A DNA stretch of 64,000 nt, taken from assembly GCA_035473115.1 (NCBI GenBank), contig DATION010000005.1:4399-68398 (forward strand). The letters are read 5' to 3'. Within the stretch, counting starts at the first letter, position 1. Each line of letters opens with the position of its first letter. The notes beneath the pieces were generated by a model, which saw only the letters and a program-made list of their open reading frames with translations, did not search any database and was not told the origin of the DNA. The translations under genes were made by a program, and so were the position numbers. Of the stretch, positions 1 through 64,000 are shown one piece after another. Source of the stretch: Candidatus Udaeobacter sp. Lineage in GTDB: Bacteria; Patescibacteriota; Patescibacteriia; Magasanikbacterales; GWA2-37-8.

Positions 1-908
1 TTCACAAAAAATATGGCGGCGTAGTGCCAGAAATCGCAGGTCGGATGCATGCTGAAAAAATCGTGCCGCTTATCGATACCGCTTTAGCCGGACAAAAAAA
101 ACCGGATGCTATTGCGGTTACTGCCGGACCGGGATTAATTACCGGATTACTGGTTGGCGTGGAAGCGGCGCGAACCTTGTCTTATGCATTAAAGATTCCT
201 TTGATTAGAACTAATCATATAGAAGGCCATATTTATTCGGTAGAATTACAAGAAAAAAAATCATCAATTCAATTCCCTGCTTTATCACTAGTTGTCAGTG
301 GCGGCCATACCGAATTAATTTTGGCAAAAAAGCCAGGCCAATACAAACTGCTGGGAGCAACCAAAGACGATGCGGCCGGAGAATGTTTTGATAAAGTTGC
401 TAAACTGCTTGGACTTCCCTATCCGGGCGGACCGCAAATTTCTAAATTTGCTGAAACCGGAAATACCAAAACGATAAATTTTCCTCGACCGATGATGAGA
501 GAAGAAAATTACTTATTTAGTTTTGCCGGCTTAAAAACTTCCGCTTTATATTGGTTACGAGATAACAAATTAGACAATAAAATTACTATCAATGATTTTT
601 GCGCCAGTTTTGAACAAGCGATTATTGATGTTTTGGTTGCCAAAACAATTAAGGCTACTCAAGAGTATAAACCGAAAACAATAATTTTGGCCGGCGGTGT
701 CAGCGCCAACAAAAAGCTGCGCCAAACTTTAGAGCAAGTTGTGACTGAAAACTTTCCGGAAACTAATTTTATGCTTCCGCAAATGAAGTACGCAATGGAT
801 AATGGCGCGATGATCGCGGCAGCCGGGTACTACCATGCTTTAAAAAAAGATTTTACTTCTTGGCAAAAAATACAAGCTGACCCGAACTGGGAATTAACTA
901 TCAGATAA
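1..908 (+). CDS. tsaD: tRNA N6-adenosine threonylcarbamoyltransferase TsaD (Kae1/Gcp family), 5' end outside window
   Basis: In-frame upstream extension reads KKYGGVVPEIAGRMHAE (GGVVPEIA motif). The reported ORF starts at a GTG inside the gene. Stop codon TAA at 906-908. Confidence 0.9.
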   Translation, partial: HKKYGGVVPEIAGRMHAEKIVPLIDTALAGQKKPDAIAVTAGPGLITGLLVGVEAARTLSYALKIPLIRTNHIEGHIYSVELQEKKSSIQFPALSLVVSGGHTELILAKKPGQYKLLGATKDDAAGECFDKVAKLLGLPYPGGPQISKFAETGNTKTINFPRPMMREENYLFSFAGLKTSALYWLRDNKLDNKITINDFCASFEQAIIDVLVAKTIKATQEYKPKTIILAGGVSANKKLRQTLEQVVTENFPETNFMLPQMKYAMDNGAMIAAAGYYHALKKDFTSWQKIQADPNWELTIR

Positions 909-911
909 GAT

Positions 912-1005
912 TGTCATTCCGAACTTTGTGTGAGGAATCTATTCCATAAAGTATAGATCCCTCGTCACCCGCTCTTCGCGAAGAGCGGGTTAACTCGGGA
1001 TGACA
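912..1005 (+). repeat. Palindromic repeat family 1, copy 1 (TGTCATTCCGAA ... CTCGGGATGACA termini with internal hairpins)
   Basis: Near-identical to the reverse complement of 4476-4588 and to 37130-37219. Contains an inner GAGGAATCTAT/ATAGATCCCTC stem and an ACCCGCTCTTCG/CGAAGAGCGGGT hairpin. Lies 4 nt after the tsaD stop and overlaps the dnaE stop. Confidence 0.85.
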
Positions 1006-4000
1006 GTAAGCAATTCATCTTTTAACTCCTCGCAATCTTTAACCAAAAACGAGGTTTTAATTATTTTATCTTCAACTTTTAAAACCACCGGCTTATCCCC
1101 GGGATATTTTTTTAAAACACTTTTTATAGCATCAGCTTTATTTTTTAACTGCTCAGCGCTAACTATTATTTCAAAAGATTCATTTGCATCAAAAGAAACT
1201 TTTGATTCATCTGCTTCTTTTTTAGCATTATTTTGCGCGCCTACAGACATCTGCTTTGCCAAAATCGGAGCGTTTTCCGGCGTAAGCAAATAAGCTTTTT
1301 CTACAAACAACTTATCATCGCCTTCTTCTTCGGAAGTGCGGCCAATCACACAAACCGGTTTGCCTTCCACCCAAACATCAGCAGTAGTTTCATAAGTTTT
1401 CGGAAAGATTAACAACTCCAGATTGCTGGTAGTATCTAAAATTTTGGCAAACATCATGGCTTTGCCGCCGCGAGTGATTTTTTTCTTGGTTGAATCAATC
1501 ATACCCCCAACCACCACCCATTGATTTCTGGACTGACTGGACAAATCTTTAAGCGGAGTCAAAACATCCTTCATTATCTTTTGATAAATTGTAAACGGAT
1601 GCGAAGTAACATACAGACCAAGCAGTTCTTTTTCCCATAAGAGCTTTTCATCTTCACTAGCATTGGGCGCTGAGGCTAATTGAATTTTGGCAGACATATC
1701 TATATTGGTGCCGGCAAATAAAGAATTTTGATTGGCAGGACTTTTTTCATGAATCTGTTTAATAAAAGCCAAAATATTTTCTATATTCCCGGCCAAATAA
1801 CCGCGATCATAACCAAAACAATCCAATGCGCCGCATTTTATCAAACTTTCCAAAGATTTTTTATTCAAATCTCTATCCTGTACTCGGGTAAGCAAATCTT
1901 GCAAATTTTTATATTTACCATTGGCTTTGCGTTCACGATAAATAGCTTCGGCAATATGTTCACCCAGGTTTTTAATGCCATTTAAACCAAAACGGATATG
2001 CGGTTGCGATCCATCTTCGGGAGAAATCATCGCAAAATTCTTAAAGCTTTCGTTGATGTCCGGCGGCAAAACTTTTACTCCCATTCTTTCCGCTTCATAG
2101 ATAACTTCCGGTACTTTATCAATATCACCGCTTTCGGCAATCAAAATAGCGGTCATATATTGCACTGGAAAATTGGCTTTTAGATAAGCGGTCTGATAAG
2201 CCACCACCGCATAACTGGCCGCATGAGCTTTGTTAAAACCATAAGCGGCAAATGGTTCGATGCGCTGCCAAAGATTATTAATCTTCTCCGGCGGCAACTT
2301 GCCAATTTCTTTGGCGCCTTTATAAAACTTTTCTTTCTGCTTAGCCATTTCTTCGGGAATCTTCTTACCCATCGCTTTGCGGAATTTATCGGCTTCTTCC
2401 CAGTTATAACCGGCCAAATTTATCGCTGTAAGCAACACATCGTCTTGATAAACAATTAATCCCAAAGACTGATCCAGATAATCTTTCATTCTCGGATCTT
2501 CGTATTCTATCAACTGCGGATTATTTTTTCTTTGAATATAATCGGGGATAGAATCCATTGGGCCGGGGCGAAACAAAGCCACCATCGCCATGATATCAAA
2601 AATTGAAGTGGGTTTAAGTTCTTTTAAATATCTGGTCATGCCGGAACTGGCCAGCTGAAACACACCAACAGTTTCACCGCGCGCCAACATTTCATAAGTT
2701 TTTTTATCATCCCATGGATACAAATTGTGCACATCAATTTTTTTACCGGTTGTTTTGGCAATAATTTCTACGGCGTGACCTAAAATTGATAAATTGCGAA
2801 TACCCAAAAAATCCATCTTCAAAACTCCGGCTGCTTCCACCGAATGCATTTCGTATTGAGTAATTATTCTTTCACCGCCCGTTTCCAGCTGCACGGGAGT
2901 AAAATCAGTCAAAGGAGTCGGCGAAATAACTACCCCGGCCGCGTGAATAGAAGTATGCCGAGCACAGCCTTCTACTTTTTGCGCCAAGTCCAGCAAACGT
3001 TTGACATCGGCATTTTTTTCATATAACTTTTTTAATTCCGGTTCCAGGTTCAAAGCTTTAGCAATAGTCATCTGAAAACCTTGGGCGCCAAAAGGAATAA
3101 GTTTGGAGACTTGATCACAAAAAGAGTATGGAAAACCCAAAGCTCGCCCCACATCTCGCACTGCTCCGCGCGCGGCCATCGTACCAAAAGTAATAATTTG
3201 CGCCACTTTATCGGCCCCGTATTTTTTAGTTACATAAGCAATCATTTCGTCACGCTTATCATCGGCAAAATCACCATCCACATCCGGCGGGCTAGGACGA
3301 AACGGATTTAAAAATCTTTCAAAAGGAAGTTTAAAAAACAAAGGGTTAACTGTCACAATACCCATAGCATACGAAACTATAGATCCTGCCGCAGATCCTC
3401 TGGTTGTAACCATAATATTGTTATTGCGAGCATAACCAATATAATCAGCTACGGTTAAAAAATACGGCGAGTAGCCTTTGGTCGCGATAATATCCAATTC
3501 ATAATCGACGCGCTTTCTCACTTCATCCGTTATTTCTAGTAATTTTGGCAATTTTTCATATACTTGTTCGCGCAAATACTCATTAGCTGTTTTCCCTTCC
3601 GGAATTTCTATGGCCGGAAAGTGCCACTTGTTTAATTCTAAAACCAAATTGGCACGCTCAGCTATTTTTACGGTATTAGTAATTGCTTCCGGCGTATGTT
3701 TAAAACGATTAATAATATCTTTTGCCGGAGCCAAAGAACAATCAAAGCCGCTCATACTCATACGATTTTCTTCATCCAGCGTCCGGCCGTCTCTGATACA
3801 AGTCAAAATATCTTGCGCTTCGGCATCTTCCGGTTCTAAGTAATGTGAATCGCGAGTAACAATTAACGGAATGCCGGTGTCTTTAGATAGTTGAGCAAGT
3901 TTTGTATTCAATTCCATCTGTCCTTCCAGACCGGGCAGATCCATCATTTCCAAATAAAAATTTCCTTTACCAAAAATTTCTTCGTATTCTAAAGCAACTT

Positions 4001-4481
4001 TTTTAGCTTTGGCATAATTATCTTCTTTGCGTAAAATCCAAGGAATTTCTCCGCTAAAACAGGCCGAAGAAGCAACTAAGCCTTCATGGTATTGTTTTAA
4101 TAATTCTTTATCAATTCTTGGTTTATAATAAAAACCTTCCAAGTTAGACAGAGAAGAAAGTTTCATTAAATTTTTGTAGCCCGTATAATCTAAAGCTAAT
4201 AAAATAAGATGATAATATTTATCGTCTTTATCTTTATCAAAACGGCTACCCGGAGCCAAGTAGGCTTCCATGCCGATAATTGGTTTTATTCCCTCTTTTT
4301 GGCAGCACTCATAAAATTCAATGGCGCCATACATATTGCCATGATCGGTCAGCGCCAAAGCTTTATAACCTAAACTTTTGGCTTTAGACACCAAATCAGG
4401 AATTTTGGATAATCCGTCTAAAAGAGAATAATGGGAGTGAACGTGAAGATGGACAAAATCAGACATACTATTGGTTGTCAT
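990..4481 (-). CDS. dnaE: DNA polymerase III alpha subunit DnaE
   Basis: PHP-domain N-terminus with FVHLHVHSHYSLLDG and full-length polIII alpha homology. The reported ORF has a 29-aa N-terminal extension running through repeat copy 2. The most likely start is ATG 4479-4481 (MTTNSMSDFVH), alternatively 4466 (MSDFVHLHVHS). Confidence 0.9.
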   Translation of the reverse strand: MTTNSMSDFVHLHVHSHYSLLDGLSKIPDLVSKAKSLGYKALALTDHGNMYGAIEFYECCQKEGIKPIIGMEAYLAPGSRFDKDKDDKYYHLILLALDYTGYKNLMKLSSLSNLEGFYYKPRIDKELLKQYHEGLVASSACFSGEIPWILRKEDNYAKAKKVALEYEEIFGKGNFYLEMMDLPGLEGQMELNTKLAQLSKDTGIPLIVTRDSHYLEPEDAEAQDILTCIRDGRTLDEENRMSMSGFDCSLAPAKDIINRFKHTPEAITNTVKIAERANLVLELNKWHFPAIEIPEGKTANEYLREQVYEKLPKLLEITDEVRKRVDYELDIIATKGYSPYFLTVADYIGYARNNNIMVTTRGSAAGSIVSYAMGIVTVNPLFFKLPFERFLNPFRPSPPDVDGDFADDKRDEMIAYVTKKYGADKVAQIITFGTMAARGAVRDVGRALGFPYSFCDQVSKLIPFGAQGFQMTIAKALNLEPELKKLYEKNADVKRLLDLAQKVEGCARHTSIHAAGVVISPTPLTDFTPVQLETGGERIITQYEMHSVEAAGVLKMDFLGIRNLSILGHAVEIIAKTTGKKIDVHNLYPWDDKKTYEMLARGETVGVFQLASSGMTRYLKELKPTSIFDIMAMVALFRPGPMDSIPDYIQRKNNPQLIEYEDPRMKDYLDQSLGLIVYQDDVLLTAINLAGYNWEEADKFRKAMGKKIPEEMAKQKEKFYKGAKEIGKLPPEKINNLWQRIEPFAAYGFNKAHAASYAVVAYQTAYLKANFPVQYMTAILIAESGDIDKVPEVIYEAERMGVKVLPPDINESFKNFAMISPEDGSQPHIRFGLNGIKNLGEHIAEAIYRERKANGKYKNLQDLLTRVQDRDLNKKSLESLIKCGALDCFGYDRGYLAGNIENILAFIKQIHEKSPANQNSLFAGTNIDMSAKIQLASAPNASEDEKLLWEKELLGLYVTSHPFTIYQKIMKDVLTPLKDLSSQSRNQWVVVGGMIDSTKKKITRGGKAMMFAKILDTTSNLELLIFPKTYETTADVWVEGKPVCVIGRTSEEEGDDKLFVEKAYLLTPENAPILAKQMSVGAQNNAKKEADESKVSFDANESFEIIVSAEQLKNKADAIKSVLKKYPGDKPVVLKVEDKIIKTSFLVKDCEELKDELLTVIPS

Positions 4482-4588
4482 CCCGAGTGAACCCGCTCTT
4501 CGCGAAGGGCGGGTGACGAGGGATCTATACCGAATTATTAAATAATAATGTATAGATTCCTCACCCACTATGGGGATTCGGAATGACA
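4476..4588 (-). repeat. Palindromic repeat family 1, copy 2 (inverted relative to copy 1)
   Basis: Reverse complement matches copy 1, including the ACCCGC(C/T)CTTCGCGAAGAGCGGGT hairpin. It carries an extra AT-rich palindromic loop (ATTATTAAATAATAAT). The terminal ...TGTCAT supplies the dnaE ATG. Confidence 0.85.
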
Positions 4589-4680
4589 GTTTATAAGCTT
4601 ATTAACTCGCCTATCTTACCTTAAACTAAAAACAAAATCAACGAAAATTTGGCTTTCAAAAACCTACTCTATATAATCAA

Positions 4681-4718
4681 AAAACCCTCGAACCAATGCA
4701 AGCAAAGGTCCGAGGGCC
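4681..4718 (-). terminator. Rho-independent terminator downstream of the 4781-5275 gene
   Basis: On the minus strand: CCCTCG stem, 19-nt loop, CGAGGG, followed by a T6 run. Confidence 0.55.
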
Positions 4719-4780
4719 GAATCGCGTGTAGATATGACTCTACACCCGGGTCTGGTTGGACTACTGCTTAGTTAGAGCGG

Positions 4781-5275
4781 TTAGCCCGTTGCTTGAAATT
4801 TGAAGATCTGTTTACAGGCTGGAGACGGTGCGGAGGAAGGAGTTCCATCATTATTGAAGCCGTAAGCTTCTATAGTGAACTCAGCACCTTTTCCAAGTCT
4901 GCCCTGGATATGCCAGAACTCCAAGACCTTGTCGTTAATGCCACCGGGATACAGGATCCAACTTTCGAAGGTGGCGTCTTTGTGAACTAGGACTTTTGGG
5001 AAACTGAATACCCATTGAGGTAAGTCTGTTTTGGGATTGAATATCAGCAAGGCTATGTCGTTGATACGACTATCCACCTTTTCCCGATTTTCCTCGACCC
5101 GCAGCTGTCCACTTTGGACATAAACAGCTCCGTTATCTTCGATGAATCCGTCACAGACAGAGTAAGAGGAAACATCTCCTTTGGCTCCCGAAAGAATGGT
5201 CACTGACGAATCAGACTGACCATTGAGGCAAGCGCCAAAGAACAAACTGAGCAAAACAATCATACGCTGCCACAT
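4781..5275 (-). CDS. Hypothetical secreted protein (signal peptide), compositionally atypical
   Basis: N-terminal hydrophobic signal MWQRMIVLLSLFFGACLNG. Higher GC and G/C-ending codons than the surrounding genes. Strong SD (AAAGGAGGG) 6 nt before the ATG. Confidence 0.6.
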   Translation of the reverse strand: MWQRMIVLLSLFFGACLNGQSDSSVTILSGAKGDVSSYSVCDGFIEDNGAVYVQSGQLRVEENREKVDSRINDIALLIFNPKTDLPQWVFSFPKVLVHKDATFESWILYPGGINDKVLEFWHIQGRLGKGAEFTIEAYGFNNDGTPSSAPSPACKQIFKFQATG

Positions 5276-5402
5276 CGCGACCCTCCTTTAAATTTAACCT
5301 AACCCTTACCCAGACACCATGTCCAGTTAAAGGATTGATTATCCTAAAACAAAAACGATCACCTGTCAATGATCGAATTTGATTAATATAATTAATGATT
5401 TT

Positions 5403-5789
5403 TTATTTCTTCAAATGCTTGGCAGTGGTTCTCATTTTTTTGGCTGTTGCCTCGACTGCTTTATCGACAGCTTCTTTGGCCGCTGTATTCATTTTACCGG
5501 ATTCTTTGTTTATAAAAGCTTTAGCTTTTCTGCTTACCATATCTGTTACCATTCCTGCCATTCCGCCTCCGGCCATGTTTAATAAATTATGAATATTTTC
5601 TACTTTGCCGCGCACATAATTTATCGCTTCAGTCAAAATCTGCAAACGAGAGCGAAATTCTTCAGCGATTTCATTGGCATTTTTTAAAATTCTGGTAACG
5701 TAATAAAACATCCAGCACAAAAATACTGTAATCCACAAAACACAGAAGGCGATTACCAGATATAAGATATCTTTTGATGATTCAAACAT
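5403..5789 (-). CDS. Small membrane protein, DUF948-like (N-terminal TM helix plus coiled-coil)
   Basis: The ORF is trimmed to the ATG at 5789, which is preceded by a GGAGGGG SD. TM segment ILYLVIAFCVLWITVFLCWMFYYV, then a coiled-coil-like region. Confidence 0.55.
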   Translation of the reverse strand: MFESSKDILYLVIAFCVLWITVFLCWMFYYVTRILKNANEIAEEFRSRLQILTEAINYVRGKVENIHNLLNMAGGGMAGMVTDMVSRKAKAFINKESGKMNTAAKEAVDKAVEATAKKMRTTAKHLKK

Positions 5790-5853
5790 ATTCCCCTCCA
5801 AATTAAAAATTAAGCTGTGTATATTATAACACAAATTAATTTTTTCTACAAAG

Positions 5854-8367
5854 CTACCTTACTTCCGCGCCAAATTTTTCTCTCAAGATTTTAATTATTT
5901 CATTATGAACCTTATCAACTTCTTCGGTCACCAGAGTGCGTTCTCGATTTTGATACACGAAATGATAGGCCATGCTCTTGTAATTATCTCCCACACCTTT
6001 GCCTTCATAAACATCAAACAACTCTACCGACTGTAAAAGCGGATTGACTGCCGAAAGAGCGGCCATAATATCGCCATGGTTTATATTTTTCTTAACCGAA
6101 ATCGCCAAGTCTCTTTCTACGATTGGAAATTCCACCAGCGCGGAATATTTTTCCCCGGCTGCCGGCAAATCAACCACCATACTCAGATTTATTTTTACTA
6201 CTGCCACTCGTCCATCTAAACCAAAATTTTCTATTACTTGCGGATGCAGTTCATAAACAGAACCGACTATTTTTTCTCCCACTGCCAAACTAACTGAGCG
6301 AGTCGGATGGCGGCCAATACCGCCCGCATCTGATTTGGAAACTTCTAAACCAGGCAAAACTGTCTTGGCTAAAATATCTACCACTTCTCTGGCCTGCCAA
6401 AAAGGCGCATTATTTTTTTTCTCCAAACAGACGGCTGTTAGCCAAGTATCCTGGCCAGGCAACAAGCTGTCTTTGTTTGACTCAACTCGCAAACCTGGGT
6501 TTTCGCCGCGAAATACTTTGCCGATTTCAAATAGATTTAATCTGTCTCGTCCAGCTTGGTTATTCTCTAAATTTTCCAATAAATTTAATAATAAACAACG
6601 ACGCAAATATGGCTTTTCTTTTGATAACGGATTGTCCAGCTGCAAATATCTATCCGGGTTGTCGGTCATTTTTGCTATCTGCGCTCCGCTGACAAAAGAA
6701 TAATTATATACTTCGGTATAAGCCAAAGAATTAACCAAAATATTTTTGCATTGTCTTTCCAACTGTCTCAATTTATTTTCTTCAGGCGGATCAATAAAAA
6801 ACTCCGGCAGCTGCGGCGCAATTTTTTCATAGCCATAGATACGAACTACTTCTTCCACCAAATCTTCAGGAATAGAAATATCTTTGGTAGCTCGCCAGGT
6901 AGGAATCTTTACTTTAAATTCATCGCCGCTGGTTTTTATTTCAAAACCTAAATGTTCCAAAATTTTTATAATTTCTTTTTTAGCCAGCTTAACACCGATT
7001 TTTTTATGGAAGAAATCTAGACTAATAGCCAGCGGGCCTTGCTGTAAATTAAATTTAGCTTCATCAACAACTTTACTGACTACTTTGGCTTGCGGACAGC
7101 ATTCCACAATTAATTCCACAGCTCGCTCCAGAGCCAAAGCTGCCAAATTTGGATCTAAACTTTTTTCAAAGCGCGCTGAAGAATCGGTGCGCAAACCAAG
7201 CTTGGCCGAAGTTTTTCGGATAGAAGCGGCTTCAAAATTGGCTGATTCAAAAATAATTGTTTTAGTTCCATCGGTAATTCCGGAATCTAATCCGCCTTTT
7301 ATTCCGGCAATAGCTAAATTTTTATCTTTATCGCCAATCATTAACATTGAACTATCCAAATTTCTCTTTAGACCATCTAAGGTAACAAACTCTTCTCCAT
7401 CTTTTGCCTTGCGGACAACTATAGTAGAATTTGTAATTTTAGACGCATCAAAAGCATGCATCGGCTGACCCATATCAAGCATTATATAATTGGTAATATC
7501 CACAATATTATTTATCGATCTCTGCCCCACAGCTAGTAAAGCTTTCTGCAGCCACTGCGGAGATGGCTCTACACTTACCCCGGAAACTGCCACCGCCATA
7601 TAGCGCGGACATAATTTAGTGTCTTCAACTTCTACTTTTAAATTTATTTCTTTACTAGGCTTGATTTTGCCAGTTTTAAATTCTTTTAATTTTTTATTAA
7701 AAAGCACCGCCACCTCGCGGGCAATCCCATAATGTCCCCACAGATCCGGGCGATTACTTAAAGATTTATTATCTATTTCCAAAATTGAATCATCCAATCC
7801 CAAAGCTTCAGCCAGCGGACGGCCAACAAATTTATCTTTGTGGGAAGCCAGGTGCGGCGCGACAAAACCTTTGTTAGTACTGCCTAGTCCATGCGGCTGC
7901 TTGGCTTTGCCCACAATAAAAGATAGGTCTAAAATTTCTTTTTCATCCCGCAAAGGGAACATGCCTCCCAAACCGATTTCGGTAGAGGCGCAGATCATGC
8001 CCGCAGATTCTATTCCCCGAATAGCGGTCGGTTTTAATTCTATCAACTCGCCTTCGCCATGCCATTTTACTTTGGCGCCCACTTTGGCCAGAGCCACCAG
8101 CATTCCATCTTTTACATTGCTGCCGCCGCAAATAATCTGTAATTGCTCGTTACCAACATCGGCTTTGCATAATTTTAATTTATCGGCGTTGGGATGTTTT
8201 TCGCAGGTTATAATTTTACCCACGACAATATTTTCCAGGTTTTTGCCTTGAACTTCTATGCCTTCAACTTCTACGGTACTAGCCTTTAATTTTTCAGCCA
8301 CTTCCGCAGCCGAAATTGAATCAGGTAGATTAACGTATTTTTTTAGCCAATTGTAAGAAATTAACAT
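5854..8367 (-). CDS. pheT: Phenylalanine--tRNA ligase beta subunit
   Basis: 837 aa with full-length PheT architecture (tRNA-binding, B3/B4, B5, catalytic-like and FDX-ACB domains). Lies directly downstream of pheS. Confidence 0.93.
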   Translation of the reverse strand: MLISYNWLKKYVNLPDSISAAEVAEKLKASTVEVEGIEVQGKNLENIVVGKIITCEKHPNADKLKLCKADVGNEQLQIICGGSNVKDGMLVALAKVGAKVKWHGEGELIELKPTAIRGIESAGMICASTEIGLGGMFPLRDEKEILDLSFIVGKAKQPHGLGSTNKGFVAPHLASHKDKFVGRPLAEALGLDDSILEIDNKSLSNRPDLWGHYGIAREVAVLFNKKLKEFKTGKIKPSKEINLKVEVEDTKLCPRYMAVAVSGVSVEPSPQWLQKALLAVGQRSINNIVDITNYIMLDMGQPMHAFDASKITNSTIVVRKAKDGEEFVTLDGLKRNLDSSMLMIGDKDKNLAIAGIKGGLDSGITDGTKTIIFESANFEAASIRKTSAKLGLRTDSSARFEKSLDPNLAALALERAVELIVECCPQAKVVSKVVDEAKFNLQQGPLAISLDFFHKKIGVKLAKKEIIKILEHLGFEIKTSGDEFKVKIPTWRATKDISIPEDLVEEVVRIYGYEKIAPQLPEFFIDPPEENKLRQLERQCKNILVNSLAYTEVYNYSFVSGAQIAKMTDNPDRYLQLDNPLSKEKPYLRRCLLLNLLENLENNQAGRDRLNLFEIGKVFRGENPGLRVESNKDSLLPGQDTWLTAVCLEKKNNAPFWQAREVVDILAKTVLPGLEVSKSDAGGIGRHPTRSVSLAVGEKIVGSVYELHPQVIENFGLDGRVAVVKINLSMVVDLPAAGEKYSALVEFPIVERDLAISVKKNINHGDIMAALSAVNPLLQSVELFDVYEGKGVGDNYKSMAYHFVYQNRERTLVTEEVDKVHNEIIKILREKFGAEVR

Positions 8368-8370
8368 ATT

Positions 8371-9402
8371 TTAAAATTGTTCCAAAAATTTCATGTTGCC
8401 GCTTTCCAAGAGCCGCACATCTTCTATGCCATACTTAAGCATCACCATACGAGTCAAACCAAAACCAAAAGCAAAACCTTGATACTCATTTGGATCAATG
8501 CCGCCGGCGCGCAACACATTAGGATGAATCATGCCGCCTGGCATTGCTTCTAGCCAACCGGAATTTTTGCATACCCGACAGCCTTTGCCAGCGCAGATAA
8601 AACAGGTTACTTCTCCGCGCACGCCCGGCTCCACGAACGGATAATATTTTGGCATGAGACGAATTTTGGTATCTTTGCCAAACAGATGATCGGCCACTGC
8701 CTGAAACACGCCTTTCATGTGACTAAAATTTATTTTTTTATCAATCACTACGCCGTCAAGCTGATAAAAAGTATGTTCATGCCGCGGATCAGTTGATTCG
8801 TTGCGATAACATTTGCCCGGCACAATGGCCCGCAGCGGCGCGCCATATTTTTGCATGGCTCGCACCTGAACTGAAGTGGTATGAGTACGCATTACCCAAT
8901 CAGCATTGCCTTTGATATAAAAAGTATCCTGCATATCTCGAGCCGGATGAGTTTCGGGAATATTTAAAGCGGTAAAATTATAAAAATCACTTTCTAGTTC
9001 CGGACCGTCAAGCACCATAAAACCCATGGAGGTAAAAAAATCTTCCAAGTCATCCTGAATTAAAGTATTGGGATGAAAATGGCCAATCGCTTTTTTTGGC
9101 AAAGCTGGCTGAGTAATATCGACTCTTTCTTTTTCTAACATTTCATTAAGTCCGGCGGCCGAGAGTTCTTTTTTCTTAGCGGCTAAAGCGTCCTCAATTT
9201 CTTTTTTCACTTCGTTGGCCAAACGGCCAGTTTCTTTTCTGGCATCGTCGCTTAAATCTTTTAAACCTTTTAACAGATTGGTCAGCTCACCGCCACTACG
9301 CCCCAGAAGCTTAATTTCTAATTCTTCCAGCTGCATTTTATCTTTTATGGATTGCAAAGCCAACAGCGCTTCGGTTTTTAGTTGTGCGAATTTTGATTGC
9401 AT
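8371..9402 (-). CDS. pheS: Phenylalanine--tRNA ligase alpha subunit
   Basis: Class II aaRS motifs. Sits 3 nt upstream of pheT on the same strand. Confidence 0.93.
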   Translation of the reverse strand: MQSKFAQLKTEALLALQSIKDKMQLEELEIKLLGRSGGELTNLLKGLKDLSDDARKETGRLANEVKKEIEDALAAKKKELSAAGLNEMLEKERVDITQPALPKKAIGHFHPNTLIQDDLEDFFTSMGFMVLDGPELESDFYNFTALNIPETHPARDMQDTFYIKGNADWVMRTHTTSVQVRAMQKYGAPLRAIVPGKCYRNESTDPRHEHTFYQLDGVVIDKKINFSHMKGVFQAVADHLFGKDTKIRLMPKYYPFVEPGVRGEVTCFICAGKGCRVCKNSGWLEAMPGGMIHPNVLRAGGIDPNEYQGFAFGFGLTRMVMLKYGIEDVRLLESGNMKFLEQF

Positions 9403-9403
9403 A

Positions 9404-10645
9404 CTAAATTATTCTATTCCACAAATCTACAAAAAAACCTTTGAAATGACCTAAGTCTTTTACAGTAATAACTACCACCAAAATCATTAAAATTGCGAAG
9501 CCAACACCATGGGCAATCTGTTCATACTTTTGCGAAACTGATTGAAGTTTAATTTTACTAACAATCAAGAATAACAATCTACCGCCATCCAAAGCTGGGA
9601 TGGGTAAAATATTTAAGATCGCCAGGTTCAAAGAAAGTACGGCCATAAAATTTAACAGATAGCTAAAACCAAGCTTGGCTACTTGGCCAGTCATTACCGC
9701 TATACCAACCGGACCGGACAATGCTTCGCCCGCTCCCCGGCCGGCAAATAAACCAGCGATCAAATAATAGAAAGATAAAACTATCTCTTTCAGATAAAAA
9801 CCGGTTGTCAAAAATCCATAATATATTGCTTTGTACCACGGATAGCTGACTGTGCCGGCTTCAACTAGCCCAACGCCCAAACCGCCCTTGCCAGTATCCG
9901 GATAAATAAACGGATGAATTTTTTTAGTAATTCTTTCGTTACCTCTTTTTACGGTTATCTCAACATCTTGATCTTTAAAATTATTTACATAATTTTGCAT
10001 TTCAGTAATACTTGGTTTTTCCATTCCGCCCACATTGACCACTACATCTCCGGGCTGTATCCCAGCTAGTGCTGCCGGTTTACCAGACATAACTTGGGTA
10101 ATTTCCAAATGTTTATCTTTTACATTTACTCCCACAGGCAAATTGTCTATTGCCTGCGGCAAACCCAACATTAAACCTACAGAGAGTAAAATAAAAGCCA
10201 AAACCACATTCATCGTTACCCCGCCAAGCAGAGTTGCGGCTCGTTTCCAAAAACTCTGTGCGCTAAAACTGTCTGGACCAACTTCTTCGCCGTTTTCACC
10301 TTTAATCTGCACAAAACCACCTAGGGGAATTAAATTTAAAGAATATAAAGTTCCCTCCTCCGCTTCGCTTGGCAATGGCAGACCTGATTCTAATCCGTCG
10401 CTTACCATCTGTTTGCCTTTACCCCAAACTAGCTTCCATTTTTTTTCTCCATTGGAATTTTTTTGCCACTGTATTCCCAAAATTCGGGGTGGAAAGCCAA
10501 AGCCAAACTCATAGACCTTCATGCCGCTGCCGCGAGCAATTATAAAATGCCCAAATTCATGAGATAAGACCAAAACAGCCAAAACTGCGATAAAAATTAA
10601 AAAAGTTATCATAATTATTGATAAATTAACCTGTTTACTATACAA
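9404..10645 (-). CDS. rseP: RIP (site-2) zinc metalloprotease RseP
   Basis: HEFGHF zinc motif in the first TM region, a PDZ domain, and a polytopic membrane topology. Confidence 0.85.
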   Translation of the reverse strand: MYSKQVNLSIIMITFLIFIAVLAVLVLSHEFGHFIIARGSGMKVYEFGFGFPPRILGIQWQKNSNGEKKWKLVWGKGKQMVSDGLESGLPLPSEAEEGTLYSLNLIPLGGFVQIKGENGEEVGPDSFSAQSFWKRAATLLGGVTMNVVLAFILLSVGLMLGLPQAIDNLPVGVNVKDKHLEITQVMSGKPAALAGIQPGDVVVNVGGMEKPSITEMQNYVNNFKDQDVEITVKRGNERITKKIHPFIYPDTGKGGLGVGLVEAGTVSYPWYKAIYYGFLTTGFYLKEIVLSFYYLIAGLFAGRGAGEALSGPVGIAVMTGQVAKLGFSYLLNFMAVLSLNLAILNILPIPALDGGRLLFLIVSKIKLQSVSQKYEQIAHGVGFAILMILVVVITVKDLGHFKGFFVDLWNRII

Positions 10646-10648
10646 TAC

Positions 10649-10676
10649 CAGTCATTATATACTACGGTATATAATG
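10649..10676. promoter_or_regulatory. Perfect 12-bp inverted repeat (GTCATTATATAC-TACG-GTATATAATGAC) in the divergent rseP/lemA promoter region
   Basis: Seen directly in the sequence. It embeds a TATAAT-like hexamer. Confidence 0.4.
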
Positions 10677-10788
10677 ACCTCGTTCAGACAAGTAAAAATA
10701 AATTCTTACTTATCACTCACTTCGGATATTATATAGTAAGATTATAAAAAAGCCAATAGGAATATTTAATTCAATAATTTAAAGGAAT

Positions 10789-11349
10789 ATGCAAGCATTT
10801 TACGTTATTTTGGCAGGCATCGCAGTACTAACTTTATGGTTAGTGGCCATATATAATGGTTTGATCCGCGCCAAAAACCGAGTCGACGAATCCTTTAGTG
10901 ACATTGATGTCCAATTAAAACGCCGCTACGACTTAATACCTAATTTGGTAGCTACAGTCAAAGGCTACATGACTCATGAGCAAGAAACTTTGGTAAAACT
11001 TACTGAAGCCAGAACTGCAGCTATGAATATGGGTCAAAATGCCACTTTAATGGATAAAGAAAGGGTAGAAAACCAGCTGAGCCAAACTTTAAAATCTCTG
11101 TTTGCCGTAACTGAAAATTACCCGGAATTAAAAGCTAGTCAGAACTTTTTGCAATTACAGGATGAGATCAGCGATACGGAAAATAAAATCCAGGCTGCCC
11201 GCCGATTTTATAACGGCAATGTGCGCGACTTTAATATTAAAATCGCAGTCTTCCCTAACAATATGATTGCCGGTTCACTTGGATTTAAAAAATACGACTT
11301 CTTCCAAACTGTGGCTGCGGAAAAAGAAAATGTGCAGGTTAAGTTTTAA
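10789..11349 (+). CDS. lemA: LemA family membrane protein
   Basis: N-terminal TM helix followed by the LemA core (LIRAKNRVDESFSDIDVQLKRRYDLIPNLV). Confidence 0.85.
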   Translation: MQAFYVILAGIAVLTLWLVAIYNGLIRAKNRVDESFSDIDVQLKRRYDLIPNLVATVKGYMTHEQETLVKLTEARTAAMNMGQNATLMDKERVENQLSQTLKSLFAVTENYPELKASQNFLQLQDEISDTENKIQAARRFYNGNVRDFNIKIAVFPNNMIAGSLGFKKYDFFQTVAAEKENVQVKF

Positions 11350-11359
11350 TTGAACCAAT

Positions 11360-11776
11360 ATGGAAATGCGTAATACTGAATACAATGGAATATATAGAGG
11401 TTTTACTGAACCGAAAGATCAAGATTCAGCAATTGCTCAAATGAGAAAAGAGATCGCTGCGGAAGGAAATGAAACAGAAGACGAAGTAGATGGAAAAGAA
11501 AAAAAAGGAAAAGTTGGTCTGCAGTTAGATGAAAAGGTGGATATAAAAACCCCTAATAAATTATTTAGAGCTGCTCTTGAAAATGGTGTTAAACCAAAAG
11601 ATATAGTTTTTTACTCTGTAGCCGCAGGTATATTAAGATGGATTGATAATGGTGGCTCTACAGAAATTTTTTGTTATGCCAACAAAACTCCGGGAGAAAA
11701 TTACAGCATGTATATAAATACTAAAGGCAAAATTTCCGGTATCCGCACAGCTAATCAGACTGAGCTTAGCAACTAA
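11360..11776 (+). CDS. Hypothetical soluble protein (138 aa) between lemA and the M48 protease
   Basis: ORF only; I recognise no motif. Confidence 0.4.
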   Translation: MEMRNTEYNGIYRGFTEPKDQDSAIAQMRKEIAAEGNETEDEVDGKEKKGKVGLQLDEKVDIKTPNKLFRAALENGVKPKDIVFYSVAAGILRWIDNGGSTEIFCYANKTPGENYSMYINTKGKISGIRTANQTELSN

Positions 11777-11782
11777 ATAATT

Positions 11783-12667
11783 ATGTACTCCCAAATAGAT
11801 TCCAATAAAAGACAGTCTGTTTTATTGATGATGATTTTTATCGCCGTCATTATTGGTTTGGGTTATGTTTTTGACAAAGCTTCCGGCACTGGTTCTTATG
11901 GCGGAGTGTTTTTTGCCATCTTATTTTCTTTTGGCATGACCGCTGTTTCCTATTTTCAGGGGGACAAGATTGCTTTATGGTCCAGCCACGCCCAACCAAT
12001 TGCCAAAGCAGATAATCCTTATGTTTATCGCCTAATAGAAAATTTAGCTATAACCAATGGCACGCCTACGCCAAAAATTTATATCATCGAAGACCAAGCC
12101 ATAAACGCTTTTGCGACCGGCCGCAAACCAGAATTGGCTTCCATTGCCGTTACCACTGGCGCGATAGCCAAACTAACCAACGAAGAATTAGAAGGCGTGT
12201 TGGCACACGAACTTTCTCATGTAAAAAACTATGATATTCGGTTTATGACTTTGGTAGCCGTGCTAGTCGGCGCTATCGCGATACTTTCTAATATATTTTT
12301 ACGCAGCCGCTGGCTGCCTCGCCGCAACAACGATCGTGAAGGCGGAAATATTGGCGCTATTTTTATGATTATCGGAATAATTTTGGCAATTTTATCCCCT
12401 ATTATTGCCGAACTAATTAAGCTGGCGATTTCTCGTCGCCGTGAATACTTGGCTGATGCTTCTGGAGCACTACTCACTCGCTACCCCGAAGGTTTAGCCA
12501 AAGCGTTAGAAAAAATTGCTGCCGAAAATATACCGATGACAAGTGCTAGTCAAGCAACCGCGCATCTTTTTTTGGCCAACCCATTTGCCGGCCGCAAAGT
12601 TTCTGATTTATTTTCCACTCACCCGCCGATAATGGAACGTATTAAAAAATTACGAGAGATGGCTTAA
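11783..12667 (+). CDS. htpX: HtpX-like M48 family zinc metalloprotease
   Basis: HELSHV zinc-binding motif and multiple TM helices. Confidence 0.85.
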   Translation: MYSQIDSNKRQSVLLMMIFIAVIIGLGYVFDKASGTGSYGGVFFAILFSFGMTAVSYFQGDKIALWSSHAQPIAKADNPYVYRLIENLAITNGTPTPKIYIIEDQAINAFATGRKPELASIAVTTGAIAKLTNEELEGVLAHELSHVKNYDIRFMTLVAVLVGAIAILSNIFLRSRWLPRRNNDREGGNIGAIFMIIGIILAILSPIIAELIKLAISRRREYLADASGALLTRYPEGLAKALEKIAAENIPMTSASQATAHLFLANPFAGRKVSDLFSTHPPIMERIKKLREMA

Positions 12668-12679
12668 TTGTGAAAATAT

Positions 12680-13093
12680 ATGAAAATAGGAATTATTGGT
12701 AGCATGCACTTTAGTGAAAAAATGCTAGAGATTGCTAAAAATCTTAAAACACTCAACCACGAGCCAATTCTTTCAAATTTTATTAATGATTTCCCCGGAC
12801 AGAATGATGAAGAAAAAGAACGAATAAAACTTGATCAAAAATTTAACGAGGATGCTATGCGGCGCGATTGGGAAACCATGAAATCAGCCGACGCGCTTCT
12901 GGTAATAAATATGGAACGTCATGGCATACCCAACTATATTGGAGGCAACACGCTTTTTGAGTTAGCAGCCGGGTATTTCACTGGGAAAAAAATTTTTCTC
13001 TATAATCCTGTCCCTGAAATTCAGTATTACAAATCTGAAATTGAAGCAACTAAACCAACTATAATAAATGGAGATTTATCAAAAATAATATAA
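12680..13093 (+). CDS. Nucleoside 2-deoxyribosyltransferase-like protein
   Basis: N-terminal KIGIIGSM Rossmann start and a C-terminal ELAAGYFTGKKIF motif matching the NDT-family E-x-G-x-A-x3-GKP signature. Confidence 0.5.
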   Translation: MKIGIIGSMHFSEKMLEIAKNLKTLNHEPILSNFINDFPGQNDEEKERIKLDQKFNEDAMRRDWETMKSADALLVINMERHGIPNYIGGNTLFELAAGYFTGKKIFLYNPVPEIQYYKSEIEATKPTIINGDLSKII

Positions 13094-13095
13094 TT

Positions 13096-13521
13096 ATGGA
13101 TCAAAACAACCAATACCCAAAAGTCGGGGTCGGAGTAATGATTTTTAAAGATGGTAAAGTTTTATTAGGCAAAAGAAAAAACGCCCATGGCGAAGGTGCT
13201 TATGCTTGGCCAGGCGGCCATATGGAATATATGGAATCTTTTGCAGATTGCGCCAAAAGAGAAACAATGGAAGAAACAGGTATGGAAATAGAAAATGTTA
13301 GATTTCTTAGATTATATAATCTAAAAGAATACGCCCCTAAACATTATGTTGATGTTGGGCTTATAGCCGATTGGAAAAGTGGCGAACCAAAAATAATGGA
13401 GCCAGAAAAATGTGAGGGCTGGGATTGGTATGACATGGATAATTTACCTCAGCCTTTATTCAGTACTATTCCAAGCTACATTGAAGCTTACAAAACTGGC
13501 AGAAATTTTTTTGATAATTAA
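13096..13521 (+). CDS. Nudix hydrolase (MutT-like)
   Basis: Nudix box GGHMEYMESFADCAKRETMEETG. Confidence 0.8.
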   Translation: MDQNNQYPKVGVGVMIFKDGKVLLGKRKNAHGEGAYAWPGGHMEYMESFADCAKRETMEETGMEIENVRFLRLYNLKEYAPKHYVDVGLIADWKSGEPKIMEPEKCEGWDWYDMDNLPQPLFSTIPSYIEAYKTGRNFFDN

Positions 13522-13522
13522 A

Positions 13523-13852
13523 TTAACGACTGCGTGTCTGCGGATTTGGTCCAAACAATTTATCAAATACTGAAAGTTTACGCACAGTGTTGCGTTCATT
13601 TTTTAAAAACACTTCGCCGGATTCTTTGCCAATTTTCTGCACAACATACTCAAAGGCGCGCATATCATCTTCTAACTTGGCTTTAATAATCATTTTTGGT
13701 TTTAATCCGGTCTGTTTTATACGGGCAGAAATTTGCTGGCGCTTATTAAAATCAACATCCTTTTGATCTTCCTGGTTTTGGCGGCCAATACTTTCTCTTT
13801 TAGATAACCAACGACCGGCTGGGCTAACTGGCGTGGAAGACATTTTGGACAT
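13523..13852 (-). CDS. Hypothetical basic protein (109 aa)
   Basis: ORF only, Lys/Arg-rich. The true start may be internal. Confidence 0.35.
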   Translation of the reverse strand: MSKMSSTPVSPAGRWLSKRESIGRQNQEDQKDVDFNKRQQISARIKQTGLKPKMIIKAKLEDDMRAFEYVVQKIGKESGEVFLKNERNTVRKLSVFDKLFGPNPQTRSR

Positions 13853-13869
13853 AAATTAAAATTAATTAT

Positions 13870-14763
13870 TTATAAAGCTTCAACTTCTTCAATAATATCT
13901 TCCTCATCAACTTCAACCTCTGGAGTTTCTTGATATGGACCGCGGCGCTCTGCTGGCAACATTGTACCAATGGCTGCGGCCACAGTATCGGCATCTTCTT
14001 TTAATCTTCTGGAAACTCTGGAAAATTCCTTGACCTCATCGGCTGTCACAACTTCTCCCTGTTTGCGCTTATTCATAACTGTAGCAATAATTGAAACATC
14101 TAAAGGCAGTAATTTGATAGGCTTACCTACATGATAAGTACCTTCGGCTTTTTTCCTACCAGCCACAGCTTTAGCTAATTCCCAAGGCCCTTCCAAATTA
14201 ACTGATCCGCCGTTATATTCCAAAGCTGCGGGAATAATCATAGCTCCGCTTTTGTGGGCTAAATAAATAGCGCCTATGCCTGCTTTACGCATTTCTTCCT
14301 CTTTAGTCCAAGGATGTACAGCTATCCAGGGAGTTTTTCCTTTTTCAATACCTTCTTCTAATCCGGCGAAATCTGCTGGATTAAAAACTCCATGCTTGTT
14401 GCCACCCTTGCCTTTCTCATACGATAAAGGAGTAAAATTTTCTTTTCCAGCCAATTTAAATAATAAATTTTGCGCGGCAGTTCGCTTAAAATGAACTGAC
14501 TCAGCCGTAACTTGAATGTCTAAAATATCCCCCAGCGCTTCCACTGTTGCGGGAGCATCCAGATTAGAAAAATGCGACGTGGCAATGACAAATTTAGCGT
14601 TCGGGTTTTCTTTCAATTCTTGTTTAACTTCTTCTTTTCCTTCCACCTGAAAATTACGACAGAAAAAATCCACTATTTTCTTTACTCTTTCTCGAAATTT
14701 AGTGGGAGTTTCTCTTTTTTGGGTTTTTTCAACTTCCATTCCACCTCTAAAACCTTCACGCAT
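13870..14763 (-). CDS. Putative PlsC-like lysophospholipid acyltransferase
   Basis: HFSNLD resembles the HxxxxD acyltransferase motif. The assignment is tentative. Confidence 0.4.
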   Translation of the reverse strand: MREGFRGGMEVEKTQKRETPTKFRERVKKIVDFFCRNFQVEGKEEVKQELKENPNAKFVIATSHFSNLDAPATVEALGDILDIQVTAESVHFKRTAAQNLLFKLAGKENFTPLSYEKGKGGNKHGVFNPADFAGLEEGIEKGKTPWIAVHPWTKEEEMRKAGIGAIYLAHKSGAMIIPAALEYNGGSVNLEGPWELAKAVAGRKKAEGTYHVGKPIKLLPLDVSIIATVMNKRKQGEVVTADEVKEFSRVSRRLKEDADTVAAAIGTMLPAERRGPYQETPEVEVDEEDIIEEVEAL

Positions 14764-14785
14764 AAAAATAAATTAATACTAAGGT

Positions 14786-14896
14786 CAAATCATTATTGAT
14801 TTTTGCAGCGGCCATCGCACCCTCAGATGGGTGCCTGCAGGGCATTTGCCTGTCCCCTTTAGGGGGGCTGCCAGAAAATTAATAATAATTAATTAT
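14786..14896. repeat. Palindromic repeat family 2, copy A (core TTTTTGCAGCGGCCATCGCACCCTCAGATGGGTGCCTGCAGGGCATTTGCC with AT-rich inverted flanks)
   Basis: The core recurs at 40598-40681 and inverted at 24652-24735. Nested stems GCACCC/GGGTGC and TGCAG/CTGCA. Lies between two minus-strand genes. Confidence 0.7.
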
Positions 14897-16257
14897 TATT
14901 GTATTATACCACTAATCTCTTTTACTTTCTCTTTCATAATTTCTTCGCTGACTGCTTCTAAATTCAAACGCATTTTATTTTCCGTATTGGAAGCGCGGAC
15001 ATTAAACCAAAAATCCGGCCACTGGAAACTCAGACCATCAAAATCATATTGCAAATTAGCGCCGTATTTATCTTTTAATTTTTTAAAGACTGCTTCTTTG
15101 TCGGTAACGGCAAAATTGATTTCTCCGGACTGATGATATTTTTGCAGCGGCGTAACATATTCACTAAATTCTTTTCCGCTTCCCGACAACTCCTGCAAAA
15201 TCTTCAAGGTCATAATTTCCGGAACTTCAAATGTTCCGTGCGGCATCTTTAAAAAGAAATGCCCCGAAGATTCACCGGCAAAAACTGCTTCCACTTCGCG
15301 CATTTTTTCTTTTATCAAAGAATGACCTACTCTGGTTACCACCGGCACACCCCCTGCTTCCTCAATCATATCTATAGTAATTTTCCCTGGACGGATATCG
15401 TAACCCACTTTAGCGCCTGGATTATCGCGCAAAAAAATCTTGGCCAAAATACCGCGCAAAATTGCCGGCTCAATTGTCTTGCCTTTATTATCTACAAAAA
15501 ATATTCTGTCCGCATCGCCATCTAGAGCAATTCCCAAATCTGCGCCAGTCTCCAAAACTTTTTGCTGCAAAGCATGATTGTTTTCGTCTTTTAGCGGATC
15601 AGCTTCGTGATTAGGAAATCGGCCGTCGAGCTCAAAATACATTTTTATTAATTCACAAGGCAAATATTTAAACAATTCTGCCATTAGCGGCCCGCCCATG
15701 CCATTGGCGGTGTCTACCACAATTTTAAACGGTTTTATTTTCTGCAAATCAGCATAACCCAAAGCATACTTTATTTGCTCGGCCAAAACTCCTTCTAGTT
15801 TGGAAACATTTCCTTTTTTGACAACTTCGGGAAATTCATTAGCCTCTACCATATCTCTGACTTCCATAATACCGGTATCGCCGCTAATGGGCACGGCCGC
15901 AGCGCGGGTCATTTTAAAACCATTATACTGCGCTGGATTATGCGAAGCGGAAACTTGCAAACCAGCATCATAGCCATAATAGCTGACGCCGAAATAAAAA
16001 GTTGGGGTGGAAGCCAAACCAATATCTACCACATTTACTCCCTGGTCGGTGATGCCTTTGACTACAGATTCAAAAAGAGATGGCGAGGAAGCGCGCATGT
16101 CCTGGCCAACCGCTACAGTAATACTGTCTTTAGCGACTTCTTTTTTTATAAGTTCGGCAAAAGCCCGACCAACACGGTAAGCAATTTCTTCGTTTAATTC
16201 ACTAGGATAAACTCCTCGAATGTCATAGGCTTTAAAGATGTTTTTGGCGATTTGCAT
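14896..16257 (-). CDS. Phosphoglucomutase/phosphomannomutase family protein
   Basis: Active-site SASHNPAQYNGFK and an N-terminal KAYDIRG motif. Confidence 0.85.
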   Translation of the reverse strand: MQIAKNIFKAYDIRGVYPSELNEEIAYRVGRAFAELIKKEVAKDSITVAVGQDMRASSPSLFESVVKGITDQGVNVVDIGLASTPTFYFGVSYYGYDAGLQVSASHNPAQYNGFKMTRAAAVPISGDTGIMEVRDMVEANEFPEVVKKGNVSKLEGVLAEQIKYALGYADLQKIKPFKIVVDTANGMGGPLMAELFKYLPCELIKMYFELDGRFPNHEADPLKDENNHALQQKVLETGADLGIALDGDADRIFFVDNKGKTIEPAILRGILAKIFLRDNPGAKVGYDIRPGKITIDMIEEAGGVPVVTRVGHSLIKEKMREVEAVFAGESSGHFFLKMPHGTFEVPEIMTLKILQELSGSGKEFSEYVTPLQKYHQSGEINFAVTDKEAVFKKLKDKYGANLQYDFDGLSFQWPDFWFNVRASNTENKMRLNLEAVSEEIMKEKVKEISGIIQ

Positions 16258-16335
16258 AAAAAAATTATAATTGACTTTTTAGCTTAAATTAGTATATAAT
16301 AAGCAACATAATGAGTCAAAATTTAAACTAAAAAC

Positions 16336-18867
16336 ATGAACATCATTGACCGATTTTCCACTCACCTGCGTGAAGTTCTGGTTGGCAGCGTGCGCATTGC
16401 CACAGACCTAAAAAATCCTTCGGTAGAACCGATTCATCTTTTGCTGGCTTTATCTATGCAGAAAGGATCTGTGGCCAATGAAATTTTAAACCGATATAAA
16501 CTGGATACAAAAAATATCGAAAAAATTATTGCTGAATTAAAACCTGAAATTAATTTAACAACAAAAATTGACCCTTCGCCATTTTCGGCAAACTCCAAAT
16601 CTGCTTTAGAAAAAGCTTTGGTCATCGCCCAAAAAAATAGCCACAACTACTTGGGCACCGAACATCTACTCTCCGCTCTGCTTAACCTTAACGATTCATC
16701 AATAGAAGAGCTGCTTACCGGAAATAAAGTTAAAAAAACCGAACTAAACGAACAGCTGGAAATTGTACTAGCCACCGCTTCCCAATTTCCGCAAATTACT
16801 GAAATACCAGAAGTAATTAGTCATATGCAAGAAGGCTTATCCGACGACGCTATGCTGCAACAAATTTTGCCCACAGACAAAAAAAATAAGAAAAAAGAAT
16901 CAGCCCTAAATTTTTTTGCGGCCAATTTAACTAATCCTGATATTCAAGCTGACATTGATCCGGTAATTGGCCGGGAAACAGAGATCGAACGCATGATGCA
17001 GATTTTGTGCCGCCGCACCAAAAACAACCCGATTCTTTTGGGAGAACCGGGCGTGGGCAAAACAGCTATTGTTGAAGGTCTGGCCAAAAAAATCGCTGCC
17101 GGCGAAGTGCCAGACGCGCTGCTCAACAAAAAAATATACGCTCTAGATATGGGTATGCTTATTGCCGGCACAGCTTACCGCGGTGAATTCGAAGGCCGCT
17201 TGCGCCAAGTAATTGAAGATGTCAGCAGTGACCCAAATATAATTTTGTTTATTGACGAGCTGCACAACATTGTCGGCGCTGGCTCCAACCAAGGCACCAT
17301 GGACGCAGCCAACATTCTAAAGCCAGCTTTGGCGCGCGGCGAAATTCGCTGCATCGGCGCCACCACTCCGGCCGAATTTAAAAAACATATTGAAAGCGAC
17401 GCCGCTCTCGAAAGACGCTTCCAGCCGATTTATGTCAAAGAGCCATCGGTGGCCGACACGATTAAAATTCTTAGCGGCATAAAAAGTAACTACGAAATTT
17501 TTCATAACTTAAAAATTACTGACCAAGCTATAGCCAAAACTGTGCAACTGGCTGATCGTTATATCACCAACAAACTTTTGCCAGACAAAGCCATTGATCT
17601 TTTGGATGAAACTGCGGCAGCTAAACGTTTAAAAACCAAACCGACTCTGGCCGAAGCCAAATTATGGCGCCTGAAGCAAGAATTAGAAAAAACAATTTCT
17701 GCCAAAGAAGTTGCCGCTGGCAATGATAAATTTAACGAAGCAGTAAGACTAAAAGAAAAAGAAAAAATTCTGGAGCAGGAAATAAAATATTACAAAGAAA
17801 AAACTGCTCTGCAAAAAACTGCCAAAACAGAAACGGTTATTACTGAAGAAGATATAATTAACCAATTGGCAAAAATAATCGACACGCCGATTCGTGATTT
17901 ATTTATTAAAAAACAAGGCCGCGCTTCAATGGACGCTGCGCGACATGATTCCGCTGAATCAAATAATTTAATCAACTTTGAATCCGAACTGCAAAAACGC
18001 ATTATTGGCCAAGATGAAGTTTTGCATGAAGTCGCCCAAATTATCCAGCAAGCGCAGTTGGAACTTTCCAGCCCAAATCGCCCACTGGCTTCGTTTTTGT
18101 TTGTCGGCGAAAGCGGCGTGGGCAAAACCGAACTGGCAAAGTCTTTGGCGCAAACACTGTATCCAAACCAAAATTCTTTTATCCAGCTCAACATGAGTGA
18201 GTTTAACGAAAGTTTTAGTGTTTCTAAACTGCTTGGCTCCCCAGCCGGATATATTGGCTACAAAGAAAGCAACCAATTTACTGACCGGATTAAAATGAAT
18301 CCCTACTGCGTGGTTTTGCTAGATGAAATCGACAAAGCCCATAAAGATGTAACTAAACTTCTTTTGCAGATGTTGGAAAATGGCGAAATCACCGACTCAG
18401 TCGGCAAAAAAATATCCCTCAAGCACGCTGTGATTATCCTGACCACTTCACTGGGCGGAGAAGAAATGAAAAAAAATAATATCGGCTTTGAAAACAATAA
18501 CAATAATTCCGAAAACAAAAAACGGATCAAAGAAAAACTAAAAGAATTTTTCTCTCCCGAGCTTATAAACCGGTTGGATCAAATCTGTATTTTCAACAAT
18601 CTTACCAAAGCTGACCTGGCCAAAATTGCCGCTTTGGAAATTATTGATTTGAATAAACAGCTAGAGCAATACCACACCGCTATTAAAGCCGAAGACAAAA
18701 TCTTTGACTGGTTTGTCGGCCAGCTGACCGAAAAAAATAACGCCCGCGAAGTCCGCCGCCAAATCAGAAATCAGGTAGAAAAAATGATGGCTGAAATTAT
18801 CATGCAAGATAAAATAAAAACTCAACACAAGTTGGTTTTGCAGCAAAATAAATTGTCAGTAAAATAA
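16336..18867 (+). CDS. clpC: Clp-family AAA+ chaperone ATPase (ClpC-like)
   Basis: Clp N-domain repeats, two Walker A boxes (GEPGVGKT, GESGVGKT), a short coiled-coil middle domain, 843 aa. Confidence 0.85.
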   Translation: MNIIDRFSTHLREVLVGSVRIATDLKNPSVEPIHLLLALSMQKGSVANEILNRYKLDTKNIEKIIAELKPEINLTTKIDPSPFSANSKSALEKALVIAQKNSHNYLGTEHLLSALLNLNDSSIEELLTGNKVKKTELNEQLEIVLATASQFPQITEIPEVISHMQEGLSDDAMLQQILPTDKKNKKKESALNFFAANLTNPDIQADIDPVIGRETEIERMMQILCRRTKNNPILLGEPGVGKTAIVEGLAKKIAAGEVPDALLNKKIYALDMGMLIAGTAYRGEFEGRLRQVIEDVSSDPNIILFIDELHNIVGAGSNQGTMDAANILKPALARGEIRCIGATTPAEFKKHIESDAALERRFQPIYVKEPSVADTIKILSGIKSNYEIFHNLKITDQAIAKTVQLADRYITNKLLPDKAIDLLDETAAAKRLKTKPTLAEAKLWRLKQELEKTISAKEVAAGNDKFNEAVRLKEKEKILEQEIKYYKEKTALQKTAKTETVITEEDIINQLAKIIDTPIRDLFIKKQGRASMDAARHDSAESNNLINFESELQKRIIGQDEVLHEVAQIIQQAQLELSSPNRPLASFLFVGESGVGKTELAKSLAQTLYPNQNSFIQLNMSEFNESFSVSKLLGSPAGYIGYKESNQFTDRIKMNPYCVVLLDEIDKAHKDVTKLLLQMLENGEITDSVGKKISLKHAVIILTTSLGGEEMKKNNIGFENNNNNSENKKRIKEKLKEFFSPELINRLDQICIFNNLTKADLAKIAALEIIDLNKQLEQYHTAIKAEDKIFDWFVGQLTEKNNAREVRRQIRNQVEKMMAEIIMQDKIKTQHKLVLQQNKLSVK

Positions 18868-18879
18868 TTTTCTCCTATT

Positions 18880-19764
18880 ATGCCGGAGGGATCTGCCGCT
18901 CGAAAATTAGATACTATATCCCAACAAGAAGCGGGCGATTCTTTGGCTGCCGATAAAGCTTGGAGCGCGGTTGATTTTAGCAAATCCGGCGTCAATGACA
19001 ACGTTCAGCCTTCCACTCAGGAACCGGAAAAAGAAACAGATGCTCCGCCGGAAGATGAATCATCTTTTAACCAAAACGAACAAACCTCTCCACAAAACGA
19101 TTATTCACAAGGGCAACTAGACGACCAACAGCAATTTGAAGCAGCTGCCAACTTGAGCAATGATAAACAACGACAGCTTCGACAAATACAAATGGAAAGA
19201 AAAGCTCTGCAAACAGAACTGGAGGAACTGGAAAAAGACCTAACTGATTTTAAAAACTCAAGAGTAATGGGTTTTTTCTCAATTTTCCAGCCTAGAATAA
19301 ACCAACTTATTGACAGCCTGATTAACCAGCTAAAAAAACAGGCGCGTAACTTGGCTGATGAAGCAAAAGTTAATTTTTTAACGGCTATCCTCGTTACAGT
19401 TAATAGCTTGATCGGCACTCTAACCGGCTTAAAATTTTTTGCCGCTTTTTTGGATGCTCTTTTCATTTCCCAAGTATCTGCCGTAAAGCTGATTGCCAAA
19501 ACACTCGAAACCATCATAATTCCGATCATTCTGCTTTTAATAATGCCGATTTACGTACCATTTTTGACAGTACTCTTTATGATGGGCAAATTTCCTTTGC
19601 TCAAAGGCAAACTTACTCAAAACCTAATAAAGCTAATTGAAAAATTAAAAAAACAACGAGCTGTCTGGGATGCTGAGCTGGCCAAAGCAAAAAGAAAAGT
19701 AAATCTAAAAAAACAACTCAAATCGCTTAACAAATTTGAAAAACAAGTTAAAAAGTGGCGTTAG
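18880..19764 (+). CDS. Hypothetical membrane protein with acidic disordered N-terminus, coiled-coil and C-terminal TM helices
   Basis: ORF plus a hydrophobic C-terminal half. Confidence 0.4.
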   Translation: MPEGSAARKLDTISQQEAGDSLAADKAWSAVDFSKSGVNDNVQPSTQEPEKETDAPPEDESSFNQNEQTSPQNDYSQGQLDDQQQFEAAANLSNDKQRQLRQIQMERKALQTELEELEKDLTDFKNSRVMGFFSIFQPRINQLIDSLINQLKKQARNLADEAKVNFLTAILVTVNSLIGTLTGLKFFAAFLDALFISQVSAVKLIAKTLETIIIPIILLLIMPIYVPFLTVLFMMGKFPLLKGKLTQNLIKLIEKLKKQRAVWDAELAKAKRKVNLKKQLKSLNKFEKQVKKWR

Positions 19765-19797
19765 CGGCTGGATTACAAGTATCTTTTTAAGATTTTA

Positions 19798-19806
19798 TGG
19801 TATAAT
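19798..19806 (+). promoter_or_regulatory. Extended -10 element TGGTATAAT upstream of the 19842 gene
   Basis: Sequence motif only. Confidence 0.35.
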
Positions 19807-19841
19807 ATCTTCTAAAGTAAGCTAAGCTTGTTAAATTCACT

Positions 19842-21071
19842 ATGTCTCTCTCTAAAAGAATCCTGTTAATAATATCTTTTCTCGCTCTTGTAGGCCTGAT
19901 TGGCTATGGATTATATTTTATTTTTACTAGTACTGGCAAAATTGGCCAAGCTCCGCAACTGCCAGCTGGCAATATTACCACCACCGGGCAACTGCCGGTT
20001 TCTGGCCATGCGCCATCAACTACCCCTGGCACAACCAGAGGGCCAAATGGTGAAATTCTGCCAATATCGGGTGTTATCGAAACTACCACTCCGTCTTACT
20101 ATAAACCGGATGCTGTTAAACAGATTACCTCAGAAACCGCCATCTACCCATCTTTAAACACCGGCGGTGACCTCAGATTTTACAATGCAAACAATGGTAA
20201 ATTTTACCGAGCCATGCCCAGCGGCGAGATTAAAACTCTGTCCGATCAAGTATTTTATAACGCTCAAAAAGTTACCTGGGCAAAAAACATAAACGAAGCA
20301 GTTATAGAATACCCGGACAATTCAAAAATAATTTACAATTTTGACGCCAACAAACAGGTAACTTTACCAAAACATTGGCAAGATTTTTCTTTCTCGGCAG
20401 ACGGCGGCCAGATTGCAGCCAAAAGTATTGGCACAGATCCATCCAACCGCTGGCTGGTAATAGTTAATAATGACGGCACCGGAGCTAGGCTAATTGAACC
20501 AATGGGAGATAATGCCGACAAAGTTACCGTAGATTGGTCACCTAGCCAGCAGGTAGTAGCTTTTTCTCAAACGGGCGCTCCCCAAGGCGGAGAAAGACGC
20601 GAAGTTCTTTTTGTTGGTTTAAACGGAGAAAATTTTAAATCAGCTATCGTCGAAGGATCCGGATTTGAACCGAAATGGTCAACAACCGGCAAAAAATTAT
20701 TATATAGCGTCTACAGCGCCGGCAGTGATTTTAAACCAGAGCTATGGCTAGTTGACTCTTACGGCGACAGCATTGGCGATAATCGCCGTTTACTAAAACT
20801 TAACACTTGGGCGGATAAATGCACTTTTAGCAATGATGACACTGCCTTTTGCGCTGTCCCTAAAAATCTGCCGACTGGCGCGGGCATGTCTCGCGATATT
20901 GCCGCCAACAATTATGATGATTTATACAAGATAGACTTAAAAACCGGCTTAAAATCCCCTATTCCTCTAAACAGTAACTACAACATTACCAATATTTCTT
21001 ACGACCCTGGACATAATAAGATAATTTTTACCGATTTAAATAAAACCGGTGTTTTTGAGTCGCAACTCTAA
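19842..21071 (+). CDS. Membrane-anchored TolB-like beta-propeller (PD40/WD40-like) protein
   Basis: N-terminal TM, a Pro/Thr-rich linker, and repeated DWSP/FSADG beta-propeller-like segments. Confidence 0.5.
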   Translation: MSLSKRILLIISFLALVGLIGYGLYFIFTSTGKIGQAPQLPAGNITTTGQLPVSGHAPSTTPGTTRGPNGEILPISGVIETTTPSYYKPDAVKQITSETAIYPSLNTGGDLRFYNANNGKFYRAMPSGEIKTLSDQVFYNAQKVTWAKNINEAVIEYPDNSKIIYNFDANKQVTLPKHWQDFSFSADGGQIAAKSIGTDPSNRWLVIVNNDGTGARLIEPMGDNADKVTVDWSPSQQVVAFSQTGAPQGGERREVLFVGLNGENFKSAIVEGSGFEPKWSTTGKKLLYSVYSAGSDFKPELWLVDSYGDSIGDNRRLLKLNTWADKCTFSNDDTAFCAVPKNLPTGAGMSRDIAANNYDDLYKIDLKTGLKSPIPLNSNYNITNISYDPGHNKIIFTDLNKTGVFESQL

Positions 21072-21155
21072 ATTATATAAACTAAAAAGTTTATATAAAC
21101 TCATTCGCTCGGAAATAATTTGGCAAGCTAATTATTTCACTCACTCATTTCGCTT

Positions 21156-21800
21156 ATGAAAAAATTTTACTTCCTATTTCTTCTTGTGGTAATTATGGCC
21201 GGTTTTCTTTTTTATAAACAAATTATTCGCGCCCGGCAAATCACTGTTCACCGAACTACCGCGCCTTTAATATCCAATAATACCACTTTTATAGCAGACT
21301 CCGGCTCTCAACAGACCCTGGGCAACCCCGGAGCAGCTTTGACAGTAGTTGAATTTGTCGATATCAGCTGCGCTCGCTGCCTAACTTTGCATTCAGCCAT
21401 AAAAGACTTCACTACCAAGCACCCTCAAGACATTCGCCTTATTTGGAAAGATGATCCTAAGCCTGGAGTATTATCAAACTACACTCTGGCTCATCAAGCT
21501 GGTTACTGCGCCGGTCAACAAGAAAAATTCTGGCAGTTCCTAGATGCGGCAATCAGCCAACGCAACGATCTATCCGAAACGGGTTTGAAAAAAATTGCTT
21601 TTAGTTTAAATTTAGATTTAGACAAATTTAGCCAATGCCTCAATAGCCCGACCACCAAACAAGCTATTGCCGACTCGGTTCAGGCTGCCGACCAATTAGG
21701 CATCAGATCTCTGCCGGCAATTTTTGTAAACAACAAACTAATCAATACTGACAAAGAAGTAAATATTGAACAGATGCTGGGAAACTTTACCGCCAAATAA
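21156..21800 (+). CDS. DsbA-like thioredoxin-fold thiol:disulfide oxidoreductase (CxxC = CARC), membrane anchored
   Basis: Signal/anchor followed by an ISCARCLTLH CxxC motif. Confidence 0.75.
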   Translation: MKKFYFLFLLVVIMAGFLFYKQIIRARQITVHRTTAPLISNNTTFIADSGSQQTLGNPGAALTVVEFVDISCARCLTLHSAIKDFTTKHPQDIRLIWKDDPKPGVLSNYTLAHQAGYCAGQQEKFWQFLDAAISQRNDLSETGLKKIAFSLNLDLDKFSQCLNSPTTKQAIADSVQAADQLGIRSLPAIFVNNKLINTDKEVNIEQMLGNFTAK

Positions 21801-21801
21801 T

Positions 21802-23265
21802 ATGCAGAAAAAAAATAAACTGCCAATAAAAATATTTTTGATTTTTATCTTTTTTTTATTTGCTAATTTTGTCTTAAAAATAAACCCCAACGCCAATGCT
21901 TCCGAAATAGGCTGCTGCCAAAAAATCGAGTCTACTCTTGTTGGTGATGGGTCTTTTATTCAAAATTCTATTGAACAATGTTGGCATACGAGACCAGAGA
22001 ACTGCACTTCCTACGGGCCAGGTTTCAGCTGGGAATTTAAACCTGAACCCTGTAATACCATCCAAGAGTGTGCCAGCAATACTCAACCAGCTGCCGAAGC
22101 AAAATGTGATGCCAACGGCTGCGAAGATATAACCCAAGCCCCAACTAATTTTTCTAAATTACAAGCTGATGTCTTGGGCAACAAGCGCAAGCCACTGCTA
22201 GAAATAAATATTCCCGGACTTAATTTTTCCGACTTAGCATCCAGCAGTGATGATACTGGCACTTACATCTACGTTCCTTGGATACAAGAATTAATTTCCG
22301 CTTTATACAAATTCGGGATTGCCATAGTCAGCATCGTGGCCGTCGTAATAATAATTATTCAAGGAATGAGAGTTATTGTGTCTGGCGGCGGCGAAGGTAC
22401 AGGTGAGGCTTACAAGAAAATTTTCCAGTCCATAATCGGACTATTTATCGCCTGGGGATCCTATGCTATTTTATATAACATAAATCCGTCTCTGGTCCAA
22501 TTTAAAGCCTTAAAAGTTAAGGTGGTAGAAAGAGTGGAACTGCCAGCAGTGTTGCAAATGCAGACAACTCAGGGAGATACTCTTGCCAAAACGGATAACG
22601 GAGCAACTCCAGGTACATACACCCCAAGATTTTCCAGCTGCCCAATAACTCTAACCAGCGCCTCAAGCAATGACAAGTTATCGGCGCGCACCAAAGAATT
22701 TTTTGAAAAAATAGGTTCTGGATCAACTATCACCGGAGCAACACCGGCCGAACGTGTTTTACAAATCGCCGACGCAGCTGTTGAATGCGGTATAGCTATG
22801 GGATCATGTGGCCGAACGGCCGGAGAAATTTATAATCTAGCTGGAGTAATAACTGCCGCCTATCCTAACTCAAGCTGCCTTTTAACTAATCATGGCTGTG
22901 AACCTCAGGGAGACAAAGAGGTTCATTCCTTGCCAAGAGCTATCATTCTTAACTCATTAGTTACCCATACCGATGGCACAATAGTACCGATAACTGATGT
23001 ACAAAAATTGGTTTTTGGTGAAAATATTCCCGGCTGGCCAGATGCTTGGGCAGACCAATTACAACCCGGGGATGCCATTTGGGTTTATAATGGCAACGCT
23101 TTTGGCGGAAATCATACAGCTATTTTTGTCGGCTGGGGATCTGGCGGTAATGCGCAGGTAATACAAGGCAGCGCTGGCTTGGCAACTTTTAGAGGCTCCC
23201 TCTGTATCAAAAAAGAATGCGGAGATAAAATGCTGCCGATAATAAAAACTTTCCGACCAAAATAA
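21802..23265 (+). CDS. Cys-rich secreted/membrane protein with a two-TM pilin-like module and a C-terminal NlpC/P60- or CHAP-like domain
   Basis: Start trimmed to the ATG at 21802, just after the upstream stop. Signal peptide, Cys-rich segment, then two TM helices (IVSIVAVVIIIIQG ... IIGLFIAWGSYAILYNINP) paralogous to 47776-49248. The C-terminus PGDAIWVYNGNAFGGNHTAIFVGW resembles the His region of NlpC/P60 or CHAP peptidases. Confidence 0.6.
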   Translation: MQKKNKLPIKIFLIFIFFLFANFVLKINPNANASEIGCCQKIESTLVGDGSFIQNSIEQCWHTRPENCTSYGPGFSWEFKPEPCNTIQECASNTQPAAEAKCDANGCEDITQAPTNFSKLQADVLGNKRKPLLEINIPGLNFSDLASSSDDTGTYIYVPWIQELISALYKFGIAIVSIVAVVIIIIQGMRVIVSGGGEGTGEAYKKIFQSIIGLFIAWGSYAILYNINPSLVQFKALKVKVVERVELPAVLQMQTTQGDTLAKTDNGATPGTYTPRFSSCPITLTSASSNDKLSARTKEFFEKIGSGSTITGATPAERVLQIADAAVECGIAMGSCGRTAGEIYNLAGVITAAYPNSSCLLTNHGCEPQGDKEVHSLPRAIILNSLVTHTDGTIVPITDVQKLVFGENIPGWPDAWADQLQPGDAIWVYNGNAFGGNHTAIFVGWGSGGNAQVIQGSAGLATFRGSLCIKKECGDKMLPIIKTFRPK

Positions 23266-23297
23266 AAATATAATTCTGACTCACTTCACCTGTACCT

Positions 23298-24644
23298 ATG
23301 AAAAGCAATACCATTTTTTCCTGTTCTAACTGCGGCGCTCAATTCCAAAAATGGACTGGGCGCTGTTTAGAATGCGGCAAATGGGGCACAATTACTGAGA
23401 TCCAAGCCACTGCGCAGACTGCCGTGTCTAAAAAAGAACTGGCTTACCCCACAATTGAAACTACAACTTTAGAAAAAATAGACAGTAAAAAATTTACCCG
23501 ACTAAAAACAAACATTGAGGAATTAGATAGAGTTTTGGGCGGCGGTTTAGTACCTGGCTCTATTATTTTACTTGGCGGCGAACCGGGTGTTGGCAAATCA
23601 ACTTTGGCACTGCAGCTGGCCGCTATCATCCCCCATTCTCTTTATATTTCTGGAGAAGAATCGGTGGAACAAATAAAACTGCGGGCCGAACGCTTAAAAA
23701 TTTCTGCTAATACTTTAAAACTCGGCAATTCTACTGCCATAGAAAGTATTATTGAAACTATAAAACAAAATAAAGAATGCAATTTAGCAATTGTTGATTC
23801 TATCCAGACAGTTTATGCGGCCGAAGTGGAAGGCGAAGCTGGCAACATAAACCAAGTCCGCGCCTGTACCACCAAACTTCTGGAGCTGGCAAAATCAACT
23901 AATAAAACGATAATTCTTATCGGCCAAGTAACCAAAGAAGGCACAGTGGCCGGACCAAAAACTTTAGAACATTTGGTCGATGCAGTTTTATATTTAGAAG
24001 GCGATAAATATCATATTTTTCGAATTTTGCGCGCTGCCAAAAACCGCTTTGGCTCCACCGACGAAATCGGCGTATTCTCTATGGAAAGCCATGGCCTGCA
24101 AGAAATAAAAAACCCTTCTGAAGCCTTTCTGGCCGGACGAGGCGAGGCAGTGCCCGGATCAACCATTACCTGTTTAATGGAAGGCAGCCGGCCAGTGCTA
24201 ATAGAAATCCAAGCTCTGGTGACCAAAACAAACTTTGGCTATCCGCAAAGACGAGCTTCAGGATTTGATTTAAATCGTTTGCAGCTGCTGGTTGGAGTTT
24301 TAGGAAAACGCGCTGACTTACCGCTCGATACTTATGATATTTTTCTCAATGTCGTGGGCGGACTGGAAGCTTCCGAGCCAGCCGCAGATTTAGCAGTAGT
24401 TTTGGCTCTGGCTTCAGCTTTAAAAAATAAAGCTATTTCTAAAAACATTGCTTCCTTTGGAGAAGTTGGACTAGGCGGAGAAATCCGGCCGGTTTCGCAA
24501 ACAGAAAAACGCTTAAACGAAATTAAAAAAATGGGATTTGAATTTGCTGTTATTCCATCTTTAAAAAATCCAACTAAAATTTCAGGTCTTAAAATTGCTT
24601 CAGTTAAAAATGTAAAGGAATTGGTGGAACAGGTTTTGAAGTGA
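23298..24644 (+). CDS. radA: DNA repair protein RadA (Sms)
   Basis: N-terminal C4 zinc finger (CSNCGAQF...CLECGKW), a RecA-like Walker A (GGEPGVGKST), and a Lon-like C-terminal domain. Confidence 0.92.
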   Translation: MKSNTIFSCSNCGAQFQKWTGRCLECGKWGTITEIQATAQTAVSKKELAYPTIETTTLEKIDSKKFTRLKTNIEELDRVLGGGLVPGSIILLGGEPGVGKSTLALQLAAIIPHSLYISGEESVEQIKLRAERLKISANTLKLGNSTAIESIIETIKQNKECNLAIVDSIQTVYAAEVEGEAGNINQVRACTTKLLELAKSTNKTIILIGQVTKEGTVAGPKTLEHLVDAVLYLEGDKYHIFRILRAAKNRFGSTDEIGVFSMESHGLQEIKNPSEAFLAGRGEAVPGSTITCLMEGSRPVLIEIQALVTKTNFGYPQRRASGFDLNRLQLLVGVLGKRADLPLDTYDIFLNVVGGLEASEPAADLAVVLALASALKNKAISKNIASFGEVGLGGEIRPVSQTEKRLNEIKKMGFEFAVIPSLKNPTKISGLKIASVKNVKELVEQVLK

Positions 24645-24651
24645 ACGATTT

Positions 24652-24735
24652 AATAGGTGCTAATTTTTTTGTTTCCAAATGCCCTGCGGGCACCCTCCCG
24701 AGGGCGCGATGGAAACTGCTAAAATTGGCACCTAT
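24652..24735. repeat. Palindromic repeat family 2, copy C (inverted orientation) flanked by the 9-bp IR AATAGGTGC/GCACCTATT
   Basis: Its core CCAAATGCCCTGCGGGCACCCTCCCGAGGGCGCGATGG is the reverse complement of the copy A/B cores. The element is 84 nt, the same size as copy B. Confidence 0.65.
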
Positions 24736-24747
24736 TAAATTTAAAAA

Positions 24748-24821
24748 CTAAAATAAATAATAATTTTGCAGTGGCCATGCGATTATGCTCATTGGACACA
24801 AAAAATTATTATTTATTTTAG
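24748..24821 (-). terminator. Long hairpin (perfect 20-bp AT-rich IR with a 34-nt loop holding a partial family-2 core), likely the recG terminator
   Basis: CTAAAATAAATAATAATTTT pairs with AAAATTATTATTTATTTTAG. On the minus strand the hairpin is followed by a T-rich run. It sits immediately 3' of recG. Confidence 0.5.
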
Positions 24822-24838
24822 TTTTGATTTCCAGACCC

Positions 24839-26920
24839 CTATTCCAAATGGGTTTTATTCTCCCAATCTTTTACTTTTGCTAAAACCTGTGGAAAATCTT
24901 TTAAATTTAAAATAATACTTTTGGCCGCATCGCGGGCTTTTTTTATCAAATCTCTGTCGGTTAATTTGGCTAAATGCAAGTTCATTTCTCCGCTTTGCTC
25001 TTTGCCATAAACTTCTCCTGGACCACGTATTTCCAAATCTTTTTCCGCTAATTTAAAGCCGTCACTGGTTTGTTCAAAAAACTTTAATCTTTCTAAAGAT
25101 CGTTGAGAGTTTGTGTTGGTAAATAATAAACAATAAGATTGATGCTGCGACCGGCCTACCCGACCACGAAACTGATGCAGCTGTGCCAAACCAAAACTTT
25201 CCGCGCCCTCAATCATCATAATACTAGCATTAGGAATATCTATCCCAACTTCAATTACGGAAGTGGCGACCAATAAATCCAAACTACCCGATTTAAACTT
25301 AGCCATTACTCCTTCTTTTTCGAGAGGCTTTAGTTTGCCATGTAAAAAACCAATCCTTAAATCGGGAAAAATATTTTCTGATAATTTTTTATACTCAGCC
25401 ATCACAGTTTTTTTCTCAACGCCAAATAAAGAAAAATCTAAACCAGCTGGCTTTTTGTCTTCCTCAGCATCTTTGCTTTCTTCTATAAGCGGACAGACAA
25501 TAAAGGCTTGTCTGCCTTTTTTGATTTGCTCTTGGATAAAATCATACGCCTTGCTTCTATTAGCTGGTTCAACCACTCGAGTAATAATTTTTTTCCGTCC
25601 CGGCGGCAACTCATTAATAATAGAAATATCTAAATCTCCATAAATAACCAAGGCCAAAGACCGAGGAATTGGTGTAGCTGTCATGCTCAAAAAATGTACA
25701 CCCAAACCTTTTTGCTTGATTAACTTTCTTTGCTCTACGCCAAAACGGTGCTGTTCATCTACAATTACTAAGCCGAGTTTTTTAAAATTAACATTGTCTG
25801 TCAATAAAGCATGCGTGCCAACAATAATATTTATTTCTCCGCTATTTACCCGGCCAACAATTTCTTTTTTTACTTTAGCTGTTTGACTACCAGTCAACAA
25901 ACCAATATTTATATTTAACTTACTAAATAATTTGGTTAAAGATTGATAATGCTGTTGAGCCAAAATTTCTGTTGGCGCCATTAGCGCTACTTGATAACCA
26001 TTTAAAAAAGCATCATACGCTGCTATAGCTGCCACCACTGTTTTTCCGGAGCCAACATCTCCGGAAACCAAACGATTCATTGGTTTGGTTTTAGCAATAT
26101 CCTGTAAAATTTCCCAAGTAGAAATTTTTTGTGACTTAGTTAAAGTAAATGGCAAAGATTGTATAAAATCCTTAATTTTATCTTCCTTAAAAATTATTGG
26201 CGCAGCTTGCGCGGCTGATCTTTCCTGCCTAGCCAGCTCTGCTTGCAGCTGAACTAAAAATAACTCATCAAACTTTAACCTGTCAGTGCTTAATTTGAGA
26301 TCTTTATCATCTATGGGGAAATGAATACCTCGCAAAGCGCTTGCTAGCGGTGCCAAATCAGCTTGCTCCAAAACACTTTCCGGCAGCCACTCTTTTATTT
26401 TATCCGCTAAATCTAAAGATTGTTTAATCAAAAACCGAATCTGCTTTTGCGTTAAACCATGAGTAGTCGAATAAATTGGCACCAAGCGCGCAGTGTGAGT
26501 ATTTTTATCTTTAGAAAACTTCTCATAAATTGGACTGGTCAACTTTGGCCCCAACATATCAACCTGAACTTTCCCAGACAAATAGACAATATCTCCGACT
26601 TGCAGATTTTTGGTTATGAACGGTTGATTGAACCAAACTATTCGCAATGAACCGCTCTTATCCGAAACCAAAGCTTCGGTAATTGTTTTGCGGCTGCGAA
26701 AACTTTTTTTATTGGCAATCAACTCTACCTGACCACAAATAGTTACCATTTGTCCGGCTTGCAACTGTGCAATCGGTAAAATAGTTCGGTAATCTTCATA
26801 ACGGAAAGGAAAATAATACAACAAATCCTTGGCAGTTTTAACTCCAAGGTAGGCAAATTTTTTAGCTGTTTTTTTACCCACTCCTCCCAGTTCGGATATT
26901 GAAGTATTAAAATCTAGCAT
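24839..26920 (-). CDS. recG: ATP-dependent DNA helicase RecG
   Basis: Wedge domain, helicase motifs (GDVGSGKT, DEQHRFG). The ORF is trimmed to MLDFNTSISELGGVG. Confidence 0.9.
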   Translation of the reverse strand: MLDFNTSISELGGVGKKTAKKFAYLGVKTAKDLLYYFPFRYEDYRTILPIAQLQAGQMVTICGQVELIANKKSFRSRKTITEALVSDKSGSLRIVWFNQPFITKNLQVGDIVYLSGKVQVDMLGPKLTSPIYEKFSKDKNTHTARLVPIYSTTHGLTQKQIRFLIKQSLDLADKIKEWLPESVLEQADLAPLASALRGIHFPIDDKDLKLSTDRLKFDELFLVQLQAELARQERSAAQAAPIIFKEDKIKDFIQSLPFTLTKSQKISTWEILQDIAKTKPMNRLVSGDVGSGKTVVAAIAAYDAFLNGYQVALMAPTEILAQQHYQSLTKLFSKLNINIGLLTGSQTAKVKKEIVGRVNSGEINIIVGTHALLTDNVNFKKLGLVIVDEQHRFGVEQRKLIKQKGLGVHFLSMTATPIPRSLALVIYGDLDISIINELPPGRKKIITRVVEPANRSKAYDFIQEQIKKGRQAFIVCPLIEESKDAEEDKKPAGLDFSLFGVEKKTVMAEYKKLSENIFPDLRIGFLHGKLKPLEKEGVMAKFKSGSLDLLVATSVIEVGIDIPNASIMMIEGAESFGLAQLHQFRGRVGRSQHQSYCLLFTNTNSQRSLERLKFFEQTSDGFKLAEKDLEIRGPGEVYGKEQSGEMNLHLAKLTDRDLIKKARDAAKSIILNLKDFPQVLAKVKDWENKTHLE

Positions 26921-27156
26921 AATAATGCGGTTATTATAGCATAAAATAGACAATATAATAGCTATGTTAAGGCAAATTTGATACATTGACAAAACTCATA
27001 ATTTGTGTTACTATTATTTGTTGCTCTTTTTATCCGCATAAACTTCCTAGCGCTGTATTCATTATAAAATAGTAAATATAGCAATAGGGAGTTTTGCTAC
27101 AAAAAACAGCTTGAAGCAACAACTCTAAAGATGAGTTGTCAAATAAGGAGAGCGCT

Positions 27157-27507
27157 ATGTCTGGACAATCACTTGAAGAAACACTTCTTGCTCGCCTTGC
27201 GAAAATCAGGAGAACTGATTGCGAGCATATTCCTGGCTTCTTCACCGTAGTCCTGATTGTTAGGCACTACTTTGAAGAATACTCCGGTATTCGAGAAGGT
27301 GTACAAATGAGCCAAAGCTCATTACCGGAGCACCTCATAGCTGCACTCAAAATGGTTCAGAGCCAGAATATTGATGATGGCCGCATTAATACCTTACGGT
27401 ACCTGTACACTACGGAAGTAAGCTGGGGACATTTACCAGATATACAAACTCTAATAGAGAGGATAGCCCAAGACCCTGAAATAATCTTCAGAAGAAAGAC
27501 TACCTGA
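27157..27507 (+). CDS. Hypothetical protein, compositionally atypical
   Basis: Strong SD (AAGGAG) 6 nt before the ATG at 27157. GC and codon usage differ from the neighbours. No recognisable domain. Confidence 0.45.
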   Translation: MSGQSLEETLLARLAKIRRTDCEHIPGFFTVVLIVRHYFEEYSGIREGVQMSQSSLPEHLIAALKMVQSQNIDDGRINTLRYLYTTEVSWGHLPDIQTLIERIAQDPEIIFRRKTT

Positions 27508-27616
27508 CCGCCAACAGCATAAACGATCTGTGACAGGACCTTATCAAAGGCCGTCCCAACTCGTTATGATTATCAACTTGGTAATTATAACGAGGACGGT
27601 CTTCAAAAAAATATTA

Positions 27617-27652
27617 AAGAACACCCATAAAATTTTATGGGTGTTCTTTTTT
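27617..27652. terminator. Bidirectional rho-independent terminator (16-bp perfect palindrome AAGAACACCCATAAAA/TTTTATGGGTGTTCTT with flanking A/T runs) between convergent genes
   Basis: Seen directly in the sequence. Confidence 0.7.
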
Positions 27653-27670
27653 AACTCAACGAAATTCAAA

Positions 27671-29419
27671 TTATTCAATCACTCTAAACACTTCCGAAAC
27701 AGTAGTAATTTTTTCTAAAGCTTTTAATAACCCATCCTGCACCATAGTCACCATCCCGCTTTTAACAGCTAGTTCTTGAATAGCATATTCAGAAATTTCA
27801 GCGCTCAGTATGGCTTGTTCAATTTCTTTGTTCATCGTAAAAATTTCATAAATACCTACTCGGCCTTTGTAGCCTAAACCACTGCATTCTTCACAGCCTT
27901 TACCACGATAAAAATGCAAATTTTTTAAATCAACATTTTTCTTTTCTACTGCCGGCAAAGCTTCTAGATTTTTCTTTACCCGCTCCATCTGCTCAGCTGT
28001 GAGCGTTTCTTCTTCCTGACAATATGAACAAATTTTACGCACCAAACGCTGGCCAATTACCGAATTTAAAGCTGGCGCTAGTAAAAACGGCTTTACGCCC
28101 ATAGACAAAAAACGTGGAATAGTTCCCGAAGCGCTATTGGTATGAATGGTAGATAAAATCAGATGGCCAGTTAAAGCGGCTTGAATAGAAATTTCAGCAG
28201 TTTCTAAATCACGGATTTCACCAACCATACAGATATCCGGATCTTGACGCAGCAAGCTGCGCAGACCTTTGGCAAAGGTATAATCATGACTATAATCCAC
28301 CTGGCTTTGATTAATGCCTTCCATTTTAATTTCTACCGGATCTTCTAAGGTAATAATTTTAACACCAGGTTTATTCAAGGTTCGCAAAATTGCATACATG
28401 GTAGTGGTTTTTCCCGAACCAGTCGGACCGGTAGTAATTACCATGCCATTAGGCCGCTCAATTTCTTTTTTCAATTTGGCATAAACATCGCCGCGCAACC
28501 CCAGCTCATCAAAAGTGACTCCTTTTTGGCCGCTATGCAAAATTCTCATTACTACACTTTCACCAAAAACTGTCGGCATGGTGGAGACACGGATATCCAA
28601 GCTGCCAGAAGATAATTTTAAAGTTACTCGCCCATCTTGCGGCCGGTCAGTGATATTTATTTTTAAAGCTGCTAATAATTTGATGCGGGAAATAAATTTT
28701 TTCCATTGTTCTTTGGGCAAAGTTGCGACGTCGTGTAAAACGCCGTCAATACGATAGCGCACGACAATGCCGTTTTCTTCAGCTTCCACATGAATATCAG
28801 AAGAATCTACCTTTAAAGCCGAAGCGATCATTAAAGTCAAAATATCGCTAATAGAAATATTAGCAAACTGTTTTTCTAAACTTCTAAAATCAACCACACC
28901 GGCCTTGAACTTTTCCAGTTCTTCATCAGTAATATTGATATCTTTACTGACCGGTTTAACAATGGGCAAATTAGCATAGAGTTTTATCGCTTTAGCAAAG
29001 CTATTTTCCGAAATTAAGCATATCCCAGCCCGCGCATGATGCCTTTCGCCAATTTGATAAGCCAGCTCTTCAATTTCATTATTGTAATCCACACATCCTA
29101 AACGAATTTCTTCAGGCGAACTAAAAAAACAGATGATCTTTTTTTCTCTGGCTAAATCTTCCGGGATTATTCTTAAAGCTTCAGAACTAATCGGCAAAAC
29201 TGCTAAATCAATATATGGCAAACCAAACGCAGCTGCCTGTTTGGCCACCACTTCTTCTTTGGTCCGCAGATCAATTTCCTGAATTTTTTTAGCAAACTTT
29301 TCCGGAGCATTATTATTGCCATTAGAATTATTAGCGCTTGCTCCAGACGGAGGTACACCTACTACTGGCTTCTTGGCAGATTTACCAAGCAAACTATTGA
29401 TTGAAGGAAAGTCACTCAT
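27671..29419 (-). CDS. pilB: Type IV pilus / type II secretion assembly ATPase (PilB/GspE family)
   Basis: N-terminal GSPII_E domain, Walker A TGPTGSGKTTT, and a C-terminal Cys tetrad. Confidence 0.85.
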   Translation of the reverse strand: MSDFPSINSLLGKSAKKPVVGVPPSGASANNSNGNNNAPEKFAKKIQEIDLRTKEEVVAKQAAAFGLPYIDLAVLPISSEALRIIPEDLAREKKIICFFSSPEEIRLGCVDYNNEIEELAYQIGERHHARAGICLISENSFAKAIKLYANLPIVKPVSKDINITDEELEKFKAGVVDFRSLEKQFANISISDILTLMIASALKVDSSDIHVEAEENGIVVRYRIDGVLHDVATLPKEQWKKFISRIKLLAALKINITDRPQDGRVTLKLSSGSLDIRVSTMPTVFGESVVMRILHSGQKGVTFDELGLRGDVYAKLKKEIERPNGMVITTGPTGSGKTTTMYAILRTLNKPGVKIITLEDPVEIKMEGINQSQVDYSHDYTFAKGLRSLLRQDPDICMVGEIRDLETAEISIQAALTGHLILSTIHTNSASGTIPRFLSMGVKPFLLAPALNSVIGQRLVRKICSYCQEEETLTAEQMERVKKNLEALPAVEKKNVDLKNLHFYRGKGCEECSGLGYKGRVGIYEIFTMNKEIEQAILSAEISEYAIQELAVKSGMVTMVQDGLLKALEKITTVSEVFRVIE

Positions 29420-29431
29420 AAAAATTTGTGC

Positions 29432-30397
29432 CTACTTACCGAGCATGTGTTTAAAAAAGTGAATCACTCGGCTATTAATTCCTTCTTTGTGCATTTTAAC
29501 AAATAAAAATACCCAGGCGCTCGTGGTGTAAGCGTTAAAAAATCCGGCTATTAAAACAATTAATACTACCCATAGAAAAACTCCGACCGCAAAACCAACT
29601 GCAGCCAAAACAACCAAATTAGTAAGACCAGCCAAAAGCCAAATTAGCACAGCCGGTAAGAAAGCAAAAAATGCTGCTACTATAGCGGCGATAAGTAATA
29701 AAAAGTTAAGCAGCATTAATAAGACGCCTACTTCCAAAGAGACGAGCAAATGCTGGGAAAATATATTGTAGGCTTTGGCAATTGCCGCTTTAAACCCTTT
29801 GTTATCTATAACTAAAGCGCATAAGGTAAAAATAAAGATCACGGAAACAAACAAAGATACCAATAAAACCACTGTCAAAGCAACCGCTAGGCCTAAGCTC
29901 CAAATAAAGTTGGGCGAATAAATAAAATTTTTAAATACCAGCCAAAATAGAGCTAACAATAAAAGCAGAAAAGCTTGTCGAAGTACGTTTACCAAAAGAA
30001 TGCTCCAAAAATTTTTCAAGCTTCGTCCCCATGGTTTGGAAAGTTTGGGGTGTTTTTTGGTTTGCAGCCATTCGGACGCATAAAAAATAAGCGCCCCTTG
30101 AGAAGTGACCGCTAAAAAAATTAAAAAAATAACTATTGATAAAACTATACCTGCCAACCAGACAATTCCTAGAGTACTGCGTACATCACCCGACCAATTT
30201 AAGTTAATTACGGGTAAAAAAAAGTTGGTTTGTCCGGCCAAAGTTGTTTCCAACATGGCCCAAATTTTTCCAAAAATATCGCTAAATCCAAATTGGCCCA
30301 GCAAAACTGAGAATAACCCCAAAATCCATAGGGCTTTGTTGTGCCACACAACATCCCAAGCGTGGGAAAGGGTCTGGCGATAAGTTGGCTCTTTCAT
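29432..30397 (-). CDS. Polytopic integral membrane protein of unknown function
   Basis: At least 7 hydrophobic helices. No motif recognised. Confidence 0.5.
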   Translation of the reverse strand: MKEPTYRQTLSHAWDVVWHNKALWILGLFSVLLGQFGFSDIFGKIWAMLETTLAGQTNFFLPVINLNWSGDVRSTLGIVWLAGIVLSIVIFLIFLAVTSQGALIFYASEWLQTKKHPKLSKPWGRSLKNFWSILLVNVLRQAFLLLLLALFWLVFKNFIYSPNFIWSLGLAVALTVVLLVSLFVSVIFIFTLCALVIDNKGFKAAIAKAYNIFSQHLLVSLEVGVLLMLLNFLLLIAAIVAAFFAFLPAVLIWLLAGLTNLVVLAAVGFAVGVFLWVVLIVLIAGFFNAYTTSAWVFLFVKMHKEGINSRVIHFFKHMLGK

Positions 30398-30570
30398 ATA
30401 CGAAATGAATGAGAGAATGAATAGCTTGCTGATTCATTCTCGAATGAATGAGTATATATGGGCTTTAGCCCATATAATGAAATGAGTGAGCGAAATGATT
30501 AAATGTGTTTAATCATTTTCGAACGAATGAGAATATATCTTAATATAAACGAAATGAATTCAGTTTATTT
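30398..30570 (-). promoter_or_regulatory. Repeat-dense leader/upstream region: five copies of CGAA(A/T)GAATGAG-like 12-mers interleaved with three distinct palindromes
   Basis: The palindromes are GAATGAATAGCTTGCTGATTCATTC, TATATGGGCTTTAGCCCATATA and AATGATTAAATGTGTTTAATCATT. The unit ends immediately before the ATG of the 29432-30397 gene. Confidence 0.5.
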
Positions 30571-30587
30571 ATTATACCATAAAAAAC

Positions 30588-30626
30588 AAAATCCCCCCAA
30601 AGTTGGGAGGATCTGTTTTTCAGCTT
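30588..30626 (-). terminator. ftsH terminator hairpin (GATCCTCCCAAC/TTGGGGGGAT) followed by a T-run on the minus strand
   Basis: Seen directly in the sequence. Confidence 0.5.
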
Positions 30627-30627
30627 G

Positions 30628-32460
30628 TTACTCTCTCGGCCCTAAAATACGATTAATATCTTCTTGTTCAATTGTTTCTTTTACCATTAATTCTTTAACC
30701 ATCTCGTCTAGCTGCGTGCGATGCGAATCTACAATTGCTTTGGCTTTCTTCTCAGCTTCAGCCAAGAAAGCGCTTACTTCCTTATCAATAGCTTCGGCAG
30801 TTTTTTCGCTGTAATCCTTTTGCTCAGATGAACCGCCGCCTAAAAAAATTGCTTCCTGATGATCACCAAATGTGCGTGTTCCCAGAGAGCTCATACCATA
30901 GCGAGTGACCATGCCTTGAGCAACTTGAGTAGCATTTTTTAGATCAGATGACGGACCGGTAGAAATCATTTCCTCGCCAAAAATCGCTTTTTCCACTACA
31001 TAACCGCCCAACATCATGGCTAATTCATCTTTGAACTGTGCCAAAGTATGATAATACTTGTCTTCAGTCGGCATTTTAAGAGTATAACCACCGGCGCTGC
31101 CGCGAGATATTACGGAAACTTTACGGACCGGATCGCAATGAATAGAATAATGACCGACAATCGCATGGCCAGCTTCGTGATAGGCAGTCATCTTTTTTTC
31201 TTGCTCGCTGATAACGCGATTTTTTCTTTCCGGACCAAGCAAAACTTTTTCAATACTTTCTAAGATTTCTAACTCACCAACTTTTTTCAGGCCGCGGCGG
31301 ACAGTTAAAATTGCCGCTTCATTTAACAAGTTAGCCAAATCAGCTCCGGAAAATCCGGGTGTGCGTTCGGCAATTTTGCGCAAGGAAACTTCCTCAGCCA
31401 AAGGTTTATTTTTAGCATGAATGCCTAAAATTTCTTCACGATCTTTTATATCAGGCAAATCCAGAGTTACTCGTCTATCAAAACGGCCTGGTCGGAGCAA
31501 AGCTGGGTCAAGCACATCCGGACGGTTGGTAGCAGCGACCACAATTACTCCCAGATTAGGGTCAAAACCATCCATCTCCACCAAAATTTGATTTAGAGTC
31601 TGCTCTCTTTCATCATGACCTCCGCCCATACCTGTGCCGCGGCGTCTGCCTACTGCATCAATTTCATCAATAAAGACAATCGCTGGAGCATCTTTTTTGG
31701 CTTTACTAAACAGATCACGCACGCGGGAAGCGCCCACACCCACAAACATTTCCACAAATTCGGAACCAGACATATTGAAAAACGGCACATTAGCTTCTCC
31801 GGCTACCGCTCGAGCTAATAAAGTTTTTCCGGTTCCCGGACTGCCGACCAGCAATACTCCTTTAGGAATTTTGGCGCCCATTTCAGTAAACTTTTTTGGA
31901 TCTTTTAAGAAATCAACTATTTCGACTAATTCTTGTTTGGATTCTTTGGCTCCGGCCACATCGGCAAAAGTTTTTTTGTTTTTATCATCTGGCCCAGTCT
32001 GGCGCGGATTACTTTGGCCAAAGCCCATGGCTTTATTATTCATACCTTGCACGCCGCGAGTCATGAAGTAAAAAAATAAAATAAATATAGCCAGTGGCAG
32101 TAATACCGGCAATAAGTTAGCCAGCCAAAACTTCCACGAGCTCTCGCCTTTAACTTCGATAGATAATTTGCTTAAAGAAGAACTGGTCACGCCATAACTT
32201 CTGATAATTTCGCCAAAAGTTCCGTTTGGTTCTTTTAAGACAGTCTGCTGCTTTGCTTTTTCGTCTTTTAACTGCAAACTTAGATTATCTCCTTGGATAA
32301 TAACCTTATTCACCTGCTCAGCATTTATTTCTTCTACCATTTTACTGATACTAACTGTTTCTGGAGCTTTATCTTGCTGGTTTTTTATTAACCCCAAAAC
32401 TCCGGCAATCAAAAATAAAGCCAAAAAAACTATCAAGAAATTTTTTAAGAAATTGCGCAT
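30628..32460 (-). CDS. ftsH: ATP-dependent zinc metalloprotease FtsH
   Basis: AAA Walker [12 protein letters not shown] region, and the HEAGHAIVG zinc motif. Confidence 0.93.
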
Positions 32461-32582
32461 ATTTATAGTAATTAAATATAAACTTTCAGTTTCTAAAATA
32501 TACCTTATTTTTTACAGAAAAGCAAGGGTTAGCCCAAAACAAAACACCCTCCGCAGCACGGAAGATGTTTTGAGTTAAACGA

Positions 32583-33794
32583 TTACTTTTTAGCAGCCTT
32601 TTTCTTTTCTTTGGCTGGAGCTTTAGTTTTTTCTTCTTTTTCTTCTGCCTCGGCTGGCGCTTCAACTTTTTCCACTTTTTTCACTTTACCTTTTACACCA
32701 AAAAGTCTTAAACCCAAGCGGTGCTCTGGCGGTTCCAAAGAAACAATTTCAAAGTCAGTAGTCTGGCCAATTTTGAATTTATCACCAATATTGCCAGTGC
32801 CTTCATCGGTAAGTTCCGAAATATGAGCCAAACCATGAATATCCTTATCCAAGGCCACCATCAAACCAAACGGTTCAATCTTCAAAATCTTGCCGGCAAC
32901 TTTGTCGCCAACTTTATATTTATCTTTAACCATCTTCCATGGATCATCTACCAAACGTTTGATGGATAGATAGATTTTTGATCTGTCCAACTGAATAATT
33001 TGCGCTTTAATTCTGTCGCCAACTTTCAAGATATCTTTTGGATGATCAATACGCTGCCAAGCAATCTCGGAAATATGAACCAAGCCTTCTAAGTCCTGGC
33101 CAAACTTTACAAAAGCGCCAAATGAAGTGAGGGCGCTGATTTCACCTTCCACTACATCGCCAACTTTGTAAGATTCTAGTACTGCTTTTTGAGCGTCTTC
33201 CCAAACTGCTTTTTCGGAAACGATTAATTTTTCTTCTTTTTCATTAACATCAATAACTTTTACTTCCATTTCTTTACCGATAAGTTCACGCAATTTTTCT
33301 AAAATACGATTCTTGTCTCCGCCCATAACGCGCGGATAGTGCTCCGGATTTAATTGAGAAACCGGCACAAAACCAGGCAAACCTTCTACCTGTACCATCA
33401 AACCGCCTTTGTTGGCAGCCAAAACTTTGGCTTTGATAGTAATACTGTCTTGCATCCACTTGCGAACATTGTCCCAAGCGCGAGCAAAACCGGCAATACG
33501 GAATGACAATTCCATTTCACCGTTTTCGTTTTCTAATTCCAAAACTGTTGCTTCGACTTCATTGCCAACTTTTAAATTAGCGTATTCTTTAGCTTCACCA
33601 AATAGTTCGCGGCCGCGGACTACACCCACGGTTAAACCTTCAATATCAACATGCACTTCACCTTTGTCGATAGAAATAATTTTACACTTTACCACGTCGC
33701 CAACTTTAGGGATGGTTAAAGCGTATGACGAAAACAAGGTTTTAAAATCTTGTTTTTCTAAATCTTTTTCTTCTGATTTTTCGTGTTTAGTCAT
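32583..33794 (-). CDS. rpsA: 30S ribosomal protein S1 (four S1 domains, Lys-rich C-terminal tail)
   Basis: Repeated S1-domain signatures. Confidence 0.8.
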   Translation of the reverse strand: MTKHEKSEEKDLEKQDFKTLFSSYALTIPKVGDVVKCKIISIDKGEVHVDIEGLTVGVVRGRELFGEAKEYANLKVGNEVEATVLELENENGEMELSFRIAGFARAWDNVRKWMQDSITIKAKVLAANKGGLMVQVEGLPGFVPVSQLNPEHYPRVMGGDKNRILEKLRELIGKEMEVKVIDVNEKEEKLIVSEKAVWEDAQKAVLESYKVGDVVEGEISALTSFGAFVKFGQDLEGLVHISEIAWQRIDHPKDILKVGDRIKAQIIQLDRSKIYLSIKRLVDDPWKMVKDKYKVGDKVAGKILKIEPFGLMVALDKDIHGLAHISELTDEGTGNIGDKFKIGQTTDFEIVSLEPPEHRLGLRLFGVKGKVKKVEKVEAPAEAEEKEEKTKAPAKEKKKAAKK

Positions 33795-33903
33795 AATATT
33801 TTATAAATAACAAAAAAATTTTTCTTATCCTTTTCGGTCAGAACCGAAGCAAGGTTTCTTCCTCTAAATTGGGAAGAATTCACAAATAAATTTTACTGAT
33901 TTA

Positions 33904-33932
33904 AGTATACAATATTAATCTAAATCTGTCAA
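33904..33932 (-). promoter_or_regulatory. Sigma70-type promoter for rpsA (TTGACA, 17-nt spacer, TATACT)
   Basis: Read on the minus strand. It predicts a ~100-nt structured leader containing TTCGGT/ACCGAA and TTCTTCC/GGAAGAA stems. Confidence 0.5.
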
Positions 33933-33943
33933 TACAAACAAAT

Positions 33944-33984
33944 CCCGCCTTCCTCCGAAGAGAAATGGCGGGGCAGGTTTTTTT
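33944..33984 (+). terminator. Terminator-like hairpin (CCCGCC...GGCGGG followed by T7) inside the rpsA/gyrB divergent region
   Basis: Seen in the sequence. Its function (sRNA end, attenuator, or rpsA leader structure) is unresolved. Confidence 0.35.
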
Positions 33985-34096
33985 CACTAACGATTCCCTC
34001 CTCTCCAACCTTCCAGAAAATAACTTACACCAAGCAAAACTGATGCAAATTAGACCTTGCTAACCGCCTGTTACTATGTTAAAATATTTTTGTTAA

Positions 34097-36274
<2,178 letters not shown>

Positions 36275-36283
36275 CTTTTATTT

Positions 36284-36811
36284 ATGAAAAGACAAATTTT
36301 TTATTTATTATTAGGTCTTTTCCTTTTAGTCTCGCCCGCATATGCCAAACAGTCTCAGGAATTAAAAACTTGCAAAACAACTACCTGTTTAATCTCGCAG
36401 ATAAAAAATTGCAATTCTGGCACAGCTATAGTAACAAATAGCGCTCCAGACCCTTTACAGATGTCACTTCAAACAGCGACTAAAAATTATAAAATCTTAA
36501 AAAGCGGTGAGGGAAAATGTAAATTTATTTCTACAGTAGTAAAAAACAGCTTTAAATATTCAAGCTTTACAAAAAATAGTTTGAAAAAACAAGGCTTATC
36601 TACAAAAGATATAAATAAGAAAGAAAAAGAGATGGCCTCCATTCTCAAAAATACAACTGAGACTTGCGAAGCTATAAATAAAGACCTAGCCACATATTTA
36701 AATGATTCTTTTAAAGGAAGAATTACTTCAATCAGCTGCACGTTTGACGACTTAAAAACCTCTCATTGTATTTTTAAACCAAACGTTAACTGCACTACCA
36801 CTCTAAAATAG
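36284..36811 (+). CDS. Hypothetical Cys-rich secreted protein
   Basis: Signal peptide MKRQIFYLLLGLFLLVSPAYA and 8 Cys residues. Confidence 0.5.
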   Translation: MKRQIFYLLLGLFLLVSPAYAKQSQELKTCKTTTCLISQIKNCNSGTAIVTNSAPDPLQMSLQTATKNYKILKSGEGKCKFISTVVKNSFKYSSFTKNSLKKQGLSTKDINKKEKEMASILKNTTETCEAINKDLATYLNDSFKGRITSISCTFDDLKTSHCIFKPNVNCTTTLK

Positions 36812-36847
36812 GAACAATTGAATTATCCATCTTCACTAGGCGTGCTC

Positions 36848-36876
36848 TTGACTTTTTTCTAATTCCAGTGTATTAT
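36848..36876 (+). promoter_or_regulatory. Sigma70-type promoter for secE-nusG-rplK (TTGACT, 17-nt spacer, TATTAT)
   Basis: Seen in the sequence. A small GNRA hairpin ACAGCC-GCAA-GGCTGT follows in the leader. Confidence 0.5.
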
Positions 36877-36934
36877 TAAAGTATTCAAATTAAGACAGCC
36901 GCAAGGCTGTTTTAAAATCCAAATAAATTAACGT

Positions 36935-37123
36935 ATGTTTACAGCTATAAAAAACTACTTTGTCGGAGCTTACCAGGAAATGAGAAAAGTTACCTGGCCG
37001 ACCAAAAACCAGACTATTAACTACAGCATAATGGTAATAGCCTTAAGCGTAGGCATGGCTCTATTTTTTGGCTTATTAGACTATATATTTAACTTTGGCG
37101 TAAGCACATTATTTTTAAAGTAA
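36935..37123 (+). CDS. secE: Preprotein translocase subunit SecE
   Basis: 62-aa single-TM protein with a conserved WPTKNQ-like motif (VTWPTKNQTI). Immediately upstream of nusG. Confidence 0.85.
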   Translation: MFTAIKNYFVGAYQEMRKVTWPTKNQTINYSIMVIALSVGMALFFGLLDYIFNFGVSTLFLK

Positions 37124-37129
37124 TTTAAC

Positions 37130-37219
37130 TGTCATTCCGAATCCCCACTCAGGGGGTGAGGAATCTATTCATTTTAAAGTAAAGATCCCTCGTCGGCTAC
37201 GGCCTCACTCGGGATGACA
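37130..37219 (+). repeat. Palindromic repeat family 1, copy 3
   Basis: TGTCATTCCGAA...TGAGGAATCTAT...AGATCCCTCGTC...CTCGGGATGACA. Its terminal GGGATGACA creates a spurious upstream ATG for nusG. Confidence 0.85.
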
Positions 37220-37231
37220 AACACATTGTAT

Positions 37232-37777
37232 ATGGCAAAACAGACCCTCAACCTTGGCAAACGCTGGTATGTGCTCCACACTTACAGCGGCTACGAAGAA
37301 AACGTAAAAAGCAATCTCGAGCAACGTATCGAGTCTTTTGCCATGCAAGACAAAATTTTTCATATTTTGGTTCCTAAAGAAAAGAAAATAAAAATCAAAA
37401 ACAGCAAACGTTCAGTGGTGGAAGAAAAAATGTTCCCGGGATACGTCTTAGTAGAGATGATTGTAACGGACGATTCTTGGTATGTGGTTCGCAATACTCC
37501 TAATGTTACCGGTTTCGTTGGCTCTGGCACTACCCCAACCCCAATTGATCAAGCTGAAGTTGATGGTTTAGTAAAACGAATGTCCGCTTCCGAACCGCAA
37601 CACAAAATTGACTTTGAAGTTAATACTCCGGTACGTATCACTGATGGACCGTTTAAAAACTTTGAAGGCAAAGTAAGTAATGTTGATCAAGAAAGAGGCA
37701 AAGTTAAAGTTCTTATCACGATGTTCGGTCGCGAAACGCCGGTAGAACTTGACGCAATGCAGGTTAAAAAGATTTAA
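37232..37777 (+). CDS. nusG: Transcription termination/antitermination factor NusG
   Basis: [16 protein letters not shown] domain and a C-terminal KOW. Start trimmed to [14 protein letters not shown]. Confidence 0.9.
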
Positions 37778-37842
37778 TTAACAAAATTGTTAATAACGGA
37801 TTGGTTCCTTCCAGGGACGCTTCTCAATCCACATTTATTTAT

Positions 37843-38268
37843 ATGGCCAAAAAAATTACAGCGCAAATCAAATTGCAAATCATGGGCGGAGCTGCTAACC
37901 CAGCGCCACCAGTCGGTCCAGCTTTAGGTCAACACGGTGTGAATATCCAAGCTTTTGTTAAAGAATTCAATGACAAAACTCAGGATAAAAAAGGCGAAGT
38001 AGTGCCAATTATCATTACTGTTTACGAAGATCGCAGCTTTAGCTTTATAATGAAAACTCCACCGGTTCCGGAATTGATCAAAAAAGCGGCTGGCATCACC
38101 AAAGGCTCTGCCAAACCATTGCAAGATAAGGTTGGCAAAATTACCAAAGCTCAAGTTCGCCAAATCGCCGAAAAGAAAATGCCTGACTTAAACGCTCATA
38201 CAGTTGAAGCAGCCATGAGTATGGTAGAAGGCACAGCACGGAATATGGGTGTAACGGTTGAAGGATAA
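37843..38268 (+). CDS. rplK: 50S ribosomal protein L11
   Basis: [35 protein letters not shown]. Start trimmed to MAKKI. Confidence 0.92.
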
Positions 38269-38333
38269 AAAGATACAGCGTCGCGTTTCAAAGGACGTCA
38301 CGCGACGTGATTTCGTTAAATCAAAATAAAAAA

Positions 38334-38360
38334 TCGAGCTAATTGGCTCGGTTTTTTATT
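38334..38360 (+). terminator. Rho-independent terminator after rplK (CGAGC/GCTCG plus T6)
   Basis: Seen in the sequence. It is preceded by a second hairpin, CGTCGCG/CGCGACG, at 38276-38309. Confidence 0.6.
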
Positions 38361-38371
38361 TTAAAAACTAT

Positions 38372-38608
38372 TTAGCTTTCCCAGAAAAACACGGCATACG
38401 GACCTCCTTCACAGCTAGTACCAATCCTTCCAAAAGGAACCCACGATATTTTATACTGACAGTTTGTATGGAATGTACCATCTCTTTTTGCATTTTCATT
38501 ATAAATTTTGTTACTTATTTTTTTATTATTCAGCCATGGCGCCCAAGTGAAGAAAAATAAAATAATGCTTATAAAAACTAAAAATAATTTTATCAACTTA
38601 TTTTTCAT
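38372..38608 (-). CDS. Small hypothetical membrane/secreted protein (78 aa)
   Basis: ORF with an N-terminal hydrophobic segment. Confidence 0.35.
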   Translation of the reverse strand: MKNKLIKLFLVFISIILFFFTWAPWLNNKKISNKIYNENAKRDGTFHTNCQYKISWVPFGRIGTSCEGGPYAVFFWES

Positions 38609-38617
38609 TTAACTACT

Positions 38618-39721
38618 TTAAGCAATAAACATCGCATCGCCAAAGCTAAAAAACCGATACTTTTCCTCTACCGCTTTTTTATAACATTCTAATACGAATT
38701 CTCTGTCCCCAGCAAAAGCAGACACCAGCGCTAACAGAGTTGATTTTGGCAAATGAAAATTAGTAATTAAAGCATCTACCGCTTTAAACTTAAAACCAGG
38801 ATAAATAAAAATATTAATTTCACCGGTATATGGACGCACAACTGGACCTGCTTCATTTTTTCCTGCAAAAGCAAGTGCAACACCTTCCAAAGTACGAACT
38901 GTAGTTGTGCCCACCGCCACCACTCGCCTGCCTTCAGCCTTAGCCTGATTTATTAAATCAGCATTTTTGGCAGTTACCTCCACCCATTCGCTATGCATTT
39001 TATGTTCTTCTAGACTTTCAGTTTTGACCGGCAAAAATGTTCCTAAGCCAACATGCAAAGTCACTTCGGCAAACTCTACACCTTTAGCTTTTAATTTTTC
39101 TATAAGTTCGGGCGTAAAATGAAATCCAGCTGTAGGCGCAGCTACCGAACCTTCTTCTTTGGCATAGACAGTTTGATATCTCTCGCTTGAAGATTGATTT
39201 TCTACATATGGAGGCGTTGGCACTTCGCCATATTTATTGGCTTTAGCCCGTACCGACATATCGTCTTCAGCAAACTCAATTAAATAGGTGCCATCATTCT
39301 CTTTTAGCATCACTTCGGCGCTAAAATCCTGAGCAAAAACTATTTTCATTCCCAAACGCAGCTTTCTGCCGGGTTTAGCCAAAACTTTCCAAACCCTATT
39401 ATTTTCCATGGGCTTAATCAAAAAAATTTCTACTGATGGTACATTTAAAATTCTATCGGTAGAATCAATTCCTTTTTTTACTTTTACTATTTTTTCATCC
39501 AAAACCAAAGTACCGCGCAACCTAGCCTTAAAAACTTTGCTGTTATTCCAAACTAGCAAGTCGCCTGATTTTAAATAATCAACAATATCAAAAAAATGTT
39601 TGTGCTTAATCTTTTTTCCAGTTCGACCAACAATCATCAGCCGCGAACTATCCCGTGGTTCAAGTGGAATTTGAGCAATTAATTGTTTTGGTAAATTATA
39701 ATCAAAATCTGCAGTCAACAT
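38618..39721 (-). CDS. queA: S-adenosylmethionine:tRNA ribosyltransferase-isomerase
   Basis: N-terminal FDYNLPKQLIAQIPLEPRDSSRLM and full-length QueA similarity. Confidence 0.9.
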   Translation of the reverse strand: MLTADFDYNLPKQLIAQIPLEPRDSSRLMIVGRTGKKIKHKHFFDIVDYLKSGDLLVWNNSKVFKARLRGTLVLDEKIVKVKKGIDSTDRILNVPSVEIFLIKPMENNRVWKVLAKPGRKLRLGMKIVFAQDFSAEVMLKENDGTYLIEFAEDDMSVRAKANKYGEVPTPPYVENQSSSERYQTVYAKEEGSVAAPTAGFHFTPELIEKLKAKGVEFAEVTLHVGLGTFLPVKTESLEEHKMHSEWVEVTAKNADLINQAKAEGRRVVAVGTTTVRTLEGVALAFAGKNEAGPVVRPYTGEINIFIYPGFKFKAVDALITNFHLPKSTLLALVSAFAGDREFVLECYKKAVEEKYRFFSFGDAMFIA

Positions 39722-39724
39722 ATT

Positions 39725-40579
39725 TTATTTTCGTAAATATTTTGCTTTGTTGGCATTCTGCTCATCTAAAGTATGGCCGTAATGCATATGTCCGTCTTTG
39801 TCCGACAAGAAATACCAATAACTATTTTTCTCCGGATAGATAGCTGCTTTGATCGAGTCTAGTCCCGGATTAGAAATTGGACCAGGGGGCAAACCTTTGT
39901 ATTTATAGGTATTCCAAGGTGAATTAACATCCCGTTCTTTATCCGTAGTAAACACATCACCAGTCCTATCGACTGCATAATGGACACTAGAATCAACTTG
40001 CAAGGCCCAACCTTTGGCCAGACGGCGCCATAGAATATCAGCCACTATCGCTCTATCTTCAGGATATTTAACTTCTTTTTCAATAATACTGGCCATGGTT
40101 AAAATTTCATGAAAACTATGATTTTGTGCTGTTCCTATTACATCTACTACATCTACGCTTAATTCACCGTTTCTTTCTTTTAAGAATTTTTCAAATATAC
40201 TCTCCAGACTGCTATCTGCAAAAACTCGATAAGTTTCTGGAGCTAAATAGCCTTCATAGCTTAAATTATACGGTTTTAAATTCCAGACTCCTTCAACGCT
40301 GCTCAACAAACGCTTGGCTTCAAAATCAGAACGATAAACCTTGGCCGGAGAGCCGGAAATTTTATAAACATCTTCGGTAGTGCTGGCAAAACCTTTTAAA
40401 ACCAAATAATCGGCCACTTGCCGTAAATTCCAGCCGGGAATAATAGTTAAAACTACTTCCTCTCGCGGAGGCAAAGGAACATATTTTGGATGAACTCTTT
40501 GATAATACCAAACACTGCTAGCTGCGGCGGCTAAACAGATAAACATGGAAATCAAAATTGATTTTTGATTGAATGACAT
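39725..40579 (-). CDS. mltG: Endolytic murein transglycosylase MltG (YceG family)
   Basis: N-terminal TM anchor followed by a YceG-like domain. Confidence 0.8.
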   Translation of the reverse strand: MSFNQKSILISMFICLAAAASSVWYYQRVHPKYVPLPPREEVVLTIIPGWNLRQVADYLVLKGFASTTEDVYKISGSPAKVYRSDFEAKRLLSSVEGVWNLKPYNLSYEGYLAPETYRVFADSSLESIFEKFLKERNGELSVDVVDVIGTAQNHSFHEILTMASIIEKEVKYPEDRAIVADILWRRLAKGWALQVDSSVHYAVDRTGDVFTTDKERDVNSPWNTYKYKGLPPGPISNPGLDSIKAAIYPEKNSYWYFLSDKDGHMHYGHTLDEQNANKAKYLRK

Positions 40580-40597
40580 AAAAAATTAGCTAGTTTA

Positions 40598-40681
40598 ACC
40601 AATACTGATTTTTGCAGTGGCCATCGCACCCTCAGGAGAGTGCCCGCAGGGCATTTGGCTACAAGAAAATTAGTATTGGTT
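40598..40681. repeat. Palindromic repeat family 2, copy B, flanked by the 10-bp IR AACCAATACT/AGTATTGGTT
   Basis: Core TTTTTGCAGTGGCCATCGCACCCTCAGGAGAGTGCCCGCAGGGCATTTGGC. Lies between two minus-strand genes. Confidence 0.7.
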
Positions 40682-40689
40682 AAATATAT

Positions 40690-41382
40690 TTACTCAACCC
40701 AATTTTCTTTGGCCCATTCTAATCTTTCTGGCACGCCGATATCTACCCACGGCTTATCTGACTCATACACATACAGATCAGTCATTTTTGGAAAAACATC
40801 ATACTCAATACTAAATGATTTTTGATCTGGAAAATATTTTTTTGCTTGAGTGTTAAACAGATAAATTCCGCCATTTATATAACCCGGCTGGTGCAAGCCT
40901 TCTTTTTCTTTGAATTTTTTAAGATGAAAACTTTTGTTATATTCCAAAGTTCCATAACTGGCAGCATCTTCTACTTTTGACCCAAGAATAATTCCGTCGC
41001 TTTCCGGCAATAAATATTTTGCCATATCCGGCAAATCTATAGTAGTTAAAACATCACCGTTTAAGATAATGGTTGGATCGTTTTGCTTAGACAGGTATTC
41101 CCAAGCATGCTTAATGGCGCCACCAGTACCCAATTTTTCTTGCTCAATGGCATAAATTAAATCTACTCCGTCTTTGTGCAAACCAACAGTTTCGTGCAAA
41201 ACTTCAGCCAGATGACCGGCAGCCAAAACAACTTCGGTAATACCTAAACTTTTTAGTTTTTCCAGTTGCCACTGCAAAACTGTTTTGCCTTTAATTTCTA
41301 GTAAAATTTTTGGTATGCTTTTGGTAATTTCTCCCAAACGAGTAGATAAACCACCGCATAAAATTATAGCATTCAAATTCAT
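40690..41382 (-). CDS. Sugar-phosphate nucleotidyltransferase (NTP_transferase family)
   Basis: AIILCGGLSTRLGEITKSIPK signature. Start trimmed to MNLNAIIL, leaving a 4-nt overlap with the upstream gene. Confidence 0.75.
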   Translation of the reverse strand: MNLNAIILCGGLSTRLGEITKSIPKILLEIKGKTVLQWQLEKLKSLGITEVVLAAGHLAEVLHETVGLHKDGVDLIYAIEQEKLGTGGAIKHAWEYLSKQNDPTIILNGDVLTTIDLPDMAKYLLPESDGIILGSKVEDAASYGTLEYNKSFHLKKFKEKEGLHQPGYINGGIYLFNTQAKKYFPDQKSFSIEYDVFPKMTDLYVYESDKPWVDIGVPERLEWAKENWVE

Positions 41383-41903
41383 AGGAAACTCATTACACAA
41401 TAGGCTAAACTTGTAGCAAATAACGCTACGCCAATTCCACCCAAAATATCTAATGGATAATGCAACCCGGCATAAACCCTTCCCCAAACTACCCATAAAG
41501 CCATTATTAACAAAGCCCAAGCGCCGGGCAGATGAAAAAGAAAAGCCATAAAGGCGATAAGAAAAGCAGACATGCTATGATCGGAAGGGAAAGTTTTCCA
41601 ACTTGAAAGCGGTTTAAATAAAAGTTTAGTTTGCGGATAAGAAATATACGGACGAGGCTCGTGCAGAGATAAGCCGATCAAAAAATTTATTAGCCAGCTA
41701 ACTACCCAAGCTACAGCCAAAAAAATCAAAGGCAAAAATACCAACCTTTTGTCCGGCGCGCGATCTATTAAATCACTGGCAACATACCAGGCAACCATTG
41801 CCACTACCACTAATTCTGCGCCAGCTCGACCAAAACTATCCAATAACTTGGATTTGCCTGATAAACCATTAATTTTTAGGAAAATTTCTGTATTCATACC
41901 CAT
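41379..41903 (-). CDS. PAP2-family membrane phosphatase (undecaprenyl-diphosphate / phosphatidate phosphatase-like)
   Basis: PSDHS and RVYAGLHYPLD PAP2 motifs, with TM helices. Confidence 0.8.
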   Translation of the reverse strand: MGMNTEIFLKINGLSGKSKLLDSFGRAGAELVVVAMVAWYVASDLIDRAPDKRLVFLPLIFLAVAWVVSWLINFLIGLSLHEPRPYISYPQTKLLFKPLSSWKTFPSDHSMSAFLIAFMAFLFHLPGAWALLIMALWVVWGRVYAGLHYPLDILGGIGVALFATSLAYCVMSFL

Positions 41904-41999
41904 AAAAAGTAATGGTATTTTAACAGCTTAAAATACGTTTGGCAATGCTATATTAAGACTTGAAATTATTATAAATAATGCTATACTTACTCCAAAATT

Positions 42000-42072
42000 G
42001 CGCCTGTAACTCATCGGTTAGAGTGCCACCCTTATAAGGTGGAAGCAGATGGTTCGATTCCATCCAGGCGCA
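42000..42072 (+). tRNA. tRNA with anticodon UAU (tRNA-Ile, AUA-decoding)
   Basis: Hand-folded cloverleaf: acceptor GCGCCTG/CAGGCGC, D arm ACTC/GAGT, anticodon stem CCACC/GGTGG with loop CTTATAA (U33, UAU, A37), T arm GATGG-TTCGATT-CCATC, discriminator A. No encoded CCA. Confidence 0.75.
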
Positions 42073-42097
42073 CAAAACTTGTATTTTCTCTAAAAAA

Positions 42098-42148
42098 CAG
42101 ATGCATCTGCGTAGTTCGCGGAAAATGAAAATTTATTTTCATTTTCCG
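42098..42148. promoter_or_regulatory. Two adjacent perfect palindromes downstream of the tRNA: CAGATGCATCTG and the 14-bp-arm CGGAAAATGAAAAT-tt-ATTTTCATTTTCCG
   Basis: Seen in the sequence. They could be an operator, a terminator, or an attachment-site remnant. Confidence 0.4.
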
Positions 42149-42255
42149 GTTCTCTAACAGATATAATGTTTTTATTTAAAAATAAAATTTGCTTTATATA
42201 GTATTACAGCTATAATAAATTTATCTCCACTACTTACCCAGACAAGGAGTATTTT

Positions 42256-42690
42256 ATGTCAGTTAAATGGGAAGCTCCTCCCGATGGCAGAAAATGGGAA
42301 ATCCATCAATTACAAGGGGTGATAGCAAGGCAGGTAATAATTGACTATAGCTGGCCAATACTAAACTGGTGGATTTTGAAAAAAATTAACCGGTGGTTAA
42401 TGAAACCAGCGATCATAATCAGTATTGACGCGGAAGACTTGTTCATTTTCAATCAAATAGTGATCGAAGTCGAACCTTCGTTTCCATTTGGGATAGAAGG
42501 CAGAATAATGGTACAATTGGAAAATGAAGGGTGGTTTGAAAAATTCCCTGAAGGAACAAAGGTAAAGGTATCGCTAGGAATGCCTAAGGGCTGGGAAACG
42601 ATATTCACCAATAGCTACAGCATCGAGGTGCTACAGGTGGAACCTCTTCCTGATCCACAATCAGAGCTATTGGTGATAAATGAATTTTGA
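42256..42690 (+). CDS. Hypothetical protein, compositionally atypical, adjacent to the tRNA
   Basis: Strong SD AAGGAG 8 nt upstream. G/C-richer codon usage. Followed by a GC-rich hairpin (CCCGCCA...TGGCGGG) and a T5 run. Confidence 0.45.
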   Translation: MSVKWEAPPDGRKWEIHQLQGVIARQVIIDYSWPILNWWILKKINRWLMKPAIIISIDAEDLFIFNQIVIEVEPSFPFGIEGRIMVQLENEGWFEKFPEGTKVKVSLGMPKGWETIFTNSYSIEVLQVEPLPDPQSELLVINEF

Positions 42691-42795
42691 TTTCCGCCTC
42701 CCCCTCCCACCCGCCACGTCTCCGGACCTGGCGGGACAATGTTTTTAATAAGCCTTTTCTTTACTATTTTAAAGCAAAATGCTACAATTCACTTA

Positions 42796-43749
42796 ATGAA
42801 AACCTCAATTTTAAACAACATAAAAGTCTCAAAAACCAATGCCGACCAGCGGCTTGATGTTTTTTTAGCCAAAAAATTAAAAATAACCCGCTCACAAGTC
42901 CAGAAAATGATTGAGATGGAACAAGTTTTCGTAAATAATAAATTACCAAAAAAACCTGGTGACAATTTGAGAGCTGACGCGATTATTGAAATAAAAAAAG
43001 GCAAAATCACGGCCGCTGCTTCCGAAAAAAAATCAGAAGCCAAAATAAAATTTGACGTAAAAATTGTTGCCGAAACTCCGGATTATGTTGTAGTCGAAAA
43101 ACCTATCGGCATGCTGGTTCACCCAACTATGGCCGAAGAAAAAAATACTTTGGCTAATTTTATAGTCAAAAAATATCCAGCCATAAAAAAAGTTGGCGAT
43201 GATCCAATGCGTCCGGGTATAGTTCACCGACTCGATAAAGAAGCTTCCGGACTAATGGTAATTGCTCGAACACAAAAAATGTTCAACCACTTAAAAGAGC
43301 AATTTAAAAACCGAACCATTACCAAAGAATATATCGCTTTGGTTCATGGACCAATGCCAAGAAATTGGGACGAAATTAACTTCCCGATATCTAGATCCGA
43401 GACATCTGATCGCATGGCTGCTATCCCCACTAGTGAAGCCGAGCGCGGCAAAGAAGCTAAAACAGAATTTTTGGTAGAAAAAAATTATGTAAATTTTTCT
43501 CTGCTGCGGATAAAAATCCATACTGGCCGTATGCACCAAATTCGTGTTCATATGCTGGCCTACAATCACCCGCTGGTTGGCGATCCGCTATATTTTCAAA
43601 AAAAACAAAAACGAGTTTGGGACGAAAGATTAGGTAGGCTTTTTTTACACTCCACCAAGCTCGGCTTCGTTGATCTGGCCGGAGAAACTCAGGAATTTTT
43701 ATCCCCTTTACCAAAGGAGTTAGATGAATTCTTAAAATTATTAAAGTAA
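42796..43749 (+). CDS. rluD: RluA-family 23S rRNA pseudouridine synthase (RluD-like, with S4 domain)
   Basis: S4 domain (LDVFLAKKLKITRSQVQKMI) and the catalytic HRLDKEASGLMVIART. Start trimmed to MKTSILNN. Confidence 0.85.
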   Translation: MKTSILNNIKVSKTNADQRLDVFLAKKLKITRSQVQKMIEMEQVFVNNKLPKKPGDNLRADAIIEIKKGKITAAASEKKSEAKIKFDVKIVAETPDYVVVEKPIGMLVHPTMAEEKNTLANFIVKKYPAIKKVGDDPMRPGIVHRLDKEASGLMVIARTQKMFNHLKEQFKNRTITKEYIALVHGPMPRNWDEINFPISRSETSDRMAAIPTSEAERGKEAKTEFLVEKNYVNFSLLRIKIHTGRMHQIRVHMLAYNHPLVGDPLYFQKKQKRVWDERLGRLFLHSTKLGFVDLAGETQEFLSPLPKELDEFLKLLK

Positions 43750-43750
43750 T

Positions 43751-44347
43751 ATGTCGGACAATCAGGGTTTATTTGTAATAATTTCTTCACCAACCGGTGG
43801 CGGCAAGGATACAGTCATAGAACATTTAGTAAAAATATTTCCCAACTCCACTCGACTTATTACTACCACTTCACGCTCGCCTCGCCCCACCGACCAACAA
43901 GGCGTGACTTATAATTTTATCTCTAAAGAAGACTTTGAAGCCAAAATAAAACAAGATTATTTTTTGGAATACAATAATTTTGCCGGCAATTATTATGGCA
44001 CTCCTAAAAATTATTTATCAAATCTCTTAAAGCAGCATTCTCTGGTTTTCTCTAATATCGATGTCAACGGCAAACATAGCCTGGACCGATTAGAAATAGC
44101 CAACTTATCATGTTTTCTTCTGCCAGAAAGCATGGAAATCCTAAAAAACCGGGCTAAAAAGCGCGGTGGCATGACCGAACAGATGCTTGAAGATAGAATG
44201 AAAATCGGTCTGGAAGAGATAGCCAAGGCCAAAGACTATGATTATCAGGTTACTAACTATGAAGGAAAGCTAGACCAAACCGTAGACACTATAGCTAAAA
44301 TTATCAAAAAACACCTAGGAAATAGCCTACCAGTTGACAAAAAATAA
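43751..44347 (+). CDS. gmk: Guanylate kinase
   Basis: P-loop SSPTGGGKDT and a GMP-binding region (TTTSRSPRP...YNF). Confidence 0.88.
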   Translation: MSDNQGLFVIISSPTGGGKDTVIEHLVKIFPNSTRLITTTSRSPRPTDQQGVTYNFISKEDFEAKIKQDYFLEYNNFAGNYYGTPKNYLSNLLKQHSLVFSNIDVNGKHSLDRLEIANLSCFLLPESMEILKNRAKKRGGMTEQMLEDRMKIGLEEIAKAKDYDYQVTNYEGKLDQTVDTIAKIIKKHLGNSLPVDKK

Positions 44348-44398
44348 ATAATAGGCTAAGATATGCCAACAAACAGTTAAACCTAAGTTATTATTTTT

Positions 44399-44734
44399 AT
44401 GACAGAAGCTACAGCAACTACCGCCTATAAACCGGGAATGGTAGTCAAAGTTCACCAAAAAATCAAAGAAACCAATACTAAAGGAGAAGAAAAGGAACGT
44501 GTCCAGATTTTTGAAGGCATAATTATTGCCGCCAAACACGGCCAAGAATCCGGCGGCACAATTACCGTTCGCAAAATTGCCAGCGGTGTGGGTGTAGAAA
44601 AAATTTTCCCTATTCACTCCCCTGCTATCAGCAAAATCGAAGTAGTAAAACAATATGAAGTTAGCCGCGCTAAATTAAACTTCTTACGCGATCCGGAATT
44701 TAAACGAAAAATGAAAGAAAAGAAAGTAGCTTAA
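44399..44734 (+). CDS. rplS: 50S ribosomal protein L19
   Basis: RVQIFEGIIIA...ITVRKIASGVGVEKIFPIHSPAISKIEVV. Confidence 0.9.
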   Translation: MTEATATTAYKPGMVVKVHQKIKETNTKGEEKERVQIFEGIIIAAKHGQESGGTITVRKIASGVGVEKIFPIHSPAISKIEVVKQYEVSRAKLNFLRDPEFKRKMKEKKVA

Positions 44735-44745
44735 AAAATACCAAA

Positions 44746-44773
44746 CTAAAAACCTCCTACTCGGGAGGTTTTT
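44746..44773. terminator. Bidirectional terminator (A5-CCTCC-TACTCG-GGAGG-T5) between the convergent rplS and uvrA
   Basis: Seen in the sequence. Confidence 0.65.
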
Positions 44774-44788
44774 AGTTTATATTCAAAT

Positions 44789-47632
44789 CTAAATTGTCTT
44801 TAGGTATTTGCCTGTCCAACTATCTTTAGCTTTCATTACTTCTTTTGGCGTGCCTTGAGCAACCAACCGGCCGCCATGACGGCCGCCTCCCGGACCCATA
44901 TCAATTATCCAATCCGAACAAGCAATTATTTCCAAATTATGTTCAATAATCACCACGGTATTGCCTTTGCTTACCAAACGATTAAGCACCTGCAAAAGAT
45001 GTTTAATATCTTCAAAATGCAGACCAGTAGTTGGTTCATCTAAAATATATAAAGTTCTGCCAGTAGAGCTGCGCGATAATTCTGTAGCTAACTTTACCCG
45101 CTGGGCTTCACCACCGGATAAATTGGTCGCTGGCTGACCTAAATGCATATAACCTAAGCCGACCTCGCGCAAAATGTTAAGCTTATCGGCAATATTTGAT
45201 ACATCGCTAAAAAAGGTTCGGGCTTCATCTACGGTCATGTTTAAAACATCGGCAATATTTTTATTGCGATAGTGGACTTCTAAAGCTTCTTTGTTATAGC
45301 GAGCGCCATCACATTCATTGCACTGCACATAAACATCAGCCAAAAACTGCATCGGAATTCGCATATAGCCTTCACCAGCGCAAGCTTCACAGCGGCCACC
45401 GCCTTTGACATTAAAACTAAACTTGCCGGCATCGTAGTTGTTCATTCTTGCTTCCGGCAGATCGGCAAATAAATCTCTGATTAAAGTAAAGACACCGGTA
45501 TAAGTGGCTGGGCTGGAACGCGGGGTGCGGCCAATTGGCGATTGATTAATGGCAATGACTTTATCTATATTAGCTATGCCTTTAATATCTTTATGCTCAC
45601 CCGGTTCGTCTTTGGCGCGATAAAAATGCTTAGACAAAGCTTTGCCCAAAATATCTATCACCAAAGTTGATTTTCCAGAACCGGAAACTCCGGTTACACA
45701 AACCAATTTACCCAGCGGAATTTCCACATCCACGTTTTGCAAATTAAAAGCTTTAGCACCAATTATTTTTAATGATTTTTTATCAGCTGATTTTTTACCA
45801 GCTTCTGGGGCGCAAGTTATTTTTTCCCGACCGGATAAATAATCACCGGTTAAAGAATTTTTTGTCTTTTTTATCTGCGCTACTGTGCCTTGAGCCATAA
45901 TCTGTCCGCCGCCCACACCAGCCCCCGGGCCAACATCGATTATATAATCTGCCGCTTCCATCATGGCGCTGTCATGCTCGACCACAATCACGCTATTACC
46001 CATATCACGCAGCGATCTGAGAGTTTCGATTAACATTTTATTATCTTTTGGATGCAAACCAATGCTTGGTTCGTCTAAAATATATATAACACCAATTAAC
46101 CCGGTAGAAAGCTGAGTAGCCAATCTGGTACGGGTCACTTCTCCGCCGGATAAAGTATTCATTGATCTGTCTAAAGCCAAATAATTCAGACCCACTTTTC
46201 CTAAGCTTTCCAATCTTTGCAAGATTTCTTTTAAGACAGGCTTGGCAATCATGGTTCTTTGAGCTTGGCTTAGTCCGGTTGAACCCACAGTGTTCAAAAT
46301 TTTTGTCGGCATTACTTTAAAAAAAGCAATATTGTCTTCAATGCTTAAGGCCGATAAATCAGCAATATTATAATCGCCTATTTTAACAGCCAAAGAATTT
46401 TTGTTTAAACGCTTACCTTCGCAAACCGGACAAACAGTTTCTCGCATATACTGCTCAATCTCTTTGCGTACATACTCGGAATCGGTTTCCAGATGTCTCT
46501 GCAATAAATTGGGAATAACACCAGAAAAAACTGTTTTCTTGCCATCAACTATATATTCTTCATTCCCAGTGCCCTGCAAAATTATATTTTTTATTTTTTG
46601 ATCGAATTCTTTGACCGGAGTATTTATAGAAAAACTATGCTTTTCGGCTACAGCGGCAATAATTTTGTGATACCAATTTTGATTGCCGGTAATTCTCATC
46701 CACGGCTGAATCGCGCCTTCGGCCAAAGTTAAACGATCATTGGGAATAACCAACTGTTCATCTACTTCTTGGGTAATGCCCAAACCAGTGCAGCGCGGAC
46801 AGGCTCCATAAGGACTGTTAAAGCTGAAGCTGCGCATATCAAGCGGCGGCACTACTTTGCCGCACTTTGGACATAAGCCAATGGTAGAAAAAGTTTCATC
46901 TTTTTTATTATTAGAAACTATTACCAAACCATTGCTTAAATCCAGAGCCACTTCTACCATCTTCATTAAATCCTGCTTTTTAACATCTTCAATCTTTCCT
47001 ACCATCAAATCAACATTGTATGTTTTATCCTCAAAAAATTTAAACTTGGCCAAATCATTTATTTTCATCAATTCACCATTTACTCGCACCCATTCATAGC
47101 CTGATTTTTCTACTTTTTCCAACAGACTGCCGGCTTTAACTTTAGCCGCTTTCACTAAAGGAGAAAGCACCAGCAGCTCCCCATCTTTTCTGGTTCGGCG
47201 GCGAATTTCTTCCAAAATAGATCCGGGCGTATAAAAACGCACAGCTTCATGACAATCCGGACAGTACTGTTGGCCGATTTTAGAAAACAACAAACGCAAA
47301 TAATCATAGATTTCGGTGACGGTACCGACAGTGGAACGAGGATTTTGCGTATAACTTTTTTGATCAATGGCAATAGTTGGTGACAAACCATCAATACTAT
47401 CTACGTCCGGCTTATCCCGCACTTCCATGAATTGGCGGGCGTAAGAAGAAAGCGATTCGGCATAACGGCGCTGGCCTTCGGCATAAATAGTATCAAAAGC
47501 TAGGCTGGATTTTCCTGAACCTGATAAACCGGTAATTACCACCAATTTATTTTTAGGAATTTCTAAAGAAACGTTTTTTAAATTATGAACACGAGCGCCT
47601 TTAATGATGAGTTTATCGTGTTGATTTGGCAT
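44789..47632 (-). CDS. uvrA: Excinuclease ABC subunit A
   Basis: Two ABC ATPase modules with zinc fingers. Start trimmed to [21 protein letters not shown]. Confidence 0.93.
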
Positions 47633-47677
47633 ATTTACAGAAAAAGTATGAATAAAAGACAAAAATGTTGACGAGTC

Positions 47678-47707
47678 ATTATAGCCATTTTTTTAATGTC
47701 TTGTCAA
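47678..47707 (-). promoter_or_regulatory. Near-consensus sigma70 promoter for uvrA (TTGACA, 18-nt spacer, TATAAT)
   Basis: Read on the minus strand. Confidence 0.5.
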
Positions 47708-47730
47708 CCCATAGAGCGCCAATACCAAAA

Positions 47731-47757
47731 AAGCCCCGCCAACTGAATTGGCGAGGC
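47731..47757 (-). terminator. Rho-independent terminator for the 47776-49248 gene (AGCCTCGCCAA/TTGGCGGGGCT plus a T-run)
   Basis: Seen on the minus strand. Confidence 0.55.
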
Positions 47758-47775
47758 TTTCATAAAATAACTTTA

Positions 47776-49248
47776 TTATCGATATTTGCTCTCCCAATAA
47801 GCTTTATTTTTGTTGGTTATTTCATTGCCAGAATCCTCCACGCCAGCCACATCTAAATCTAAACGTGCGCCTTTGATAATTTCATCCAGAGAAAATAAAT
47901 ATTTTTGGTCAACTTTATAAACCGAATCAGCCATAGCTGAGTACCTACCTAAATCAACGCCGCCTTTGCCAATTAAGTGCGGTTTATTACCGACAACAAT
48001 TGAATTTTTTATCATATTAAAATCAGCCACAAACCCTTTGACACCATCTGCTCCGTTGCCAGCTCCAAACTGATCACAACGATGCATGGCTTCGTTGATA
48101 ACATCGGAAGCTTTTGAACTTACCGCATACCGACCTTCAGCCGTTGTGCCTCTGCCATCATCTCCAAACTCAAGAGTGGTAAGAAAATCTGTTAAGGCTT
48201 GATGCGAACTGCCCCAATTATGAACCAGTTGGCTTAGATCTTTACATACTACCATCAGCTGAATCTTGCCTGTTGGTGGACAATCCCATGGACCGCCAAG
48301 ATCACCGGCTTGATTTGATATAGCTCCTTCAAAGAAGCCGCAATTTTTTAAAGGACTGGTATAAGATATTCTGCCTGCCAAGCGCACATCACCACATTCA
48401 TAAAACTTTCCATCTTCAGAAAAACAAGATTTTTGATTACCATTTTCTATCGGACAAATATCACCCCGACAATCAGTCTCGCCGCCATTTTCGGCAAAAA
48501 ATCTGCTGCCGCAAGCAAACTGCGGTTCAGTTTTTGGATTTATCCATTTAAATCCGTCCTCTTTGCCGGCGGCAGCGGCAGTAGAAATTGGCGTAGTCTG
48601 CGTTTCTTTGGGAGCGGCGAACATAAATTTAATTGTGCCACTGTTAGCCCCTTCAATGTCAGCGCAAAACTCCGGCATCAAGCTCTGTGATCTGATCAGC
48701 CAAACCTGCGGCAGACGCAAATTAACTAACGCCGGGTTAATTGTGTTTAGAATAAAATAAGACATGTAAGCGATAAAAAGACCGATAAAAGCTCCGCCAA
48801 TTCTTTTTTTGGCGCTGCTGATAGCTTCGCTATTGCCGCCCGAAGTGATCCATTGCGCTCCGGCGATAACAATCACAATCACGGCCACGATACTGGCAAT
48901 GCTTAAAAGGTATTTATACATTAAAACTATAAATTCGCCGACATTGGAAAATTCTGATTTACCACCAAAAGAAATTTCGGTTTTGCTTGTTCCGGCCGGC
49001 AAACATTTACCCCACTGATCATCGCCTTCGCCGCCTGTGCAAGGAGCAGCCGAAGCGTCAGAAATAAACCCGCTGCTATTGTCAGCCGCCCCAAACTGTT
49101 TCCTAATTGTCTCGCAAGCTTTTCTATGCCAGCAAAAAGGGTTAAGTTCGGGCAACTGACTATTAGGATCGGTAGTGGCGGCGCTGGCCGAAAAAGAGAT
49201 AAAAAAACTAAATAAAATTATTGCGCTGATTGTTATTTTTTTTAACAT
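47776..49248 (-). CDS. Cys-rich secreted/membrane protein; paralog of 21802-23265 across the two-TM pilin-like module, with a different Cys-rich C-terminal domain
   Basis: Signal peptide and Cys-rich segment, then IASIVAVIVIVIAGAQWITSGG...IGLFIAYMSYFILNTINPALV. This is about 50% identical over ~75 aa to the module in the 21802 protein. Confidence 0.6.
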   Translation of the reverse strand: MLKKITISAIILFSFFISFSASAATTDPNSQLPELNPFCWHRKACETIRKQFGAADNSSGFISDASAAPCTGGEGDDQWGKCLPAGTSKTEISFGGKSEFSNVGEFIVLMYKYLLSIASIVAVIVIVIAGAQWITSGGNSEAISSAKKRIGGAFIGLFIAYMSYFILNTINPALVNLRLPQVWLIRSQSLMPEFCADIEGANSGTIKFMFAAPKETQTTPISTAAAAGKEDGFKWINPKTEPQFACGSRFFAENGGETDCRGDICPIENGNQKSCFSEDGKFYECGDVRLAGRISYTSPLKNCGFFEGAISNQAGDLGGPWDCPPTGKIQLMVVCKDLSQLVHNWGSSHQALTDFLTTLEFGDDGRGTTAEGRYAVSSKASDVINEAMHRCDQFGAGNGADGVKGFVADFNMIKNSIVVGNKPHLIGKGGVDLGRYSAMADSVYKVDQKYLFSLDEIIKGARLDLDVAGVEDSGNEITNKNKAYWESKYR

Positions 49249-49269
49249 AAAATTATAATGGCAAATTTT

Positions 49270-49992
49270 TTACAATTCTTTAACCAATTTTTCCCATGCT
49301 TCCCACGGCACTACGCCTTGCGTTTTTTGGCCGTTGATAAAAAAAGTTGGTGTCCCACCTACGCCAAACCTATAACCATCAGCATAATCACGATTTACTT
49401 TGGTGGCAGTCTGATTGTTGGTTAAACATTTTTGTAATTTATCTAAATCCAGATCATTTTGCGAAGCCAGGTTGGCTATATCTGTCGGCGAAAGAGTGAC
49501 CGGCAAAGCATCTTGCTGAGCAAACAAATAATTATGAGTTTTCCAATATTTCCCCTGCTCGTAAGCGCAGACGGCAATTTGTGATAACTTGTCAGTGCCG
49601 GGATGAAGAGATTTGGCCGGAAAATTTCTAAAAATTAATTTTATTTTATAGCCGTATTGATTGGCCAGCCTTTCCATTGTCGGCCAAACTTCTTTGGTAA
49701 ACGGACAGCGAAAATCACCAAAAACCACTATGGTTATGGGTGCGTTAGGATTGCCTAAATAAGGAAAATCGCCTTTTTCCAAAACAGACCTATCTATTTT
49801 TTCTTGGCTCTGGTTGCCGCCCTGCAAAGCGGTAAAGCCACCATAGACCTGCTGCTGCAACAAGCTGCCTTGACCATGTTTTATTTGCCACCAAAATTTA
49901 ACGGTAATAGCGCCAAAAGCAAGCACAACAAAAAGCACCAAACCACCTAAACCTAAAAGGGCTACGCCCCACCCTGTTTGATACCAACGCAT
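49270..49992 (-). CDS. DsbA-like thioredoxin-fold protein, membrane anchored, CxxT variant motif (CPFT)
   Basis: N-terminal TM, then FGDFRCPFTKEVW in a thioredoxin-fold context. Immediately upstream of its Cys-rich partner gene. Confidence 0.6.
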   Translation of the reverse strand: MRWYQTGWGVALLGLGGLVLFVVLAFGAITVKFWWQIKHGQGSLLQQQVYGGFTALQGGNQSQEKIDRSVLEKGDFPYLGNPNAPITIVVFGDFRCPFTKEVWPTMERLANQYGYKIKLIFRNFPAKSLHPGTDKLSQIAVCAYEQGKYWKTHNYLFAQQDALPVTLSPTDIANLASQNDLDLDKLQKCLTNNQTATKVNRDYADGYRFGVGGTPTFFINGQKTQGVVPWEAWEKLVKEL

Positions 49993-50134
49993 AGATTAAC
50001 AAATATAACAGTGTAAAATTAAGGCTAAATTATGGTAATATTATACTACATATATAACAAACAACAAAACATTAACCATATTAATAAACAGGTTGTTTCG
50101 CTAAATTTTTACTATAAACCAGTGCCCAGCCTGG

Positions 50135-50163
50135 TTGACAAACTTTCTGATTAATGATACAAT
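50135..50163 (+). promoter_or_regulatory. Sigma70-type promoter for secG (TTGACA, 17-nt spacer, TACAAT)
   Basis: Seen in the sequence. Confidence 0.5.
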
Positions 50164-50193
50164 GAACTTACTCTAAAATGCTTCCTAAATATT

Positions 50194-50412
50194 ATGTCCG
50201 CAAATTTTTTTAATATCATTCAATTTATTTTAGCCGCTTTACTGGTAACAGTAATTCTTTTGCAGCAAAAAGGCACCGGCCTGAGCGGAGTTTTTGGCGG
50301 TTCCAGCAATATCTACAGCACCAAACGCGGTGTAGATAAAATTTTGTATTTTTCCACGATTATAATCTCTATAGTATTTTTTAGTCTTTCTTTACTTAGA
50401 CTGGCCTTCTAA
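50194..50412 (+). CDS. secG: Preprotein translocase subunit SecG
   Basis: Two TM helices and a conserved LLQQKGTGLSGVFGG loop. Confidence 0.8.
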   Translation: MSANFFNIIQFILAALLVTVILLQQKGTGLSGVFGGSSNIYSTKRGVDKILYFSTIIISIVFFSLSLLRLAF

Positions 50413-50485
50413 AAAAGCCAGCTCTTCGTCGTTTTAACTCTCGGGAATAAATCCCAGATAACAGTTGTAAATAAAAAAGCCTTCT

Positions 50486-52459
50486 ATGCCATGGTCCAAA
50501 CTATTTTTTTGGATTAAAAAAAAACAAGGTTATCGGAGTGCCGCTCTGCCCTCTACTAATTTTGATCGAAAATTATTAAAAAAAATCCGCCTAAGTTCCA
50601 TTCCCAGCTGGTCGCAATTTAAATACCTGGGAAGTTTTCTGACAAAAACTGAAAAAATCGCTCTAAACACGGCGCTGGCAATTTTTTTCTTAGGAGCCAT
50701 CGGTTGGGGAATTGTCTGGTTTATCCAAAATAACACCATAATCCCAGCCAGCGGCGGAGATTACAGTGAAGCTCTGATTGGCCAACCCAAATATATCAAT
50801 CCACTTTTTGCTTCTGCCAATGATGTAGATGCTGATTTAACTTCTTTAATGTATTCCGGATTATTTAAATACGATGATCAGCAAAAATTAATCACCGACT
50901 TAGCCGACAACTATTCAGTCAGCCAAGATGGAAAAACCTACGATGTGAATTTACGCACCAACCTAAAATGGTCAGATGGCGAACCGCTCAATGCTGATGA
51001 TGTAATCTATACTTTTGAATCAATCCAAGACCCGGAAGTAGGCAGTCCACTACTAACGACTTTTCAAAGCGTGCAGATAGAGCGCACCGGTGATTATTCG
51101 ATTCGTTTTACTCTAAAAGAACCATTCGCTCCGTTTTTAAACAGTCTTACAGTTGGAATTTTACCGCAGCATACTTGGTCTAATGTTCCCCCATCGGCTA
51201 TCAAACTAGCCAAAACAAACTTGCAGCCTGTTGGTTCAGGTCCGTGGAAATTTAGCAAATTAGCCAAAGATTCCGCCGGCGGCATTCAAAGCTATACTCT
51301 TGATCTAAATAAAAATTACTACAAAAACAGCCCTTACTTGCAAACTTTAACTTTTAAATTTTATACAGATTATACCGCAGCAGCCAGCGCTCTAAAAAGC
51401 CAAGACATAATGGCCGCCAGCTTTTTATCAAATGACTCGGCAAAAAAAATCGCCGGTAAAAATTTTCAGCTATACAAATTCACTCTGCCCCAATATACAG
51501 CTATATTTTTTAACCAAGATGCAGCTCCAGTCTTAAAAGATAACTCCATGCGCTTGGCTTTGAATTTAGCCATTAATAAACAAGATGTTTTAACCAAAGG
51601 ACTTAACAGTGAAGGTGAAATAATAAATTCTCCAATTCTAAAAAATGAAATCGGTTATAACTCTTCAATCGCCTTTCCGGAATTTAATATAGAAAAAGCA
51701 AATGAAATTTTAGAAAAAAACTGGAAAAAAATTCAACCGGAAGATTTCTTTAAGATCGAATATGATGCGGCTCTAAAAAATAAACAGGCCGAACTTGATG
51801 CTTTGGCAAAAAACTCTGCCTCCTCAACTGAGGCCACTACCACTCCGCCAGATATGGAAAAAATTACCAAAGAAATCAGTGATACTGTCCGCCAAGAAAT
51901 GGACCCGGACCAAAGTTTCTACAGAAAAAATAGCAGTAACGAAATCTTAGCAATTACCCTAACTACCGCTGACACTCCGGAATACCAACAAGTCGCTCAA
52001 ACTATCGCCAAAATGTGGCGCGCTGTGGGCGTAAAAACAAAAATTGAAGCGATTGATACCAACCAGATATCTCGAGAAGCTTTGCGAAACAGAGACTATC
52101 AAGCTTTGCTTTATGGAGAAATTGTGGGTAATGACCCAGATCCATATCCATTTTGGCATTCTTCGCAAATCAATTATCCGGGATTAAACCTGTCTTTGTT
52201 CCTAGACAGAAGCGCTGACAAAATCTTAGAAGATGCTCGCGCTCTAACCAATGAACAGATCCGAGCTGATCTATACGAAAAATTCCAACAAATTTTAGCC
52301 AAAGAGGTTCCAGCCGTATTCCTTTACACACCAACTTATAATTTCCTAGCCAACAAACAGATCAAAGGTATAACTTTCCAACAAATATTTTCTCCGGCTG
52401 ACCGATTTAATAATTTAAATAACTGGTATATCAAAACAAAACGTCAGTGGAAAAAATAA
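50486..52459 (+). CDS. ABC transporter substrate-binding protein, family 5 (oligopeptide/dipeptide/nickel type), membrane anchored
   Basis: SBP_bac_5-like motifs (LVGQPKYINPL, KWSDGEPLNADDVIYTFE, LPQHTW). Confidence 0.75.
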   Translation: MPWSKLFFWIKKKQGYRSAALPSTNFDRKLLKKIRLSSIPSWSQFKYLGSFLTKTEKIALNTALAIFFLGAIGWGIVWFIQNNTIIPASGGDYSEALIGQPKYINPLFASANDVDADLTSLMYSGLFKYDDQQKLITDLADNYSVSQDGKTYDVNLRTNLKWSDGEPLNADDVIYTFESIQDPEVGSPLLTTFQSVQIERTGDYSIRFTLKEPFAPFLNSLTVGILPQHTWSNVPPSAIKLAKTNLQPVGSGPWKFSKLAKDSAGGIQSYTLDLNKNYYKNSPYLQTLTFKFYTDYTAAASALKSQDIMAASFLSNDSAKKIAGKNFQLYKFTLPQYTAIFFNQDAAPVLKDNSMRLALNLAINKQDVLTKGLNSEGEIINSPILKNEIGYNSSIAFPEFNIEKANEILEKNWKKIQPEDFFKIEYDAALKNKQAELDALAKNSASSTEATTTPPDMEKITKEISDTVRQEMDPDQSFYRKNSSNEILAITLTTADTPEYQQVAQTIAKMWRAVGVKTKIEAIDTNQISREALRNRDYQALLYGEIVGNDPDPYPFWHSSQINYPGLNLSLFLDRSADKILEDARALTNEQIRADLYEKFQQILAKEVPAVFLYTPTYNFLANKQIKGITFQQIFSPADRFNNLNNWYIKTKRQWKK

Positions 52460-52484
52460 TTTAGAACACTGCTAGAATAATTCA

Positions 52485-52566
52485 GGGCGAGTGGCGGAAC
52501 TGGTATACGCGTACGTCTCAGAAGCGTATGGAGCAATCCTTGAGGGTTCGAGTCCCTCCTCGCCCA
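52485..52566 (+). tRNA. tRNA-Leu (anticodon CAG), long variable arm
   Basis: Acceptor GGGCGAG/CTCGCCC, anticodon stem TACGT/GCGTA with loop CTCAGAA, long variable arm, T arm GAGGG-TTCGAGT-CCCTC. Confidence 0.8.
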
Positions 52567-52625
52567 CAAGAGCAGTACAAATTTCTTCTCTTAATTTAAA
52601 ATTTAAACCTCTTAATTAATAAAAT

Positions 52626-54509
52626 ATGACAAAAGATCAGACCACCACGCAGAACTCGACCCCGCTAAGACCGCCTACTAACGGTCTTTCCAGATACCCG
52701 CAAAGACAACGGCGAGTATTTCATACCGGCAGAACTCAAGCTAGTTCCACCGGACAAATTAAACCGCAAACAAAAATGTTTGAGGCTTCTTCAGCAAATT
52801 TAAAAAATGAGACTTTGCATCAAGCGCAAACTTCCCTGCCTGATAGCGGCAAAAAACTGCGAGTGGCTGTTATCGGCGGTCTGGAAGAAATCGGCCGCAA
52901 CTGTACAATGTTTGAATACGGCGATGATATCATTCTCGTTGATTTAGGATTACAGTTTCCGGAAGAAGATATGCCTGGAATCGATTATATCATTCCCAAC
53001 ATGGGCTATCTTAAAGGCAAAGAAAAAAATGTTCGCGGCGTAGTTATCACTCACGCCCATTACGATCATATCGGCGGCATTCCTCATCTTATTCCCATGC
53101 TTGGCTATCCGCCAATTTACGGTTTGCCGCTAACTAACGCTATCATCAAAAAACGCCAGGAAGATTATAAAGGCTTGCGACCTTTAAGCTTGCATAATGT
53201 TGGCTTAAACGACAAATTAAGTTTGGGCGCTTTTCAGTTAGAATTTTTCCACTTGAATCACAATATCCCAGATTCAATGGGTGTGGTCATTAAAACTCCG
53301 GAAGGAACAATTATCCATACCGGCGACTGGAAATTTGATTATCAGCCAACTGGCGAGCAGCCAGCTGACTTGCAAAAAATTGCCAAGATCGGCAGTGAAG
53401 GCGTGCTGGCATTATTATCCGACAGTACCAACGCTTCTCAGCCCGGTCACCAAATCTCTGAATCAGAAATCGGCATGAACTTGGAAGATATTATCACTAA
53501 ATCTCCCGGCCGAATTATTATCGGTACATTTGCCTCTTTACTTACTCGTATCAAACAAATCATTGAAGCTTCCGAAAAACATGGCAAAGTGGTAGCGCTC
53601 GGCGGTTTTAGTATAAAAACCAACGTAGAAATCGCCAAAGAACTGGGATACATGAAATTTAACCCAAAAACTTTGGTGGATATGCGTCAATTGGAAAATT
53701 ATCCGCATAACAAAGTGGTAGTCATTTGTACGGGCGCTCAGGGAGAAAAAAACGCTTCTTTAATGCGCATTGCCAACGGCGAACACCGAGAAATAAAACT
53801 TATTCCCGGCGATACGGTAGTGTTTTCATCTTCAGTTATCCCCGGCAATGAGCGTATGGTGCAGCGCCTCAAAGACACCATTTTCCGCAAAGGCGCTGAA
53901 GTTATTCATCACCAAATGATGGATGTGCATGCCGGCGGACACGCTAAAATGGAAGATGTAAAATTAATGATTCGTCTGCTTGCTCCAAAATACTTTGTAC
54001 CAATTCACGGCAATCATTTCCTTTTGCGCTACAACGGCAAAATTGCCGAAGCTATGGGTTATTCAAAAGATAAAATTTTCATCGCTGATAATGGCCAGGT
54101 AATGGAATTTAAGCAAGGTGAGGGCGTGCTGACAAAAAATAAAATCCAGTCCGACCATGTGTTTGTTGACGGTCTGGGCGTAAGTGATGAAACTAATATT
54201 GTTTTACGCGACCGCCAAGTACTGGCCGAAGATGGCATGGTGGTAATCATTGCCACTGTAGATAGCAAGACTGGCAAGCTAATCCAAAATCCCGATATTA
54301 TTTCCCGTGGCTTTGTATTCTTAAAAGAACATAAAGAATTAATCGAAGACTTGCGCCATAGAGTGAAGAAAACGGTCAGCGATTCGGATCCGTTATCTTG
54401 GGCTGATACCAATAATATAAAAAATAAACTGCGAGATTATGTTGGCCAGTTCCTGTTTACCAAAACTGAAAAACGGCCGATGATTTTGCCGGTGATTATA
54501 GAAGTATAA
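52626..54509 (+). CDS. rnj: Ribonuclease J (metallo-beta-lactamase / beta-CASP)
   Basis: HAHYDHIGG motif, beta-CASP and C-terminal domains. The ~70-aa low-complexity N-terminal extension may reflect a later true start. Confidence 0.85.
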   Translation: MTKDQTTTQNSTPLRPPTNGLSRYPQRQRRVFHTGRTQASSTGQIKPQTKMFEASSANLKNETLHQAQTSLPDSGKKLRVAVIGGLEEIGRNCTMFEYGDDIILVDLGLQFPEEDMPGIDYIIPNMGYLKGKEKNVRGVVITHAHYDHIGGIPHLIPMLGYPPIYGLPLTNAIIKKRQEDYKGLRPLSLHNVGLNDKLSLGAFQLEFFHLNHNIPDSMGVVIKTPEGTIIHTGDWKFDYQPTGEQPADLQKIAKIGSEGVLALLSDSTNASQPGHQISESEIGMNLEDIITKSPGRIIIGTFASLLTRIKQIIEASEKHGKVVALGGFSIKTNVEIAKELGYMKFNPKTLVDMRQLENYPHNKVVVICTGAQGEKNASLMRIANGEHREIKLIPGDTVVFSSSVIPGNERMVQRLKDTIFRKGAEVIHHQMMDVHAGGHAKMEDVKLMIRLLAPKYFVPIHGNHFLLRYNGKIAEAMGYSKDKIFIADNGQVMEFKQGEGVLTKNKIQSDHVFVDGLGVSDETNIVLRDRQVLAEDGMVVIIATVDSKTGKLIQNPDIISRGFVFLKEHKELIEDLRHRVKKTVSDSDPLSWADTNNIKNKLRDYVGQFLFTKTEKRPMILPVIIEV

Positions 54510-54523
54510 AAATATACTAAATA

Positions 54524-54556
54524 AAAAATCCTCTTTAAATCAGAGGATTTTTTATT
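54524..54556 (+). terminator. rnj rho-independent terminator (AATCCTCT...AGAGGATT plus a T-run)
   Basis: Seen in the sequence. Confidence 0.65.
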
Positions 54557-54576
54557 TTTCATAATTAAGTTTACCT

Positions 54577-55019
54577 GTCCTTTTCTTTTAAAAGAAAAGG
54601 ACCTAAAGAAACTGCGAGCGGCGGAATTACTCAGAGCCAGACAGGACTCGTTCTCGCTGCTCTCGTGAACTCGCTCGACCGTTTCCAACGGTCGGCTCAA
54701 ACAGCACGAGAGCTCTTTTAAAGACCGCTCCAACTCATCTCTGTCTGCTAACTTCATAATTCCAATGCTCGCCCGAACCGTCCATTGTCCGTTGTCCGTC
54801 GTTCGATCCGAGCATATGGACTTTGGCCGAACTGGCCACGGTGATGGTGAACGGTCCCTTTCGCTTGACGAAAGGGATTTGTCCTGCTGTTTGAGACCAC
54901 CTGTTATAGACAGGTGGTTGAGTTCAGGACAAAAGAGAGACAGAACAGTTGGCAGTTCGAGACAAAGGACATCCGCTCGGCGAGTTTTTCTTACGCTTTT
55001 TGCTCGGTCAAAAAGCGTA
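54577..55019. ncRNA. Candidate large structured noncoding RNA of unknown class (GC-rich block of consecutive strong hairpins); strand undetermined
   Basis: Local GC is clearly above the surrounding AT-rich sequence (by eye). Perfect stems include GTCCTTTTCTTTT/AAAAGAAAAGGAC, GCTCTCGTG...CACGAGAGC enclosing CGACCG/CGGTCG, GCTCG-CGAAC...GTTCG-CGAGC, CCCTTTCG/CGAAAGGG, GTCCTG[ACCACCTGT/ACAGGTGGT]CAGGAC and TACGCTTTTTG/CAAAAAGCGTA. No credible ORF on either strand. Confidence 0.45.
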
Positions 55020-55033
55020 GAGGGGTTGGTGTT

Positions 55034-55062
55034 TTGCGTATAAACCATAAAAAAGCTATAAT
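55034..55062 (+). promoter_or_regulatory. Sigma70-type promoter (TTGCGT, 17-nt spacer, TATAAT) for the dehydrogenase gene
   Basis: Seen in the sequence. Confidence 0.55.
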
Positions 55063-55080
55063 ACATTTAAATTAAAATAT

Positions 55081-56097
55081 ATGCCCTCAAAACTCAAAGT
55101 TTCCTTCTACGGCATCTGGCCGGAAATGAAAGAGTATATCAGCGCTAAAATGTCTAAATTCGATACAGCCATTTTTAGCGAAAAAATTAATGAAAAAAAT
55201 TTAGATCCTAAAACCGAAGTTTTAGCTGTTTTTATCGAAACTCAGATCAATAAAAAAATAACAGATAAACTGCCTAATCTTAAAATGATAGCCACCATGA
55301 GCACTGGCTTTGACCACATTGATCTGGCTGCGGCAAAGAAACAAAACATACCTGTCTGCAATGTACCCGCTTACGGAGAAAATACGGTAGCCGAACATGC
55401 CATGGCCTTAATTTTAGGCCTAACTCGTAAACTTTTTCCTTCTGTAAAAAGAGTCAAAGAAGGCACTTATGACTTCCAAGGACTGCGCGGTATAGATTTA
55501 AAAGATAAAACTTTAGGTGTAATTGGCACAGGACATATCGGGGCTCATCTAATAAAAATGGCCAAAGGTTTTGAATTAAATATACTGGCTTTTGACGCTT
55601 TTCCTAATAAAAAACTAGAAAAAGAACTGGGATTTAAATATGTTTCTCTACCTGAACTTTTAGCCAAGTCAGATATTATTTCTTTGCATACACCGCTTTT
55701 ACCCACAACTTATCATTTAATAAACAAAAAAAATATTAAAGAAACCAAAAATGGAGCCTACATAATAAATACGGCTCGCGGCGGTCTGATTGATCCCGAA
55801 GCTCTAGTCTGGGGCTTGCAAAGTAATCATTTAGCTGGCGTTGGGCTGGATGTTTTGGAAGATGAAAATTTAATTCAGAATCATGAACAGGTGATTTCTT
55901 GTGAAGACTGTAAAATTAAAACTACTCTCTTAAACAAAATCATTATTGCCCATCCTAACGCCATTGTGACTCCGCATAATGCTTTCAATAGCACCGAAGC
56001 CATTCAACGAATTATTGATGTGACGATAGATAACATAAAATCTTTTGCTGAGGGCAAAACCAAAAATGATGTTACCGTTGCAAAGAACAAAAAATAA
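55081..56097 (+). CDS. D-isomer-specific 2-hydroxyacid dehydrogenase (D-lactate dehydrogenase-like)
   Basis: NAD-binding GVIGTGHIGAHLIKMA, with catalytic-domain / NAD-binding-domain architecture. Confidence 0.78.
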   Translation: MPSKLKVSFYGIWPEMKEYISAKMSKFDTAIFSEKINEKNLDPKTEVLAVFIETQINKKITDKLPNLKMIATMSTGFDHIDLAAAKKQNIPVCNVPAYGENTVAEHAMALILGLTRKLFPSVKRVKEGTYDFQGLRGIDLKDKTLGVIGTGHIGAHLIKMAKGFELNILAFDAFPNKKLEKELGFKYVSLPELLAKSDIISLHTPLLPTTYHLINKKNIKETKNGAYIINTARGGLIDPEALVWGLQSNHLAGVGLDVLEDENLIQNHEQVISCEDCKIKTTLLNKIIIAHPNAIVTPHNAFNSTEAIQRIIDVTIDNIKSFAEGKTKNDVTVAKNKK

Positions 56098-56105
56098 TCT
56101 TAAAA

Positions 56106-56137
56106 AAACACTCCGCAATTACGGAGTGTTTTTTTAT
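56106..56137. terminator. Bidirectional terminator (A7-ACACTCCG-CAATTA-CGGAGTGT-T7) shared by the dehydrogenase gene and the minus-strand rnpB
   Basis: Seen in the sequence. Confidence 0.7.
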
Positions 56138-56510
56138 AGCATAAGCCGAATTTTGTTCCCAATTTTAATCGGGAGATGATCATTTCTCTGGGTTTGGCGT
56201 TGCCACCAACCTCAAGCGAGCGAACTTTTTACCACGCCCTTCGCGAAGGACGTGGCTCTGCTCTTGCGTTCAAGTAAGGATTTAGACGTTTCACCTTTCG
56301 ACTTATTACCTCCATCGAAAGTTAAGCAATATTTTTGATTTCCCAAAAATTTGAGGTTTGCTTTCTCTTTCTTTTCAAAAAGAGACGTTTCTGTTCGCAC
56401 CTCGAGCCTTGCGGCCGACGGGGGTTACCCGCTACCTTTCTCCTTAGTTTTCACCAAGGGAACGTTCGGACTTTCCTCCCTACCAAGTGACAGGGCGATC
56501 ATCGCTATAC
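56136..56510 (-). ncRNA. rnpB: RNase P RNA
   Basis: The minus-strand reading contains GGGAGGAAAGUCCGAAC (P4/CR-I, compare E. coli GGAGGAAAGUCCGGGC), GGAGAAAGGUAGCGGGUAACC (compare GGUGAAAGGGUGCGGUAAGAGC), and a 3'-terminal ACAAAAUUCGGCUUAUGCUAU (compare ACAGAACCCGGCUUAUCGG). P1 pairing AUAGC/GCUAU. ~375 nt, GC-rich. Confidence 0.7.
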
Positions 56511-56622
56511 GCCAATATATTAGCATGAATTAATGGTTTTGTCAATCTTATTTGTAGTCAAAAACTTGCTTGCTTAAAGGATAAAACTGCGGTAAAATAG
56601 GCTAAAATTAAAGACTTAGAAT

Positions 56623-58044
56623 ATGAAAAAACTGGAACTTGTTTTAGCTTTTATCCAGCTGCCTCTGGACTATATAATGATTACTCTAGCCGGAATAACC
56701 GCTTATACTTTACGTTTTACCGCCACCAGCCAAAATATCCGCCCGGTTTTATTTAATTTAGCTTGGGAAAAATACTGGCCTCTGGTTTTACTTACCGCCT
56801 TAGGCTGGATTATTATTTTTGCTTTGGCCGGACTCTACAATACTTATCCCAATCGCAAGCTGGCCAGTGATCTAACGCGGGTGATCTTTGCCTGTTCGAC
56901 CGGTTTTGCCGCTATTACTATTTACGTTTTTTTTACTCTGCAAAAATTTGATTCCCGTTTTTTAGTCCTGGCCAGCTGGATTTTAGCGATAATTTATGTT
57001 TCTATCGGACGAATTTTAATGAACGGCTTAAAAAAACTTTTATACCGAGCCGGTTTTGGTTTACGACAAACAGTTTTAATCGGCAAAAAAGCTATCTCTG
57101 AACAGATTAAAGAAGCTATCAATTTACGACCGGGTTTGGGTTATAAATTAGTTAGCATCTATGAGCACTTTGATGATCAGACAAGTTTATCTATTTTAAA
57201 AAATAATCCGGATGAGATAATCTTTACTGATCCGAAAGCCAATGAGTTCGAAGTTCTGCAAGCGATAGAATTTGCCAATGAACATCATATTATTTTTAAA
57301 TATTCAGCGGATCTATTTTCTACTATTTCTACCAATATGGCCGTCAGCACAATTGCCGGCATTCCAATTATCGAACTGCGCCTGACTCGCCTGACCGGCT
57401 GGAATAGAATTATCAAAAGATTTTTTGATGTGGTTGGCAGTTTATTTTTAATAATTTTATTTTTACCGCTGCTGGTTGCGATTTATTTAGCAATTATCAT
57501 TGAGACCGGCTTCCCGGTAATTTATAAAAATGAACGCGTCGGCCAAAACGATAGAAAATTTTTCACTTTAAAATTTCGCTCAATGTATAAAAAAGATAGC
57601 ACCGGCCCACAGTTCGGCCAGCAAGGCGAAGAAGCTTTGCGCCAAGAACAAGAACTCATTGCCACACAAAACAGCAAATCCGGCCCGATTTACAAAATAA
57701 AAAATGATCCCCGTATTACTCCGTTTGGCAAATTTATCAGACGCTGGAGCCTGGATGAACTGCCACAATTTTTTAATGTTTTAAAAGGTGAAATGAGCTT
57801 GGTTGGGCCGCGCCCGCATCAGCCGCGCGAAGTAAGCGGCTATGAACGCCGACACAAAATCATCCTGGCCATCAAACCCGGCATTACCGGTTTATCGCAA
57901 ATTTCCGGACGCAGTAATTTAAGCTTTGAAGAAGAGATGAACTTAGATACATTTTATATTGAAAACTGGAGTATATATATGGATTTAATTATTTTATTTA
58001 AAACTCCATTTATTGTTTTAACCAGAAAAGGTTCCATTATTTAG
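56623..58044 (+). CDS. Polyprenyl-phosphate sugar phosphotransferase (bacterial sugar transferase, WbaP/CpsE-like initiating enzyme)
   Basis: Five N-terminal TM helices and a C-terminal catalytic domain (LVGPRPHQPRE...KPGITGLSQISGRSNLSFEE). Confidence 0.85.
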   Translation: MKKLELVLAFIQLPLDYIMITLAGITAYTLRFTATSQNIRPVLFNLAWEKYWPLVLLTALGWIIIFALAGLYNTYPNRKLASDLTRVIFACSTGFAAITIYVFFTLQKFDSRFLVLASWILAIIYVSIGRILMNGLKKLLYRAGFGLRQTVLIGKKAISEQIKEAINLRPGLGYKLVSIYEHFDDQTSLSILKNNPDEIIFTDPKANEFEVLQAIEFANEHHIIFKYSADLFSTISTNMAVSTIAGIPIIELRLTRLTGWNRIIKRFFDVVGSLFLIILFLPLLVAIYLAIIIETGFPVIYKNERVGQNDRKFFTLKFRSMYKKDSTGPQFGQQGEEALRQEQELIATQNSKSGPIYKIKNDPRITPFGKFIRRWSLDELPQFFNVLKGEMSLVGPRPHQPREVSGYERRHKIILAIKPGITGLSQISGRSNLSFEEEMNLDTFYIENWSIYMDLIILFKTPFIVLTRKGSII

Positions 58045-58050
58045 AATAAT

Positions 58051-59169
58051 ATGCGCATTGCTTTGGTACATGATTATCTGGCGCAAGATGGTGGCGCCGA
58101 AAGAGTTTTAAAAACCATGCATGAAATATGGCCGGAAGCGCCAATTTTTGTTTTATTCCATGATAAAAATAAAATAAAATTTTTTGATGACAAAAATATT
58201 CAAGAATCTTTTTTAGCCAACCTGCCTTTTAGCAACTCGTTTTATCAATGGTATCTGCCCTGGATGCCGCTGGCTACCGAACAGCACAACTTAAAAGATT
58301 TTGACGTGGTAATTTCTACGGCTAGCATGTTTGCCAAAGGTGTAATTACCGGGCCAAACACACTGCATATTTCTTACTGCCATACACCGCCCCGCTTTTT
58401 GTGGGCCGACAACCACAACTACATTGCTGATTTAAAACAAAATAATTTCATTAAATTTATCTTGCCTCATTTTATTCATCGACTGCGAATTTGGGACAAA
58501 ATGAGCGTAGACCGAGTAGACCATTTCGTGGCCAATTCACGCACTGTTCAACAAAGAATCAATAAATATTACCGCCGTGAAAGCGAAGTGATTTATCCTC
58601 CGGTCGAACTTACCTCCTGCTCTTTGCAAAAAACCGGCGACTACTATGCCGCTGGCGGCAGACTGGTTGGCTACAAAAGGTTTGATTTGATTGTTAAAGC
58701 TTTTAACCGGCTAAAATGGCCGCTAAAAATTTTTGGCGACGGGCCGGAACTGAAAAAACTTAAAAAAATAGCCAAAGATAATATAGAATTTTTGGGACAA
58801 ATTTCTGATGAAGAAAAATACGGTATTCTGGCCGGCGCGCGCGCCTTTATCCATCCCCAACTGGAAGATTTTGGCATTACAGCCGTAGAGGCGATGGCTT
58901 GCGGCCGGCCGGTAATTGCTTTTTCTCAGGGCGGAGCTACCGAAACGGTTGTTAACAATGAAACCGGAGTATTTTTTCATGCGCAAACTTGGGAGTCTTT
59001 GCTGGACAAACTTTTGCATTTTAATTATGAAAATTGGGACAGCGGTAAAATCCGCGAACAGGCCGCCAAATTTGGCTCAATATACTTTAAAACCAACCTG
59101 CAAAAATATGTGGCCGACCGATACGAAGAATTCAGTAAAGGATTTAATCAGCAATCTCTAATCGGTTAA
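58051..59169 (+). CDS. Glycosyltransferase family 4
   Basis: EDFGITAVEAMACGRPVIAF (E-x7-E region). Confidence 0.8.
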   Translation: MRIALVHDYLAQDGGAERVLKTMHEIWPEAPIFVLFHDKNKIKFFDDKNIQESFLANLPFSNSFYQWYLPWMPLATEQHNLKDFDVVISTASMFAKGVITGPNTLHISYCHTPPRFLWADNHNYIADLKQNNFIKFILPHFIHRLRIWDKMSVDRVDHFVANSRTVQQRINKYYRRESEVIYPPVELTSCSLQKTGDYYAAGGRLVGYKRFDLIVKAFNRLKWPLKIFGDGPELKKLKKIAKDNIEFLGQISDEEKYGILAGARAFIHPQLEDFGITAVEAMACGRPVIAFSQGGATETVVNNETGVFFHAQTWESLLDKLLHFNYENWDSGKIREQAAKFGSIYFKTNLQKYVADRYEEFSKGFNQQSLIG

Positions 59170-59171
59170 TT

Positions 59172-60371
59172 ATGAAAAAGATCGGCATTGATATTCGTTG
59201 CTTAATGTCTCCGCTGCGCGCCGGCGTGGGTGAATATACCCACGAACTGCTGAGCGCTATTTTTAAGCTTGATAAAGAAAACCAGTATTGGCTTTTTTAT
59301 AATTCCCATACAGATGTCTTTGCCCATATTCCACTTTGGTCAGGAAGCAATATTCATTATGTAGCCACCAAATGGCCGAACAAACTATTTAACGCTTTTA
59401 TAAAAATATTTGGCTGGCCAAAACTGGATAAATTAATTTCCCGCAACGGCAAGCTGGATTATTTTTTTTCACCCAACTTTAATTTTACGGCCTTATCCAA
59501 AGATACAAAAAATATTTTAACTGTCCATGATTTATCATTTAAATTTTTTCCACAATTTTTCTCCTTAAAACAAAAATTATGGCACTGGGCAATAAACCCA
59601 AAAAAACAGTGTCAACAAGCCAGTTTTATAATTACTCCTTCGGAAAATACCAAACGGGATATTGTGGATTATTATAAAATCCCAGCAGAAAAAATAAAAG
59701 TTGCGGGCGGCGGTTTATCGGGAATTTTCGTCTGTCATTCTGAGCGTAGCGAAGAATCCCTTAAACCAAGCCAAAGGGATCCTTCGGTCGCTTCACTCTC
59801 TCAGGATGACATACGAAAAAAATATAATTTACCAAATAAATTTATTCTCTGTTTGGGAGCGGTTGAATCGCGAAAAAATATCATTGGCTTAATTGAAGCT
59901 TTTGAAAAATTTTCCAAAACTACAACGGGCTATTCTTTGGTAATTGCCGGCAGTGGCCGAGGCTGGAAAAATAAAAAAATATACGCTCGAGCTTTGGCTT
60001 CACCGCTGCGCAATAATATCGAATTTATCGGTTATGTGGATGCGCAAGATAAGCCAACTCTATACTCTATGTCTGAACTGTTTGTTTATCCAAGTTTTTA
60101 TGAAGGATTTGGTTTTCCGGTTTTGGAGGCCATGGCCTGCGGTGTGCCGGTAATAACTTCTAACCGATCTTCTTTGCCGGAAATTACCGAAGGCGCAGCC
60201 TATTTAATTAACCCCAACCGCCCAGCTGAAATCGCTGCAGCAATTACAAAACTGATTTCTGACACAAAGCTACGAGAATATTTTATAAAAAAAGGACTAG
60301 AGCAGGTTAAGAAATTTAGTTGGCAAGCCGCAGCTCAAAAATGGCTAGATATTTTAAATAAATCAACTTAA
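59172..60371 (+). CDS. Glycosyltransferase family 4 carrying an in-frame palindromic-element insertion
   Basis: EGFGFPVLEAMACGVPVITS. An extra ~27 aa (VCHSERSEESLKPSQRDPSVASL) sits between the two Rossmann halves and is encoded by repeat copy 4. Confidence 0.8.
   Translation: MKKIGIDIRCLMSPLRAGVGEYTHELLSAIFKLDKENQYWLFYNSHTDVFAHIPLWSGSNIHYVATKWPNKLFNAFIKIFGWPKLDKLISRNGKLDYFFSPNFNFTALSKDTKNILTVHDLSFKFFPQFFSLKQKLWHWAINPKKQCQQASFIITPSENTKRDIVDYYKIPAEKIKVAGGGLSGIFVCHSERSEESLKPSQRDPSVASLSQDDIRKKYNLPNKFILCLGAVESRKNIIGLIEAFEKFSKTTTGYSLVIAGSGRGWKNKKIYARALASPLRNNIEFIGYVDAQDKPTLYSMSELFVYPSFYEGFGFPVLEAMACGVPVITSNRSSLPEITEGAAYLINPNRPAEIAAAITKLISDTKLREYFIKKGLEQVKKFSWQAAAQKWLDILNKST
59733..59811 (+). repeat. 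Palindromic repeat family 1, copy 4, inserted in-frame inside the GT4 coding sequence
   Basis: TGTCATTCTGAG...GAAGAATCCCTT...AAGGGATCCTTC...CTCAGGATGACA. Its terminal stems show compensatory changes relative to copies 1-3 (CCGA/TCGG becomes CTGA/TCAG). Confidence 0.8.
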
Positions 60372-60377
60372 AATTTT

Positions 60378-61490
60378 ATGCCAAAAATCCTCATTCTTCA
60401 CGACTATTTCCTCTATAAAGGCGGCGGCGAAAGGCTCGTAATTAGCCTAGCCAAAAACCTTGGCGCAGATATTGCTACGGCTTTTATCGCCAAAGACGCT
60501 TTTGATCCGCGAGAGAGTGATATAAAAACAATTGAGCTATACAAAGAAAAACCTTGGTCGCGCCTACCCGGATTTAGGTATCTGCAAGTACAATTTTCTT
60601 TTTTATTTAAAACCAAATTTGCTCAAAATTACGACACTATAATCTATAGCGGCGATTGCCTCATAGCGCTTTTACGATTACAAAATAAAAAAAATATCGC
60701 CTATATGCATACTCCGCCGCGGCACTTATACGATGCTTATGAAGAACGCTTGAGTTCATACCCGCTCTGGAAAAAAATAATCTTCGTACCGTTTGTTTTA
60801 TTCAATCGCTGGCGTTTTAAATTTTTAGCCACAAAACTAGATACAATTGTTACTAACTCCAAAAATACCCAAGCTAGAATAAAAACATATTTGGGGTTAA
60901 ATTCAGTCGTAGTTTATCCGCCTTGTGATACTTTGCCATTTAAAAATCTTGGCAACGAAGGATACTTCTTTTCTTGGGCGCGGCTGTATCCGATTAAAAG
61001 AGTCGATAAAATTGTCGAAGCGTTTATTGGTTTGCCGGATAAAAAATTAATTATCGCTTCTAGCGGCCCGGATCTGGAAAAAATCAAAAGCCTGGCCGCT
61101 GGCCACCCAAATATTACAATTCTTGGCTGGATAAATGATGAACAATTATTAAATTACCTCGGAAAATGTCTAGCCACCATTTATATCCCAATCCGCGAAG
61201 ATTTTGGCATGAGTGCGGTTGAGTCTATGCAAGCCGGTAAACCGGTAATTGGCGTAGCTGAAGGCGGATTATTAGAAATTATTAATGACAACAAAAACGG
61301 CCTGCTGCTTGAACCAGATTTTGATTTAGCCAACTTACGCGAAACAATTAACCAAATGACTCCGAATTTGGCTAAAACAATGGAAAATAACTGCTATGAA
61401 ACAGCCAAAAAATTTAGCGAACAAACTTTTATTACAGGCATGAAAAATGTCATCTATGCACATAGTCCATTATCCAAAAAAGTGGTATAA
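60378..61490 (+). CDS. Glycosyltransferase family 4
   Basis: EDFGMSAVESMQAGKPVIGV. Confidence 0.8.
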   Translation: MPKILILHDYFLYKGGGERLVISLAKNLGADIATAFIAKDAFDPRESDIKTIELYKEKPWSRLPGFRYLQVQFSFLFKTKFAQNYDTIIYSGDCLIALLRLQNKKNIAYMHTPPRHLYDAYEERLSSYPLWKKIIFVPFVLFNRWRFKFLATKLDTIVTNSKNTQARIKTYLGLNSVVVYPPCDTLPFKNLGNEGYFFSWARLYPIKRVDKIVEAFIGLPDKKLIIASSGPDLEKIKSLAAGHPNITILGWINDEQLLNYLGKCLATIYIPIREDFGMSAVESMQAGKPVIGVAEGGLLEIINDNKNGLLLEPDFDLANLRETINQMTPNLAKTMENNCYETAKKFSEQTFITGMKNVIYAHSPLSKKVV

Positions 61491-61520
61491 TAAGTGTGTA
61501 TTTTTTGATAGTAAATATCA

Positions 61521-64000
61521 ATGCCTAAACGAGCAAAAAAACTAAACTTGCGGCACTGCGCTCTCTGCCAAAAAGTTGGCCATAATAAATCAACTTGCCC
61601 AACTAACAAGCAAACATTCCCAGAACCGGCGCAGCTTTCCATAAGCACAGAAAAAAAGGCATCTCAACCGCTTAAATTTTTTGTGCACCATGTCAACTAC
61701 AATGACCACCAATCCCCTCATCTCATTAATCTCAAAGAACACAAAGATAATTTATATGAAACCATAGAAGCGGTCGCACCCGCAGAAGAAACTGACTCAT
61801 ATCTTTATCAGAACTCATCAGCCAAAAATAAAACCCCAAATCTTGCGCCTTCATTTTCTACAAAAACTAGTTCTGCCAACACTCCGTCTATACCATCTCC
61901 AAAAGAAATAACCTCTGCAAATTTTGCCAAACAAACATCTGCGCCAAAGCTTTATAACTTTAAACAAAACACCAAAACTATCGCCGATAAGCTGCTGGCC
62001 ATTGCCGCTCCCAAACATTTGGTTAGCGCCGCTTTGTTAATTTTATTTGTATTATTTGTCCCAACCAAAGCCCGCACCTATTATTTTGATCTAAAATCCA
62101 CTGCTGACACCGTGGCCAACCACAGCACTGCCGGATTTTCATCTCTGCACGATTCCACCTCGGCGCTAATTAAAGGCGACATTGCTGGCGCTCAAGGATC
62201 CTTAACCAACGCCTTACAAAGCTTTGATCAAGCGGTCACTGTTTTAAACAGCCAGCACCAGCTTTTACAAAAAATCGCCGCCGCAGTGCCAATAATGAAC
62301 AATGAAATTAAAAGCCGAGAAAAATTAATTACCGCCGGCCAAGAAATCTCTTTGGGCAATACTTACCTGCTCAAAGGCTTATCAGAAATTAATACCAACA
62401 GTTCTACTATCACCGAAAACCTGAAATCCCTTGGCAACCACCTGGAATACTCCTTGCCTCACTACCGCACAGCTTTGGCTGATTTACAAAAAGTTGATTC
62501 CGATGTTCTGCCCTTTGAATATCAAAGTACTTTCAAAGAATTCCGCATACTTTTTAACGCTTATGTCGGTGATTTAGAAAATATCGCCAAACTTGATAGC
62601 ACCATCCAAGAAGTATTTGGCGGCCAAGGATTGCGCCGCTATTTATTAATCTTCCAAAACCCGGCTGAACTGCGGCCAACCGGAGGTTTTATGGGCAGTT
62701 TTGCTTTGCTCGATATTAAAGACGGCCAGATAGTAAAAATAGATATTCCAGCCGGAGGAACTTACGATCTGCAAGGACAACTAACCGAATACGTAATTCC
62801 ACCTACTCCTCTTTTGTTGTCCAACAAACGCTGGGAATTCCAAGATGCCAACTGGTTTCCTGATTTTCCAGCCAGTGCCAAAAAAATACTCTGGTTTTAC
62901 CGCCACAGCCGCAACTTAACTGCCGACGGAGTTATTTCGATAAACGCCAATGTACTCAACAGACTTCTCTCCATAATAGGACCAATTGCCGAACAAAATC
63001 ATAATATCGTTATTGATCAAAAAAATGCTTTGGATACAATTCAAAATATTGTCGAATACGGATCAGAAAAAAAAGAAAATAAACCAAAGCAAGTTATCTC
63101 TGACTTAGCGCCAGTGTTTATTGATAATTTCAAACAAATGAAGGCAGGCGCTATTTTGCCGATGCTGACAAACCTGCAGGAAGCTTTACAGCAAAAAGAG
63201 ATCCAATCCTATTTTACCGACGAAAATACCGAAAACACCATCAAAGAATTCGGCTGGAGCGGTGAGATTTTTAAAACCAATCCAGACCAAGATTATTTAC
63301 TCGTTGTAAATACCAATATCCAAGGACAAAAAAGTGATGCCAAAATAAAACAGACAATCAGCCATCAAGCTGTGGTTCAGCCGGACGGCACTATTTTAGA
63401 TAGCGTAGTTATCACCAGAGAACATACTGGCAACCCTGAAGAAAAAATGTATGGCCAAACCAATATAGACTACTTGCGACTTTATGTGCCAGCTGGCAGT
63501 GAACTGGTAAAGGCTAGCGGCTTTATCTGGCCTGATGAACAAAAATTCAAAGCTCCGGAAAACTGGTATAAAAAAGACGCAATGCTTAGCGACACAGAAA
63601 AAGAAACTAGCATTGATAGCCAGTCCGGCACCCGTATTACCGACGAATTTGGTAAAACAGCTTTTGCTAATTGGATAATTACCGAACCTGGCCAGACTAA
63701 TCAAGTCCAATTTATCTACAAACTGCCGTTTAAAGCTTGGGAACAGCCAACTGACGCCAACCTAAGCAGCTGGGCAAAAATTTTCCAATCCGAAATACCA
63801 ACTTCAAAATACCAGCTCGTAGCGCAAAAACAATCCGGTATTACCAGTAATTTTGATAGCCAAATAATTTATCCTGAAGGCTGGTCTCCTATCTGGCAAG
63901 ACGGCAACGGAATAACACTAGCAACAAACGGCGCAGCCATTAACCAAACCGAATTAAATACCGACAATGTCTGGAGTTTAGTAATGAAAAAAAATAGCAA
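61521..64000 (+). CDS. DUF4012-domain membrane protein with an N-terminal CCHC zinc-knuckle-like motif; 3' end outside window
   Basis: Absent from the ORF track because no stop falls in the window. Hand translation from the ATG at 61521 is open to position 64000 (more than 826 aa). Features: C-x2-C-x4-H-x4-C (CALCQKVGHNKSTC), the TM segment LVSAALLILFVLFV, and the DUF4012-like motif LLIFQNPAELRPTGGFMGSFALLDIKDG. Confidence 0.7.
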   Translation, partial: MPKRAKKLNLRHCALCQKVGHNKSTCPTNKQTFPEPAQLSISTEKKASQPLKFFVHHVNYNDHQSPHLINLKEHKDNLYETIEAVAPAEETDSYLYQNSSAKNKTPNLAPSFSTKTSSANTPSIPSPKEITSANFAKQTSAPKLYNFKQNTKTIADKLLAIAAPKHLVSAALLILFVLFVPTKARTYYFDLKSTADTVANHSTAGFSSLHDSTSALIKGDIAGAQGSLTNALQSFDQAVTVLNSQHQLLQKIAAAVPIMNNEIKSREKLITAGQEISLGNTYLLKGLSEINTNSSTITENLKSLGNHLEYSLPHYRTALADLQKVDSDVLPFEYQSTFKEFRILFNAYVGDLENIAKLDSTIQEVFGGQGLRRYLLIFQNPAELRPTGGFMGSFALLDIKDGQIVKIDIPAGGTYDLQGQLTEYVIPPTPLLLSNKRWEFQDANWFPDFPASAKKILWFYRHSRNLTADGVISINANVLNRLLSIIGPIAEQNHNIVIDQKNALDTIQNIVEYGSEKKENKPKQVISDLAPVFIDNFKQMKAGAILPMLTNLQEALQQKEIQSYFTDENTENTIKEFGWSGEIFKTNPDQDYLLVVNTNIQGQKSDAKIKQTISHQAVVQPDGTILDSVVITREHTGNPEEKMYGQTNIDYLRLYVPAGSELVKASGFIWPDEQKFKAPENWYKKDAMLSDTEKETSIDSQSGTRITDEFGKTAFANWIITEPGQTNQVQFIYKLPFKAWEQPTDANLSSWAKIFQSEIPTSKYQLVAQKQSGITSNFDSQIIYPEGWSPIWQDGNGITLATNGAAINQTELNTDNVWSLVMKKNS

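Follow-up and report, generated by a model that had tools for sequence, protein, structure and literature searches.

The block between rnj and the dehydrogenase gene

The locus considered here raises the question of what occupies positions 54577-55019 of the window (the whole 64,000-nucleotide stretch of DNA that was analysed), a noncoding block between rnj and a 2-hydroxyacid dehydrogenase gene, and whether it acts as RNA or as DNA. The initial annotation had seen here a GC-enriched and densely structured region bounded by the rnj terminator and a downstream promoter, and each of these observations holds. GC content is 0.505-0.53 over 54600-54999 in 200-nt windows as against 0.29-0.44 in the flanks and 0.397 in the whole window, which taken alone is not diagnostic, since values of at least 0.50 are also common in coding stretches here. 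The stems listed at that time are all real, with perfect inverted repeats of 13, 11 and 9 bp inside the block, and the density of structure is non-random, the fold of the 461-nt block reaching -180 kcal/mol on the plus strand (z -6.58) and -188 kcal/mol on the minus strand (z -7.95), with 0 of 100 shuffles as good in either case. On the left, the rnj stop at 54509 is followed by a bidirectional intrinsic terminator at 54523-54553 (AAAAAATCCTCT-loop-AGAGGATTTTTT), which is also seen in the minus-strand terminator scan and lies outside the element. On the right, the promoter of the dehydrogenase gene (TTGCGT-17-TATAAT, 55034-55062, plus strand) is likewise outside the element and native to the locus, and the gene itself starts at 55081. 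In relatives that lack the element the equivalent rnj terminator abuts the next promoter, and the dehydrogenase promoter is present in element-less relatives as well. It should also be mentioned that the window contains another dispersed palindromic repeat family.

The view that the block holds no plausible ORF is confirmed by its homologs, between which indels of 1, 2, 11 and 44 nt shift every frame, so that there is no conserved ORF and coding by the 209-aa and 92-aa ORFs can be dismissed. A small toxin peptide was likewise rejected, since an ATG is conserved but frame and length are not. Searches for known RNAs were equally negative. No Rfam 15 family matches inside 54610-54985 even at E <= 10, with OLE, GOLLD, ROOL, HEARO, raiA, 6S and IS605-type families included, and none matches in four homologous contigs at E <= 5, so nothing in Rfam reclassifies the block. 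At the gathering threshold the window yields only RNase P RNA (56132-56508, minus strand) and two tRNAs, and hence no 6S RNA elsewhere, and ARAGORN reports two tRNAs and no tmRNA, in keeping with the initial annotation, which had seen no convincing hallmarks of tmRNA, SRP RNA or RNase P RNA in the block. Phage, plasmid and viral collections contain no match to the element, and in the literature nothing was found on CPR-specific noncoding RNAs or on this motif. Several candidate features were checked by eye and dropped, namely K-turn, T-loop or tRNA-like features, CsrA-type GGA sites in the spacer described below, attC, dif and parS sites, and a DGR template/variable repeat. The element belongs to a structured family that is absent from Rfam, real and under selection.

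Two inverted modules

What the initial annotation did not recognise is that one unit of about 200 nt is present here twice, in inverted duplication, as the long-range inverted repeats I2, I3 and I8 reveal. Module A (54577-54773, plus strand) can be aligned from end to end with module B (55019-54808, minus strand) in reverse complement, the two cores being about 60% identical, and the 64 kb contain exactly two copies of the motif GAACTC-N-CTCAAACAG, one per strand, where 0 are expected. The block is in other words a composite palindromic noncoding element made of two anciently duplicated, inverted modules. The proposal of a single RNA of about 440 nt resembling OLE, GOLLD or ROOL is not supported, since there are two inverted copies of about 200 nt, since B occurs alone in some genomes and since Rfam offers no match.

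Both modules follow one plan. From the outer end inward they consist of a perfectly paired terminal hairpin (P0), an A-rich linker and a rod of about 165-175 nt, in which helices P1, P2 and P3 are followed by a central bubble, the 9-bp P4, an internal loop and the apical P5. The bubble has 13-18 nt on one side, and its other side is made up of 16-20 nt and a side hairpin (P6); the internal loop between P4 and P5 reads AACUC.. / ..CUCAAACA. In module A, all on the plus strand, P0 is a perfect 13-bp palindrome at 54577-54602 (I5, GTCCTTTTCTTTT/AAAAGAAAAGGAC), the linker CTAAAGAAACT at 54603-54613 is U-rich on the opposite strand, and the rod spans 54614-54773 with its internal loop (GAACTC / CTCAAACAG) and central bubble between helices. 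The fold pairs 54614-20 with 54766-72 (P1), 54623-29 with 54757-63 (P2), 54639-44 with 54741-46 (P3), 54659-67 with 54705-13 (P4), 54676-83 with 54687-94 (P5) and 54714-17 with 54721-24 (P6, the side hairpin). A model built from B units only (R1) recovers this rod with 64.3 bits and an E-value of 1.7e-12, compared with 147-190 bits for the homologs of B.

The modules are separated by a 34-nt spacer (54774-54807, not assigned to a strand) of tandem heptamers, GTCCATT GTCCGTT GTCCGTC GTTCGAT (GTCCRTY type), the 14-nt core of which, GGACAACGGACAAT, is conserved in three homologous loci (L129, L132 and L138), on the opposite strand relative to the window. The rod of module B, the conserved copy, occupies 54808-54980 on the minus strand and is evident from inverted repeats, fold and covariation. 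Its fold pairs 54974-80 with 54808-14 (P1), 54963-72 with 54816-25 (P2), 54951-59 with 54829-37 (P3), 54925-33 with 54878-86 (P4), 54910-18 with 54896-54904 (P5) and 54868-77 with 54853-62 (P6), all on the minus strand. The linker of B (54981-54991, minus strand) reads AAGAAAAACTCG on that strand and on the plus strand forms a U5 tract 4 nt past the P1 stem, and its P0 (54992-55019, minus strand; TACGCTTTTTG-6 nt-CAAAAAGCGTA, I10) is the outer edge of the element. Indeed, where near-identical B units stand in unrelated contexts, the similarity ends at the outer foot of P0. The A-rich linker is found between P0 and rod in 11/11 aligned units, and the P0 hairpins of homologs differ in sequence but are fully compensated.

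Distribution and arrangement

Judged by its RNase J homologs, the window belongs to Candidatus Magasanikbacteria (Patescibacteria/CPR). A first scan of a genome collection used a 15-base gapped pattern that proved too loose, giving about 120 loci that were essentially all chance matches; BLAST of the units matched none of these, and model R1 missed the sole one from Patescibacteria (L003). A strict pattern applied to a metagenome collection gave 12 contigs, 8 of which are true homologs (L129, L130, L131, L132, L136, L137, L138 and L139), and L148 was added through a look-up of neighbouring genes, in which relatives of RNase J, Ldh and MnmA were fetched for synteny and all others turned out to be empty sites. 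Judged from these searches, the family appears to be found only in a few contigs of Magasanikbacteria (CPR).

Pairs of A and B are present at four loci, always in the same inverted arrangement: in the window, in L129, where the order is rnj, pair, Ldh, and in L132 and L138, where the pair follows ftsW. B stands alone with remnants of A in L130, L131, L139 and L148, where a whole P0 or one half of it is joined to the spacer, and in L148 the B unit lies upstream of mnmA. The contigs of L136 and L137 terminate in the spacer, and altogether four contigs (L121, L131, L136 and L137) break inside the element. Module A has been deleted in at least two lineages. The A-type units form a clade of their own across loci, which makes the pair of A and B ancient rather than the result of a fresh insertion beside an old one.

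The genes downstream are unrelated and include two dehydrogenase types, mnmA, a membrane protein and others. The element invariably occupies the gap that separates a gene end from the following gene's -35 box, and the orientation of B relative to the downstream gene is constant wherever that gene is known. The right junction always consists of P0, an A-rich stretch and TTTTG(C). In 7/10 loci (the window, L129, L130, L131, L132, L137 and L148) P0 of B ends 9-14 nt upstream of the -35 hexamer, and in the same seven the TTTTG(C) of the junction forms the start of the -35 box.

Selection on fold and sequence

The hairpin folds of the modules are under selection. Nine units, seven of B and two of A, were aligned on the model. 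Over 41 pairs of helices P1-P5, taken in four blocks with P1 and P2 merged, 95.6% of cells are paired, a fraction that falls to 28-38% if the partner is shifted by 1-3 columns. Compensatory changes on both sides are seen at 27/41 pairs and one-sided changes at only 4, and 0 of 500 shuffles reach any of the measures. Furthermore, all seven helices, P0 and P6 included, have several fully compensated variants, exemplified by P4 with UUUGUCCUG/CAGGACAAA, GCUCUCGUG/CACGAGAGC, AAUUUCCAU/AUGGAAAUU and AAUUUUCAA/UUGAAAAUU, and P0 has at least five. Homologs with covariation, which the initial annotation had named as a test of a structured RNA at this site, do in other words exist.

The two modules differ in what is kept. 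The unpaired bubble and loop sequences of B are invariant, and the B cores are 76-99% identical among homologs. Between the window and L129 the identity is 85.7% for the B core, 78.9% for the rnj DNA and 59.5% for the A core, from which it follows that B is constrained in both sequence and structure and A mostly in structure. The unpaired segments of module B are under strong sequence constraint, while module A keeps its helices and not its sequence, diverges fast and can be lost. In the window 63 Watson-Crick pairs remain in module A; elsewhere it is partly decayed, P5 being missing in L129 and P1 mismatched in both L129 and L138.

Strand and expression signals

If the element is transcribed, the purine-rich strand, which carries B on the plus strand of the window and A on the minus strand, is tentatively the likelier sense strand. 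On that strand the unpaired bases of the units have a G fraction of 0.24-0.34 and a C fraction of 0.07-0.17; the unpaired bases of the RNase P RNA in its sense orientation are likewise purine-rich and C-poor (A 0.51, G 0.20, C 0.15), and the opposite strand of the units resembles the RNase P antisense in unpaired composition. The purine-rich strand furthermore folds better in 8/9 units, by 2.6-17.6 kcal/mol. The 1x1 mismatches within helices, which include no G.U, are U.C or C.U on the pyrimidine-rich strand and thus G.A or A.G on the purine-rich one, and the sole recent one-sided change, in P5 of L138, gives a G.U on the purine-rich strand. The opposite strand is however favoured by a conserved G.U/G.A 2x2 loop next to P1 and by one U.G<->G-C covariation. 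Wobble pairs do not discriminate, the shared helices containing 3 versus 4 such cells on the two strands. Pairing is in fact almost purely Watson-Crick, and this, together with the missing wobble signal for a strand, is as expected of a constraint acting at the DNA level or on two strands.

A consensus scan found no canonical sigma-70-type promoter or terminator for either module on either strand, the only terminator returned being that of rnj. By comparison, rnpB of the same genome has TTGACA-17-TAATAT and a clean terminator, and its tRNA-Ile has TTGAAA-17-TATACT. What the element does have is -10-like TTTATAA boxes, 8-20 nt outside P0, and a tract of 4-5 U 2-4 nt past each rod on the outward-reading strand, following a stem that closes over about 165 nt. 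Within the spacer an ECF-like spacing (GAAC-N17/18-CGTC/CGAC) was noticed by eye, but of all the loci it suits just the window and L132, and it was discarded. The modules, having no canonical promoter, would be transcribed from the flanks. Such transcription is plausible in L132 and L138, where there is no terminator between ftsW and module A and the element is the only terminator-like structure after ftsW, so that transcription from the flank probably crosses the element there.

Structured RNA or DNA element

Our best reading is that this is a new lineage-specific structured element, one that probably acts as RNA. The more definite version, which makes the modules functional structured RNAs of 6S-like architecture and B the working copy, we hold with somewhat less than even confidence. 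Each module, folded as one strand, has its terminal hairpin, A/U-rich linker and rod with bubble, side hairpin and apical loop, a shape reminiscent of 6S RNA. Transcription would enter from the flanks and stop at the far module, at the U tract behind the rod, and the invariant single-stranded bubble and loop sequences of B would serve as a working surface for binding of protein or nucleic acid. What counts against the modules being RNA is that they have no canonical promoter or terminator, that orthologous sites are occupied patchily, that the spacer is inverted between genomes and that some features favour the opposite strand.

The same observations may suggest a mobile or recombining DNA element that is non-autonomous and ends in hairpins, akin to MITEs, BIMEs or PATEs. 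Its single-stranded DNA folds would be recognised by a recombinase encoded elsewhere in the genome, and its older ends, now in decay, would be represented by module A and the partial P0 hairpins. This explanation, a serious rival though less likely than not, accounts for the presence/absence polymorphism and the clean empty sites in close relatives. After rnj the element is present in the window and L129 and absent from L122, L123-125, L126/127, L140, L141/142, L143/144, L145/146 and L153, where terminator abuts promoter (orthologous empty sites are also listed over L140-147), and RNase J of L153, which lacks the element, is 93.7% identical to that of L129, as against 83.9% for the window, which has it. 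Upstream of mnmA the B unit is likewise present in L130, L131 and L148 and absent from the 68%-identity relatives L149-152. Mobility would also fit the constant right junction, the B units that are 98.9% (L136, L139) or 95% (L130, L138) identical in unrelated contexts, the four contigs that break inside the element, the missing promoters, the almost exclusive Watson-Crick pairing and the second dispersed palindromic repeat family of the window, as well as the situation in L138, where the unit's own P0 is followed by tandem exact pieces, 25 and 20 nt long, of the P0 types of L130 and L132, each cut at a T run. L129 is moreover flanked by a 12-15-bp direct repeat, TTTTG(T/C)TT(T)ATAAA(A)C, of which the empty sites of L122 and L145 hold just one copy and which is weaker in the window and L132, but this repeat is AT-rich and nearly palindromic and therefore ambiguous, being readable equally as an inverted repeat or a deletion substrate. 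However, the termini are the least conserved part of the element and the interior loops are invariant, the reverse of what is expected for an inverted-repeat element recognised by a transposase, and P0 differs between the two ends in 3/4 pairs (window, L129 and L138), being identical only in L132. Nor is the element a dispersed repeat, since model R1 finds no third unit in the 64-kb window even when run with filters off, and thus a single locus there, and it finds no unit in about 200 kb of related loci. The clade of A-type units makes A and B ancient partners, Pfam finds no transposase, integrase or reverse transcriptase among 40 scanned ORFs of the window, and phage, plasmid and viral collections give no match; the relative L126 does have an IS110-family gene, and model R1 finds no unit there. 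A static role in DNA, as a double-stranded or cruciform regulatory site upstream of the downstream promoter, for example binding a protein or sensing supercoiling, would agree with the exclusively Watson-Crick pairing, with direct repeats of heptamers in a spacer whose strand is not conserved, and with the short distance from P0 of B to the -35 box in 7/10 loci and the constant orientation of B to the known downstream genes. It is very improbable nonetheless, since those genes are unrelated, since the same promoters work without the element in relatives and since binding to double-stranded DNA does not need local hairpin complementarity.

If the element does act on or in transcripts, it need not be a 6S-like RNA with B as working copy. 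An improbable variant is a bidirectional transcription barrier acting in cis, or a REP/BIME-like stabiliser of 3' ends, where transcription would cross one module and stop at the other, so that the RNA gains a stable 3' structure. The symmetric design, the invariable position between a gene end and the next -35 box, the U tracts of 4-5 residues within 2-4 nt after each rod on the outward-reading strand and the role of the element as sole terminator-like structure after ftsW in L132 and L138 are all in its favour, but 165-nt rods, seven covarying helices and invariant loops are more than a terminator requires, rnj has a strong terminator of its own in both the window and L129, and relatives manage without the element. 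The modules could also be a diverged pair of 6S RNAs comparable to 6S-1 and 6S-2 of Bacillus, with rods that mimic an open promoter and sequester RNA polymerase and a pyrimidine-rich 5' bubble strand that templates pRNA. The notion stems from the rod of about 165-175 nt with its closing stem, large two-sided bubble, hairpin on one bubble strand and interrupted apical stem, from the existence of two paralogs and from the absence of 6S hits elsewhere in the window; a true 6S identity is however quite improbable, as there is no Rfam 6S match at E <= 10 in the block or at E <= 5 in the homologs, no promoter was found, the patchy presence in close relatives would be odd for a 6S RNA and the extra P0 hairpin sets the modules apart from it. 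A wider proposal, combining RNA function with mobility, would make B a new Magasanikbacteria-specific class of RNA of about 170 nt, either 6S-like and protein-sequestering or acting as guide or scaffold for a protein whose gene lies elsewhere, that travels as an inverted pair with a fast-evolving paralog and relocates between terminator-promoter gaps by an undescribed hairpin-dependent mechanism; this we consider rather unlikely.

Relation to known systems and significance

Among known RNAs one that the modules resemble in outline is 6S RNA (ssrS; RF00013), two paralogs of which can coexist in one genome. Like it they have a rod of about 170 nt shut by a basal stem, a large central bubble of which one strand forms a hairpin, and an apical stem with interruptions; the rods fall within the 6S-type range of about 150-200 nt with a large bubble between closing and apical stems, and P3 and P4, which flank the bubble, covary. 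The element nevertheless differs from 6S RNA in that it matches no covariance model, lacks its own promoter and terminator and has an extra terminal hairpin, as well as in the inverted, adjacent placement of its copies and its patchy occurrence. OLE, GOLLD, ROOL and raiA are likewise GC-rich, highly structured intergenic regions when found in AT-rich genomes, but the present element consists of two inverted modules of about 200 nt, one of which persists alone in some genomes, and matches none of their models. With the bridge RNA of IS110/IS621, the omega RNA of TnpB/IscB and HEARO it has in common a length of about 150-250 nt, a terminal hairpin, a rod with two large internal loops and a position at the edge of an inserted segment. 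Its neighbours are however rnj, dehydrogenase, ftsW and mnmA; neither beside it nor elsewhere in the window is there a gene for a recombinase or nuclease, and the idea of a bridge RNA was abandoned for want of such a recombinase and of a convincing match between loops and flanks.

Among repeats, REP are imperfect palindromes of about 35 nt (20-40) that are present in tens to hundreds of copies per genome. The initial annotation had entertained a cluster of REP-like palindromes, which is right in so far as the element is an inverted palindromic pair, but the units are about six times the length of a REP, low in copy number and sequence-conserved in their loops. The resemblance to the REP/BIME of enterobacteria extends to the short linker, the intergenic position after genes and the compensated variation of stems and ends with the units of about 200 nt, their seven helices, the conserved loops and the single locus in 64 kb; furthermore, Pfam identifies no RAYT-type (Y1 transposase) gene among 40 scanned ORFs of the window. 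MITE-like palindromes such as ERIC/IRU, Correia/CREE and RUP, which can end up in transcripts, are similarly noncoding, rod-folding, intergenic and polymorphic for presence and absence. They differ from the element in that its terminal sequences vary between ends and between copies, its copy number is low, its interior is better conserved than its ends and its target-site duplication is uncertain.

The design of inverted paralogs, with one copy constrained in sequence and the other in structure only, is unusual, and it entails that the loops of A and B are complementary on any single transcript. Module B is furthermore more conserved than the neighbouring essential gene, rnj. CPR bacteria (Patescibacteria) have tiny genomes with very little noncoding DNA, and in these organisms the element is either a new regulatory RNA or a new structure-dependent selfish element.

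Other palindromic elements and assembly breaks

The window furthermore contains a second family of intergenic elements that is unrelated to modules A and B, the inverted pair of structured noncoding units 3' of rnj, and that consists of rod-like palindromes of approximately 95 nt. Copies are found at 40593-40685 on the forward strand and at 24648-24741 on the reverse strand, together with a partial copy at 14788-14851. The core, which includes ..GCAGTGGCCATCGCACCCTCAGGAGAGTGCCCGCAGGGCATTTGG.., is approximately 86% identical among the copies, while the outer stem of 20 bp is of wholly different sequence between copies, yet fully compensated, and fold z-scores of -5 to -10 are obtained on both strands. 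The family has no match in Rfam and was not detected in the related loci L121-L153. The reverse-strand copy is adjoined by a near-perfect AT-rich palindrome of 80 nt with a stem of 23 bp (24745-24824), which is located in the gap between two convergent genes, and the inner portion of this palindrome contains TTTTGCAGTGGCCATGCG, which is common to the 95-nt family.

It should also be mentioned that the Logan contig L121, an independent assembly of the window sequence, starts at window position ~54994, inside the terminal hairpin P0 of module B, and that contigs L131, L136 and L137, which carry homologs of the modules, end in the spacer between these or at P1, the first helix of the rod. Such contig breaks suggest that the population is heterogeneous at the palindromes or that these are difficult to assemble.

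RNA genes and a long intergenic gap

The RNase P RNA at 56132-56508 on the reverse strand exceeds the gathering score of 100 only narrowly, with 105.6 bits, and its ortholog in the close relative L126 falls below this threshold with 94.2 bits; the Rfam models are therefore only marginally sensitive for this lineage. ARAGORN calls a tRNA-Ile with anticodon TAT (UAU) at 42000-42073, and such a tRNA is an uncommon means of decoding AUA among bacteria. When ORFs of 130 aa or more are considered, a gap of 679 nt is left at 26993-27670, flanked by a recG-like ORF and a type II/IV secretion ATPase ORF.

Gene neighbourhoods in relatives

In L126 the region 13044-17538, which has no similarity to modules A and B, contains an IS110-family transposase gene (Transposase_20; 14810-16294, reverse strand) that has noncoding flanks of more than 1 kb and adjoins rnpB, the RNase P RNA gene (13044-13418). 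In L148, module B with mnmA is separated from a zinc-ribbon gene by an island of approximately 6 kb (1982-8114) that is made up of hypothetical ORFs and includes an AbiEii-like toxin fragment among these, and since the island is missing from the relative L149 and present in a shorter version in L130, it constitutes a variable region. Finally, across the window, L122, L123, L126, L129, L145 and L153, the gene 3' of rnj is an L-lactate dehydrogenase in some of these close relatives and a D-2-hydroxyacid dehydrogenase in others, preceded by very similar promoters, and the site downstream of rnj appears to be a minor hot spot of recombination.

Follow-up and report, generated by a model that had tools for sequence, protein, structure and literature searches.

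Intragenic REP dimers that encode short peptides have already been published from several phyla, and among the described systems the CGTC REPs (Di Nocera, De Gregorio and Rocco, 2013, BMC Genomics 14:522; PMC3733652) are closest to the locus studied here. These repeats have an unpaired 4-nt tag, CGTC, for which many repeats have TGTC instead (CCTC is also allowed), a stem of 8–9 bp that opens with A-T, a loop of 4–5 nt and a short tail with the consensus CCA. They occur mostly as inverted dimers able to fold as one long hairpin, and lie at gene 3' ends, at times supplying the stop codon, while intragenic dimers encode 20–30 aa, including VIPAKAGI, SFPRKRES, RHSELVSGS and ...GMT. Two of the families coincide with Rickettsia palindromic elements (CGTC-1 is RPE-6 and CGTC-4 is RPE-4); a dedicated transposase is not known, and the repeats were reported from five phyla, Patescibacteria not among them (PMC3733652).

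Other small repeats offer partial parallels. Rickettsia palindromic elements (RPEs) have inserted, without breaking the frame and compatibly with the protein fold, into housekeeping genes that are unrelated to one another (Ogata et al., 2000, 2002, as relayed in PMC10969869). The classic RPE-1 is ~100–150 bp long. PMC10969869 also cites Delihas (2007) for intragenic MITEs and ERIC elements that make in-frame fusions with host ORFs. REPINs (Bertels and Rainey, 2011, PLoS Genet; PMC3116915) consist of an inverted REP pair with a spacer and are predicted to fold as a hairpin in single-stranded DNA or in mRNA; it is the doublet that replicates. Excision intermediates have been reported for Pseudomonas REPINs.

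We analyzed a 64-kb stretch of Patescibacteria-like DNA (64,000 nt from a 189-kb contig, hereafter the window) in which a palindrome at 59733-59811 lies inside a GT4 glycosyltransferase gene. We read it, with a probability of roughly 80%, as a non-autonomous REP-type doublet of, or very near, the CGTC/TGTC-tagged superfamily that is tolerated as a disordered linker loop. Since kindred events are known from Rickettsia and other bacteria, this is a new example and not a new phenomenon. The initial annotation, made from the letters alone, had drawn an analogy with RPEs that proves closer than it claimed, the TGTC tag, AT-initiated stem and inverted dimer being those of the CGTC superfamily including RPE-4 and RPE-6. 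It had also remarked that such insertions seemed undescribed for genomes of this kind, and our literature search agrees, having found no paper that connects such elements with Patescibacteria; a literature search with the sequence of the unit and the peptides it encodes gave no relevant match.

Structure of the doublet at 59733-59811

The palindrome is 79 nt long, with exactly the coordinates first assigned to it, and has the form TGTC...GACA, starting with TGTCAT at 59733 and ending with ATGACA at 59811. It comprises two hairpin units in inverted orientation with their tags outward, a REPIN-like heterodimer on the plus strand. The left unit (59733-59760, plus strand) has a TGTC tag, the stem ATTCT/AGAAT, the core GA-GCGTAGC-GA and a CCC tail, and it is the 26-mer found across many phyla. 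The right unit (59776-59811), read on the minus strand, has a TGTC tag, the stem ATCCT/AGGAT and a CCC tail, and is two transitions apart from the common partner unit GATCCTTCGGTCGCTTCGCTCCCTCAGGATGACA. Between them the 15-nt spacer TTAAACCAAGCCAAA (59761-59775) forms, with the CCC/GGG tails, the top of the long hairpin. The stem of the left unit covers nine positions, 5+2 of them Watson-Crick with a tandem G-A/A-G between, closed by a 3-nt GNA loop; the interior of the right unit is longer and irregular. Pairing in the palindrome far exceeds chance, with an RNA fold of -41.5 kcal/mol (z = -7.7) that was equalled by 0 of 200 shuffles and a DNA fold of -18.6 kcal/mol (z = -5.2).

The flanks of the element, TTTTCGTC and ATACGAAAA, are inverted to each other and not direct. 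No target-site duplication was found at 59733-59811, so the locus does not present a clean insertion, and no conserved target was found in the 5' flanks of 143 units. A MITE is likewise a small non-autonomous repeat that, as with ERIC elements, can be fused in frame with a host ORF, but MITEs have IS-derived terminal inverted repeats and target-site duplications, neither of which is seen here; lacking both a flanking direct repeat and a conserved target among the 143 unit flanks, the element does not fit the description of a MITE. Rfam matched no family to 59650-59900 even at E ≤ 10, and its matches in the window as a whole were confined to RNase P RNA and two tRNAs.

Family copies in the window and beyond

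The palindrome had been called the fourth copy of a family, and the window does hold four outward-facing, TGTC-tagged doublets (912-1005, 4476-4588, 37130-37219 and 59733-59811), all eight units of which start with TGTC. Three of the four have the gene-boundary location typical of REPs. The first (912-1005) lies between convergent genes and contains the last four codons and TAA stop of the dnaE ORF, which ends in ...VIPS*; the second (4476-4588) is upstream of dnaE and includes one unit with a nested CGTC-tagged hairpin; the third (37130-37219) is directly upstream of nusG. Nested hairpins at 964-990 and 4491-4517 both start with CGTC. Stems open with ATTCT/AGAAT and ATCCT/AGGAT in the intragenic copy and with ATTCC and ATCCC in other copies. 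The intragenic doublet has CCC tails; those of the remaining window copies and of the ortholog locus L126 are CTA or CTT. The terminal motif GTCATYCTGAG (≤1 mismatch) has six occurrences in the window, where 0.87 would be expected. A generic scan for GTCA plus a 5-bp hairpin was unspecific (31 matches vs 25 in shuffles), and only its TGTCAT[TC]C subset is meaningful. Stem covariation was evident, with 34 of 47 units perfectly complementary across seven variants of the 5-bp stem when the ascertained ATTCT/AGAAT units were left out.

Compared by description, the window element resembles the CGTC REP superfamily in its TGTC tag, A-T stem start, inverted dimers, multi-copy dispersal and lack of a flanking transposase, and further in that the first doublet supplies the dnaE stop and the intragenic copy encodes 26 aa; it appears to differ in its core of five Watson-Crick pairs with GA-GCGNAGC-GA and in its CCC or CTA tails. 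RPEs, again compared by description, share in-frame, fold-compatible insertion in a protein-coding gene, the palindrome and a reduced-genome host, but belong to another genus and probably to another sequence family, and RPE-1 is larger than the 79 nt found here; because the host is Patescibacteria-like, we do not claim strict RPE membership. The likeness to REPINs lies in two inverted REPs with a spacer forming one hairpin and in identical doublets at different flanks. REPINs, however, carry GTAG tags, lie outside genes and go with a REP-flanked cognate RAYT, whereas the window family has TGTC tags and one intragenic copy, and the search described below revealed no RAYT.

The left 26-mer recurs exactly in genomes of many phyla, and the same unit or dimer is present at over 120 loci in genomes and at 22 in metagenomes, the heterodimer of left and right units appearing in 22 metagenome contigs. 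Cultivable carriers of the unit (TGTCATTCTGAGCGAAGCGAAGAATC) include Pedobacter and Mucilaginibacter. In one metagenome, identical 76-nt copies, spacer included, stand beside different left flanks, and one metagenome copy lies in frame in a NAD(P)HX dehydratase, encoding the same DPSVASLSQDD. The exact 15-nt spacer of the window copy had no match in JGI metagenomes. To look for a mobiliser, we clustered 2087 ORFs from 120 element-bearing loci all-vs-all, and no recurrent gene family neighbours the 143 units at these loci, the only families in common being housekeeping ones. Similarly, tblastn with three RAYT/TIRYT sequences found none in the window (best E = 0.18, noise) or in a total of ~1 Mb flanking 144 loci. 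A GIY-YIG partner, prompted by a gene upstream in the ortholog locus L003, gained no support. The doublet would presumably have been mobilised as a hairpin-forming unit by an enzyme acting in trans, and the identity of the 26-mer across phyla, together with the lack of any associated enzyme in these searches, raises again the question of 2013, namely what moves CGTC-type REPs.

A loop between the domains of an intact glycosyltransferase

The host gene (59172..60371, plus strand) is, as first described, an unbroken GT4 ORF with a GT-B fold, whose 399 aa contain ...GIFVCHSERSEESLKPSQRDPSVASLSQDDIRKKY.... Pfam assigns Glyco_transf_4 (E = 2.8e-41) and Glycos_transf_1 (E = 2.7e-09), with the N domain spanning residues 18-178 and the C domain residues 211-375, and Foldseek on the GT4 model matched it with probability 1.0 to MshA, BshA, WaaG and PimA. 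The protein retains all 59 alignment columns that are invariant, including E311 and E319 in the C-terminal E-x7-E region, and its catalytic motifs are unbroken. The gene is part of an envelope-polysaccharide operon on the plus strand (56623..64000) that encodes Bac_transf, a GT4, the GT4 with the insert, a further GT4 and a DUF4012 protein and runs past the window end; this synteny is common to the ortholog loci and therefore supports orthology. We infer that the cell makes this protein and that it is active.

The element spans codons C188-D213 and the first base of I214. The suggestion that the insert lies in the linker between the two GT-B halves was borne out by the Pfam domain limits and by the AlphaFold model, in which the mean pLDDT is 90.6 and block means drop to 53-57 nowhere but over the insert (residues 191-210), in a low-confidence loop between the strand at 175-177 and the helix at 211-218, that is, between the Rossmann domains. 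Most probably the enzyme functions normally and simply carries an additional flexible loop. Translation through the element predicts the tryptic peptides SEESLKPSQR and DPSVASLSQDDIR.

The size of the insertion needs some qualification. The roughly 27 added residues first reported are correct as the length of V187-D213, but in the nearest ortholog (L001, 80% nt identity) the element is absent and the linker is a plain stretch of 9 aa, NKPTFDKQK, so that the net linker gain is +18 aa. About nine linker codons of L001 are missing in the window gene, and 79 nt is not divisible by 3. On our reading, a doublet copy would have landed in the linker codons between the Rossmann domains, which around the insert are A/T-rich and lysine-rich. 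Two of the three forward frames of the copy are without stops and the net change would have kept the frame, so the ribosome could read straight through. The 26 encoded residues would then form a disordered surface loop, and selection may not have purged the insert because neither domain would be disturbed, making it a tolerated passenger and not an adaptation.

An artefact or a dead gene, in which repeat reads were mis-assembled or a GT4 pseudogene is merely still open, appears very improbable. Repeats are a classic source of assembly errors and the exact GT4 protein is on record from one contig only, but related doublets occur at this very codon position in assemblies made independently from different samples, frame, start, stop and family-invariant residues are intact, and the operon synteny is conserved.

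Orthologs and the history of the insert

The segment is not uniform among orthologs, since most close ones are without it. The expectation of absence elsewhere thus holds for L001 and most close orthologs, but fails for three proteins (P0006, P0010 and P0015) with related doublets at the same linker place, and in more distant orthologs other repeat families fill the same linker. Palindromes were confirmed at the DNA level in the ortholog loci L002, L003, L125 and L126.

The window gene, L002 and L003 have an identical 17-nt right flank, GACATACGAAAAAAATA, and the same left-unit frame. This common flank points to shared ancestry or linker recombination and not to fresh transposition in the window lineage. 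A single ancestral insertion in the GT4 clade, or a linker spread by homologous recombination, would then have been followed by loss or replacement in most relatives, including the L001 lineage, with no independent gain in the window lineage, and we put this at a little under even odds. It agrees with the finding that, among close orthologs, ...[RQ]KKY always follows a right-hand unit whereas those without one always have ...K[QSE]KY, and with the observation that L002 and L003 are nearer than L001 to the window gene in the surroundings of the linker, and nowhere else. Over the remainder of the gene, however, the insert-less L001 is clearly nearest (80% vs 73% nt), and a neighbor-joining tree scatters the insert-bearers among insert-less sisters. 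Moreover, the right units differ, with an ATCCT stem and TTCGGTCGC core in the window and an ATCCC stem and CGTCGGC core in the others, and the window copy is almost consensus while those of L002 and L003 are eroded.

The same orthologs bear on whether the hairpin has been selected for a function in cis, either as a translational pause for separate folding of the Rossmann domains or as an RNase or mRNA-stability element in the operon transcript, which we regard as unlikely. The hairpin is kept in three diverged orthologs, lies exactly between the domains, and in the GT4 copies of the window, L002, L003 and L126 the differences between the arms are all G-U on the sense strand. In a wider sample, however, the G-U-on-sense bias is only 6:2 and not significant, with the neighbouring GT4 of L126 as a counter-example, most orthologs have no hairpin, and elsewhere the inserts involve different loops and different repeat families. 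Nor does the sense strand offer a terminator-like site; since none of its stems leads into a T-run, an intrinsic terminator was rejected.

For a tolerated REP-type doublet, the consequence for this gene itself is small, but Patescibacteria would be translating REP-type palindromes into protein. In annotation, inserts of this kind and small ORFs such as 'VILSEAKNL...LRMT' would count as repeat-derived; they would enter alignments and phylogenies of CPR proteins as non-homologous characters, and give low-confidence loops in structure prediction. The case is relevant, too, to the question whether reduced genomes that have few intergenic bases, as in Rickettsia and CPR, are particularly apt to let selfish repeats survive inside genes. 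A much broader proposal is that TGTC doublets are one still-active mobile family across most bacterial phyla, colonising Patescibacteria coding sequence at Rickettsia-like frequency and hitting the same permissive loops repeatedly; this we consider doubtful, and if true it would make selfish palindromes a major, so far unreported source of lineage-specific insertions in CPR proteins.

A full HMMER scan with the 31-aa insert as query gave only seven matches at E ≤ 1e-3 and says nothing about the spread of the peptide, the query being too short to gauge it. Within this GT4 family, at least 18 of 120 orthologs have palindrome-encoded peptides, drawn from several repeat families, in the linker or in two further loops; one such ortholog, 459 aa long, carries three doublets. 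At least five or six repeat families have been taken up by these loops. The peptides published for CGTC REPs, ...GMT included, reappear in the GT4 orthologs; VIPAKAGI(Q) and SFPRKRES do so exactly, and PELVSGS matches the published RHSELVSGS at six of seven residues.

An in-frame hairpin doublet in a GT4 glycosyltransferase gene

The 79-nt element at window positions 59733-59811 (TGTCATTCTGAGCGTAGCGAAGAATCCC-TTAAACCAAGCCAAA-GGGATCCTTCGGTCGCTTCACTCTCTCAGGATGACA) lies in the GT4 glycosyltransferase ORF 59172..60371 (+), which reads without interruption into a 399-aa protein (including ...GIFVCHSERSEESLKPSQRDPSVASLSQDDIRKKYNLP...) with codons C188-D213 contributed by the element; on re-reading, the coordinates, ORF and peptide of the initial annotation were right. 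More than a simple palindrome, the element consists of two inverted hairpin units with their TGTC ends outward: a left unit (59733-59760) composed of TGTC + ATTCT + GA-GCGTAGC-GA + AGAAT + CCC, and a right unit (59776-59811, minus strand) that reads on the opposite strand as TGTC + ATCCT + interior + AGGAT + CCC. The GCGNAGC core of the units is presumably the very stable d(GCGNAGC) mini-hairpin of Hirao and colleagues. Across all loci collected for analysis, 218 units matched the pattern GTC-N5-GAGCGNAGCGA-N5, and the two N5 segments were perfectly complementary in 205 of them. Among the 47 units with stems other than the ascertained ATTCT/AGAAT, 34 were perfect, in seven stem variants including ATCCT/AGGAT, ACCCT/AGGGT, ATTCC/GGAAT and ATGCT/AGCAT, and this compensatory variation indicates that the unit hairpin is maintained. 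The GT4 element belongs to a dispersed family and is a doublet of tagged hairpins that covary.

As RNA, the element region folds into one long hairpin of -41.5 kcal/mol (z = -7.7, with 0 shuffles as stable), and as DNA it reaches -18.6 kcal/mol (z = -5.2); stops are absent from two of the three forward frames and present in every reverse frame. It is possible that the hairpin has a cis-acting RNA role, as each arm difference in the four GT4 copies examined leaves a G-U pair on the sense strand, but the signal is weak: G-U pairs prevail by only 6:2 in a wider sample, a counter-example exists, and the sense strand has no terminator-like feature.

Pfam assigns residues 18-178 of the protein to Glyco_transf_4 and residues 211-375 to Glycos_transf_1. 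An AlphaFold model of the window GT4, built with 54 orthologs, has a mean pLDDT of 90.6, and confidence falls over the insert only (means of 74, 53 and 57 in successive 10-residue blocks across residues 181-210), which is flanked by the final strand of the N domain (175-177) and the first helix of the C domain (211-218). The Pfam boundaries and the low-confidence loop bear out the initial placement in the linker between the two Rossmann halves, and the structural modelling proposed there as a check puts the insert in this interdomain loop. The model matches the solved GT-B GT4 enzymes MshA, BshA, WaaG and PimA with a probability of 1.0, and the protein keeps 59/59 invariant alignment columns, E311...E319 included.

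The interdomain linker across orthologs

The operon order Bac_transf, GT4, insert-bearing GT4, GT4, DUF4012 is common to the ortholog loci, so the compared GT4 genes are orthologs. The nearest, protein P0002 at locus L001 (84% amino acid and 80% nucleotide identity), has the linker SEIF-NKPTFDKQK-IKQKY where the window protein has SGIF-V+26 aa-IRKKY. The element keeps the frame of a GT4 gene that is otherwise intact and syntenic, in a disordered loop between the two domains, and the nearest ortholog is without it; this confirms the in-frame palindromic insertion as an observation and supports its interpretation. The element would have come in as mobile or converted DNA, and the insert is probably a tolerated passenger that is translated into 26 loop residues.

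The insert had been expected to be absent elsewhere, and this holds for L001 and for most of the 30 closest orthologs, which have a short linker; it does not hold for P0006 (locus L002), P0015 (L003) and P0010, which have related doublets at the same place. The doublets encode CHSEKSEESL...RDPSS...LGMT in P0006 and VIPTKVEESL...RDPSAALGMT in P0015, and the insert DNA at both loci is palindromic with ends TGTCAT...ATGACA; the linkers of P0003 and P0030 have half-elements. Since more distant orthologs have other palindrome-peptide families in the same linker (VILSEAKNL...LRMT; HPELVSGS...KQVQHD; CHCE...PRND; VIPAKAGIQ; CHFE...GMT), this is a repeatedly occupied, evidently tolerant site. Two further loops, near residues 90 and 250, have inserts in distant orthologs, and P0093 (L125 3001-4380) is a 459-aa GT4 with three in-frame doublets in three loops, their TGTCAT...ATGACA ends confirmed in the DNA. 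By a strict regular expression, dimer peptides occur in 17 of the best 120 matches, the window protein being the 18th. Related inserts in independent assemblies make an assembly artefact unlikely. Locus L126 has a canonical doublet in its GT4 ortholog and a second doublet in the following GT4 gene; the latter (11320-11407) is in frame near the N-terminus with its arms reversed, giving C-A rather than G-U sense-strand mismatches.

In a neighbor-joining tree of the orthologs from which the linker was masked, the proteins with an insert are interspersed with insert-less sisters (pairs P0001/P0002, P0010/P0005 and P0003/P0004, P0001 being the window protein), which favours several insertion events and is consistent with a recent independent gain in the window lineage together with remodelling of the linker. 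Three features point against several independent events: the 17 nt that follow the element on its right (GACATACGAAAAAAATA, window 59812-59828) are the same in the window, L002 and L003; every close ortholog reads ...[RQ]KKY after a right-hand unit and ...K[QSE]KY without one; and around the linker only, L001 is more distant from the window gene than L002 and L003 are. These would fit an older insertion, spread or lost via recombination, whose near-consensus repeat was kept by conversion from other copies. The shared flank points either to recombination in the linker or to a remodelling of the flank that accompanied insertion. The window copy is near consensus, with a left unit identical to a widespread 26-mer and a right unit two transitions from its common partner, and erosion has gone further in the L002 and L003 copies. 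The insertion was not clean, the element being 79 nt long with about nine linker codons missing, and no target-site duplication was found at the GT4 element.

Relation to known repeats

The CGTC-tagged REP superfamily, defined by Di Nocera et al. (2013; PMC3733652), has 4-5 nt loops and a CCA tail, occurs mostly as inverted dimers, was reported from five phyla, has no known dedicated transposase, and includes RPE-6 (CGTC-1) and RPE-4 (CGTC-4) of R. conorii, which supports the initial analogy with Rickettsia palindromic elements. According to the same study, dimers or groups that code for 20-30 aa make up more than half of the intragenic copies, stop codons can come from REP ends, and Xanthomonas recB genes have different REPs at the same site. 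Its supplementary table lists the REP-encoded peptides VIPAKAGI, SFPRKRES, CHSRESGNP, RHSELVSGS and ...AGMT; VIPAKAGI(Q) and SFPRKRES occur exactly in GT4 orthologs, and PELVSGS matches RHSELVSGS at six of seven residues. The window element shares the tag, A-T start, dimer and lack of a transposase with this superfamily; its unit core (5 bp + GA-GCGNAGC-GA) and its tail appear to differ, and its best place would be in an additional family of the superfamily, beside the four already published. It works like a REPIN (PMC3116915), yet it falls outside that class by the GTAG/RAYT criterion; a search of the window and of about 1 Mb of DNA flanking the collected elements gave no RAYT-like protein. 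Identity as a MITE was rejected, as the element has neither a target-site duplication nor IS-derived ends.

In-frame fusions by small repeats are known, with Rickettsia as the extreme case (PMC10969869), and intragenic REP doublets are a known kind. We found no literature report joining REP, MITE or palindromic repeats with Patescibacteria or CPR, in agreement with the initial remark, which knew of no such description for Patescibacteria-like genomes. Rfam has no family matching the element or the 26-mer, and a literature search with the unit sequence gave no relevant match. The finding would gain wider weight only if Patescibacteria prove, in a genome-wide census, to have intragenic REPs at rates like those of Rickettsia, or if a mobilising agent can be traced from the base-exact conservation of the unit among phyla.

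Copies in the window, other genomes and metagenomes

The window has four TGTC heterodimers (912-1005, 4476-4588, 37130-37219 and 59733-59811), the GT4 copy being the fourth, as first numbered. The other three, whose stems are ATTCC and ATCCC and whose tails are CTA, belong to a different subfamily and occupy usual REP positions, respectively between the convergent ORF 24-908 and dnaE, upstream of dnaE, and upstream of nusG. The dnaE ORF (990..4568, minus strand) ends ...LLTVIPS*, and because its final four codons and TAA stop (990-1005) lie inside a TGTC-tagged unit, both the C-terminus and the stop codon come from the repeat. The GTG start given for dnaE (4568) also falls within a doublet, the upstream one, and translation probably begins elsewhere. 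Two dnaE-flanking units have a nested CGTC hairpin (CGTC-ACCCGC-TCTTCGCGAAGA-GCGGGT) in their loop (964-990 and 4491-4517), a repeat within a repeat.

The 26-mer TGTCATTCTGAGCGNAGCGAAGAATC, usually the outer arm of a variable-centre doublet, is exact in at least 120 genome contigs (L005-L124) from many phyla; hosts include Nitrospirota, Chloroflexota, Acidobacteriota, Ignavibacteria, Planctomycetota, Verrucomicrobiota, Bacillota, Desulfobacterota, Armatimonadota, Bacteroidota (cultured Pedobacter and Mucilaginibacter), Alpha- and Gammaproteobacteria, Gracilibacteria, Saccharimonadales and cyanobacteria, among them cultured Calothrix. The window-type left-plus-right heterodimer is present in 22 JGI metagenome contigs (L127-L148) with GC from 0.37 to 0.67, and in one JGI sample identical 76-nt doublets, spacer included, stand beside three different left flanks, which fits the doublet as the copied unit. 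On a 37%-GC metagenome contig (L142 3593-3678), an NAD(P)HX dehydratase (PF01256) has the heterodimer in its reading frame, where it encodes VILSAAKNPIGYSKRAGDPSVASLSQDD, of which ...DPSVASLSQDD is shared residue for residue with the C-terminal half of the insert in the window protein. Intragenic copies are rare outside CPR-like contigs: long stop-free frames hold only 10 of 143 units, about three of these ten in credible genes such as RsmE. No gene family was found to recur beside the elements in the collected loci.

NCBI labels the exact window protein 'Candidatus Udaeobacter sp.' (Verrucomicrobiota), and all close relatives are labelled Patescibacteria, Parcubacteria or Magasanikbacteria. 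With a window GC of 39.7%, and with close orthologs and operon synteny that are those of Patescibacteria, Parcubacteria or Magasanikbacteria, this contig has probably been mis-binned or mislabelled. Between ORFs 23298..24644 (+) and 24839..26992 (-), two AT-rich inverted repeats (24648-24825), with arms of 20 nt at 95% and 24 nt at 100% complementarity, are unrelated to the TGTC family. At 42000-42073, ARAGORN predicts a tRNA-Ile with anticodon TAT (UAU), confirmed as a tRNA with Rfam; this is an uncommon bacterial route to reading AUA, the usual one being a lysidine-modified CAU.
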